Assembly: GCA_964650475.1 (NCBI GenBank)
Contig: CAZYRK010000004.1
Coordinates: 3,787 to 39,494, forward strand
DNA length: 35,708 nucleotides
Reading direction: 5' to 3'
Source of the DNA: an uncultured Candidatus Saccharibacteria bacterium
Lineage (GTDB): Bacteria; Patescibacteriota; Minisyncoccia; Phycocordibacterales; Phycocordibacteraceae
Positions 1 to 35,708 of this stretch are shown here, one piece after another. The translations under genes were made by a program, and so were the position numbers. Within the stretch, counting starts at the first letter, position 1; every line of letters begins with the position of its first letter. Under the pieces are notes generated by a model. That model was given only the letters and a program-made list of their open reading frames with translations. It ran no database searches and was not told the origin of the DNA.

Positions 1-57
1 ACGGATTAGTTATATTTTAACAGACTTTCTTTGTCCGTTTACATAAAAAAATAAACG

Positions 58-66
58 TGTGGATAA
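58..66 (-). promoter_or_regulatory. DnaA box (TTATCCACA on minus strand)
   Basis: TGTGGATAA at 58-66 is the exact reverse complement of the consensus DnaA box and lies in intergenic DNA. Confidence 0.45.
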
Positions 67-423
67 AGACCTGTTTACATGCGTGTTGCCCGCCAAAACA
101 ATAAATTAAAATAATTTTCTCTGGCAGAGTATCTACACTGTTAGTACAAAAAATCACAAAACAAGTACGCTCACAGAAAGCCCTCGAGTAGCTATTAACA
201 CCGTTATTTTTAGCCATTGCAAAGATCTTTCTGTCTTAGACAAACAATCCTTTATGGATAGAAGCCAGCGCCGTAATACTTAGGTTGTGCCTGACATATA
301 CATTACCAATTACTCCGGTTTATTTGTTTTTTTATAATTATTGAGTTACCCGATTTTTTTATTTTAAGTTAATAATAACGCTAGTTTAAAAAGTATCTCG
401 TCTCGGCAAGGTATTGTTTTACA

Positions 424-681
424 TTAAATATCTACGTAAATTTTCACTTCTTCTCCATGAACTGCTATTACTGAATTTTTGTATGAAAAAGTTTTTTCCT
501 TATCAAACATGCGAATTATAATTGGCTTATCTTTCACAAGAGTCACAAAGTTTGAATGCCCCGGAAGAATATCAAACAAACCTATACTGTTTTCAGAAGA
601 TACGCTGTTCGCTTTCCCCTGCCACAAAACCTCGTCCGGAGAGTTTATCGTGACATTAACCGTATCTGGTATTTTTTTCAT
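424..681 (-). CDS. atpC: F1 epsilon-like subunit, N-terminal beta-sandwich only
   Basis: VTINSPDEVLWQG...GLFDILPGHSNFVT matches the epsilon N-domain (G.FGILPGH.P); 85 aa with no C-terminal helical hairpin; ATGA overlap with beta stop. Confidence 0.85.
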   Translation of the reverse strand: MKKIPDTVNVTINSPDEVLWQGKANSVSSENSIGLFDILPGHSNFVTLVKDKPIIIRMFDKEKTFSYKNSVIAVHGEEVKIYVDI

Positions 682-2075
682 ATCTCTTCTTTTATAACAC
701 CTTTTGCAACACCGATATATGAAAACTTTTCCGGAGCTATAGCATCAAATTCACCAGAAAGTATCCCCTCAACATCCTCTATAACAGCATCTCTCGAGAC
801 AAACACTCCTTCACGCCCCGTCTGTTCCTCCATAGTAAAGAAAGGTTGCGTCATATAGTTTCTAAGACGCTGAGCGCGCTCATATGTAAGTTTGTCTTGA
901 GCAGAAAGCTCTTCCTTGCCGATAACAGCGACAATACGCTCAAGTCTCTCGTATTGATTTAATGTTTCTATAGCAGACGTCAGGGCTTTGAAATGTCTGT
1001 CTGTTATCAACGATCTGTCGAGCACCGCCGACTTCGAAGTTAAGAAATCTACAGCCGGATACCGACCCTCCTGGCTCATTGGTCGCGAAAGCACAACAAC
1101 AGCCTCAAAATACGGCAACGCGGCGGCAACAGACGGGTCTGTTAGCTGGTCTCCCGGAACATATACTGTTTGAATAGAGCTTATCGATGCCGATTTACCG
1201 CTCGAGAGACGATTTTCGAACTCAGCAATTTGCGTTTGCAAAGTAGACTGATAACCAAACTCTGACGGTATCTCTTCAAGAAGAGTTGAAAGCTCGTTCC
1301 CTGCCTGAACGAAGCGAAAGATGTTATCTACAAAGAACAAAACATCCGTTTGCTCTTCGTCTCTAAAATATTCCGCCAATGTAGCGGCGGCGGCGGCGAT
1401 TTTAAATCGAACAGCGGCATTTTCATTGATATGCCCAACAATAAGCGCTGTCTTTAGTAGAGCCCCTGTTTCTTGAAGTGACCGCCAAAGCTCGTGACCT
1501 TCTCGAATACGCTCACCGATGCCTGCAAAAAGAGTCACTCCGGGGTGTGTATTATTGAGATTCCTAATGATTTCAGTCATTAATGCAGTTTTGCCGACAC
1601 CAGCCCCGCCGACAAGTGCAAGACGCCCGCCCTCTACCAGAGGCGTAAAGAAATCCAAAATCTTAATGCCTGTTTCAAGTAGTATCTTTTTTTTGTTTCT
1701 ATGTATGGTTATAGCGCGCACAGGAGGATTGATAGGTCTCCTTTCTTTTTCTCCCAATAAAATACCCCCGTCCACAGGTAATCCGTATAAATTAAAAGCC
1801 CTTCCAAGAACACACTCTCCGACAGGAATAGAAAGCGCCGTACCGCTACCAACAATACGCATACCTCTATAAACATCTTCTTTTGAAGACAATAATAAAC
1901 AATGTATTAAATCTCTCCTATAATATGAATGAACTTCGAGTATTACCTTAGAGTCTTTTTCTGCATTTAGCACTTCCAAAAGCTCCGGCCTGTAGTCGCT
2001 CTCGCAATGCACAAGAACAATTTGTCCTCGTACTCCATATACTCGACCAACGAATTGTTTAGTTATTTTTTCCAT
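678..2075 (-). CDS. atpD: F1 ATPase beta subunit (divergent, catalytic motifs intact)
   Basis: LETGIKILD, Walker A GGAGVGKT, GERIREG catalytic Glu, Walker B LFFVDNIFRF, PSEFGYQ, DELSEED-equivalent EELSAQD. Confidence 0.96.
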   Translation of the reverse strand: MEKITKQFVGRVYGVRGQIVLVHCESDYRPELLEVLNAEKDSKVILEVHSYYRRDLIHCLLLSSKEDVYRGMRIVGSGTALSIPVGECVLGRAFNLYGLPVDGGILLGEKERRPINPPVRAITIHRNKKKILLETGIKILDFFTPLVEGGRLALVGGAGVGKTALMTEIIRNLNNTHPGVTLFAGIGERIREGHELWRSLQETGALLKTALIVGHINENAAVRFKIAAAAATLAEYFRDEEQTDVLFFVDNIFRFVQAGNELSTLLEEIPSEFGYQSTLQTQIAEFENRLSSGKSASISSIQTVYVPGDQLTDPSVAAALPYFEAVVVLSRPMSQEGRYPAVDFLTSKSAVLDRSLITDRHFKALTSAIETLNQYERLERIVAVIGKEELSAQDKLTYERAQRLRNYMTQPFFTMEEQTGREGVFVSRDAVIEDVEGILSGEFDAIAPEKFSYIGVAKGVIKEEI

Positions 2076-2908
2076 TTTGAAATTGCTGCAAACGACTCAA
2101 GAAGTCGCAAATCATTAAAGGTATCAATGTTTTTTTGTATATCTCGACGAATACGTTTAATCTGTTTGTCAGCACGATCTTGCGAACGATTGATTGAAAA
2201 CAAACGTGCCGCCGTGCGTGCAAGCTCTGATTCCAAAACCACACGACCAAAAAGCAAGTAACGAATTCTAGTTTCAAAAAAACCAAGTACCTGCGAAAGC
2301 TCAGGTTCGAAAATGTACTCGACAAGCTCGGTCTCTTCAGATTCTACCTCACTTGCGGTGTGTGTAATGTCAGTTTGCTCTATTTTTTGTGCAAAAATAC
2401 TTACAAACGATGGGTAAAACACATGCACTTCATCGTATGCTTCAATCTGATTAAGAAACTTATGTATTTCTGCTTTTGTTGGGCGGTCTTCGACAAAAGA
2501 AAAAGTTTTAATATTTGGTAATTTATCAGACATATCCTCAAGAAAAGACTTCCCTGTGTTTCCTATCACAAGAGTGTCTGTATCTTTAGCGGAACGGGAC
2601 TGTTTAATAAAAGACCTCATAACGTCTGCATTAATTGAACCGTAAAATCGTGTATTCGAAGTTAGTGCTACAAACACCCTACGCACTACGTTTGTTGTTT
2701 TTTTTGGAAGATCGCCCCGAGAGCGCGCTGATCTTTTAATGTCCGAATACAAACTACTTATATCGATATAAAATCTTTGATTTTTTTGAAATTCCGCGCG
2801 CAAATGACCAAGTTTTTCAACACTTATATCAAAAAGAGCCGAAACAACAAAACGGATTGTCTTCAGGTCTTCCAGTTCACTTTTTTTGTTTCCTACAGCT
2901 GTTGACAT
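2063..2908 (-). CDS. atpG: F1 gamma-like subunit (divergent)
   Basis: Position between alpha and beta; TSNTRFYGSIN (cf. TSDRGLCG.FN), YIFEP, ESELARTAARL; terminal helices. Confidence 0.9.
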   Translation of the reverse strand: MSTAVGNKKSELEDLKTIRFVVSALFDISVEKLGHLRAEFQKNQRFYIDISSLYSDIKRSARSRGDLPKKTTNVVRRVFVALTSNTRFYGSINADVMRSFIKQSRSAKDTDTLVIGNTGKSFLEDMSDKLPNIKTFSFVEDRPTKAEIHKFLNQIEAYDEVHVFYPSFVSIFAQKIEQTDITHTASEVESEETELVEYIFEPELSQVLGFFETRIRYLLFGRVVLESELARTAARLFSINRSQDRADKQIKRIRRDIQKNIDTFNDLRLLESFAAISKWKK

Positions 2909-4380
2909 ATATTTTCAAAATAAGGCACAGCTACCGCAAGTTTTCGCAAAAACTGTTCGATTGATATCGTCCCCCGGCGCGCGCTGTTTACAACAGCCTC
3001 AATCTCCTTGTTTGTCCCCGGATTATGCATTATTTCGATAAGAGCATCGCGATTATTGCGCGCAAATGATACATCTTTACCATCAAAGAGCTTTGTAAAA
3101 ACAAGAGAAAGCAACACAATCTGTACTTCAAGGAACATTTCGCTCATAGGCTCTTGGTCAAGGAAAACAAGCATTGTTTCCCCCCTGTTTATAGTTCGGC
3201 GAGTATTTTCAGATAACTGTGTTCCAAACTCAAGATATTTACGTTGCCTTTCATACTCTGCAATAAGTGTTTGTATCCGAATAGATAGTTGCTTCGCCAG
3301 CTTACTCTGTGTTTTGCGCCCGACACGAGTCACAGACTCTTCCGGAATAACTGCTGGAAAATGTCCTTCCGAGTTCAAGAGCGGTGAAAAGAAAAGATGC
3401 CCATCTGTTGCTGAAACTAGATTTGTTGAAATAAGGCTTGATATGTCTTCTATGTTTGTTTCAAGCACCGGCAAAATCGTAATGCTTCCAGAACCAACAC
3501 TTTTGTTAAAACGCCCGCCACGCTCCAATAAATGCGCCTGTTGATAGAACATATCGCCCGGATACGACTCGCGTCCAGGTACTTGACCGGACATAAGTGC
3601 TATTTCTCGTAAATATTTTGCGTGGTTACCAAGGTCATCAAGAACAAGAAGAACATCCTTCCCCTCCCAAGAAAAAGACTCTGCGAGCTCAAGAGCTACA
3701 GTCGGTGCAAGATAAATCATCGGAGCAGGCTCATCTGAAAATGTTGCGAGAATAATGGTGTTTTTATTACCTTTCTCACTAAAAATACGCTCTATGGCTC
3801 CTTCAATATACGCAACTGGACGCCCTATAAAAGTATAGATACATACAACATCTGTGTTTACTTGGTTAGAGATTAGCCCTTCCAAAAATACAGTAATTCC
3901 GCTTGAAATAGGACCGGTAATAAGTTGGCGCTGTCCTTTTGCGATAGGCACAAGTATATCAACAGCGGGCATTCCGGTAAAAAGTTGCTCTGTCATTTGT
4001 TTACGGGCACTCATAGATGGAGCAGATCCTTCAAGGCTGAGAGGTGTCTCACCCTTAGAAAAAGCTCCTAGTCCGTCGATAGGCTCTCCAAGGACATTCA
4101 TCGTACGCCCAAACAGTTCTTCCCCAAACATATAACGCACACCATCAGCATACTGTACAAACCGGTCACCAGACTTAGGGTTTCCGCGATCAAGCAAGAG
4201 TGCTTCAACTCTGTCTTCCAAAAGAGCAGTTATTATCGCGCGTTGCCCCCTGGTATTGCAGATAATATTATTAACGCGCGCTGAGGGAAGTCCTTCAAGA
4301 GTAAGTAAATACCCTTTTGCTTGTACTACAAAACCGGTTTCTCCATCATTAAATGCGCTTTTTTTTGTTAAGTTATTCAT
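2893..4380 (-). CDS. atpA: F1 alpha-like subunit with degenerate P-loop
   Basis: GRTMNVLGEPIDG, PIAKGQRQLI, GKDVLLVLDDL, PGRESYPGDMFY, LLERGG, GSITILP, TNLVSATDGH, SVTRVG (Arg finger); Walker A reads GPISSGIT. Confidence 0.93.
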   Translation of the reverse strand: MNNLTKKSAFNDGETGFVVQAKGYLLTLEGLPSARVNNIICNTRGQRAIITALLEDRVEALLLDRGNPKSGDRFVQYADGVRYMFGEELFGRTMNVLGEPIDGLGAFSKGETPLSLEGSAPSMSARKQMTEQLFTGMPAVDILVPIAKGQRQLITGPISSGITVFLEGLISNQVNTDVVCIYTFIGRPVAYIEGAIERIFSEKGNKNTIILATFSDEPAPMIYLAPTVALELAESFSWEGKDVLLVLDDLGNHAKYLREIALMSGQVPGRESYPGDMFYQQAHLLERGGRFNKSVGSGSITILPVLETNIEDISSLISTNLVSATDGHLFFSPLLNSEGHFPAVIPEESVTRVGRKTQSKLAKQLSIRIQTLIAEYERQRKYLEFGTQLSENTRRTINRGETMLVFLDQEPMSEMFLEVQIVLLSLVFTKLFDGKDVSFARNNRDALIEIMHNPGTNKEIEAVVNSARRGTISIEQFLRKLAVAVPYFENICQQL

Positions 4381-4922
4381 ATTTTGCTTTGATGTAGTGG
4401 AAACGTTGGCATTGTTTGTCTTATTTTATTTTCCAACTCCAAACGATGCTCTTCAAGATAGTATTCGAAACCAAATTCGTGCAATTTACTATGCCAAACT
4501 ATTTGGCACCCTACTGAAATTGATTGGTCAATATCAACATCAAGGAGGACGTCTGGAGAAACCTCCAGACGCGCCCATTTCCCTATCGATTCTATCTGTT
4601 TTGGACCTAAGACAATAGGAACAACTATCGATAACGTCGGCAGGTTATCTACTTCATCTGAAATACTGTTTAATTTTTGATGAAAAGATTCTGATGAAAA
4701 CTCTTCAAAAAAACTTGCTGAAAGGCTTTCTAGAAATACAATATCGGTATGCGGTCTCTCGTCTTTTTGCGAAAACGATTTAATCACGTCTTGGTTTACA
4801 TTTGTGGCGTGCGCTGTAAAAAACACAAATTCGAAAAACTCTTTTAAGACTCCAATTCTGTACGCCACATCAGAGCGACTGTATACCTGTGTTGTAATTT
4901 CTGTAAGCAGGTCTTTTATCAT
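4377..4922 (-). CDS. atpH: F1 delta/OSCP-like subunit (divergent)
   Basis: Directly upstream of alpha with ATGA overlap; C-terminal VPIVLGPKQIESI...VLLDVDIDQSISVGCQI resembles the delta C-domain (VDPSILGG); 181 aa. Confidence 0.7.
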   Translation of the reverse strand: MIKDLLTEITTQVYSRSDVAYRIGVLKEFFEFVFFTAHATNVNQDVIKSFSQKDERPHTDIVFLESLSASFFEEFSSESFHQKLNSISDEVDNLPTLSIVVPIVLGPKQIESIGKWARLEVSPDVLLDVDIDQSISVGCQIVWHSKLHEFGFEYYLEEHRLELENKIRQTMPTFPLHQSKI

Positions 4923-4925
4923 AGT

Positions 4926-5699
4926 CTACATAGAAAAAACACCTTTCTGTTTCGCTTCTTTTAAGGCTTTAATTACTAAATCTTTATGGTCTTCAAGAGA
5001 AATGATTTTATTTAGTGCGATGCGAGCGGTGTCTTCAACAAGAGAGACAATCTCCGAGTTAAGGGCTTCTAGTCTTTGTGTACGATATATCTCGAGAGCT
5101 TTCCTTGTTTCTTGTATGTCTTTTTCAAGCTCTTCAGACATAATCTTTTTTGTGTCTTCGATAAGCGCTCCGTATTCATTTTTTGTGTCTTCTTCCATTT
5201 TGGAAAAGAACTTCTTCATATTTTCTCTTTCGTCACCCATAAGCTTCTTAAGCTCCTCTTCTTGCGCTTCAAGAGTGGTGCGCATGCCTTCCGTATGCTC
5301 CTTAAACCCTACAGAAACAGCCTCAAGAGCCTGTGTAAGAGTAGTGACATGCTTTGTCAACAAATCTTTCGCGTGGTCTGTAGACTCTTGCAACTGCTTC
5401 TTTTGTGCGTCCAAAACTGCTTCATCTTCTTTCTTAAGAATTTCAGAAATATCTCCAGAACGCGTGCGAACAGCCTTACTTTGTTCGCGCGCTTCTTCCA
5501 ATATTTTTTCCGCTTTGCGCTCCGCTACGTTTGTTATTCGGTAATACTCGGGAGATATCAGACTTCGAAAACGCGCTTCAAATTGGATAATGACTGCTAC
5601 AAAAACAACGAGTGTCAGAAGTATAAGAATAAGGACGCCCAAAATAACCGCACTTATAGGGGAAGAAAAAACAGTGGTGATTATGTTTGTAAAATTCAT
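4926..5699 (-). CDS. atpF: Fo b-like peripheral stalk protein (N-terminal TM plus long coiled coil)
   Basis: Hydrophobic segment ISAVILGVLILILLTLVVFVAVII; AERKAEKILEEAR coiled coil; C-terminal LVEDTARIALNKIISLEDHKDLVIKAL is b-like; operon position. Confidence 0.7.
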   Translation of the reverse strand: MNFTNIITTVFSSPISAVILGVLILILLTLVVFVAVIIQFEARFRSLISPEYYRITNVAERKAEKILEEAREQSKAVRTRSGDISEILKKEDEAVLDAQKKQLQESTDHAKDLLTKHVTTLTQALEAVSVGFKEHTEGMRTTLEAQEEELKKLMGDERENMKKFFSKMEEDTKNEYGALIEDTKKIMSEELEKDIQETRKALEIYRTQRLEALNSEIVSLVEDTARIALNKIISLEDHKDLVIKALKEAKQKGVFSM

Positions 5700-5710
5700 A
5701 TCAAGTTACA

Positions 5711-6610
5711 TTATACGGGTAAAAAGAACACCATAAACCCAACAAAAAGCCCAGCCATACTTACCAAAATTATAAGTATAGTATCAAGAACCACGATAGA
5801 TTGAATCGATGACTTTGCCAAAGGGTTACGCCCAACGGAAACAACACTGTTTTTTATGTTTGAACCGAAGTTTTTAAACGCTACAATAACCGACCCTATC
5901 GCAATTGTCGCTGCAATTATGTATTTAACAAACACAGGTATCGGCAAACTGTCTTTATTATTTCCAGTACCATTACCAACACCGTTTTTCTGATTTGTTG
6001 CAGTTCCTGCTGAAACAGGTTTTGACACGAGAGGTGTTGTACTTGCTGTTGCGTTTCTGCTGTGCGGACCCACAGAAAGAAGCACGTGTATTGACCCTGT
6101 GTAAACAACATTCGCGGTTGAGGTACTTACTATGCGTGTACTTGTTGCAATACCTGTAAAAGGTTGTAGTGCCGTCCCTACAATATAAATGTCGGTATCA
6201 TTTGCTTTCTGCCCCTTACCGGGGATTGGAGACGAAGTTATAAAATCTCCGGCATGTATGACTCCGCCTAGAGTAGTTACATTTACAACAACCTCCCCCG
6301 AACGAACAACAGGTACACCACCGTTTGCAGAACGAAAAACAACTACAGGATCATTTACAACTACACCAAACATATTTTTATCGCTTGTTATGTTTGTAAT
6401 ATTAAATGTTTGTTTTGTTTTGTTAAAAGAAATAATATCTCCTGAAATAGGGGGCTTGCCCGAGACAATGTAAGTTTGTGCAAAAGTACTTTCATTGGCA
6501 GTTTTAAAAAACTGGGCATGCGCAATAGGAATAATAGTAATTCCAAAAACAGTCACTACTATAAATATTATTCCTTTTAAAAAAACTTTTTTTGTTTTAG
6601 AAAAGCTCAT
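5711..6610 (-). CDS. Signal-peptide/extracytoplasmic-domain protein with C-terminal subunit-c-like hairpin
   Basis: N-terminal signal ending AHA-Q; beta-rich domain (GDIISF, GVVVNDP, GDFITSSPIPGKGQKA); S/T-rich linker; two C-terminal TM helices joined by GRNPLAK; occupies the atpE position. Confidence 0.7.
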   Translation of the reverse strand: MSFSKTKKVFLKGIIFIVVTVFGITIIPIAHAQFFKTANESTFAQTYIVSGKPPISGDIISFNKTKQTFNITNITSDKNMFGVVVNDPVVVFRSANGGVPVVRSGEVVVNVTTLGGVIHAGDFITSSPIPGKGQKANDTDIYIVGTALQPFTGIATSTRIVSTSTANVVYTGSIHVLLSVGPHSRNATASTTPLVSKPVSAGTATNQKNGVGNGTGNNKDSLPIPVFVKYIIAATIAIGSVIVAFKNFGSNIKNSVVSVGRNPLAKSSIQSIVVLDTILIILVSMAGLFVGFMVFFLPV

Positions 6611-6612
6611 AA

Positions 6613-7659
6613 CTATTGCTCTCCGAGATGCGCAAACGGATTAATTTTTATTTTACTTGTTTGCGCACTGTTTTTTAAACCAGAAGTACGCATGTTTTTA
6701 GCTTGTTGTTTTGCTCGTAATTCTTGTGAAAAAGCATTGAAGTTTTTGTACATTATCGCTGTTGCTACGACACTTTTGTTTGTAAGACTCATCACAGAAT
6801 GACCGACTGCAAAAACAGTATCTCCCACGGTATCTGCAACACGAGGAGAGCCATCAACAAACGCATATATCATATTCGTGTATCCTGCTATCGAAGAACG
6901 TGTAATATTTTGCACCGCTTCTCCAACAGAAATTGCCACTTTGGGAAAAGTGTCTCGTGTATAGATACTGGTACTGCGCACAATCTTACCGCTCACTAAA
7001 ACAGTCCTGCTGTACCCATGGAGAGTGCTTTGTATAGCGCTATATGTAATCTCCCCGACACGCACATAGCTATACAAAGAACCTTTAAGTACATTTGGTG
7101 ACAAAGAAATACCATCTGTTCGCGCAAGACTATTACCGATGTGTACTGATGCAGTAAAAGATGTCGCTCGCGAATACGGTCGTTGTGAAAAAATATGGGT
7201 AACTGCTCCGTACGCAGAAAACATACAAACAAAAGCGAGAGCGAGTGTAGCTCCACCAATAAATGCGTTATGGATAGGTGTGATATTTTCCTGTGTAGAA
7301 TCTTGTAATAAAAAGTTTAGGAAAATAGCTTTTTGCGGTTTTTCTATAGCTTCGTTTTGTTTGTGCTTTTTGTCTATTAAAAGCCCCACGGATTTATATT
7401 CCGGAATACATTGTGTATCTTTTTGTGCCTTTTTATATTCTTCCTCGCGAATTTTTGCAAGCTCTGTTGCTCGTTCTTTTTTTTGCAAAGTATTTCTTTC
7501 AACAAAATCGTTTAGTGACACTTCATCAATAAACCATTTGTTTCCTATGCGCTCCCCACGAACCTTCCCTGTTCGACAAAGGTTCGCGACATAGCTCGTA
7601 CTATATTTTGTACGTGCAGAGGCTTCACTTGCTGATAATTGTAAAGAGGGTAAATTCAT
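6613..7659 (-). CDS. Membrane-anchored protein with N-terminal excisionase/MerR-like HTH
   Basis: LSASEASARTKYSTSYVANLCRTGKVRGERIGNKWFID is a winged HTH (HTH_17-like); TM AFIGGATLALAFVCMFSAYGAV; stop 2 nt before the c-like gene start. Confidence 0.7.
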   Translation of the reverse strand: MNLPSLQLSASEASARTKYSTSYVANLCRTGKVRGERIGNKWFIDEVSLNDFVERNTLQKKERATELAKIREEEYKKAQKDTQCIPEYKSVGLLIDKKHKQNEAIEKPQKAIFLNFLLQDSTQENITPIHNAFIGGATLALAFVCMFSAYGAVTHIFSQRPYSRATSFTASVHIGNSLARTDGISLSPNVLKGSLYSYVRVGEITYSAIQSTLHGYSRTVLVSGKIVRSTSIYTRDTFPKVAISVGEAVQNITRSSIAGYTNMIYAFVDGSPRVADTVGDTVFAVGHSVMSLTNKSVVATAIMYKNFNAFSQELRAKQQAKNMRTSGLKNSAQTSKIKINPFAHLGEQ

Positions 7660-7731
7660 GGAGTAAATGTGAGATATATAATCATCTTACTGTTTTTTAA
7701 TAAAAATATATAGCCACCACCCCCTGTTTAA

Positions 7732-7740
7732 TGTGGATAA
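7732..7740 (-). promoter_or_regulatory. DnaA box upstream of the ATPase-like operon
   Basis: Exact TGTGGATAA in the 7660-7853 intergenic region. Confidence 0.45.
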
Positions 7741-7853
7741 AGAAAACTAAGCAAAATATTATTTACTCAAAAAAAACAAAACTATACCTCGTTCAATGCC
7801 TACGTTAAAAACTCTCGGGATATCTAAAATCTACACGTTTGTAAGTACCGAGC

Positions 7854-8702
7854 TCATTTTGCTATGTATGTTGTTGTTCCGGAAAAGTAACTTATTATTC
7901 CATTAGTTCCTATGGAGGTCTTTGAAAGCGCTCCGAAACTTATAATGGTTACCAAAACAACAACCGATGCAATGAAAATAGTGACGATATTTACAACCTG
8001 CGCAAAAAAGTTTTTATTCTCCGAAGCTTCAAAATATACATTATCATCTGTATCTATAGATTCACCGTTCTTATTACCGCCCTGCGAAACATTGTTTTCT
8101 GAAGACTTGGTTCCGTATTTTTTACTTATTTCAGCATTCCATTTTTGTAAAGCTTCAATACTTTTAGTTGTTTCCAAAGAATCATCGATAAGTGATATGT
8201 CTATATCCGATATAGTGTTATCAGGTTCATGACAAGACTCGTTGTGAGGGATTTCCATATGTTTTTCAGAAACATCAGTATCGAATTCTTTATCGACATC
8301 ACAGCTATTATGGCTTTTTTTCAAAGTAGCGCTTCCATTATTTAATGGAAATTCTTGCTCTTGTTGTTGAACCTGCTTTGATGCTGTGGACTTTTTATTT
8401 AACTTAATAAGCTTTATTGGCGCTACGTCCTCGTGGGTGTATTTGATGTGTTCACTATATGACTCTTTTTTCTTTGTATTTTTATCTTGTTTCGTACTTG
8501 TTTCCGAATCAGAAGTTTTTTCGCCACCAAAACGATGCGCGCGGATAGAATCTTCCAACACATACCAACTTCTCCCAACGAGACGTGCCGTCACTCGCCC
8601 TTCTCTGCACAACTGCCCTACGTAGTCCTTTGCGTAACCGGTTATTTTTGCAGCACCTTTTGAAGAAAGATACTTTTTGCCATCTAGAGTGAGTTCATCC
8701 AT
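7854..8702 (-). CDS. HTH protein with acidic disordered linker and C-terminal TM
   Basis: YLSSKGAAKITGYAKDYVGQLCREGRVTARLVGRSWYV HTH, paralogous to 6613-7659; TM VVNIVTIFIASVVVLVTIISFGAL. Confidence 0.75.
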   Translation of the reverse strand: MDELTLDGKKYLSSKGAAKITGYAKDYVGQLCREGRVTARLVGRSWYVLEDSIRAHRFGGEKTSDSETSTKQDKNTKKKESYSEHIKYTHEDVAPIKLIKLNKKSTASKQVQQQEQEFPLNNGSATLKKSHNSCDVDKEFDTDVSEKHMEIPHNESCHEPDNTISDIDISLIDDSLETTKSIEALQKWNAEISKKYGTKSSENNVSQGGNKNGESIDTDDNVYFEASENKNFFAQVVNIVTIFIASVVVLVTIISFGALSKTSIGTNGIISYFSGTTTYIAK

Positions 8703-8785
8703 ATACTTATAGTATATACAATACTCGTCTCGTTTGGAACATGGCTCCTGTGCATTTCTATTTCTCCGCCAAATAAACAGTACGT

Positions 8786-10210
8786 TTAATGCGTAAGTAT
8801 CCCGAGTAAAAGCTCTTTAAAGACAGCGGGATTACCGGAGCCTTTTGACACTTTCATGCACTGCCCTATAAGAAATTGCAACACCGATTCTTTGCCGGAA
8901 CGAAACTCTTCTGCAACACCAGCATGCTCCTCAAGAACAGCGCTGACAATCTGTGCGAGAGCTTCACGGTCCTGTGTCTGTAACAACCCGTGTTCTTTTG
9001 CAATATCCTCCGGATTGGAACCTTTTTCCGCCATTAAAGCCAAGATATCTTTAGCTCCTCGCGAAGAGAGGTTTCCTGAATCTAGCATACGAATAAGTTT
9101 TGCAAATGATGCTGGTTGTATGTTTTCGTATTCTTTACCACCGTTTTTTGCATACCAACCGGCAAGATCTGATACAAGATAGTTTGTTGCCGTTGATATA
9201 AGCCCCACATCACCATCGAGAGATTTCGCCACGTTCTCAAAAAAAGCAGAGCGGTCTGCCGTATCGATAATATATTCTATAGCATCATCACTAAGCTGAT
9301 ACGCTTGTTTGTATCTCTCTCTGCGTTGCGCAGGTAGCTCTGGTATTGTTAAAGCAACAGCTTCTTGTGTGAAGTCTTTTATTTCTTTAAGTACAAGCTT
9401 CGGTAAATCCGGCTCTGGAAAATACCTATAGTCTGCACTTCCTTCTTTTAGACGCTGTTGAAATGTTTTTTGTGTACTTTCTTCCCAACCGCGAGTCTCT
9501 TGGAAGAGTTTTTCACCTTTTTTAAGAGCCTCTATCTGACGAGCAATTTCAAAAGACACTGCGCGCTCCGCAGAACGAAATGAATTTAGGTTTTTTACCT
9601 CAACCTTTGTACCGAGAGTATCGTCTTTTGATACCGAGATATTTGCTTCGACACGCATCTCACCCTTCTCAAGATTTGCTTTAGACGCACCGAGAGCGCG
9701 TAAAACACGCTGTAATTCTCTCGCAAAACGCCCAACAGTAGCAACATCATGTATTACAGGCTCTGTTACAAGCTCCATAAGAGGCACTCCTGCTCTATTA
9801 AAATCAACAAGGCTTTCGCCGTTTGTATGTGACGATCTGGCAGTATCTTCTTCAAGATGTACACGAGTAATCTCTACGCCTGCCAATTCACCACCAGAAA
9901 CAAGTGGGTATTCGTACTGGCTAATTTGATAACCTTTCGGAATATCCGGATAAAAATAGCTCTTTCTGTCGAACTCACTGTAATCTGTTGCCAGTTTTCC
10001 ACCTAAAGCGACACCTACACGCAAAACATGCTTAACAGCTTCTCTGTTAATGGTCGGGAGTGTCCCCGGATGCGCCATACAGATCGGGCACACATGTGCA
10101 TTTGGTCTTGTTTCGTCTGGAGCATTAGCGCAAGAACAAAACATTTTTGTTTTGGTTGCCAGCTCCGCATGTATTTCAAGCCCTATCGTCGGCGTGTATT
10201 CTGTTTCCAT
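8786..10210 (-). CDS. gatB: Asp-tRNA(Asn)/Glu-tRNA(Gln) amidotransferase subunit B
   Basis: IGLEIHAEL, CPICMAHPGTLP, FDRKSYFYPDIPKGYQISQ, HLEEDTA, DFNRAGVPLMELVTEP, EVKNLNSF, DYRYFPEPDLP; start set at ATG 10210 (METEYTP). Confidence 0.97.
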   Translation of the reverse strand: METEYTPTIGLEIHAELATKTKMFCSCANAPDETRPNAHVCPICMAHPGTLPTINREAVKHVLRVGVALGGKLATDYSEFDRKSYFYPDIPKGYQISQYEYPLVSGGELAGVEITRVHLEEDTARSSHTNGESLVDFNRAGVPLMELVTEPVIHDVATVGRFARELQRVLRALGASKANLEKGEMRVEANISVSKDDTLGTKVEVKNLNSFRSAERAVSFEIARQIEALKKGEKLFQETRGWEESTQKTFQQRLKEGSADYRYFPEPDLPKLVLKEIKDFTQEAVALTIPELPAQRRERYKQAYQLSDDAIEYIIDTADRSAFFENVAKSLDGDVGLISTATNYLVSDLAGWYAKNGGKEYENIQPASFAKLIRMLDSGNLSSRGAKDILALMAEKGSNPEDIAKEHGLLQTQDREALAQIVSAVLEEHAGVAEEFRSGKESVLQFLIGQCMKVSKGSGNPAVFKELLLGILTH

Positions 10211-10279
10211 ATTCGCCACGATAGCACACACACAGTCTAAGTGCCTATACTTTACACACATTGAAGCACTGTGAGCGAA

Positions 10280-11254
10280 CTACATTGTAGAAAAAATTTG
10301 TGCCAAATCGTCAGAGAACTTTTTCAAAATTTCATCATTGTATATGGAGACAGCAAGAACCTCTGAGGAGGATTCTTCTTTAATTCGGTTCGTTAGTGTC
10401 TCAATTGTTGCTGTATCGGTAAGATCAACTTTTGAAAGAACGATTATTTCTTTTTTCTCAGAAAGCCCTCTACCAAACAGCTCCAGCTCTTTTCTTATGT
10501 ATTTATAGCTTTCAATTGGGTCATCTTGTTCCACCGAGACGAGATGTATAAGTATTCCAGTCCTCTCTATGTGCTTAAGAAAGCGCGATCCTAGCCCTTT
10601 TCCGGAGGAAGCTCCTTCTATAAGCCCGGGGATGTCCGCGAGTATGCGCCCATAAAAATCTCCGAGGTTCGGCTCGAGTGTTGTAAACGGATATGCTCCG
10701 ACTTTTGCACGAGCGTGTGTTAGTGCGTTAAGCAATGAGGACTTTCCGGCACTCGGTAGCCCTATAAGACCAGCATCTGCAATAAGTTTAAGATTAATCT
10801 CTAGAGTCCCCTTTTCACCTCCCTTGCCTTTTGTAACCTCAAAAGGGTTTTGGTTTGTCGAACTCTTGAAATGAGCGTTTCCGTAGCCTCCGTAGCCTCC
10901 GGATAACAACTTTATTTGCTCGCCTTCTTTTACAATCTCAACGGTCTTTTCAAACTCTGGGATATGCACGACTGTGCCAATAGGAACTTTTAATGTTAGC
11001 GTCTTTCCATTCGCTCCATGTTTATTGTTATACCCTCCTCCTTGCCCATCCTCAGCAAAAACTTTTTTTGTATATCTATATACCGTAAGTGCAGAAACAT
11101 CGCGTACGCCTTCGATTATCACGTCGCCTCCACGCCCACCGTCGCCTCCACAAGGGCCTCCGCGCGGACGACCTTTCTCACGTATCCAGCGCACCACACC
11201 ACCTCCGCCACGACCAGCTGTCGCCTCTAATGTAATTGAATCAATAAGTGCCAT
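10280..11254 (-). CDS. obgE: Obg family GTPase (no C-terminal OCT domain)
   Basis: Gly-rich Obg fold GGDGGRGG, G1 GLPSAGKS, YPFTTLEPNLG, DIPGLIEGAS, FLKHIER, G4 SKVD; start set at ATG 11254. Confidence 0.96.
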   Translation of the reverse strand: MALIDSITLEATAGRGGGGVVRWIREKGRPRGGPCGGDGGRGGDVIIEGVRDVSALTVYRYTKKVFAEDGQGGGYNNKHGANGKTLTLKVPIGTVVHIPEFEKTVEIVKEGEQIKLLSGGYGGYGNAHFKSSTNQNPFEVTKGKGGEKGTLEINLKLIADAGLIGLPSAGKSSLLNALTHARAKVGAYPFTTLEPNLGDFYGRILADIPGLIEGASSGKGLGSRFLKHIERTGILIHLVSVEQDDPIESYKYIRKELELFGRGLSEKKEIIVLSKVDLTDTATIETLTNRIKEESSSEVLAVSIYNDEILKKFSDDLAQIFSTM

Positions 11255-11275
11255 TGCCAGCACCTTACCATATCT

Positions 11276-11312
11276 TTACAAAAAAGACTCTAATTCTACC
11301 GAGCTAGAGTCT
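11276..11312 (-). terminator. Intrinsic terminator downstream of secA
   Basis: Minus strand AGACTCTAgctcggtagaatTAGAGTCT followed by a T-run. Confidence 0.65.
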
Positions 11313-11414
11313 GTATCGTACTTTTTTTGTTTCGTTTGTATTATCCGAGTTTATGAGAGACATACTATCTTGGTTTTTGTATTGTGTTCCAACACAACCA
11401 AAATGAAAAGTTTT

Positions 11415-13949
11415 TTATTCAGGCTCTACAATTCCCCACCCGTCTGCAAGGAGCGGTTCGGCTTTTTTATACTTGAGTGTTCGAGTCTCATCTCCTTTGC
11501 GAATGGTTACGTGATCATTACGCCCAAAAAGGTTGTCGTTAACAATAGGTTCCGATTTAGCACCCTCTTCACTTCCATCGCCGGATGAAACTGCTACGAG
11601 ATTTTGACGTGTTTTTTCTTCCTCGGCACGTATTCTATCGGTATCAGAAAGCACAATTCTTGGCAGAGACTCTCGTACTGTTCGTTCTATGTCTTCTTCC
11701 ATTTTCTTAAAACGAATTATTCCTTCTCGACGATATTCGATAAGAGGATCGCGCTGACCATACGCACGGAGCGACACCGACTGACGCAAGTACTCCATCA
11801 TCTCCAATTGCTCTAGCCAAAAGACATCAATGACTTGCAAAAGCAACCTACGCAACAACAAAACAAAAACCTCTTTGCCGAACTCGTTAAACTTTGCATC
11901 AAAAGCAGTTTGCGCTTCTGCAGAGCTCTCTGTCATCTCGCGCATTACTTTCAGCACTTCATCTTCTGTACCGAAGAGCGCGATATGCCTGTGCTCGTAC
12001 ACGGCAAGGCGCTGTGTGTTTAAGACATCGTCATAAGCGAGTATCTGCTTACGTGAATCAAAATTGAAACCTTCAATACGCTCCTGTGCGCTCTCAAGTG
12101 ACTTTGTAATCATGGCACTCTCGATAGGCTCGTTCTCTGGAATTTTCAGTGTACTCATTACTTTTTTAATAGCATCTGACGCAAAGACACGCATCAGTTT
12201 ATCTTCAAGCGAGACGTAGAAACGCGTTTCTCCCGGATCTCCTTGACGTCCAGAACGCCCTCGCAACTGGTTGTCTATACGGCGCGCTTCGTGTCGCTCC
12301 GTACCTATGACAACAAGCCCTCCGAGGGCAATTATTTCGTCACCCTCTGCTTTGTCTGCCGGCGATCCTCCGAGCTTAATATCGACACCGCGACCAGCCA
12401 TGTTTGTAGCAACAGTTACCCTGCCTTTTCTTCCAGCTTGCGCGATAATCTCTCCTTCACGTTCGTGGTTTTTTGCGTTTAGAACTTCATGCGGTACTCC
12501 CTCTTCCGTAAGATGTCGGCTTATAATCTCGTTGTCTTCGATAGAGACGGTACCTACGAGAACCGGCTGTCCTTTCTTGTGATATAGCGCGACCTGCTTA
12601 GCAACAGCGCGATACTTCCCCAATGCCGTTTGAAATATCTGGTCATTATGATCTTTTCTTTTAATGGGACGGTTTGTAGGTATAGCCACCACATCCAAAG
12701 CATATACGGTATAAAACTCTTCTTCTGAAGAAAGCGCTGTACCTGTCATGCCTGACAACTTCTCGTACATACGGAAATAATTCTGGAATGTAACACTTGC
12801 ATAAGTGCGAGTTTCTTTTTGCACATCGACACCTTCTTTCGCTTCAATCGCTTGATGCAGACCCTCTGACCATCTGCGCCCCGGTTGCAGTCTTCCTGTA
12901 AACTCATCGACAATGACAACCTCGCCGTCTTTTATAACATACTCTTTATCTTTGCTAAACAGAGCTTTCGCACGTACAGACGTCTCTAGATGATGCGCGT
13001 ATTTAACACCTCCTTCCGTATAAAGATTTTCAATACCGAGGGCTTTCTCGGCTTTTGTAATACCATCATCGGTTATCTGAATAGCCTTGAGCTTTTCATC
13101 TACTGTGTAGTCTTTTTCCGGAATAAACGACTGTGCAAGTATTGCAAACTGTTTGTAAAGCTCCCCACTATCTTCTGCTGGTCCGGAAATAATAAGAGGA
13201 GTACGTGCTTCATCTATAAGAATAGAATCAATCTCATCGACAAGAGCGAAATAATGCCCGCGCTGTGCGATTTGTGAGCGATCATACGCCGTGTTGTCAC
13301 GCAGATAGTCGAAACCAAGTTCATTGTTTGTCGCGTATGTTATATCTGCCAAATACGCTTCTTGTTTTGTTACCGGTCGAAGAAAATCATAAAAAACACG
13401 AAAGGCTCCTGTTTCGTCCCTTGCAGAGTCTTCCTCTTTTGTAGTGTGAGTTGGGTCATAGATATACGAACCCGATGCGGTTACAACTCCGAGCGACAAA
13501 CCCAGATAGTAATAGACCTGTCCCATCCAAGCACCGTCGCGACGCGCGAGGTAGTCGTTCACTGTTACAACATGTACGCCCTTTCCTGCGAGAGAGTGCA
13601 GAACAACAGGCAATGTAGCAACAAGCGTCTTTCCTTCACCAGTACGCATCTCTGCTATACGATTGCGTGTGAGTGCGAAACCACCAATAAGCTGTACGTC
13701 ATAATGACGCTCGCCAAGGGTTCTTCTAGCAGACTCGCGAACAATAGCAAAAACTTCTGCAACATCGTCGTTGTCTTTAACCTGACCTTTTGTCCTTTTC
13801 TTTACTTCTAAAAGACGCTTTTTAAGATCTTCTTGCGAAAGCGCTTTTATTTCCTTTTCTAGTTCTGACGCTCTTTCCACTACAGGCTGTGCAGATCGTA
13901 AAAAAGACTTGGACTGATTACGGGCAAAAAATTTATCTAAAATACTCAT
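11415..13949 (-). CDS. secA: Preprotein translocase ATPase SecA
   Basis: AEMRTGEGKT, VTVNDYLARRD, TNNELGFDYLRDN, VDEIDSILIDEARTPLIISG, GRRWSEGLHQAIEAKE, ATNMAGRGVDI, RRIDNQLRGRSGRQGDPG. Confidence 0.98.
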   Translation of the reverse strand: MSILDKFFARNQSKSFLRSAQPVVERASELEKEIKALSQEDLKKRLLEVKKRTKGQVKDNDDVAEVFAIVRESARRTLGERHYDVQLIGGFALTRNRIAEMRTGEGKTLVATLPVVLHSLAGKGVHVVTVNDYLARRDGAWMGQVYYYLGLSLGVVTASGSYIYDPTHTTKEEDSARDETGAFRVFYDFLRPVTKQEAYLADITYATNNELGFDYLRDNTAYDRSQIAQRGHYFALVDEIDSILIDEARTPLIISGPAEDSGELYKQFAILAQSFIPEKDYTVDEKLKAIQITDDGITKAEKALGIENLYTEGGVKYAHHLETSVRAKALFSKDKEYVIKDGEVVIVDEFTGRLQPGRRWSEGLHQAIEAKEGVDVQKETRTYASVTFQNYFRMYEKLSGMTGTALSSEEEFYTVYALDVVAIPTNRPIKRKDHNDQIFQTALGKYRAVAKQVALYHKKGQPVLVGTVSIEDNEIISRHLTEEGVPHEVLNAKNHEREGEIIAQAGRKGRVTVATNMAGRGVDIKLGGSPADKAEGDEIIALGGLVVIGTERHEARRIDNQLRGRSGRQGDPGETRFYVSLEDKLMRVFASDAIKKVMSTLKIPENEPIESAMITKSLESAQERIEGFNFDSRKQILAYDDVLNTQRLAVYEHRHIALFGTEDEVLKVMREMTESSAEAQTAFDAKFNEFGKEVFVLLLRRLLLQVIDVFWLEQLEMMEYLRQSVSLRAYGQRDPLIEYRREGIIRFKKMEEDIERTVRESLPRIVLSDTDRIRAEEEKTRQNLVAVSSGDGSEEGAKSEPIVNDNLFGRNDHVTIRKGDETRTLKYKKAEPLLADGWGIVEPE

Positions 13950-13967
13950 AAAGTGCCATTATAACGC

Positions 13968-13992
13968 AAAAACCTCCCTGATGGGAGGTTTT
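13968..13992 (-). terminator. Intrinsic terminator after the histone-like gene
   Basis: AAAACCTCCC-TGAT-GGGAGGTTTT perfect 10-bp stem with T-runs on both strands, 15 nt past the 14008 stop. Confidence 0.8.
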
Positions 13993-14007
13993 CTTTGATT
14001 CGTCAAT

Positions 14008-14298
14008 TTATCTGCGCCTAGTGGTGCGACGACGCGCTGGCTTTTTTGCTGTTTTGCGTACTGCTTTGCGTACCGGTTTCTTTGCAACCTTACGCGTGGT
14101 CTTCTTTACTGTCTTGCGCGCTACTTTTTTTGCCGGTTTGCGTGTTGTCTTACGCACTGTTCTTTTTGCAACTTTACGCGTAGCTTTCTTTGCAACCTTG
14201 CGTGCCGGTTTACGCGTAACTTTGCGTACGACCTTGCGTGCTGTTTTCTTTACAGTCTTGCGCGCTACTTTTTTTGCTGTGCGTTTTTTTGGTGTCAT
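14008..14298 (-). CDS. Histone H1-like Lys/Arg-rich repeat protein
   Basis: 96 aa composed almost only of K, R, T, V, A, P in x-[KR]-[KR]-x repeats; followed by its own terminator. Confidence 0.75.
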   Translation of the reverse strand: MTPKKRTAKKVARKTVKKTARKVVRKVTRKPARKVAKKATRKVAKRTVRKTTRKPAKKVARKTVKKTTRKVAKKPVRKAVRKTAKKPARRRTTRRR

Positions 14299-14418
14299 AG
14301 TCGTTTGAAAAGTTTGACTAATATTGTCGACCCACTCATGCGTAAAAAATCATGCACGAATGTTCTATATGTATTATTACGCGTGAATTTTTTTTGTGTA
14401 TGCAAACAATGTGTAATG

Positions 14419-14427
14419 TGTGGATAA
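14419..14427 (-). promoter_or_regulatory. DnaA box upstream of the histone-like gene
   Basis: Exact TGTGGATAA in the murB/histone-like intergenic region. Confidence 0.45.
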
Positions 14428-14477
14428 CATTGTGCGAAATTTTTTATAAAAAAATTTCGCACAATGTTCCTCGCACC

Positions 14478-15545
14478 TTACTTCGCAAAAAAAGTTTCCG
14501 TTTCGCGCTCCACTTCGATACCCGTCGCTTCTTTTACGCGCGCAAAAACTTCACGCACACACGCATCGACATCTGCGGAAGTCGCTCCCGGAAGCGTCGT
14601 TAAAACGAGTGGCTGTTTTTCGTGGAGACGCACACGACCAAGCGTAAGCCCTTTTAAACCAAGCACATTATCGAGCACCCATGCAAGAGGCACCTTAATT
14701 CCTTTTGAAGTTTCAAACCCCGGAAGCTCCGGGAAACGCTCTCGAAGAGCTTCGTACTTCTCCGTAGAAAGTACAGGGTTTTTAAAAAACGAACCGGAGC
14801 TTCCGATATTTGCAGGTGGCATTTTTGATGCGCGTATTTTGCGTACAGCATGCGAAATTTCTTTCGGAGTTTTAAGCGGTGTGTCGCGCTCGTTTACACC
14901 TGACAAATCTTTGTATGCAAAATTCGGTTCACCTATTTTTGAAAGACGTAGCGCAACACGAACAACAACCCACTTACTTTCTTGTTTGAATGTACTTTGT
15001 CGGTATCCAAAAGACACATCACTTTTATTTATACGAACAATCTCTCCGGTTTTTTTATCAACCGCTTCCGCCCACGCAAAAACATTTGCTAGCTCCGCTC
15101 CGTAAGCTCCGATATTTTGTACAGGCGCTGCACCGACAGAGCTGGGTATCCCTGCAAGATTTTCTACACCCCACAGATTTACAGAGGTGGCGGTGTCGAC
15201 AACAGAGTTCCATGCCACACCAGCACCGGCTACCAAAAGAGTCTCGTCACCTTCTTCGACAAGCTCAACCCCCGGAATTGCAAGGTGTATTACCAGCCCA
15301 TCGACACCCTTGTCTGGTACCAAAAGATTCGATCCACGACCAAGCACAGCCACACCCACACCGCGCTTTCGCGCATAAGAAAGAGCTGAAATAACTTCTT
15401 CATTTGAATGTACGTCTATAAAAAAACGTGCGCTACCTCCTACACGAAGTGTAGTAAGCGGTGCGAGCGGTACATCTTTTCGTACAATGTAAGTTTCACT
15501 ACCGTTATTAGATTTTTCCTTGTTGTATTCGTTTGATGAGAGCAT
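14478..15545 (-). CDS. murB: UDP-N-acetylenolpyruvoylglucosamine reductase
   Basis: LAPLTTLRVGGSA, LGRGSNLL, ENLAGIPSSVGAAPVQNIGAYG, FGYRQSTFK, GSFFKNP; start position uncertain (overlaps the upstream gene end). Confidence 0.94.
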   Translation of the reverse strand: MLSSNEYNKEKSNNGSETYIVRKDVPLAPLTTLRVGGSARFFIDVHSNEEVISALSYARKRGVGVAVLGRGSNLLVPDKGVDGLVIHLAIPGVELVEEGDETLLVAGAGVAWNSVVDTATSVNLWGVENLAGIPSSVGAAPVQNIGAYGAELANVFAWAEAVDKKTGEIVRINKSDVSFGYRQSTFKQESKWVVVRVALRLSKIGEPNFAYKDLSGVNERDTPLKTPKEISHAVRKIRASKMPPANIGSSGSFFKNPVLSTEKYEALRERFPELPGFETSKGIKVPLAWVLDNVLGLKGLTLGRVRLHEKQPLVLTTLPGATSADVDACVREVFARVKEATGIEVERETETFFAK

Positions 15546-17673
15546 TTCCTTCTTTTGTTGTTTTAGGATACTTCGTAATTACAGAACGTATTTGCGCGAT
15601 TGCTTTTTGCGTGTGCCCCGCTAGTGCTTCAACAAGCGCAAGATGAAAAGCGTCACTGGTAGTGCTACCTTTTTTGGCAACGCGCGCACTGTAAATTGTG
15701 AGCAACGGGGCGTAATCTTTCATTACAATATACGACTCTATCAATGCCGGGTTATCAACTGAAACAGTACCGAATGTTTTCAGTAAGATTTTATTTGCTT
15801 CGGCTTTGTCACCCGCGAGTATATTTCCGGAGGCACCATATACTGCGAGTCTTTTAAACTGAGGGGCGAGCGCGTACGCTTTTTTAAGAAGCTTCGCAGC
15901 ACCTTTCGTATCCCCTGTTTTAAGGCGAATTAAGCCGTCTTCAAGTATTATGGTTTCTTTATTCGGAGAAAGTTCACGTGCTTTTTCTATTTGAACAAGA
16001 GCTCTTTTATAATCTCCAAAAGTTGCATACCCTATTGCGAGCTCAAAACGAATGCGTGCATCTTCCGGCAATTCTGCCACTTCTTTTTTCATTTCATTTA
16101 TAGCCAACGTAGCAATTTTTTGTTTGTCCGCCATAGAAACCCGTGGCGAGTCTACGACACGCATTGAAAATGAAAGTAACTGTTCGCGTACCTCTTGCTT
16201 TGCAAACGCTGGGTGCGCAAGCTCATCTTTCCATGCAGAAATACTCGCGGTAATACTTCCGTGTGGAGTTAAAGCATTTATAAGACCTGTGCTTGCTTTT
16301 ATCCCAGGTACATTTACAAAAAACATTGTGCTGAGAAAAGCCACGAGCACAACAGGCAACGCCACTTGACCGGCACTGGCAGATGTAAGCTCCGGAGCCT
16401 CCTCGAGCATCTTTATCGGGCTTCCAGCTTTCCCATCGATAAGCGCGAGCACCGCAAAGAAACCTATGTAAGAAACAATATTGTCGAATACGAAAAGATT
16501 ATGAAAAGCATATCCTGCGAAAAGCGCCGTGAACGCTATCTGCTCTACGCGCGAAAAAGGAGACTTCCAAAGCACCCATATTGCAGAAAAGAAAAGAGAA
16601 AGATACAGAAGAAACGCCGGCAAACCACCTGCAACAAGCCAGTCTATAAAAGCGTTGTGCGCGCGGTCAAACCATTGCTCCTGTGCGTATAGCGAAGGGT
16701 TGTAATATTTATTAAACACATAATTAAAACCTTCCTGACCCCAGCCAACAACCGGTCTTTCCTGAAAACCTTTCCATGCCATATTCCAAATAGTGAAGCG
16801 TGTCTGACCGTCTGCAAGAGATATGGATGCGATACGCCCCAAAACCGGATCGTGGCGAATAGCTCCAGTATCTTTTGCGAGCAAAAAACCGCCAGCAATC
16901 ATAACAATGAGTATCACCGCGCCCGTTGCAACAGTGCGCGCGCGCTTCCCCATTGTGAAAAGCGCAAGCAGAGCCGAGAGCAACAACCCTCCGGCAAGCC
17001 CCAGAATGGTTCCGCGAGTAGCTGTTGCAAAAAGTATCCATGCGGAAAGTGCCATGAATACAAAAAGAACATATCGTAACCATTTCTTTTTAGTGGTAAA
17101 AGCCAGCCAGCCTGCAACGAAAAATTGGAACAACATGAAAACCGCAAGATATGCGGCGTTTCCAAGAGAGGCATCGAGACGCACACCTCCCTGATGGATT
17201 TTTGCTACACCTGCTAATTGTAAGAAGCCGTATGAAATAACATACGATGCTGTAACAATAGATGTGTACCACCATGCTCGCCACTTCTTTTCCACACGCA
17301 AAAAAGTACTTGCAACCAAAAAGAATGCCAGCAAATGCACGAGAGTGACCCACCCTTCCATACGCTCAAAATTACTCCAAAACGCCTTAGTGGAGTTTAT
17401 CGCAAAAGTGTCCGCCACAAACATCCACGCGACAAAAGCCACGAGCACTATAGACACCAGGCTTTTACGCGGTCTGTATTTTTTATCTACAAGTGCCAAC
17501 AAAACCCAGCCGGCAAAAGCTATTTCAACCGCGATACGGAAAAAGAATGCCTTCCCTGTTATAAACGGAAAGAAATAACTGTTTGCTACGATAACAGGAG
17601 TAAACGGAACAAGGAAAAGCCCGCAAATGGTAATAAAACGTGCGATTGTTTTTACAGTGCTGTTATCACGCAT
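15508..17673 (-). CDS. O-antigen ligase/O-oligosaccharyltransferase-like polytopic membrane protein with C-terminal TPR region
   Basis: Many TM helices; RLDASLGNAAYLA, TATRG, RFTIW...GWGQEGF, FDRAHN (Wzy_C/WaaL-type motifs); TPR-like helical C-terminus; start set at ATG 17673 (MRDNS). Confidence 0.85.
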   Translation of the reverse strand: MRDNSTVKTIARFITICGLFLVPFTPVIVANSYFFPFITGKAFFFRIAVEIAFAGWVLLALVDKKYRPRKSLVSIVLVAFVAWMFVADTFAINSTKAFWSNFERMEGWVTLVHLLAFFLVASTFLRVEKKWRAWWYTSIVTASYVISYGFLQLAGVAKIHQGGVRLDASLGNAAYLAVFMLFQFFVAGWLAFTTKKKWLRYVLFVFMALSAWILFATATRGTILGLAGGLLLSALLALFTMGKRARTVATGAVILIVMIAGGFLLAKDTGAIRHDPVLGRIASISLADGQTRFTIWNMAWKGFQERPVVGWGQEGFNYVFNKYYNPSLYAQEQWFDRAHNAFIDWLVAGGLPAFLLYLSLFFSAIWVLWKSPFSRVEQIAFTALFAGYAFHNLFVFDNIVSYIGFFAVLALIDGKAGSPIKMLEEAPELTSASAGQVALPVVLVAFLSTMFFVNVPGIKASTGLINALTPHGSITASISAWKDELAHPAFAKQEVREQLLSFSMRVVDSPRVSMADKQKIATLAINEMKKEVAELPEDARIRFELAIGYATFGDYKRALVQIEKARELSPNKETIILEDGLIRLKTGDTKGAAKLLKKAYALAPQFKRLAVYGASGNILAGDKAEANKILLKTFGTVSVDNPALIESYIVMKDYAPLLTIYSARVAKKGSTTSDAFHLALVEALAGHTQKAIAQIRSVITKYPKTTKEGNALIKRIQQGKI

Positions 17674-17691
17674 GATGTAAAAGACTATAGC

Positions 17692-17728
17692 ACAAAACAA
17701 CGCCGCGCTTCGCGCGGCGTTGTTTTGT
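17692..17728. terminator. Perfect 17-bp stem hairpin, likely intrinsic terminator of 17757-18728
   Basis: ACAAAACAACGCCGCGC-TTC-GCGCGGCGTTGTTTTGT. Confidence 0.8.
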
Positions 17729-17756
17729 TTTTAACGAACACTTGCTCTAAAACGAA

Positions 17757-18728
17757 CTAGAAGCGCCAGCTAAAGATACCCCAGAGGCCTGCCTGTCTTT
17801 GTGCAACTTTCTGCAATCGAACCTGTTCATCTTTCATAGCCTGAACTTGATCACCGAGCGCCTTTTTAACATCTCCTGTCGTACTTGCTTCTGAAACAAG
17901 CTTTGTAAGAGATTGAATACGCGCTTGGTTTTGTTCAACCTGTTGTTTGATAACATCTGCAGCTTTCGTGTCGCCACCAAAGAAGAGGTTCTTCCAAAAA
18001 CCACGCGACTGTATTTGCGCTTCTACGTTTGTCGTAGTAGCAACAGAGCCATCTACTTGGCGAGCGATATCTGAAACCTTTTGCCCGATATCTTTACCAA
18101 GCAAGTCACGCGATGCAAGAAGTGCGTGCACAGCAACGCGCATCGGTGCGACACCCTCGAGAATCTTTTGGAAACGCGGTGATGTACTTGCTATACGCGC
18201 CTGAAGCTTCACTTGACGTGCGCGAATTGCCCTTCTCAGCTCTACCAACGAATGCGCCGGTGTTGTTGTGCCTTCGATTTCCATCTCGATACGATTTTCA
18301 AACATTTCCCCGGCATGTCTTAAACGGCGCCTAATTTGTTTCCTCACTTTTTCTCCTTGATGAGAATTTTGCTCGCGCATCTTTTCTCCTATTTCTCTAC
18401 GAGACGAGCTAGATACATTTTCATTTCCATGCTCTCTTTCCATTTTTCCCGCGCGCCTCTCTTGCATAAGCTCACGTGCTTTTTCCATACGATTGCTAGC
18501 GTCTTTCCTTTCAGAATTAATACGCGCTTGCATACGAGCCCCATAGGCATTAACTTTCATATGCTCATCACGCTCTGTTGTGGATGTGCTTGATACACCT
18601 CCTGTACTAACACTCGCAGAAACATTTTCACTTACGTCTGTTTCTTGCGCATGCACTGCTACGGCAGGAACCCCTCCCATAGAGAGCGTAAGTGCCGCTG
18701 CAACAAATCCATATATATATTTTTTCAT
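17757..18728 (-). CDS. Secreted coiled-coil protein of unknown function
   Basis: Signal peptide (MKKYIYGFVAAALTLSMGG...VHA-Q); charged helical body; C-terminal RGFWKNLFFGGD...GIFSWRF. Confidence 0.75.
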   Translation of the reverse strand: MKKYIYGFVAAALTLSMGGVPAVAVHAQETDVSENVSASVSTGGVSSTSTTERDEHMKVNAYGARMQARINSERKDASNRMEKARELMQERRAGKMEREHGNENVSSSSRREIGEKMREQNSHQGEKVRKQIRRRLRHAGEMFENRIEMEIEGTTTPAHSLVELRRAIRARQVKLQARIASTSPRFQKILEGVAPMRVAVHALLASRDLLGKDIGQKVSDIARQVDGSVATTTNVEAQIQSRGFWKNLFFGGDTKAADVIKQQVEQNQARIQSLTKLVSEASTTGDVKKALGDQVQAMKDEQVRLQKVAQRQAGLWGIFSWRF

Positions 18729-18937
18729 AAAAACAATTTTTTTAAATTAATTACTGTTATACGTAACTACAATATAGTATACCGTACAGCACCCACAAAC
18801 GCGCACTGTAAATATCCACTTAACGTATCTATTGCCCACACATCACTTCACCCTATATACACTTGCACTCTTTATTCTGGTCTTCCAAATAATCACGAAA
18901 TTTAAATTTAAAGATACACAATATACACTGATACCAC

Positions 18938-18970
18938 TTGACACCCCATGATACTTTTATACACTGTATA
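18938..18970 (+). promoter_or_regulatory. Sigma70 promoter with overlapping palindromic operator
   Basis: TTGACA (18938-43), 16-nt spacer, TACACT (18960-65); perfect inverted repeat TATACA-C-TGTATA at 18958-18970. Confidence 0.6.
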
Positions 18971-18984
18971 GGTAAATTAAAACT

Positions 18985-19233
18985 ATGAACGAAGAAATCC
19001 TAGCAAACGCAGTATATACGACGAACGAGACGCAGAAACTACTAAAAATAAGCAATAGCACCATAAAACGCATGCTTAAAAAAGGGTTAATTCGCGCAAA
19101 CAAAGTCGGCGGTCAATACCGTATACTTGGAAAAGAGATTTTACGGCTCGTCTCGCCAGAGCTTGAAAAGAGTGCGGTAGCATCGTACACAGGCTTAAAG
19201 AAACACGTCGTAAACAAAATAAACAAGTGGTAA
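18985..19233 (+). CDS. Excisionase-family (HTH_17-like) DNA-binding protein heading the glycan operon
   Basis: VYTTNETQKLLKISNSTIKRMLKKGLIRANKVGGQYRI. Confidence 0.85.
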   Translation: MNEEILANAVYTTNETQKLLKISNSTIKRMLKKGLIRANKVGGQYRILGKEILRLVSPELEKSAVASYTGLKKHVVNKINKW

Positions 19234-19243
19234 AAAATAGACC

Positions 19244-20065
19244 ATGCAAAAAACAACACTCATTAAACCAAAGAAGGCGCTCAGCCTAGACGACATAAAA
19301 GAAATCTGGCAATACAAAGAACTGCTATATTTTTTCACATGGAAAGACTTTAAGGTTCGCTACAAGCAAACCGCCATAGGTGTTTTGTGGGCTATATTCC
19401 AACCATTTATAACCATGGTCGTGTTTAGTGTCTTTTTCGGAAAGTTTGCACACATGCCCTCGGACGGAATCCCCTATCCGATATTCGTATATACCGGGCT
19501 ACTATTTTGGCAATTCTTTTCATCAGCACTCACACAAACAAGCGGTTCGCTAATAGCGAACTCAAATATTATTACAAAAGTATATTTCCCTCGACTTATA
19601 CTTCCCATATCCGGAGTCATCACAAAATTCGTAGACTTTTTCATATCCGCAATAATTCTGGTCGGCATGATGATTTACTATGGCTATGTACCAAACCTTT
19701 CAGGAATATGGATACTTCCGCTACTCCTTATTATAACCTTCATGGCAGCAATAGGAGGCGGGCTATTTCTTGCCTCTATAAATGTGAAGTACCGCGACGT
19801 ACGATACGTCTTGCCTTATTTCATTCAAACAATGCTCTTTCTAACCCCTGTTATTTATCCTGCGAGCATGGTCGGAAAATACTCGTGGCTTTTGGCAATG
19901 AACCCTATGACGGGGGTTATAAAAGCTGCGAGAGCATCGCTTTTCGGAAACGCCCCTGTAAACTGGGAGCTTCTTGGAATTTCATTTATCGCCGTCTCTA
20001 TATTACTTATAATAGGTGTAACCTTTTTCAAAAAAACTGAAAAATACTTCGCGGATATCGTATAA
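19244..20065 (+). CDS. wzm: Polysaccharide ABC transporter permease
   Basis: KDFKVRYKQTAIGVLWAIFQP, KVYFPR, KYRDVRY, LTPVIYP, MNPMT; ABC-2 permease pattern. Confidence 0.93.
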   Translation: MQKTTLIKPKKALSLDDIKEIWQYKELLYFFTWKDFKVRYKQTAIGVLWAIFQPFITMVVFSVFFGKFAHMPSDGIPYPIFVYTGLLFWQFFSSALTQTSGSLIANSNIITKVYFPRLILPISGVITKFVDFFISAIILVGMMIYYGYVPNLSGIWILPLLLIITFMAAIGGGLFLASINVKYRDVRYVLPYFIQTMLFLTPVIYPASMVGKYSWLLAMNPMTGVIKAARASLFGNAPVNWELLGISFIAVSILLIIGVTFFKKTEKYFADIV

Positions 20066-20080
20066 TTTACATAGAACAAT

Positions 20081-21319
20081 ATGGAACCGATTATAACCAT
20101 CAAAGGAATGTCAAAAAAATATAATATAACCCACCAGCAGGGGGGCTATGTTGCATTAAGAGACATCCTCGCCGAGACAGCCAAGCACCCTTTTAAATTT
20201 CTAAAAGACAAAACCAAAAAAGTAATTCGCAGAGAAACGCGAGAGGAGTTTTGGGCACTAAAAAACATAAGCTTCACCGTGAACAAAGGCGAAGCCGTTG
20301 GCATTATCGGGGCAAACGGTGCAGGAAAATCCACCCTCCTAAAAATACTTTCAAAAATAACCCCGCCGACAGAAGGCACAATAGAATACAAAGGCACAAT
20401 GTCTTCCCTACTGGAAGTGGGCACCGGCTTTCACCCAGAGCTAACAGGCAGAGAAAATATTTTCCTAAACGGGGCGATACTTGGCATGACCAAAAAAGAA
20501 ATCGTGGAAAAGTTTGACGACATCGTGATGTTTTCCGGAGTCGGAAAATTCCTCGACATGCAAGTAAAGAGATACTCCTCCGGAATGTCTGTACGACTTG
20601 CTTTTGCCGTTGCCGCGCATATGGAACCGGATATTTTAGTGGTCGATGAGGTGCTTGCAGTGGGCGATGCGGAATTTCAAAAAAAATGCCTCGGCAAAAT
20701 GGACGAGGTAACAAAAAAATACGGGCGCACCATCCTTTTTGTCAGCCACAACCTCCCTGCCGTACAAAGCCTGTGCAAAAGATGCATACTTATTGAAGCT
20801 GGAGAAATTAAAATGATCGGCGACACCAAAGATGTCATTGCACGGTACTTAAAACTATCACAGAATGGACCAAAAAGAGTGGGACCTTACAAGACAAATA
20901 TTGATAATTTTTATATAGAAAATATTAAACTTATCAATAGAAATAAATCTATTTATAATCAACCGTTAGAATTTGAGTTAATTCTAACTTCCGCCAAACC
21001 AATAAACAATATTTTGATCGGGCTACAAATAACAAACAGCCAATTGGTAAGAATAATGACCGCCAAAGTTGATATCCCCAAAATGGATGTAGGTAAAAAT
21101 AAATTACATATTACTATTGAGAACCCTTATTTGCCTCCCGGTAATTATAATTTGAACGCTGGTATAGGAGTTTTGGGAAATAACGTTTTTTATAAGACAC
21201 ATTTATTACCCTTTGAGATATCAACTGAAGGAATTGAGGATATGTTTGCCATATCCAAAAAAGATATTTTGGGAGTATACCCTCCAGTAAGTTACGTTTT
21301 AGAAAAAATAGAAAAATAA
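20081..21319 (+). CDS. wzt: Polysaccharide ABC transporter ATPase with C-terminal carbohydrate-binding domain
   Basis: EEFWALKNISF, GANGAGKS, GFHPELTGREN, YSSGM, DEVLAVGD; C-terminal beta domain (LPPGNY). Confidence 0.94.
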   Translation: MEPIITIKGMSKKYNITHQQGGYVALRDILAETAKHPFKFLKDKTKKVIRRETREEFWALKNISFTVNKGEAVGIIGANGAGKSTLLKILSKITPPTEGTIEYKGTMSSLLEVGTGFHPELTGRENIFLNGAILGMTKKEIVEKFDDIVMFSGVGKFLDMQVKRYSSGMSVRLAFAVAAHMEPDILVVDEVLAVGDAEFQKKCLGKMDEVTKKYGRTILFVSHNLPAVQSLCKRCILIEAGEIKMIGDTKDVIARYLKLSQNGPKRVGPYKTNIDNFYIENIKLINRNKSIYNQPLEFELILTSAKPINNILIGLQITNSQLVRIMTAKVDIPKMDVGKNKLHITIENPYLPPGNYNLNAGIGVLGNNVFYKTHLLPFEISTEGIEDMFAISKKDILGVYPPVSYVLEKIEK

Positions 21320-21335
21320 TAATAAAGGATACGAC

Positions 21336-22346
21336 ATGACTCACACAATAATTAGTTGGGATTGTAGTTATAGAAATTTTTTCCATATTATTGACGGACT
21401 ACTACTTCAAGACTACCCCAAGGAAGAGTTTGAGCTTATCTATATCGAACAACGGAGTAAGAAAGTGGCTAATAAACACAATCGCAGTCTTGGACTAAGT
21501 TCTCTTGAAGACCGATATAGAGAAGTAAAAAATAAATTAAATATTAAGATTATTTATTTAGACGAACCCGGAACAGTTCCTTTCCATTGGGGTAGATGTA
21601 ATAATGCCGGACTTAGTATCGCTAAAGGTAAAATAATATCTGTTATGGATGGAGACCAACTATTACCAAGAGATTTTTTGATTAAGCTACAAAACTTCCA
21701 CGAGAGGAGCCCTGATGCTGTAATAAATATCTACAGGAAAATGGCTCAATATCCTGCTGGTGTAAAATCGTATAAAAAATGGTTCGAGGCAAGTAATGAT
21801 TTCCATAAGTGCTTGAATACCTGCCTTAACAAGAACTCTACTGTTCCAAAAAATGCAGGGAATAAAGGGCCTATGATATCTGCTCGCAAAGAATATTGGG
21901 ATAAGATAGGAGGATATGACCCGCACAAAATTTGGAGTACCAGTTTATCAAAATTGGGGGGGGATGTTAATAAACGACTGGAAATAGCAACGGGGTCACA
22001 AAGCGTTTGTCTACCAAATTGCTTTACAGTACACCCATGGCATCCACGAGGAACAGAATCCTTACGCCAAAATGAAAGTATTTTGAAATATTTTTCTTTT
22101 CAAGATAAACTGACTGACTGGTCTACTAAACACAATGAACCGCACCATAAAAAAAGATTGCTCTTGGCAGATAAAATTTATAAAGAAAATAAAAAAAGTA
22201 TTGAAATGATTCGGTCTCTGTATCATATTGATGAGACAAAGAATGATGTTATTCTAAAAAGTATACTCAAGATAAAGTTTCAAAATCAGTACGCTCGACT
22301 TAAAGGTATTATTTATAGAATTAGAATTAAATATAAATTATTATGA
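21336..22346 (+). CDS. Glycosyltransferase, GT-A fold (GT2-like)
   Basis: QDYPKEEFELI, NNAGLSIAKGKIISVMDGD, IGGYD. Confidence 0.8.
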   Translation: MTHTIISWDCSYRNFFHIIDGLLLQDYPKEEFELIYIEQRSKKVANKHNRSLGLSSLEDRYREVKNKLNIKIIYLDEPGTVPFHWGRCNNAGLSIAKGKIISVMDGDQLLPRDFLIKLQNFHERSPDAVINIYRKMAQYPAGVKSYKKWFEASNDFHKCLNTCLNKNSTVPKNAGNKGPMISARKEYWDKIGGYDPHKIWSTSLSKLGGDVNKRLEIATGSQSVCLPNCFTVHPWHPRGTESLRQNESILKYFSFQDKLTDWSTKHNEPHHKKRLLLADKIYKENKKSIEMIRSLYHIDETKNDVILKSILKIKFQNQYARLKGIIYRIRIKYKLL

Positions 22347-22374
22347 AACATATTTTATTAAAATTAATAATCAA

Positions 22375-23322
22375 ATGATTAAACTTATATTTAATGGTTA
22401 TTACCGTTCAGGGACAACGATGATGTATAAGATACTAAAAAAAAGCAATCCTAAAACAGATTGTTTTTATGAGCCGCTACATCCAAATTTGTTTAACGAA
22501 ATAACAAAAGGAACTGCAACATCCCTACATAAATTTTATCCATGGAGCGACTATAACGAAAGCAATTTTAAATCTGTTTCAAAAAGATATAGACTAGTCC
22601 ATAGTAAATTAAAAAAAACAGGTGATGATATTATTCCTACTAATCTCCAAGAGATTAGACCTCTTTTTGATCTTTTCCAAAATTTCAAAAAAGACGTAGT
22701 ATTACAACCCAACAGATGTCACCTCGTTCTAAAAGAGGCTACGAGCAACTACAATTGTAAATTTGTACACATAGTCCGTAACCCTATTAACGTTTGGTTA
22801 AGCCAAACATTAACACCACCAATAAGAAATAGAGACCGGCTTAGAAAAACCTATGGATTTGTAACAAGTCTTTTTGGTAAGACTGGCAAAAAATACTTTT
22901 TGATGAAATACTTACCAAAAAATAAAGAGGTTGGAAACTTTTTTTTTGGAGATTCTGACTATAAACTTATAGCGAATAAATTTAATAGACCAATTAACGA
23001 AAAAAATCAACTGTCTAAAATGCTTACTGTTTGGACATATTTTAATTACCAAGCTTTTGTTCAAGCGAGTAATGGAAACGGGATGATTGTTTTTTATGAA
23101 GACATTGTACTTGAACCTGAAAAATGGTTAAAAATAATATCAAATTTTTCAGGTTTAAAATTAGATAAAAAATATGCTAAAAACATACTTCCCAAAATAG
23201 ACTCCGATAAAAATTTAAGACAGGGCTTTGTAAAAAAATTAAAAGAGCTTGAATTAATTGATATGGTTAAAGAATTCTACCCTCCTGAAAACTGGTTTGG
23301 TAATTTCGTAGAAAAAAATTAA
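22375..23322 (+). CDS. PAPS-dependent sulfotransferase
   Basis: 5'-PSB loop GYYRSGTT, FYEPLH, 3'-PB motif HIVRNPINVWLS, YEDIVLEPE. Confidence 0.82.
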   Translation: MIKLIFNGYYRSGTTMMYKILKKSNPKTDCFYEPLHPNLFNEITKGTATSLHKFYPWSDYNESNFKSVSKRYRLVHSKLKKTGDDIIPTNLQEIRPLFDLFQNFKKDVVLQPNRCHLVLKEATSNYNCKFVHIVRNPINVWLSQTLTPPIRNRDRLRKTYGFVTSLFGKTGKKYFLMKYLPKNKEVGNFFFGDSDYKLIANKFNRPINEKNQLSKMLTVWTYFNYQAFVQASNGNGMIVFYEDIVLEPEKWLKIISNFSGLKLDKKYAKNILPKIDSDKNLRQGFVKKLKELELIDMVKEFYPPENWFGNFVEKN

Positions 23323-23335
23323 ATAAAGATTTAAA

Positions 23336-24484
23336 ATGAATATCTATATAGATGGCATAATTTACAATCTACAAAAAACCGGCGGGATTTCTCGTTATTT
23401 TAATGAGTACCTCAGTAGATTAAACAATATAGAGGTTGATACAAAAATAAATATTCTAATTGATAAAGACCTGATCGGGGAACTGCCAAAAGAAGAAAAT
23501 ATTACTATTAAAAAAGTAAGACAGTTAACACCTCCACGCCCTAACCGTATTTTTAAACCTTTGTTTCAACCAATAAATAACTACCTTAAAAATAGATATT
23601 GGGAGAAGTTAACTACCGGTGTTTTTCACTCAACTTATTTTACCACCTATGAAAGCTTAAAAATTCCGCAGGTTCTTACCGTGCACGATATGATTTATGA
23701 AAAATTTCCTGTTTTTTTTCATACAAAATTAAGCTTGGAATTTGTCAAACAAAAAAAGAAGTGCATCGATTCGGCAGATGCTATTATTTGCGTCTCTGAA
23801 AACACAAAAAAAGATTTGATCGATTATTACAACGTGAATGAAAATAGAATTTCTATAATTTATTTAGGAGTTAGTCATGATTTTAAAAAAATTACAGATA
23901 AAAAAATAAAAGAAGATTTTTTAGATAAGAAAAACATTATAAAACCATACTTATTATACGTGGGTGCTAGAGATAAATATAAAAATTTTTTAGGCTTTAT
24001 TAAATCATACAATAACTTAAATGAGTTCAATTTAGATGTCATAGTTGTAGGTGGTGGAAAGTTTACAGAAAAAGAAATTAATTTGTTTAAAACAAATAAT
24101 ATTGAAAATAAAATTCATAATTTTGGTTTTGTTTCCAATAGAGAATTAATTTCATTATATAATTGTGCGAAGGCTTTTGTATTTCCATCACTTTATGAAG
24201 GGTTTGGTATACCGTTACTAGAAGCAATGGCGTGCGGAACCCCTATTGCAACATCAAATTCATCATCCCTACCAGAAGTTGCTGGAGATTCTGCTTTATA
24301 TTTTGACCCAAAAGATACAGAAAATATGACCAAAGTAATAGCACAAGTAATACTTGAGGGAAGAAATTCAAATCGTATAAAATTAGGGTTAAACAGGGTT
24401 AAAAATTTTACATGGAGTAAAACAGCGGAAGAAACCCTTAGAGTATATAAAAAAATCATAGATAAACAAAAACTAAATCAATAA
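23336..24484 (+). CDS. Glycosyltransferase family 4
   Basis: GGISRY, TVHDMI, VSENTKKD, FVFPSLYEGFGIPLLEAMACG. Confidence 0.92.
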   Translation: MNIYIDGIIYNLQKTGGISRYFNEYLSRLNNIEVDTKINILIDKDLIGELPKEENITIKKVRQLTPPRPNRIFKPLFQPINNYLKNRYWEKLTTGVFHSTYFTTYESLKIPQVLTVHDMIYEKFPVFFHTKLSLEFVKQKKKCIDSADAIICVSENTKKDLIDYYNVNENRISIIYLGVSHDFKKITDKKIKEDFLDKKNIIKPYLLYVGARDKYKNFLGFIKSYNNLNEFNLDVIVVGGGKFTEKEINLFKTNNIENKIHNFGFVSNRELISLYNCAKAFVFPSLYEGFGIPLLEAMACGTPIATSNSSSLPEVAGDSALYFDPKDTENMTKVIAQVILEGRNSNRIKLGLNRVKNFTWSKTAEETLRVYKKIIDKQKLNQ

Positions 24485-24488
24485 AAAT

Positions 24489-25289
24489 ATGCACGAGACC
24501 TTTGTTATTGTTCATGATCAAAACAAAATTATAACCTTTGAAAAAAATAGGTTTTTTTCGCAGTTTCCAAAGATTAGGTATATATTTGTCGGAGCTGGAG
24601 ATATTTCTCTTATTAAAAGTATGGATAATGTCATTATCTCGAGAAATCTACCTGACAATATTGAGAAATATAAATATCTTGTAGCATATACAGCTTGGTA
24701 TTCCTTGGTGAAAAATAATTTAATTAGAACCCTTTTCGTTACTCTGCTCGAATATGACATAAGTCTTTCTAAGGATTTTTATTTGAAGTCCTCTACTAAA
24801 CTTAAAAAGAACCCCCGTGCGGTTATTGGTTATGTACCCCATTCAATGGGTAGTCCTTATTTCTTATCTGGAAACAAAGGGGCTGATATTTTAATAGATG
24901 GCGTTAATAACGTTTATCAAGTTAATATTAAGCAAATTATAGATTCCTATATAAAAAATACCGGGGACAACACGTGGCCATCAACAAGCAATATCAGTAT
25001 GAGTAGCGAGACTCTTAGAAATTTCGTAAAGTGGTTTACCCCAATTTCAATTTTAATAAGGAATGACAAAAACTGTGGACACTCATTTGAAAGAGCTGTA
25101 AAAATATATTGCATATTAAATAATATAAAAAATTACTATATTTCAGACGTCCTTAAACATTACCAGCTTGATTCTCACTGTACTCAACAAAATTCTCCTG
25201 ATACTATAAAATCAAAATACAAATTCTTAAGGAGGCTTAAATTAAGATTTCTTAAGAAATTCTTAAAATATCTTTTTTATGAAACCTAA
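24489..25289 (+). CDS. Hypothetical glycan-locus protein, possibly a glycosyltransferase
   Basis: Co-oriented and coupled ORF; LLEYD and GHSFER motifs are only suggestive. Confidence 0.55.
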   Translation: MHETFVIVHDQNKIITFEKNRFFSQFPKIRYIFVGAGDISLIKSMDNVIISRNLPDNIEKYKYLVAYTAWYSLVKNNLIRTLFVTLLEYDISLSKDFYLKSSTKLKKNPRAVIGYVPHSMGSPYFLSGNKGADILIDGVNNVYQVNIKQIIDSYIKNTGDNTWPSTSNISMSSETLRNFVKWFTPISILIRNDKNCGHSFERAVKIYCILNNIKNYYISDVLKHYQLDSHCTQQNSPDTIKSKYKFLRRLKLRFLKKFLKYLFYET

Positions 25290-26193
25290 AGTATCTATTT
25301 GTATCCCAACATATGTACAAACAAAGTATCTACAAAAGACACTTGATTCTGTTTTGATGCAAGATTATCAAAATTATGAAATTATAATTACAGATGATTC
25401 CCCAGATGATTTAGTTCAAAAGCTCGTACAAAAATACGATTTTGGAGATAAGCTAAAATATTTTAAAAACAAACCTAGAAAAGGCAGTCCTGAAAACTGG
25501 AACCTTGCTGTAAACTGTGCGTCTGGAGAATACATAAAGATATTACATCATGATGATAAGTTTATGTTTAAAGACAGCCTGCAAGAATATGTAAACATGC
25601 TTGAACAAAATCCGGACGCTGATTTTGCATTTAGTGCAACAGCTATACACTATTCAAAAGACAGTACCAAAAACAGGGTACACAAAGTTTCTTCAGAACA
25701 AATAGATATCTTAAAAAGAGACCCTTTGAGTTTATTTTTTGGAAACCTTATAGGCGCTCCAAGCACTACGATATATAAAAAAAATACTAACAAAAATTAT
25801 GACAAAAACTTAAAATGGCTCGTTGACATAGATTTCTACATTAGAATGTTATCGGATAATCATAATTTTGTATATTCTCCGCGCACACTTATCGGTACTG
25901 TTGCTGATGCAGACCATAAAATAACAAATCAATGTGCTGATAACAAAAATATTGAGATTTTTGAAAATTACTATTTATTCAATAAAATCAGTACCTTAAT
26001 TCCAAAAAAACAACTTAAAAAATATTTATTGCGATTGTGGTCAATAACGTTACGCCACAATATTAAAAACATTGAGGAAATTAGAGCCTGTGGTTATAAA
26101 TCAGATATTCCGTCACGCATTCCTTTTTTGTTTTTTTTAAATAAAATTTCATCAAAATTAACAAAAATTTATATAAGGAGTAATTTACTATGA
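25279..26193 (+). CDS. Glycosyltransferase family 2
   Basis: PKVSICIPTY, EIIITDDS, NWN...ASGEYIKILHHDD. Confidence 0.9.
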   Translation: MKPKVSICIPTYVQTKYLQKTLDSVLMQDYQNYEIIITDDSPDDLVQKLVQKYDFGDKLKYFKNKPRKGSPENWNLAVNCASGEYIKILHHDDKFMFKDSLQEYVNMLEQNPDADFAFSATAIHYSKDSTKNRVHKVSSEQIDILKRDPLSLFFGNLIGAPSTTIYKKNTNKNYDKNLKWLVDIDFYIRMLSDNHNFVYSPRTLIGTVADADHKITNQCADNKNIEIFENYYLFNKISTLIPKKQLKKYLLRLWSITLRHNIKNIEEIRACGYKSDIPSRIPFLFFLNKISSKLTKIYIRSNLL

Positions 26194-27041
26194 TTAATTT
26201 AATGATATGTTTTGCTCGCTCTGGTGGAACGCTTCTAAACCGATGTCTGGGTAGCTTACCTGACGTTGTTATAATGTCTGAAGTTAACCCACTGGGTGGT
26301 GGCTGGGGTGAAAAAAAAGAAAGCTCGCCAAATACAATACAGGAACAAGCAAAACAATGGTACGGCATCGAGTTAAGAAATAATATTTTTGAAAACAGCG
26401 CTTTGGAACTATCTAATATATGTATTAAAAATAATAAAAAGTTAATAATACGAGATTGGTCATTTATTAATTTCACACCACATGAATACAATAATTTTAC
26501 ACCCCCGAACAAATTATTGTCTATTGAGAAATTAAAAGGTCAAAACAAACTCCGTACTTTTGCTTTTGTTCGCGACTCTATTGATGTATGGATCTCTCGC
26601 GGAATGCCTCTTACGCAAGATTTTTTTACACAGTATTCACTATATATAGATGAACTAATCAAAAATGATATTAAAATATTTAAATATGAAAATTTTTGTA
26701 AAAATCCTGATCTCGAGATGAAAAAAATCTGTATGTATATCGATATTCCATACAGTGATTCATATAAAAAATACAACGACTTCACAAATGTTAGTGGTGA
26801 CGTTCAAGGCAAGCAAAAGCCAAGAAGTATCACTCACACTAAAATAAGACCCGTTGCGCGGAAGACCATCCCTTTACGAAAAATCTTTGAATTAAATGGG
26901 TGCTCTCAAATGAGAGAAACGAATAAATTACTAGGTTATAAAACCTCGTATTATATTTCCAACTGGATGCGATTAAAAGTATGGGTTAAAAACATCTTTT
27001 TAATACTAAAGAGATTAAAATTAATTATTGTAAAATCATGA
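26190..27041 (+). CDS. Sulfotransferase-like protein
   Basis: CFARSGGTLL PSB-like loop, SEVNP, FVRDSIDVWIS, KYENFCKNP. Confidence 0.72.
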   Translation: MINLMICFARSGGTLLNRCLGSLPDVVIMSEVNPLGGGWGEKKESSPNTIQEQAKQWYGIELRNNIFENSALELSNICIKNNKKLIIRDWSFINFTPHEYNNFTPPNKLLSIEKLKGQNKLRTFAFVRDSIDVWISRGMPLTQDFFTQYSLYIDELIKNDIKIFKYENFCKNPDLEMKKICMYIDIPYSDSYKKYNDFTNVSGDVQGKQKPRSITHTKIRPVARKTIPLRKIFELNGCSQMRETNKLLGYKTSYYISNWMRLKVWVKNIFLILKRLKLIIVKS

Positions 27042-27967
27042 AAAAGGTACTCGTACTTGGCGGAGCGGGTTTTATAGGATCTAATTTGGTAGAGCGTTTA
27101 ATTGATGCTGACAAGAAAGTCATTGTATTTGATAGGGAAAAGGCACACTGGAAAAATATCGAACCATTTATAGATAAGATAGAAATTATTAAGGATGATT
27201 TTAATAATTTTAAAATCTTAGAGCAAATATTTAGAGAAAACAAAATAGATACCGTAATACATTTAGTATCCTCAGCAATTCCTTCTACACAGCTCGACGG
27301 TTTCATTCAAAACAATGAGCTGGTTTTCACAATGAAGCTTGTTGATATAATGATAAAAAATAAAGTAAGCAAGATTGTTTACTTTTCTTCAGGAGGAGCG
27401 GTTTACGGAGCCAACGGCGAAGAAAAAAATAAAGAGGATTCCCCTACCAAACCGATAACTCTTTATGGCTGGTTAAAAGTGACATTGGAAAACTACATAC
27501 AAATGTGTGCGCAGATTTATGGTCTGGATTATATAATTTTGAGAGTTTCCAACCCTTATGGAAAAAACCAAAACATATTTGGGAAGCTTGGATTAATATC
27601 TGTTGTAATTGGCAAAATACTCCGTGGGGAACCCATGGAAATATGGGGAGACGGAAATGTTGTGAGAGATTATATTTGTATTGACGACGTAAGCAAGGCA
27701 ACGCTAATGCTTATTGAAAACAATAAGTGGGGTGGTGTTTATAATATAGGAAGCGGTAAAGGTAGCACGGTAAATGAAATATTGAAAACACTGAAAAAAA
27801 TAACCGCTAATGATTGTAAGGTTATATATAAAAAATCAAGAACAGTGGATATCTCTACAAATATTTTAGATATATCGAAACTAAAAAATGACCTACCTTC
27901 CCTTCGGCTGACCAGCTTGAACGAGGGTATAAAAAAATACTGGGAAAGTTTAAAAGACAATCATTAA
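27038..27967 (+). CDS. NAD-dependent nucleotide-sugar epimerase/dehydratase
   Basis: GGAGFIG, SSGGAVYG, YGWLK (YxxxK), RVSNPYG, WGDGNVVRDYI, YNIGSG. Confidence 0.92.
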   Translation: MKKVLVLGGAGFIGSNLVERLIDADKKVIVFDREKAHWKNIEPFIDKIEIIKDDFNNFKILEQIFRENKIDTVIHLVSSAIPSTQLDGFIQNNELVFTMKLVDIMIKNKVSKIVYFSSGGAVYGANGEEKNKEDSPTKPITLYGWLKVTLENYIQMCAQIYGLDYIILRVSNPYGKNQNIFGKLGLISVVIGKILRGEPMEIWGDGNVVRDYICIDDVSKATLMLIENNKWGGVYNIGSGKGSTVNEILKTLKKITANDCKVIYKKSRTVDISTNILDISKLKNDLPSLRLTSLNEGIKKYWESLKDNH

Positions 27968-27974
27968 TTTCTTT

Positions 27975-28982
27975 ATGAAAACTGCACGCCCAAAAATATC
28001 AGTCCTACTACCCGTATATAATGGAGAAAAATATCTGAAGGAATCTATAGATAGTATTTTGCAACAAACTTTCAGCGATTTTGAACTACTTGTTATTAGT
28101 GACGGGTCAACAGATGAGAGCCATAGAATAATTGAAAGTTACACTGATAAAAGAATTCGTTTTATAAAAAATGAAAAAAATAAAGGGCTGATTTTTACGT
28201 TAAACAGAGGCTTGGGTGAGGCTCGTGGAAAATACATAGCCCGAATGGATCAAGATGATATAAGTATACCGAGCAGACTTCAAGAACAATACGATTTCCT
28301 TGAGAGAAATACGGGCGTCGCTCTAGTCGGTGGCTGGGCAGAGATAATTGATGAAAACAACAACCATTTAGGATACAAAAGATTACCCTCAGAATATTTC
28401 TTGATTAAATTTGAGCTCCTCTTTCGTAATCCGTTTATACACAGTACAATTTTTTTTAGGAAGGAAATTATTCAAAGACTAGGCGGTTACAATAAAGATT
28501 ACGAGCATGCTGAAGATTATGAACTGTATTCAGAAATGTCTGATAAATACAAAATTGTAAATCTTCCAAAAATCCTATTAAAATTTAGAGTTCACAGCCA
28601 ATCTATCGGGCAGGTTTCCAAAACAAAAAAGATTCAAGAAATTACTAGAAAGAAAATAGTGCTTAATAATATAAGTAGTTACTACAAACCGACACACGAA
28701 GATATCGCCATAATTAACGGCACCGAAAGAAATTCGGGCTTAATAAATACTCTAAAGAAAATTTCTCTTAATAAGAAAATTTTTAAAGCATACATTGCTA
28801 AAGAAAAGTTAAGCAAAATTGAGTTTCTAAAACTAAACTCAATTTATAAACAAAGAAATACGAAGCTTATTAGAGGGTGGGTTGTGAGCAGGCTACAAAA
28901 AACACCTCTCCTTTATTATATGGTCAAAAAGTTTTATCATTATTACAAGAGACTGGTTGGTGACAAAAATCATCCTCATTGA
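27975..28982 (+). CDS. Glycosyltransferase family 2
   Basis: ISVLLPVYNGEKYL, DGSTD, ARGKYIARMDQDD, AEDYEL. Confidence 0.93.
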   Translation: MKTARPKISVLLPVYNGEKYLKESIDSILQQTFSDFELLVISDGSTDESHRIIESYTDKRIRFIKNEKNKGLIFTLNRGLGEARGKYIARMDQDDISIPSRLQEQYDFLERNTGVALVGGWAEIIDENNNHLGYKRLPSEYFLIKFELLFRNPFIHSTIFFRKEIIQRLGGYNKDYEHAEDYELYSEMSDKYKIVNLPKILLKFRVHSQSIGQVSKTKKIQEITRKKIVLNNISSYYKPTHEDIAIINGTERNSGLINTLKKISLNKKIFKAYIAKEKLSKIEFLKLNSIYKQRNTKLIRGWVVSRLQKTPLLYYMVKKFYHYYKRLVGDKNHPH

Positions 28983-28984
28983 AT

Positions 28985-29016
28985 TTTAATAACAAAATGA
29001 AAATACTTCACACAGT
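28985..29016 (+). repeat. 32-bp direct repeat, copy 1 (copy 2 at 29994-30025)
   Basis: TTTAATAACAAAATGAAAATACTTCACACAGT occurs at both positions. Confidence 0.9.
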
Positions 29017-29163
29017 GGAAAACTACAGTCGCGCTAAAGCAGAAACAAACTGTTGCTAAATTCCATGGCACGAAACGGATATGACGCATGGTTGAAAAAG
29101 TTTACATGGAAAGAAATTGCTCAAAAATATGAAAACGTTTATTTAAATTTAGATATCGGGTAA
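28997..29163 (+). pseudogene. Internally deleted GT4 remnant, paralog of 30006-31265
   Basis: Starts MKILHTVENY (cf. MKILHTVKQY), then in another frame MARNGYDAWLKKFTWKEIAQKYENVY (cf. LAYAGYKSWQERFTWEKIAREYERVY). Confidence 0.8.
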
Positions 29164-29178
29164 ACTGTAGATAATAAT

Positions 29179-30009
29179 ATGTTTAGCAAAAACAGTAGAA
29201 TATTTAAACCGATTTATTGGCTTCGTGAAAAAATATATTATGAGAGAAAACCACTATTGGTTTTAAACGCAACTTTTAATAAGGTGCCCGAGAAAGAAGC
29301 TCTTGATCTTATTACTATTGCATTTAACAACCCGCATGTAATTTCATATCAAATACGGCTTTTAAGAAAATATCTTATTGACCCGTATCATTATACGGTT
29401 GCTGATAATTCGAACGATAAAGAAAAATCCGAGGCGATTATGAGTATATGTAAAAAGGAAAATATACAATATATTCGTTTACCAAAAAATCCTTATTCTA
29501 CCTCCATGTCTCATGGCGTAGCGATGAACTGGGTACATAAGAACTATATTCTAAAAAGAGGTCTTATGTATTTTGGTTTTATTGACCATGATATTTTTCC
29601 AACATCGAAAACATCTATAATTCATTTTCTTAAAAAACAGCCTGTTTACGGATGTCATCAAGAAAGGAACGGCATTTGGTATTTATGGGCAGGTTTCGCT
29701 TTTTTCAAATTAGGAGAAAACTACGAACCTATGAATTTTAAAAAAGGTTTTATAAACAAAACGGCACTGGACACGGGCGGTATGAACTGGGAAAACGTAT
29801 ACTCTAAAATAGATATGAGCGGGATTAGATTTGCAGAGCATTATTACAAAACAATTAGAACCACAAACAAAACCGCCCAGTCGGATCAGGTTGAATTTAT
29901 CGGCGGGTGGCTTCATTTGTTTAACGCATCAAACCGTATGAATGTACCAGAAATAGAAGAAAGAAATTTAATTCTAAATGAGATGCTGGATAATTTAATA
30001 ACAAAATGA
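29179..30009 (+). CDS. Putative GT-A glycosyltransferase
   Basis: LITIAFNNP, VADNS, SHGVAMN, FIDHDIFP (DxD), DTGG. Confidence 0.65.
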   Translation: MFSKNSRIFKPIYWLREKIYYERKPLLVLNATFNKVPEKEALDLITIAFNNPHVISYQIRLLRKYLIDPYHYTVADNSNDKEKSEAIMSICKKENIQYIRLPKNPYSTSMSHGVAMNWVHKNYILKRGLMYFGFIDHDIFPTSKTSIIHFLKKQPVYGCHQERNGIWYLWAGFAFFKLGENYEPMNFKKGFINKTALDTGGMNWENVYSKIDMSGIRFAEHYYKTIRTTNKTAQSDQVEFIGGWLHLFNASNRMNVPEIEERNLILNEMLDNLITK

Positions 30010-31265
30010 AAATACTTCACACAGTAAAACAGTATCATCCGGCGAGAGGCGGAATGTATGAGGTGGTTAAGCAACTTTCAGAGCATTTGGTCGGTCTCGG
30101 GCACAGTGTTACCGTGGCAACGACAAAACTTCCGAGCGGGTACAGCCCTGATTTAAAAGGTGTAAAGATAAAAGAGTTTGATATTACTGGAAATTTCGTT
30201 TCTGGAATGTCTGGAGAGGTTAAAAAATATCAAGACTTTCTGATAAACTCGGATTTTGATGTCATAACAAGCTTTGCGGCGCAACAGCCAATGACGGACG
30301 CGATGTTACTTGTTTTAGACAAAATAAAAGCAAAGAAGGTTTTTGTACCCACTGGTTTTGCAAGCTTCAAGGTTAACGAATATCAAAAATATTATAAAAA
30401 AATGGGTGACTGGTTTAAGGAGTTTGATGTTAATGTTTTTTTATCAAACGATTATCAGGATATAAATTATGCTCGAGAGAGTGGTGCTAAAAATATTATA
30501 GTAATACCAAACGGTGCGAGCTCTGATGAGTTTTCAAAAAACAACAATATTGACATTAGAGAAAGATTAAATATTCCAAAAAATGATTTCCTAATTCTGC
30601 TTGTTGGTTCTCACACCAGCCAAAAAGGACACAAGGAAGCTATGGAAATTTTTAGCCATTCCGATATCAAAAACGCAACGCTTTTAATAGTCGGAAACAA
30701 AGGAAAATGTTCGGAAACATGCGAAAATCAAAAATCAAAAATCAATACTGCTAAAGAGTCTTTGGTCGCCGGAAAGAAAATCTTAATACAGCAGTTAGAT
30801 AGAGGCGCAACCGTATCGGCTTTTGAAACTGCAGATTTATTTCTCTTTCCGTCCAACACAGAGTGCTCCCCCATCGTACTTTTTGAAGCTATGGCATCAA
30901 AAACGCCTTTCTTGGTTACGGATGTTGGAAATGCAAAAGAGATAATAGAGTGGTCGGGAGGCGGTTTGTTATTGCCTACGAGGCATGGCGTAAACCCAGA
31001 AGAATCCTTGAAGGCAAAAATAAAAAACTTTCTTAAAAAGTTTCTTTCAGGGATTATTAAACTCAACAAAGCCGAGAATTATAATATCTGTCGTGCGGAA
31101 ATAAAAAGCTCTGCCACTATGCTTGAAAACATCTATAGCGATAAAGAAAAGCGCTCCAGCTTGGCGTACGCCGGATATAAATCTTGGCAAGAGAGGTTTA
31201 CTTGGGAAAAGATTGCCCGTGAGTATGAGCGTGTTTATACTAAAGTAACGAAACAATCTTCATGA
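30006..31265 (+). CDS. Glycosyltransferase family 4
   Basis: YHPARGG, VIPNG, KGH, DLFLFPSNTECSPIVLFEAMAS, TDVGNAKE. Confidence 0.9.
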   Translation: MKILHTVKQYHPARGGMYEVVKQLSEHLVGLGHSVTVATTKLPSGYSPDLKGVKIKEFDITGNFVSGMSGEVKKYQDFLINSDFDVITSFAAQQPMTDAMLLVLDKIKAKKVFVPTGFASFKVNEYQKYYKKMGDWFKEFDVNVFLSNDYQDINYARESGAKNIIVIPNGASSDEFSKNNNIDIRERLNIPKNDFLILLVGSHTSQKGHKEAMEIFSHSDIKNATLLIVGNKGKCSETCENQKSKINTAKESLVAGKKILIQQLDRGATVSAFETADLFLFPSNTECSPIVLFEAMASKTPFLVTDVGNAKEIIEWSGGGLLLPTRHGVNPEESLKAKIKNFLKKFLSGIIKLNKAENYNICRAEIKSSATMLENIYSDKEKRSSLAYAGYKSWQERFTWEKIAREYERVYTKVTKQSS

Positions 31266-32167
31266 TAATTGTAAAACTACAAGGAGGTATGGGAAACCAG
31301 ATGTTTCAGTACGCTCTTGGAAGACGTTTGTCACATCTTAATAATCTAGAGTTGAAACTAGATACTTCACCATATAAACACCAAAACAAAAACGCTACTC
31401 CTCGCACATATTCTCTTGAATGTTTCAATATTATAGAAAACTTTGCGAAAGAAAAAGATACGAAAAAGATGCATTTGCCTAAAATGGCTACACGAAATAT
31501 TTTTTTGAGAATATATAGAAAAATATTTAGAGACCTGAGCGCAAGAAAGCCACTCTATAAAAGAACCTATGTAAACGAGCCTTCTTTCGGTTTTTGTGTG
31601 GATGTTTTGAAAATAAATGGAGATGCTTATCTAAGTGGAAATTGGCAAAACGAAAAATATTTCAAAGACATCCGAGATACAATTTGCAAAGATTTTACCA
31701 TCAAGGACGAGTCTGTTGCTTATAAAAAAATACTCGAGCAAATCTTAAATACCGCCGATTCTGTTTCTTTGCATATACGCAGAGGCGACTATATTTTAAA
31801 TGAAGCAATAGGCAAATATCATGGGGTATGCTCGCTTGGTTATTACAAAAAAGCGATTAGTCTTGTCGCTAAGAAGATTCACTCTCCGACCTTTTTCGTT
31901 TTTTCTGATGATATAAAATGGGTAAAGGAAAATTTAAAAATAGAATACCCGATGATTTTCGTTAGTGATGGTTCTTTAAAAGATTATGAGGAGCTAATTT
32001 TGATGAGTAAATGTAAACACAATATCATTGCAAACAGCTCCTTTAGCTGGTGGGGTGCTTGGTTAAACAATAACCAAACTAAAATAGTGGTTGCTCCGAA
32101 AAAATGGTTTCTCGCACCAGAGAGAGAGAAAGACAACCCTTGTCCGAAAAGCTGGATTAAAGTCTAA
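31262..32167 (+). CDS. Alpha-1,2-fucosyltransferase family (GT11)
   Basis: GGMGNQMFQYA, GNWQNEKYF, HIRRGDY, FSDD, NSSFSWWGAWL. Confidence 0.92.
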   Translation: MIIVKLQGGMGNQMFQYALGRRLSHLNNLELKLDTSPYKHQNKNATPRTYSLECFNIIENFAKEKDTKKMHLPKMATRNIFLRIYRKIFRDLSARKPLYKRTYVNEPSFGFCVDVLKINGDAYLSGNWQNEKYFKDIRDTICKDFTIKDESVAYKKILEQILNTADSVSLHIRRGDYILNEAIGKYHGVCSLGYYKKAISLVAKKIHSPTFFVFSDDIKWVKENLKIEYPMIFVSDGSLKDYEELILMSKCKHNIIANSSFSWWGAWLNNNQTKIVVAPKKWFLAPEREKDNPCPKSWIKV

Positions 32168-32187
32168 TATAAAAAATATAGATAGCT

Positions 32188-32742
32188 CTACTGCTCACGC
32201 TCCAAAAAATCAATAACTTTTTGTGCTGATTGTTCTATAGATAATAAATCTGTTTTGATTTCGATATCCGGATTTTCCGGCTCTTGATATGGGTCATCGA
32301 TGCCTGTAAAAGATTTTATCTTTCCGTCGGCGGCTTTTTTATACAAACCTTTTACGTCTCTTTTTTTGCATGTTTCCAGTGAAGAGTTTGTGTATACCTC
32401 TACAAGATTTTTAATCTGATTTTTTAATTTGCGACGTTGTTTTGCATACGGTGAAATAAATGAAGCCAGTACCACAACCCCGTGTTCAGAAAGCTTCTGT
32501 GCGACAAACCCAGCAATTTGAAGGTTTTTTATTCGATCTTCTTTACCAAAACCAAGGTGCACTGTTACATTTTCTCTTAGAGAGTCTCCGTCGAGTATTT
32601 CATATCTTATATTTTTACTTTTTAGATATTTTGCAACCTCATTTGCCAAGGTACTTTTACCGGAACCGGACAAGCCGGTAAACCAAACAACCATACCTTT
32701 TGGAGTGGCGATTGAATTCCCTGCTGTATCTTTGGCTGTCAT
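32188..32742 (-). CDS. cysC: Adenylyl-sulfate (APS) kinase
   Basis: WFTGLSGSGKST, LDGD, SFISPY, RDVKGLY, FTGIDDPY; start set at ATG 32742 (alternative TTG 32760). Confidence 0.95.
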   Translation of the reverse strand: MTAKDTAGNSIATPKGMVVWFTGLSGSGKSTLANEVAKYLKSKNIRYEILDGDSLRENVTVHLGFGKEDRIKNLQIAGFVAQKLSEHGVVVLASFISPYAKQRRKLKNQIKNLVEVYTNSSLETCKKRDVKGLYKKAADGKIKSFTGIDDPYQEPENPDIEIKTDLLSIEQSAQKVIDFLEREQ

Positions 32743-32768
32743 ATTCTTGTGTTTCCTCAATATATTAA

Positions 32769-33875
32769 TTATATAACGATGCTTGTACCGATACGCTCAG
32801 CGCGTTTGCTCCAAGTATACCCTTTTACTTTCTGTAGTGCATTTTGTGCTTTTTCTTGGGCGGTTTTTTCGTTAGAAAAAACCGCCTTTATAGCTTCTGT
32901 AAGTGAGCGTGCATCGTCCGGAGTAAAAAAAGTTGCATCTTTATCGGCTAGTATTTCCTTTATTGAGGGCACATCGGAAGCGACAATCGGCGTGCCACTT
33001 GCCATATATTCAAACAATTTCATTGGCGAAGTGAAAAACTTCGAGTCTTGGTTTGTAGCAGAGTTTGGGATAACCAGTATGTTTGCGGTGCGCAGGTATT
33101 GCGGTACTTGTGCGTGTGGTACGTGCCCGACAATGTGTATGTTTTTCTCACTTCCCCATTGCGCGCGAAATTGTGTAATATCATCTACTGTTCCACCTAC
33201 AAAGTAAAATTGCACATCGGGTAAATGTTTTGCTGATTGCGCGAGAATTTGTGCACCTTTGCGGGCATATAAGTGCCCTGTATATACAACGATTTTTTCA
33301 TGGCGCGCGAGACCGAGCGCTTCGCGCTCGGTCTCGCGCGGTGCTACACCTTCAAACAAATGCGCATCCACTGCGTCCGGAGCAACAATGATTTTCTCAC
33401 CGGATATACCAAAAGAAATATACGCTTTCTTGAGCGCCTCAGAGATAACGACAACACGAAACGCCCGGCGCGCTACAAAACGCGTAATGCGCGAGGGAAA
33501 TGCGTGCGCTTCAAAAACAATACTTCGTCCGAGTAGTGCGTACTGTGCAAGAACAAACGCATCACGCGAATAAACAATATCCGCATTCCAAAACTGTTTG
33601 AGCCAGCGTGCGCGCTCAGAAAACCACAGCGCGGAAAACAAAAAACCAGTGCGCCCAAACCGTACAAAATCCGGAGCGCGCAGTGTTGTGATTTTAAAAA
33701 CTTTCTCTACACCGTAATACGTAAACGCGTCGCCATCTATTGTGTTACGGCGTGTCGGCACCACCAGCTCCACGGTGTGCCCCGCGCGGGCAAATGCTTC
33801 GCACGTTTTCATTATCTGTATTCCGTGCGCTTTTTCGGTGGGTAGACGAATATTTGCGATATATAAAATGTTCAT
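32769..33875 (-). CDS. Glycosyltransferase family 4
   Basis: RLPTEKAHGIQI, YTGHLYARKG, SPMKLFEYMASGTPIVASD. Confidence 0.92.
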   Translation of the reverse strand: MNILYIANIRLPTEKAHGIQIMKTCEAFARAGHTVELVVPTRRNTIDGDAFTYYGVEKVFKITTLRAPDFVRFGRTGFLFSALWFSERARWLKQFWNADIVYSRDAFVLAQYALLGRSIVFEAHAFPSRITRFVARRAFRVVVISEALKKAYISFGISGEKIIVAPDAVDAHLFEGVAPRETEREALGLARHEKIVVYTGHLYARKGAQILAQSAKHLPDVQFYFVGGTVDDITQFRAQWGSEKNIHIVGHVPHAQVPQYLRTANILVIPNSATNQDSKFFTSPMKLFEYMASGTPIVASDVPSIKEILADKDATFFTPDDARSLTEAIKAVFSNEKTAQEKAQNALQKVKGYTWSKRAERIGTSIVI

Positions 33876-34162
33876 AATTTTATTAACTTATACTTTTTAC
33901 TTTATTTATACAAATGCCTTCGAGCCCCCCGCTGAAAGGTAGGAGCAAAAAAGAAGAATATAAAGGAATCAAAGTCTTTTTGCATGAAAATATTATACAG
34001 TATCGTGCATTGTTCCTGTTTATTATTATATTCCATCAATGCAAAGAGACTTCCTTTTGCATTTTGTTGTTTTGGGGGCACGCAAGCATACAAAAAGTGC
34101 CGATGGGGTATATTTTATAAAAATGTATTCTATTTCACGTTGAAACATAAACATATTATATG

Positions 34163-34204
34163 CTTTTCGACAAATTGCTACTTAAGTAGCAATTTGTCGA
34201 AAAG
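34163..34204. repeat. Perfect 42-bp palindrome with no spacer
   Basis: CTTTTCGACAAATTGCTACTT|AAGTAGCAATTTGTCGAAAAG. Confidence 0.9.
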
Positions 34205-34233
34205 TACCCTTACCGAGCCTGCGTGCGAAATAT

Positions 34234-34902
34234 TTACTGTGACAAATCGTCTTTTTTGGTCGCAGAGAATACAAACCCAAGAGGGTTACGCTTAGTGCTT
34301 TGCGGGCGAAGAAAAAGAAAAATCTGATCTAGCGCTGCGTATGGAAAATATAGCAGTGGACGAATTATTCGTGGTACAGAAAGCACTACTGTATTGAAGT
34401 TTGCGATAATAGGACTACCACCAATCGTACTTATGCAGATTTCTCCAAAACCAGCTTCGTCTAAAATTCGCTTTAGAGCTTCATGTGTGTAGCGGAAATA
34501 ATCATGTGGGTCAGGATGGTACCCTACCCAAAATGGTACGAACCCGATAATTCTTCCTGTTTTTGGCTTTAGAATTCGCGACATCTCGCCTAAAAGAAAA
34601 CTATAGTTATACACATGCTCGAGCACATTGCATGCAATAACAGTATCTACGGAGTCATTGGAGTATGGCAATGCGTCCGTTTCAAAATCAATTCCGGATA
34701 ACGAGACATCAATCGGTTCTATCTGAACCACTCCATCTTTCTTAAAGAAATTAAAATAATCCGGGTTGCGCCCACCTCCCACATCTACCACTTTTCCACG
34801 AAGCGTTTCGCGCGAAAGCGCTTCATTCATAAGTATGCGGGCAAGGGTTTGTCCTTTTAATAGAAAACGTATATGAATAAGCATTTGATTAATATTGTTC
34901 AT
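34234..34902 (-). CDS. Class I SAM-dependent methyltransferase (type 11-like)
   Basis: VVDVGGG, LPYSNDSVD, NVLEHV, RILKP, HPDPHDYFRYT. Confidence 0.88.
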   Translation of the reverse strand: MNNINQMLIHIRFLLKGQTLARILMNEALSRETLRGKVVDVGGGRNPDYFNFFKKDGVVQIEPIDVSLSGIDFETDALPYSNDSVDTVIACNVLEHVYNYSFLLGEMSRILKPKTGRIIGFVPFWVGYHPDPHDYFRYTHEALKRILDEAGFGEICISTIGGSPIIANFNTVVLSVPRIIRPLLYFPYAALDQIFLFLRPQSTKRNPLGFVFSATKKDDLSQ

Positions 34903-35708
34903 AAAATAATTTCTTTAAGCAATCTGTCCGTGAGCTCCGTGAGAGAGTGCTGTTGCACAACATTAGAAAGATTCTTTTTTGATATCTCTCCACTACTCTT
35001 TACAAGAAGTCCTCTTAGGATTTTATTTAAAGTGCTGGCGTCATCAAAATAAGTTTCGATACCAGCAAGTTTTGCAAAGTCCTTACTGGAAGAAAGAACT
35101 ATATCGCCACACGCGGCGGCTTCAAATAAAGTCTTGTCAAACATTCCAGATTTAGAAGTGTTTACAAAAAAAGTATGTGCGCGATAAATTTCTGGCGTCG
35201 CGTCATTTTGTACACCAGGATTAAAAGTAATCTTACCAGAAAGAAGCAGTGGTCTGGCTCGTTCATAAAGTTTTTTATAATAATCTTTATATTTTGGAAG
35301 CTCTGAACCGACAATATTCGCGGAGAAATTTACACCTCCATCATCCAACATGATAAGTGCGTCTATAAAAACTTCAATATGTTTAGATGGTGATATTCGT
35401 GAGAGAGACAATATGGAATGTGCCTTACGGTGTATAGACGAATCTAGATTGAATCTTTGTGTGTCCACTCCAACAGGCATGATGAGTGTTTTTTTATATT
35501 TTGCTGTATACGAATATTTAGAAGTGCAAAATACTTTATTACAATAAAACACCGCGATATCAGTAAGAAGTGAGCCTGCATAATGATTACGCCAGAGATA
35601 AACACGTTTTTTAAGCATTTTCCATATAACCCCTGAGAGAAGTATGTACTCTTGATTCATATGCACGAATACGCTGTCATAGCTGTGGCGAAGGCGCCAC
35701 ACAAGGGA
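34899..35708 (-). CDS. Glycosyltransferase family 4, 5'-truncated by window edge
   Basis: MPVGVD, SRISPSKH, FVNTSKSGMFDKTLFEAAACG; frame appears open to the window end. Confidence 0.85.
   Translation of the reverse strand, partial: SLVWRLRHSYDSVFVHMNQEYILLSGVIWKMLKKRVYLWRNHYAGSLLTDIAVFYCNKVFCTSKYSYTAKYKKTLIMPVGVDTQRFNLDSSIHRKAHSILSLSRISPSKHIEVFIDALIMLDDGGVNFSANIVGSELPKYKDYYKKLYERARPLLLSGKITFNPGVQNDATPEIYRAHTFFVNTSKSGMFDKTLFEAAACGDIVLSSSKDFAKLAGIETYFDDASTLNKILRGLLVKSSGEISKKNLSNVVQQHSLTELTDRLLKEIIL

Follow-up and report, generated by a model that had tools for sequence, protein, structure and literature searches.

An additional F1-like ATPase gene cluster in Patescibacteria, without subunit a and with an exported domain on its c-like subunit

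Seven adjacent genes of an uncultured Candidatus Saccharibacteria bacterium, extending from a c-subunit-like fusion to an epsilon-like subunit, probably encode a self-contained rotary ATPase of the F1-like kind, which would hydrolyse ATP without translocating ions and would act on the cell surface. The probability of this reading is put at roughly 0.55. The genes are found in a stretch of 35,708 nucleotides (positions 3,787 to 39,494 of contig CAZYRK010000004.1, assembly GCA_964650475.1), which is called the window below. They are an additional F1-like set, distinct from the ATP synthase of the cell. Because an ion channel is missing and a domain of the ring subunit is displayed externally, the most likely task of this second motor is to set something at the cell surface in motion at the expense of ATP.

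At positions 424-7659, the ORF list of the window contains eight closely packed genes on the minus strand, in the places and the order given by the first-pass annotation. An HTH-TM gene (6613-7659, 348 aa) is followed by the c-like fusion (5711-6610, 299 aa), a b-like peripheral-stalk candidate (4926-5699, 257 aa), a delta/OSCP-like subunit (4377-4922, 181 aa), an alpha-like subunit (2893-4380, 495 aa), a gamma-like central shaft (2063-2908, 281 aa), a catalytic beta-like subunit (678-2075, 465 aa) and an epsilon-like subunit (424-681, 85 aa), which consists of the beta-sandwich domain only. From the HTH-TM gene to epsilon, gaps of 2, 11 and 3 nt are followed by overlaps of 4, 16, 13 and 4 nt. 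SecA is also encoded within the window. RNA runs covering the stretch were looked for, and none was found.

Subunit a is missing from the cluster, as had been claimed. The stator arginine motif R-[LIVMF]-[FLIVM]-[GA]-N occurs in none of the eight ORFs, and none of them has more than three hydrophobic segments. The sole PF00119 match above cut-off in the genome lies on another contig (C13), within a complete canonical operon of the order atpB-E-F-H-A-(ORF)-G-D-C with its own alpha and beta. In this operon, subunit a has the motif RLFGNIFAGE and subunit c the canonical Glu. The cluster is thus an extra set and not the ATP synthase of the cell, in agreement with the earlier view that it does not serve to make ATP.

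The same arrangement recurs across the phylum. In 19 of 20 Patescibacteria loci (20 genomes), genes for b, delta, alpha, gamma, beta and epsilon come in this order after the c-fusion, and the seven-gene order is kept over many families. In the remaining locus the c-fusion stands without adjacent F1 genes, which counts against the explanation preferred here. A full-length c-fusion is present in at least 52 of 401 sampled Patescibacteria genomes; its homologues fall into 533 clusters, with 537 representatives at E<=1e-30. The gene cluster is shown to be autonomous of any subunit a. Profile searches of five cluster-bearing genomes, which are 95-100% complete and two of which are single contigs, gave no match at E<=1 to either PF00119 or PF00137. 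About 18 cluster-bearing genomes have only 2-4 PF00006 matches with a best E of ~1e-59 to 1e-70, which is the level of the divergent set. The cluster is apparently the sole F-type set in about a third of its carriers.

The c-like protein starts with a signal peptide, continues with an exported beta domain of the tulip fold (residues 43-182; 6065-6484, minus strand) and a disordered linker of ~40 residues, and ends in a two-helix hairpin with a GRNPLA loop (residues 224-296; 5723-5941, minus strand). Its AF2 model has a pLDDT of 82, with values above 90 in the tulip domain and below 50 in the linker. The hairpin is c-type by profile, by fold and by weak model matches, which bears out the description of this protein as a c-like fusion with an exported domain: hhalign aligns it with the genome's own subunit c with a probability of 83.6% (E 8e-6); its fold matches c-ring chains (2wie_A, Z 9.8, rmsd 2.3 Å over 80 residues; 6z1r_K, Z 9.5; 4v1f_A, Z 9.4); and the subunit-C model has weak matches in nine of ten hairpins tested. 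All of 75 aligned sequences have the loop G-R-N-P and the Ala that follows it. Where the canonical Glu would be expected in the alignment, all 75 have V, L, I, A, F or G, residues classed here as hydrophobic, so that the c-like hairpin lacks the ion-binding carboxylate. The protein of the window has an Asp in TM2 (D276), in a column that is Asn in 71 and Asp in 3 of the 75 sequences; there is thus a low probability that protons are still bound in the lineage of the window.

It might be supposed that the cluster is nevertheless an ion-translocating F-type ATPase or synthase, which would employ an unrecognised stator subunit, a canonical subunit a acting in trans, or a non-canonical site such as the TM2 Asn/Asp. 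The gene order corresponds to atpEFHAGDC, a delta and a stalk-like protein have been retained that the Mycoplasma Type 2/3 clusters do not have, and both Asp276 and the carriers in which the set apparently stands alone are consistent with such a function. This possibility is nonetheless very improbable, as the five cluster-only genomes lack PF00119 and PF00137 matches, a conserved polytopic protein was not found among the conserved neighbours of the loci, and the composition of the Glu and Asn columns speaks against it. Furthermore, a fused exported domain and the loss of an Arg from beta, described next, are not expected of a synthase.

The beta-like subunit matches PF00006 at 7.3e-59, is 42% identical to the canonical beta of the genome, and scores 436 bits on the atpD model, under the cut-off of 462.85. 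It retains GGAGVGKT, GERxRE and DNxxRFxQAG, and no cluster beta out of 19 has lost Walker A, GERxRE or Walker B. The Arg of the canonical LLGRxPS, a phosphate-binding residue of E. coli beta, is gone from the window's beta; it is missing in 19 of 19 cluster betas and present in 72 of 80 other betas. The alpha-like subunit (PF00006 at 1e-54, 33% identity to canonical alpha) keeps the SVTRVG Arg finger. Its P-loop is degenerate (GPISSGIT), the Lys being lost in the window's alpha alone and retained in 18 of 18 other cluster alphas. Gamma (PF00231 at 4.8e-23; TIGR01146 61.4 bits, below the cut-off of 194.45) is found in 19 of the 20 loci, and epsilon (PF02823 at 7.9e-11; TIGR01216 38.7 bits, below the cut-off of 67.25) in 18 of the 20, on the opposite strand in 4 of those. 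The delta-like protein of the window has no Pfam match; nine of 16 members of its family match OSCP PF00213 (best 2.3e-11), and phmmer ties it to ORFs in the equivalent slot (e.g. L040 at 1.2e-12). The b-like protein is a candidate identified by position and architecture, with one hydrophobic segment (residues 15-33) preceding a long helical region. Its family occurs in 16 of the 20 loci and in the window, and has weak single-member matches to V-ATPase G and HrpE/FliH. None of 17 members matches PF00430, and homology to subunit b was not detected, which counts against the explanation preferred here.

In the phylogeny of beta, 25 cluster sequences lie on one side of a branch with an SH-aLRT of 100 under both LG+G4 and LG+C20 PMSF, and the genome's own canonical beta falls within the ordinary clade. 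A probable N-type group (L073, L117, L121, L090 and L115) is separate from the cluster clade in the LG+C20 PMSF tree. The cluster betas form a clade of their own, outside the canonical betas. The first-pass annotation had named three observations as contrary to its reading, and those accessible to computation, including a nesting of these betas among ordinary CPR ATP synthases, were not found. The window copy is the most divergent of the clade, with an end branch of 1.08 to 2.49. Together with the P-loop Lys lost from its alpha and the Asp in TM2, this divergence counts against the preferred reading. The end branch, the longest of the clade, and the lost P-loop Lys of alpha would also suit a functionless, decaying duplicate of the ATP synthase operon. 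Such a view is already contradicted by conservation and has next to no probability: each of the eight ORFs is intact, with translational coupling between them, the seven-gene order has persisted across the phylum, the catalytic motifs are invariant in the cluster betas, and some complete genomes hold this set alone.

The best fold match of the exported tulip domain is the C-terminal fragment of phi29 gp12 (3gqh_A, Z 12.7, rmsd 2.5, 112 aa), presumably an autochaperone. Other matches are HFTV1 8qsy (Z 12.2), Sf11 9ocb (Z 11.2) and the XM1 capsid entry 7kmx_a (Z 9.5). Compared with the tulip domains of phage decoration proteins, head-fibre bases and tailspikes (the phi29 gp12 fragment, the phi29 gp8.5 base, the 7kmx_a/XM1_gp53 family, HFTV1, Sf11 and BB1), the domain is alike in fold over 106-125 residues (Z 8.7-12.7), whereas the sequence identity is just 10-18% and the CPR domain is fused to the membrane hairpin of a rotary ATPase. 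Its match to Pfam PF23982 (8.8e-4) is below the cut-off of that family. Among CPR proteins of 1,000-6,900 aa, the tulip domain is widely distributed.

The HTH-TM protein matches HTH_17 at 7.4e-06 (26.6 bits; cut-off 27) and has one TM-like segment (residues 132-150) and an exported C-terminal part. Its relatives are confined to two database clusters (99% and 86% identity), and it has no match in the 20 related loci. By its sequence the gene is a lineage-specific orphan and not a conserved orthologue, and the suggestion that it is a conserved stator part filling the atpB slot has to be abandoned. For a role in DNA handling, also suggested, the HTH domains are the sole support. The N-terminal domain of HTH-TM is 33% identical to that of a giant ORF downstream of epsilon. 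A second HTH_17 protein (7854-8702, minus strand, 282 aa; HTH_17 at 4.5e-4), with a single C-terminal TM-like segment at residues 236-254, is 38% identical to HTH-TM over 42 aa and is its paralogue by the N-terminal domain.

Conservation is seen instead at the level of architecture: a MerR/HTH_17 domain is combined with a single TM segment and a large exported region, mostly in giant proteins that flank the cluster. One such giant of this genome, an ORF of at least 1,210 aa built in this way, comes after epsilon, just left of the window. A flanking giant ORF is present in 17 of the 20 loci; these ORFs range from 419 to over 2,932 aa, every one of them being truncated where the fetched stretch ends. 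HTH_17 is matched in 14 of 20 and MerR in 13 of 20 giant N-termini (best 4.5e-29), and 15 of 17 visible N-termini have an N-in signal-anchor and no cleavable signal peptide. The giants are proposed to be fibre-like, membrane-anchored proteins with a cytoplasmic MerR-type HTH. The tulip domain is found near the C-end in four of eight complete flanking giants and was not found in the other four at E<=1e-3; three of the 20 loci have no giant within ~9 kb. Both observations count against the giants as the load of the motor.

Alternatively, the cluster could encode a dedicated export or assembly ATPase for the giants, similar to FliI-FliJ-FliH or a type III secretion ATPase, which would thread or fold exported chains of several thousand residues with the tulip domains serving as chaperones outside, as in phi29 gp12. 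The matches of alpha and beta to FliI and SctN models (1e-40 to 1e-52), the gp12 fragment as best fold match, the signal-anchors and the tight genomic linkage to the giants are all in keeping with it. This alternative is unlikely because a hetero-hexameric alpha/beta head together with gamma, epsilon, delta and a c-type hairpin is the architecture of an F-type rotor, not of an export gate. Moreover, an FlhA-/SctV-like gate gene is absent from the conserved neighbours, the window has its SecA, and the three loci without a giant neighbour do not fit.

Given their MerR-type HTH domains, the giants may regulate the operon instead of being its load. In that case the motor would be real, but its crown of tulip domains would bind or remodel the wall, the S-layer or the host surface directly, and the MerR-HTH membrane proteins would be contact-sensing regulators. 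The HTH matches are bona fide, only half of the complete giants share the tulip domain, and the 12-mer TCTTTATCCACA is found on the minus strand ~73 nt upstream of the start codon of HTH-TM (7732-7743) and again, likewise by ~73 nt, upstream of where the giant HTH-TM ORF begins (58-69). These two copies in the window are the only two in the whole 659-kb genome, with 0 expected in shuffles. On the other hand, 13 intergenic regions between c-fusions and giants have no shared palindrome, short-spaced inverted repeats were not found between the genes of window positions 1-9000, and regulation and load are compatible roles for the same giants. We consider a motor with this other load to be rather improbable.

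For the preferred reading, a surface-acting rotary ATPase, the following mechanism can be proposed. The alpha3-beta3 head, with catalytic betas, would turn gamma-epsilon, which would dock onto a ring formed by the c-like hairpins, at their invariant GRNP loops, while the b-like/delta stalk would hold the head. The torque would not be spent on an ion gradient because subunit a and a ring carboxylate are both missing. Instead, it would cross the membrane to a crown of exported tulip domains, each tethered by its ~40-residue linker. We infer that ATP is hydrolysed, that the ring forms and that it rotates. The likeliest load would be the neighbouring surface apparatus, the giant HTH fibre-like proteins, some of which have the same tulip domain, and the motor could serve attachment, motility or surface remodelling in an episymbiont. 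Two points count against this assembly. The linker would pass torque poorly unless the outer domains build a rigid ring and, with subunit a gone, the hold of stator and ring in the membrane is unexplained.

The cluster shares with canonical F1Fo the order c, b, delta, alpha, gamma, beta, epsilon, the F1 catalytic motifs and a c-type hairpin with an R-N-P loop. It differs in having no subunit a and no ring carboxylate, in the fusion of c to an exported domain, in the lost LLGRxPS Arg, in subunit scores that are all below the equivalog cut-offs, and in its separate beta clade. An N-ATPase is likewise a second F-type operon beside the main one. As described in a 2026 preprint (10.64898/2026.10.01.756066), the N-ATPase operons begin with beta-epsilon, encode subunits a and c that possess ion sites, and have no separate delta. 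On the N-ATPase models the cluster reaches 422.9 bits for TIGR03305 (cut-off 752) and 299.2 for TIGR03324 (cut-off 750.5).

Closer parallels are found in Mycoplasma. According to two papers (Beven 2012, PMC3369863; Berlureau 2026, PMC12994834), the Type 3 F1-like X0 ATPase belongs to the MIB-MIP system, a surface system for which it is required, and the Type 2 G1-ATPase is that of M. mobile gliding. One protein of the Type 2/3 clusters starts with a signal peptide, has a large exported part and ends in two TM helices that bear no charges, the same succession as in the c-fusion. These clusters too are extra sets of seven F1-like genes in tiny bacteria that depend on a host and have a genuine F1Fo operon as well; they encode alpha-, beta-, gamma- and epsilon-like subunits and lack subunit a. 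They are likewise proposed to transmit force from cytoplasmic ATP hydrolysis to surface proteins. In contrast to the Mycoplasma clusters, the CPR cluster has retained a delta/OSCP homologue together with a b-like stalk, has neither the 12-TM protein nor the small cytoplasmic Protein 2, and has a hairpin that is still recognisably c-like. Neither its alpha nor its beta reaches any of the four NCBIfam Type 2/3 cut-offs, and both have higher scores with canonical models; the G1-ATPase beta 9io5_A (PDB) gives 310 bits versus 340-390 for ordinary betas.

The Omnitrophota 'symbiotic' ATPase, sF-ATP, is described as a non-respiratory F-type paralogue (Seymour 2023, PMC10066038). Because its beta clusters there with betas of Saccharimonadia (TM7), it may belong to one family with the CPR cluster. 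Its carriers are likewise described as ultra-small, probably host-dependent bacteria with giant ORFs. The sF-ATP cluster, by the same account, adjoins type-4a pilus genes, whereas no pilus family recurs among the CPR cluster neighbours or within the window. Among 151 sampled Omnitrophota genomes, none has a full-length c-fusion and nine have the tulip domain alone. The motor is best read as a further variant of the class to which the Mycoplasma Type 2/3 and Omnitrophota ATPases belong.

The gene cluster at window positions 424-7659, taken together with its relatives in other genomes, fits an ATP-hydrolysing F1-like motor, whose hydrolysis, rotation, ring formation and load we infer from the sequences. 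The first-pass annotation had placed eight minus-strand genes here, in the order HTH-TM, c-like, b-like, delta, alpha, gamma, beta and epsilon, and the ORF listing returns all eight, separated by gaps of 2, 11 and 3 nt or overlapping by 4, 16, 13 and 4 nt. Pfam identifies, on the minus strand, the first gene, HTH-TM (6613-7659; HTH_17, 7.4e-06), alpha (2893-4380; PF00006, 1e-54), gamma (2063-2908; PF00231, 4.8e-23), beta (678-2075; PF00006, 7.3e-59) and epsilon (424-681; PF02823, 7.9e-11, the beta-sandwich only). The 299-aa, 257-aa and 181-aa proteins of the cluster have no informative Pfam match individually. No subunit a is found among the eight ORFs by Pfam or by a scan for its motif and for hydrophobic segments, and none of the eight is polytopic. 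All of the F1 subunits fall short of the NCBIfam equivalog cut-offs (beta 436 against 462.85, alpha 309.1 against 484.45, gamma 61.4 against 194.45, epsilon 38.7 against 67.25), and the cluster subunits score even lower on the N-ATPase and Mycoplasma Type 2/3 models than on the canonical ones. A promoter and terminator scan gave signals no higher than those of shuffled sequences. The sequencing runs found for this stretch are DNA metagenomes, with no RNA run among those listed.

A separate feature of the window is a low-GC island at 19244-32167 (plus strand; GC 0.29-0.36, against 0.40-0.45 in the surroundings), which has genes for a Wzm/Wzt-type ABC exporter, for an epimerase and at least seven glycosyltransferases, and for sulfotransferase-like proteins. 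The island is probably a surface-polysaccharide locus that was gained by horizontal transfer.

In the catalytic head, 19 of 19 aligned cluster betas retain Walker A, GERxRE and DNxxRFxQAG (the alignment omits the beta of locus L046, a near-copy of that of L043), and the Arg finger is kept in the cluster alphas. The Arg of the canonical LLGRxPSAVGYQ motif, a phosphate-binding residue of E. coli beta, is missing from the cluster betas, where the motif reads PSE(D/G/Q)GYQ; in the beta of locus L056 an Arg stands one position earlier. Among betas from named genomes the G-R pair is kept in 72 of 80. The P-loop Lys has been lost only in the alpha of the window, which reads GPISSGIT, and is kept in the 18 of 18 other cluster alphas. 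The window beta is also the longest branch of the cluster clade in both trees described below.

The most distinctive member of the cluster is the 299-aa c-like protein, here called the c-fusion, in which a signal peptide, an exported "tulip" domain and a linker precede a c-type hairpin. A profile search of 401 Patescibacteria genomes gave a match in 175, and at least 52 of the 401 encode a full-length c-fusion; in a second kind of match the exported domain occurs alone, inside ORFs of 1,000-6,895 aa. When about 9 kb was fetched on either side of 20 full-length matches, alpha, gamma and beta were found to adjoin the c-fusion, in the same order as in the window, in 19 of the 20 loci, with b-like, delta and epsilon detected in most. 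No conserved neighbour in these loci is polytopic. The exceptions are one locus with the c-fusion alone and one with a permuted order. In four of the 20 loci (L042, L053, L057 and L058) epsilon lies on the opposite strand, convergent with beta, and its reading frame is intact in both of those translated (L053 and L057). OSCP is matched by 9 of 16 members of the delta-like family, and PF00430 by none of 17 members of the b-like family. Aligned by hhalign with the one canonical b and delta of the genome, the b-like and delta-like profiles gave non-significant E-values of 0.21 and 0.11, a comparison that has little power with a single-sequence template.

The cluster is an extra set in its own genome, as the search for a second operon makes clear. 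This genome (658,728 bp in 30 contigs, 98.56% complete) holds four alpha/beta-type genes, and genome-wide it has one subunit a and one canonical subunit c above cut-off, both on contig C13. There they belong to a complete operon of atpB, atpE, atpF, atpH, atpA, an inserted 176-aa ORF, atpG, atpD and atpC; its atpB product (247 aa) contains RLFGNIFAGE and its atpE product (75 aa) has the Glu. The window beta is 42% identical to the canonical beta and the window alpha 33% to the canonical alpha. The 176-aa ORF splits the canonical operon between atpA and atpG (stretch L009, 5565-6095, plus strand), and the delta (128 aa) and epsilon (82 aa) of that operon are short.

About 18 cluster-bearing genomes have just 2-4 PF00006 matches, with best E-values of 1e-59 to 1e-70. 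Five of these were tested directly, all 95-100% complete and two of them single contigs; none of the five has a subunit a (PF00119) or a canonical c at E<=1. The machine therefore borrows no Fo from elsewhere.

The betas of these clusters do not nest among ordinary bacterial betas. Two trees were built by quick searches, one of 63 rows under LG+G4 with an alpha outgroup and one of 59 rows under LG+C20 PMSF, and under both models 25 cluster betas form one clade with an SH-aLRT of 100. A further 29 ordinary betas, including the genome's own canonical one, form another group (SH-aLRT 99 and 96), and a third group of five betas is probably N-type. The cluster clade takes in contigs labelled Microgenomates, Saccharimonadales, WWE3 and Patescibacteria, together with one MAG labelled Candidatus Sulfotelmatobacter (Acidobacteriota; G403, stretches L062, L140 and L143). 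In that MAG a cluster-type beta occurs along with two c-fusion genes and a giant ORF that bears the tulip domain, which points to a mis-binned CPR contig or to a transfer.

The c-fusion is widespread, with 533 homologue clusters in a set of 5.8 billion proteins and 537 proteins at E<=1e-30 in a representative set of 1.84 billion. Every source name that states a taxon is a Patescibacteria group, and a few rows have been named "subunit c" by JGI. An AF2 model built from 75 sequences (pLDDT 82) begins with a signal-peptide helix; residues 43-182 then form a beta domain, with pLDDT above 90, and a linker that is disordered from about 185 to 222 leads to two long helices, 224-261 and 263-296. The helices resemble ATP-synthase c-ring chains 2wie_A (Z 9.8, rmsd 2.3, 80 aa, 20% identity), 6z1r_K and 4v1f_A, with Foldseek TM scores of 0.75-0.80 against c-ring chains, and the family profile aligns with the genome's own subunit c with a probability of 83.6% and an E-value of 8e-6 (hhalign). 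For hairpins alone, "F0F1 subunit C" is the top NCBIfam match in nine of ten (E 4.7e-7 to 0.043, all under cut-offs), and Pfam ATP-synt_C is matched in four of ten.

The loop between the two helices contacts gamma and epsilon in real c-rings. In the 75-row alignment of the c-fusion, G-R-N-P and the following Ala are invariant, and the column of the canonical Glu holds V, L, I, A, F or G in all 75. The contact loop for gamma and epsilon has therefore been frozen and the ion site is gone. A polar column in TM2 holds Asn in 71 rows and His in one; the three rows with Asp are those of the window and of the two relatives nearest to it.

In its fold the exported beta domain agrees with decoration, fibre-base and tailspike C-terminal domains of phages. 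It matches the C-terminal fragment of phi29 gp12 (3gqh_A, Z 12.7), HFTV1 8qsy (Z 12.2) and Sf11 9ocb (Z 11.2), and also BB1, the XM1 capsid entry 7kmx_a (Z 9.5) and the phi29 gp8.5 base. The matching fragment of phi29 gp12 begins at residue 692. Longer family members of 450-585 aa (P0193, P0198, P0222, P0225 and others) carry 200-340 extra residues before the tulip domain and hairpin; a word search, itself weak, found no proteins of 525-2,000 aa ending in the hairpin.

The first-pass annotation had also put the HTH-TM gene in the atpB slot; as a conserved stator part the gene is not supported there. Its 348-aa product has one TM-like segment, no relative in the 20 related loci and only two clusters of database relatives (99% and 86% identity), and is therefore not a conserved subunit; as it also lacks the Arg motif, its candidacy as a replacement for subunit a was dropped. 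An AF2 model from a two-row alignment reached a pLDDT of only 34.8, and the exported part had no usable match in the ESM Atlas.

Clustering of the ORFs flanking the related loci revealed one family in 17 of the 20, whose members reach 419 to more than 2,932 aa before the ends of the loci cut them off; most of them are divergent from the c-fusion, and two lie downstream of epsilon. These giants open with a MerR/HTH_17 domain, from which some 100 residues and a single hydrophobic segment lead into a huge exported part; of 20 N-termini tested, 14 match HTH_17 and 13 match MerR (best 4.5e-29). A giant of the same build is present in this genome; its start lies immediately to the left of the window, some 0.5 kb past epsilon on the downstream side, and it runs off the contig after at least 1,210 aa. 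A run of N separates the two there (L152 (G000:C4), 3694-3786) and has the same ~55-nt sequence on both sides; it is a scaffold join with overlapping ends, and the real spacing between epsilon and the giant is therefore shorter than it appears. The HTH domains of this giant and of the HTH-TM protein share 33% identity, and the two HTH proteins of the window are short members of the giants' architectural class. A tulip domain lies near the C-terminal end of four of eight complete flanking giants (G200, G148, G315 and G243) and is absent from the other four at E<=1e-3; none of the eight ends in a hairpin. In giant proteins, among them those of L153 and L154 and matches of the profile search, the domain opens with D-L-A-E-(T/Y)-(Y/F), a motif similar to the I-A-x-T-Y with which the mature c-fusion domain begins.

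With such N-termini, it is possible that the HTH giants are regulators and not the load of the motor. As for a shared operator, no short-spaced inverted repeat lies between the genes of window 1-9000, and no common palindrome occurs across 13 intergenic regions between c-fusion and giant genes. A 12-mer, TCTTTATCCACA, occurs at window 58-69 and 7732-7743 on the minus strand and nowhere else in the 659-kb genome; each copy precedes the start of an HTH-TM gene (the giant ORF and the 348-aa gene) by about 73 nt. Within the 12-mer lies the DnaA-box-like TTATCCACA, which is present 18 times in the genome.

These observations fit a motor whose c-type ring would no longer carry ions and would carry an exported crown instead, and which is wired, through its genomic neighbourhood, to giant membrane-anchored surface proteins. 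This main reading is weakest in the flexibility of the linker, in the lack of a membrane stator, in the absence of the tulip domain from half of the complete giants and in the chance that the HTH giants are regulators and not the load. A bolder reading is an outward-facing rotary motor: a channel-less F1-like ATPase might turn the c-type ring while the tulip crown grips giant surface fibres, anchored by their MerR parts, and works them in the manner of a winch or crank, in host attachment or gliding of episymbiotic CPR cells; the same machine might be the missing evolutionary link to the X0 sector of Mycoplasma, whose "Protein 5" would be a derived c subunit. We give this bolder reading about one chance in five.

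The mostly uncultured CPR account for a large part of bacterial diversity, and F-type ATPase genes found in them are as a rule taken for ATP synthase. The channel-less set is present in at least 13% of the sampled genomes and is seemingly the only F-type set in roughly one carrier out of three; to count it as an ATP synthase in a metabolic reconstruction would then be an error. A ring without ion coupling but with an exported domain would be a clear re-use of a rotary ATPase for mechanical work outside the cell. Since Saccharimonadales are among the carriers (L061) and passages of Wang 2023 (PMC10633639) describe Saccharibacteria as genetically tractable, the cluster can be tested.

Compared with a canonical F1Fo, the cluster lacks the expected subunit a with its stator Arg, the genome's single one sitting in a separate operon; its hairpin lacks the membrane carboxylate, the Glu column being hydrophobic or small throughout; and its betas stand apart from the ordinary bacterial ones. 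N-ATPases have a and c with ion sites and no separate delta, whereas the cluster has delta and no a, and their models were missed (TIGR03305, 422.9 against 752; TIGR03324, 299.2 against 750.5). The flagellar and type III secretion ATPases FliI/SctN are homo-hexameric, whereas the cluster has separate alpha and beta paralogues and at best 178 bits against 619.1. In Omnitrophota, according to passages of Seymour 2023 (PMC10066038), a non-respiratory F-type ATPase adjoins type-4a pili and its beta is said to cluster with Saccharimonadia. A like co-location with type-4a pilus genes, within 10 kb, was looked for here: no pilus families occur among the window's genes or among the families common to at least four of the 20 loci. 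No full-length c-fusion was found in 151 Omnitrophota genomes, and the sole Omnitrophota beta in the tree (L128) is canonical. Word searches of the literature found no description of the c-fusion; for the CPR homologues of beta, a 2026 preprint speaks of "unusual genomic neighborhoods", in passages that describe neither a c-fusion nor a missing subunit a.

The Mycoplasma Type 2/3 "F1-like X0" clusters are described, in passages of Beven 2012 (PMC3369863) and Berlureau 2026 (PMC12994834), as having alpha-, beta-, gamma- and epsilon-like subunits, a 12-TM protein, a small cytoplasmic protein and a protein that joins a signal peptide to a large exported part and ends in two uncharged TM helices, and as having no a, b, c or delta; Type 2 drives gliding and Type 3 is needed for the MIB-MIP surface system. 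The window cluster missed the cut-offs of their models (MSC_0618/0619 and MMOB1660/1670; 372/570, 214.1/520, 277.3/600 and 369.7/850) and has a delta homologue but no polytopic ORF, whereas the Mycoplasma clusters have the 12-TM "Protein 1" and the small cytoplasmic "Protein 2" and neither b nor delta. As described in those papers, "Protein 5" has the architecture of the c-fusion, and the 450-585-aa relatives of the c-fusion are nearer to it in size. Because delta, the stalk and a recognisable c remain, the CPR cluster is less derived than the Mycoplasma machines and can be read as an intermediate between them and F1Fo. It offers a testable idea about the Mycoplasma membrane sector, in that the less derived state of the CPR cluster suggests that "Protein 5" may be a derived c subunit.

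Follow-up and report, generated by a model that had tools for sequence, protein, structure and literature searches.

Introduction

F-type ATPases are defined by an a subunit paired with a carboxylate-bearing c-ring. The canonical c subunit, AtpE (PF00137, TIGR01260), is a hairpin of ~75 residues whose termini both lie outside and whose R-(Q/N)-P loop faces inward, with a carboxylate in helix 2 and a GxGxGxG motif in helix 1, and its gene stands directly upstream of the b gene in the F-type cluster. N-ATPases (alternate F1F0, TIGR03305/TIGR03324) are encoded by an additional F-type operon of a genome and keep a and an ion-binding c. Acid-free c hairpins can be a normal ring part, as in the Acetobacterium woodii c1 hetero-rings and likewise in V-type proteolipids; in these rings they are fused to, and mixed with, acid-bearing hairpins, an a subunit is present, and hetero-rings of this kind still pump.

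The mycoplasma F1-like X0 ATPases are encoded by a second seven-gene F-type cluster beside a genuine F1Fo. In the passages of PMC3369863 and PMC12994834 drawn on here, the cluster comprises alpha-, beta-, gamma- and epsilon-like subunits together with a 12-TM Protein 1, a small cytoplasmic Protein 2 and a Protein 5 with a signal peptide, an ectodomain and two C-terminal TM segments, and contains no b or delta. Its proposed function is that of an ATPase only, tied to surface proteins: the Type 3 enzyme is needed for the surface function MIB-MIP, and Type 2 is the gliding motor. The same passages call the system mycoplasma-specific.

Here we describe a seven-gene F-type cluster, whose first gene encodes a c-like protein of unusual architecture, from a 35,708-nucleotide stretch of DNA (the window) of an uncultured Candidatus Saccharibacteria bacterium. 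The cluster shares with the mycoplasma system the gene number, the position beside a genuine F1Fo, the four F1-like subunits and a proposed ATPase-only role at the surface, and its c-like protein matches the published description of Protein 5 in order of parts; it differs in keeping b and delta homologues and in having no 12-TM protein. The alpha- and beta-like sequences of the window lie below all of the MSC_0619/MSC_0618 and MMOB1660/1670 cut-offs (214.1/520; 372/570; 277.3/600; 369.7/850) and score no better on these mycoplasma-type models than on ordinary atpA/atpD. They also lie below both N-ATPase cut-offs (beta 422.9 against 752, alpha 299.2 against 750.5), and the cluster differs further from N-ATPases in having neither a nor a canonical c. 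We found no published description of it in the literature, including the available passages of PMC8672522, PMC12281837, PMC10633639 and PMC11738941.

Results

A second F-type gene cluster in the window

As read from sequence, the cluster opens with the c-like gene, which is followed by homologues of b, delta, alpha, gamma, beta and epsilon. Its genes and the two nearest upstream candidates are the following.

5711..6610, minus strand: c-like ORF, 299 aa, ending in the c-like hairpin
4926..5699, minus strand: b-like peripheral stalk, 257 aa, N-terminal membrane anchor and coiled coil
4377..4922, minus strand: delta-like, 181 aa
2893..4380, minus strand: alpha-like, 495 aa, degenerate P-loop GPISSGIT
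2063..2908, minus strand: gamma-like, 281 aa
678..2075, minus strand: beta-like catalytic subunit, 465 aa, intact GGAGVGKT, GERIREG and DNIFRF motifs
424..681, minus strand: epsilon-like, 85 aa, beta-sandwich alone, without C-terminal helices
6613..7659, minus strand: upstream 348-aa protein, N-terminal HTH_17-like domain, one TM segment, extracytoplasmic remainder, possibly associated
7854..8702, minus strand: second upstream HTH_17-like protein, 282 aa, one C-terminal TM segment, possibly associated

Gaps or overlaps between the cluster genes measure at most 16 nt, and a promoter and terminator scan returned sites no more numerous than in shuffles. The F1-like subunits are recognisable but diverged: the alpha-like protein matches PF00006 (1e-54) and, below its cut-off, the NCBIfam F0F1 alpha model (3.4e-99); the gamma-like protein matches PF00231 (4.8e-23) and, again below cut-off, TIGR01146 (1.2e-16); the beta-like protein matches PF00006 (7e-59) and reaches 436 bits on the atpD model, whose cut-off is 462.85. 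The epsilon-like protein, conserved in 17 of 21 loci, passes the PF02823 cut-off (E 7.9e-11). Profile-profile comparison by hhalign placed the stalk subunits, with a probability of 93.5% (P 2.4e-7) for the b-like protein against canonical Patescibacteria b and 97.0% (P 1e-10) for the delta-like protein against canonical delta; the cross-controls gave 0.3% for b-like against delta and 0.4% for delta-like against b.

Walker A is retained in 18 of 18 beta-like homologues, and the beta-like protein of the window also has the catalytic GER..E and DN motifs, by which it appears catalytically intact. In a tree, the 18 beta-like sequences fell together on one side of a branch with an SH-aLRT of 94. 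The genome's canonical F1Fo operon is separate, on another contig. At least 41 of the 301 genomes sampled from the phylum carry the c-like family, a count that was read by eye from result tables, leaves aside 59 weaker matches and refers to a sample that includes the unpublished genome G154; among 185,579 species genomes, the family has 398 loci. Together, these data describe a second, paralogous F-type ATPase without an a subunit that is conserved and widespread across Patescibacteria. Both this a-less cluster, which the genome has in addition to its canonical F1Fo, and the N-terminal ectodomain of the c-like protein lie beyond what the first-pass annotation of this DNA had covered.

A c-subunit-like hairpin ends a secreted protein

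The first-pass annotation had noticed, at the C-terminus of the 299-aa ORF, two TM segments joined by a loop that resembled subunit c. The ORF ends as quoted there, and the stretch is the C-terminus of a secreted protein, not a free-standing c subunit. We divided the protein as follows.

6512..6610, minus strand: signal peptide, residues 1-33, with a basic start, a hydrophobic helix at 4-25 and A-H-A followed by Q
6065..6493, minus strand: extracytoplasmic beta domain with a phage cement/decoration-like fold, residues ~40-182
5942..6064, minus strand: S/T/G/N-rich low-complexity tether, residues 183-223, of varying length among homologues
5711..5941, minus strand: c-subunit-like helical hairpin, residues 224-299 plus stop (last 76 aa)
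Within the hairpin, from the predicted structure: helix 1, residues 224-261; helix 2, residues 263-296; junction G260-R261-N262-P263
5813-5833, minus strand: hairpin loop G-R-N-P-L-A-K, G260-K266

The AF2 model shows the signal-peptide helix at residues 4-25, and across 41 homologues A32 is invariant and Q33 present in at least 90%, so that the signal peptide is a putatively cleaved one. The hairpin was modelled with a pLDDT of 80-88 within the full-length protein and 88.4 alone, and keeps the topology of c, with its N-terminus outside and the loop cytoplasmic. Compared with canonical AtpE, the c-like protein thus carries a 220-residue secreted N-terminal extension. A shared-word search, which is weak evidence on such points, found no hairpin in proteins longer than 524 aa and a single shorter form, a 158-aa protein of 80% identity that is probably cut by a contig end.

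Sequence profiles carry the case for homology. An alignment of 121 hairpins matched 25 canonical Patescibacteria c subunits with an hhalign probability of 95.5% (P 1.6e-8, score 46.0, 46 columns), while the reversed control scored 9.1 and 60 column shuffles scored at most 16.2. Searched against all PDB sequences, the family profile gave 13 matches at E<=10, ten of them ATP synthase c subunits (best E 0.01). When hairpins were scanned alone, 16 of 21 matched a model that NCBIfam names 'F0F1 ATP synthase subunit C' (best value 2.4e-5), the best match to TIGR01260 was 3.7e-7, and PF00137 was hit by 5 of 21 (best E 0.0011) as against none of 41 full-length proteins. All of these matches lie under the curated cut-offs, so that the hairpin passes no curated c-subunit threshold in Pfam or NCBIfam; the full-length 299-aa protein gave no c-subunit match in either, the signal emerging only with profiles or the excised hairpin. 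A PHROGs search matched nothing.

Structure comparison pointed the same way with less discrimination. The Foldseek check suggested at first pass returned F-type c subunits in all PDB matches listed to rank 50 (TM 0.51-0.86; rmsd 1.4-4.0 Å over 64-76 columns), at weak E-values, the best being 0.021. VIA-align gave Z 9.5-10.2 for c subunits against 8-9.4 for unrelated helical hairpins; as judged from these models, structural similarity by itself does not discriminate c subunits from generic hairpins. These values, the absence of any passing curated model, and the abundance of short TM hairpins speak for a convergent likeness, in which a short basic loop between two membrane helices would be enough to make a hairpin resemble c; VIA-align also did not clearly separate c from designed hairpins. 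Convergence nevertheless seems very improbable to us: the shuffled and reversed controls score far lower, c-subunit families dominate the independent PDB-sequence and NCBIfam searches, the G-R-N-P loop is identical to that of the phylum's canonical c subunits, and the c-like gene occupies the position of atpE, directly ahead of the b homologue. The hairpin is a diverged c-subunit homologue.

Loss of the membrane carboxylate and of subunit a

Nowhere is the protein better conserved than in its R-N-P loop. That the loop is kept, as had been proposed, is borne out across the family, with G260, R261, N262, P263 and A265 invariant in 121 of 121 homologues and R261, N262 and P263 also in 21 of 21 phylum-wide sequences. 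The position of the c-subunit carboxylate, 20 residues after R261, is I281 in the window (codon 5768-5770, minus strand), and the hairpin's only acid is D276 at +15 (codon 5783-5785, minus strand), both as first annotated. Among the 121 homologues, +20 holds V (40), L (26), I (23), A (23) or F (4) in 116 cases, these five commonest residues all being non-acidic, and in gapless alignments the Glu of canonical c stands opposite V/L/I/A/F of the hairpin family. No conserved carboxylate was found at the canonical site, and at the level of sequence the mid-membrane carboxylate is lost family-wide. The GxGxGxG packing motif, already seen to be missing from helix 1, is absent from the family consensus too; it is present in the genome's own canonical c and in 24 other Patescibacteria c subunits.

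Position +15 is occupied by N in 116 homologues, D in 4 and H in 1, and by Q in 2 of 21 phylum-wide sequences. Asp is confined to the small clade of the window, in which it is kept down to 57% identity, and is not a conserved feature of the homologues. The first-pass annotation had held that ion binding was either lost or relocated: loss agrees with the missing carboxylate, while relocation to +15 does not agree with the Asn found there in nearly all members.

No a subunit was found in the second cluster, whose conserved ORFs have at most about 2-4 hydrophobic segments; the only above-cut-off PF00119 match of the genome belongs to the canonical F1Fo operon. In 15 of the 41 listed family-bearing genomes, again counted by eye from result tables, no PF00137 match (canonical c) was present, and the c-like cluster was the sole F-type ATPase found.

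That these bacteria would otherwise have no F-type enzyme is a point for a still ion-translocating cluster, in which the coupling site has moved to the polar +15 residue and an unrecognised stator stands in place of a. The near-universal polar residue in helix 2, and the persistence of Asp throughout the window's clade, also fit this reading, and the conserved membrane Asn (Asp in that clade) could belong to some ion or proton path. A proton can be carried by Glu or Asp, and Asn cannot do this in the same way. In addition, the cluster holds no conserved multi-helix membrane protein, the TM segment of the b-like protein varies and shows no conserved charge, and PF00119 was above cut-off in none of the 10 tested family-bearing genomes without canonical c. 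We consider continued ion translocation quite unlikely. The hetero-rings of A. woodii offer a partial parallel: the second hairpin of 4bem_J aligns to the family, with Q where c2 has E, whereas in the window's family there is no acid-bearing copy in the cluster. The a-less cluster probably works as an ATP-driven motor and not as an ion pump.

Surface domain, tether and linkage to the ATPase genes

The beta domain was modelled with a pLDDT above 95 and matches PF23982 (XM1_gp53 minor capsid; E 9e-4), as do 24 of 41 homologues. Its top Foldseek PDB matches are capsid cement and appendage proteins of phages Pam3, Borrelia BB1, TW1 and phi29 (gp8.5/gp12), and a BFVD structure search gave a best E of 4e-11. 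The tether that follows has a pLDDT below 50 at residues 191-219 and gappy, variable alignment columns. As modelled, ~40 disordered residues would make a poor torque shaft, which counts against a rotor.

Such a tether would suit a hairpin that is no rotor and ties an F1-like ATPase, or nothing, to the membrane, with the surface beta domain as the working part, for example as a surface cement or adhesin, and the F1-like module serving another purpose, ATP-dependent or regulatory. Many giant ORFs of the phylum (1000-4900 aa) contain this beta domain without the hairpin, and the loss of GxGxGxG is also consistent with a static anchor. At 3 of 20 phylum loci and 3 of 80 loci of a second collection with enough flank (L046, L054, L057, L134, L138, L153), the c-like gene has no ATPase genes nearby, and one genome with the family, G030, had a single weak PF00006 match alone; therefore, the protein may have a life apart from the ATPase. 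However, alpha-, gamma- and beta-like genes lie beside the c-like gene at 17 of 20 and 71 of 80 loci in the same two collections, a tight operon linkage; a mere anchor would have no need for the conservation of the loop and its flanks, which surpasses that of the rest of the protein and includes five invariant residues; and all stator (b, delta) and rotor (gamma, epsilon) homologues are still encoded. We regard a static anchor as unlikely. A complex prediction with the gamma-like and epsilon-like proteins and four hairpins scored 0.02, 0.46 and 0.01 and counts neither way.

At the upstream flank, the 348-aa protein (HTH_17 7.4e-6) has its stop directly ahead of the c-like start codon, and the 282-aa protein matches the same domain at 4.5e-4. 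Four ORFs in the genome have this HTH-like N-terminus, three of which flank the cluster, and an HTH-like protein was detected at most 1.5 kb upstream in 46 of 100 loci; the association depends on a profile built for this purpose, and its background was counted in a single genome. A flanking 1210-aa protein had no Pfam match. The idea that giant upstream neighbours share the beta domain was rejected, as the domain profile matched the c-like proteins alone (21 loci).

Discussion

We hold it about as probable as its opposite that the 299-aa ORF encodes the membrane subunit of a second F-type ATPase, an ATP-driven, ion-free rotor that carries extracellular domains. In such an enzyme, copies of the hairpin would form a ring on which gamma and epsilon are seated. 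Lacking both subunit a and the carboxylate, it would move no ions, and it would run as an ATPase only. Rotation driven by ATP, or torque held against the b/delta stator, may then act on the tethered ectodomains, and through these force could reach something at the cell surface. The likeliest partners there would be the flanking membrane-anchored proteins with a cytoplasmic HTH-like N-terminus. By analogy, the mode of work may resemble that of the mycoplasma F1-like X0 ATPases. A more specific version, in which an ion-free c-ring with an extracellular crown does surface work on flanking fibre proteins for host attachment or movement, is put forward tentatively, as somewhat doubtful.

The lineage is a conserved one that dropped exactly the a subunit and the c carboxylate, retained all the remaining subunits, and joined c to a surface domain. 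It offers a sequence-level handle on the re-use of rotary ATPases for work other than ion transport, a question also raised by the mycoplasma motors for gliding and antibody cleavage. Roughly one carrier in three was found to have this cluster as its only F-type ATPase, and calls of 'ATP synthase present' based on alpha and beta would be wrong there; databases that treat such gene sets as incomplete, as described in passages on ProAD, would miss them. For episymbiotic bacteria, whose means of host contact are poorly understood, the cluster is also a candidate surface machine. If torque is indeed directed outward, no c-ring known before would have been put to this use in place of ion transport, and 'Protein 5', the two-TM subunit of the mycoplasma ATPases for gliding and MIB-MIP, would be a c-subunit derivative as well.

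A homologue of subunit c without its carboxylate

The hairpin sequence reported in the first-pass annotation is indeed present at the C-terminal end of a 299-residue open reading frame, which we modelled with AlphaFold2 from a 41-sequence alignment (mean pLDDT 81.5). Because of its signal peptide, the N-terminus of this c-like protein lies outside, which gives it the topology of subunit c.

5711..6610, minus strand: c-like ORF, 299 aa, with the hairpin as its last 75 codons
Residues 4-25: hydrophobic N-terminal helix (AlphaFold2)
Residues about 40-182: beta domain (AlphaFold2, pLDDT >95)
Residues 191-219: disordered segment, the tether (AlphaFold2)
Residues 224-261 and 263-296: two long helices, joined at G260-R261-N262-P263 (AlphaFold2)

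Modelled by itself, the hairpin adopts the same fold as in the full-length model (pLDDT 88.4). Whole-protein scans of 41 full-length family members gave no match to PF00137, but the likeness to subunit c emerged from three independent approaches. Searched against all PDB chain sequences, the family profile gave 13 matches at E<=10, ten of them ATP synthase c subunits; the top match was the Acetobacterium woodii c2 chain (E 0.01), and the alignment to a PDB c subunit from the loop to helix 2 contained no gaps. Comparison of 121 hairpins with 25 canonical c subunits from genomes of the same phylum, using hhalign, yielded a probability of 95.5% (P 1.6e-8) and a score of 46.0, against 9.1 for the reversed c alignment and at most 16.2 for 60 column-shuffled versions. 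Among 21 isolated hairpins from across the phylum, 16 matched (best 2.4e-5) an NCBIfam model for 'F0F1 ATP synthase subunit C' and five matched PF00137 (best 0.0011), with a best TIGR01260 value of 3.7e-7, none reaching the curated cut-offs of the NCBIfam c models or PF00137. Fold searches agree with this homology but are weak taken alone: every Foldseek-PDB row listed to rank 50 was an F-type c subunit, with a best E of only 0.021, and c subunits took ranks 1-6 in VIA-align, with Z scores (9.5-10.2) scarcely higher than those of unrelated hairpins.

Across 121 homologues, conservation along the protein is highest at the cytoplasmic ends of both hairpin helices, and G260, R261, N262, P263 and A265 are invariant. 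The loop reads G-R-N-P-E-A in canonical c subunits of the phylum and G-R-N-P-L-A in the c-like family, a common core that fits a putative origin of the hairpin by duplication within the phylum. The Ile and Asp noted at +20 and +15 after the loop Arg correspond to I281 and D276, counted from R261, and the absence of GxGxGxG from helix 1 holds for the family. At the carboxylate position (+20), 116 of the 121 homologues carry Val (40), Leu (26), Ile (23), Ala (23) or Phe (4). The alternative that ion binding was relocated rather than lost, with the acid now at +15, was not borne out: the Asp is present in the window but is not conserved, this position being Asn in 116 of 121 homologues, Asp in four and His in one, so D276 locally replaces a conserved Asn and is no relocated coupling site. 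Among the 121, Asp is confined to the window's protein and its three nearest relatives, with identity down to 57%; Gln occurs at +15 in two of the 21 phylum-wide hairpins. The c-like protein is a c homologue that lacks the carboxylate.

A complete F1 gene set without subunit a

The c-like gene heads a tightly packed cluster (gaps or overlaps of at most 16 nt) in a 659-kb genome that is 98.6% complete, whose canonical operon, in the order a-c-b-delta-alpha..., sits on another contig.

First gene: c-like, by hairpin homology to subunit c
b-like gene: hhalign 93.5% against canonical b
delta-like gene: hhalign 97.0% against canonical delta
alpha-like gene (2893-4380, minus strand): PF00006
gamma-like gene: PF00231
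beta-like gene: PF00006
epsilon-like gene, 85 aa: PF02823, E 7.9e-11

Cross-controls for the b-like and delta-like assignments gave hhalign values of 0.3-0.4%. The cluster contains a complete F1 set with b and delta, and no subunit a. Its beta-like subunit retains Walker A, the catalytic GER..E and the DN motif, and Walker A is retained in 18 of 18 relatives. The alpha-like P-loop is degenerate (GPISSGIT) and has lost the Walker A Lys, making it the sole such case of 18, as GK[T/S/N] is retained in each of the other 17 alpha-like homologues compared; nucleotide may fail to bind at the non-catalytic sites of the enzyme in this organism. At four loci (L041, L047, L051, L053), the epsilon-like ORF as called lies on the other strand from the remaining cluster genes, which may be real or an ORF-calling artefact.

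Distribution of the cluster

Full-length c-like proteins occur in at least 41 of 301 sampled Patescibacteria genomes. In 17 of 20 fetched loci of the phylum the gene adjoins alpha/gamma/beta-like genes, in the same order as in the window in 16 and after beta in one. Scanning 185,579 species genomes recovered 398 relatives; in the best 80, ATPase genes were adjacent in 71, and six of the other nine were interrupted by contig ends. Six loci carry a c-like gene without F1-like genes in the fetched flanks (L057, L046 and L054, from genomes G030, G170 and G148, and L134, L138 and L153); G030 has a single weak PF00006 match in its whole genome.

The relatives' records are mostly labelled as Patescibacteria lineages, with a minority labelled as MAGs of proteobacteria or Bacteroidota. 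Among the 80 best loci, about 25 (L099, L102, L107, L110, L139 and others) bear the labels Gammaproteobacteria, Pseudomonadales, Alphaproteobacteria or Cyclobacteriaceae, which may be binning or naming errors, as their content resembles that of Patescibacteria loci.

Canonical c is present in 26 of the 41 carriers and absent from 15; of the latter, ten were tested for subunit a (two of them single-contig) and none had a match over the cut-off. In a tree confined to the same phylum, with no outgroup from other phyla, a branch with SH-aLRT 94 sets all 18 beta-like sequences apart from canonical beta. In genome G022 (L175), the 'canonical' beta sits on a very long branch and its P-loop reads GPFGSGKT; it resembles an A/V-type catalytic subunit, and G022 may therefore combine an F-type cluster lacking subunit a with an enzyme of the V/A type.

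The ectodomain and neighbouring surface genes

The beta domain weakly matches the XM1 gp53 minor capsid protein in Pfam (24 of 41 family members), and its Foldseek matches are phage capsid cement, decoration and appendage proteins. The same domain (profile positions ~35-155) recurs without the hairpin inside giant ORFs of the phylum, being found in 1000-4900-aa ORFs of about 100 further genomes, sometimes in several copies. The hairpin-bearing ORFs of L091 and L097 span 606-619 aa, against 244-340 aa elsewhere; that of L091 additionally matches the HTH profile, so the upstream HTH gene may have become fused to it, or the ORF may have been called too long.

The genome has just four ORFs for HTH-like membrane proteins of this kind, and three of them flank the cluster.

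6613-7659, minus strand: HTH_17-like N-terminus, one TM; directly upstream of the c-like gene
7854-8702, minus strand: HTH_17-like N-terminus, one TM; second upstream protein
Locus L189, 3-3632, minus strand, just before the window's first base: HTH-like N-terminus and one TM, at least 1210 aa long, truncated at the contig end

The last directly follows the epsilon-like gene, on the same strand, and contains long Gly/Thr/Ser-rich repeats and an internal near-duplicate of about 190 residues; Pfam gave no match to it. An ORF with an HTH_17/MerR-like N-terminus occurs within 1.5 kb upstream of the c-like gene in 46 of 100 loci, often as a divergently transcribed giant of up to >2500 aa (loci including L041-L056). 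The HTH_17/MerR-like N-terminus of these membrane proteins is cytoplasmic. It is in itself unusual for a membrane-anchored surface protein to carry an HTH. Elsewhere in the window, a low-GC stretch (~19244-32167, plus strand; 29-36% against 40-45% elsewhere) encodes an ABC-2/Wzt-type exporter pair, a sulfotransferase, seven glycosyltransferases and an epimerase, and is a surface-glycan island, possibly acquired.

A possible mechanism and its closest relatives

Hairpin homology and genomic context are well supported. In a proposed mechanism, the hairpins could form a ring under gamma/epsilon, in an enzyme that would hydrolyse ATP and move no ions, handing motion or tension on to the tethered ectodomains and then to surface partners. 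This motor reading is weakened chiefly by a ring and rotation that are inferred, by a flexible tether and by a few loci in which the c-like gene stands alone.

Among described systems, the mycoplasma F1-like X0 ATPases come closest; Type 2 serves gliding and Type 3 the MIB-MIP antibody-cleavage system, and they are described as specific to mycoplasmas (PMC3369863, PMC12994834). Their 'Protein 5' has a signal peptide, an ectodomain and two C-terminal TM helices (PMC3369863, PMC12994834), the same layout as our c-like protein. Unlike the mycoplasma system, the window's cluster retains b and delta and has no 12-TM protein, and its alpha and beta resemble ordinary atpA and atpD at least as closely as they do the mycoplasma families. 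In the literature that we searched, neither this cluster nor a c subunit with a fused ectodomain was found described. Within that literature, the F1-like cluster belongs with the atypical F-type ATPases, as an undescribed variant.
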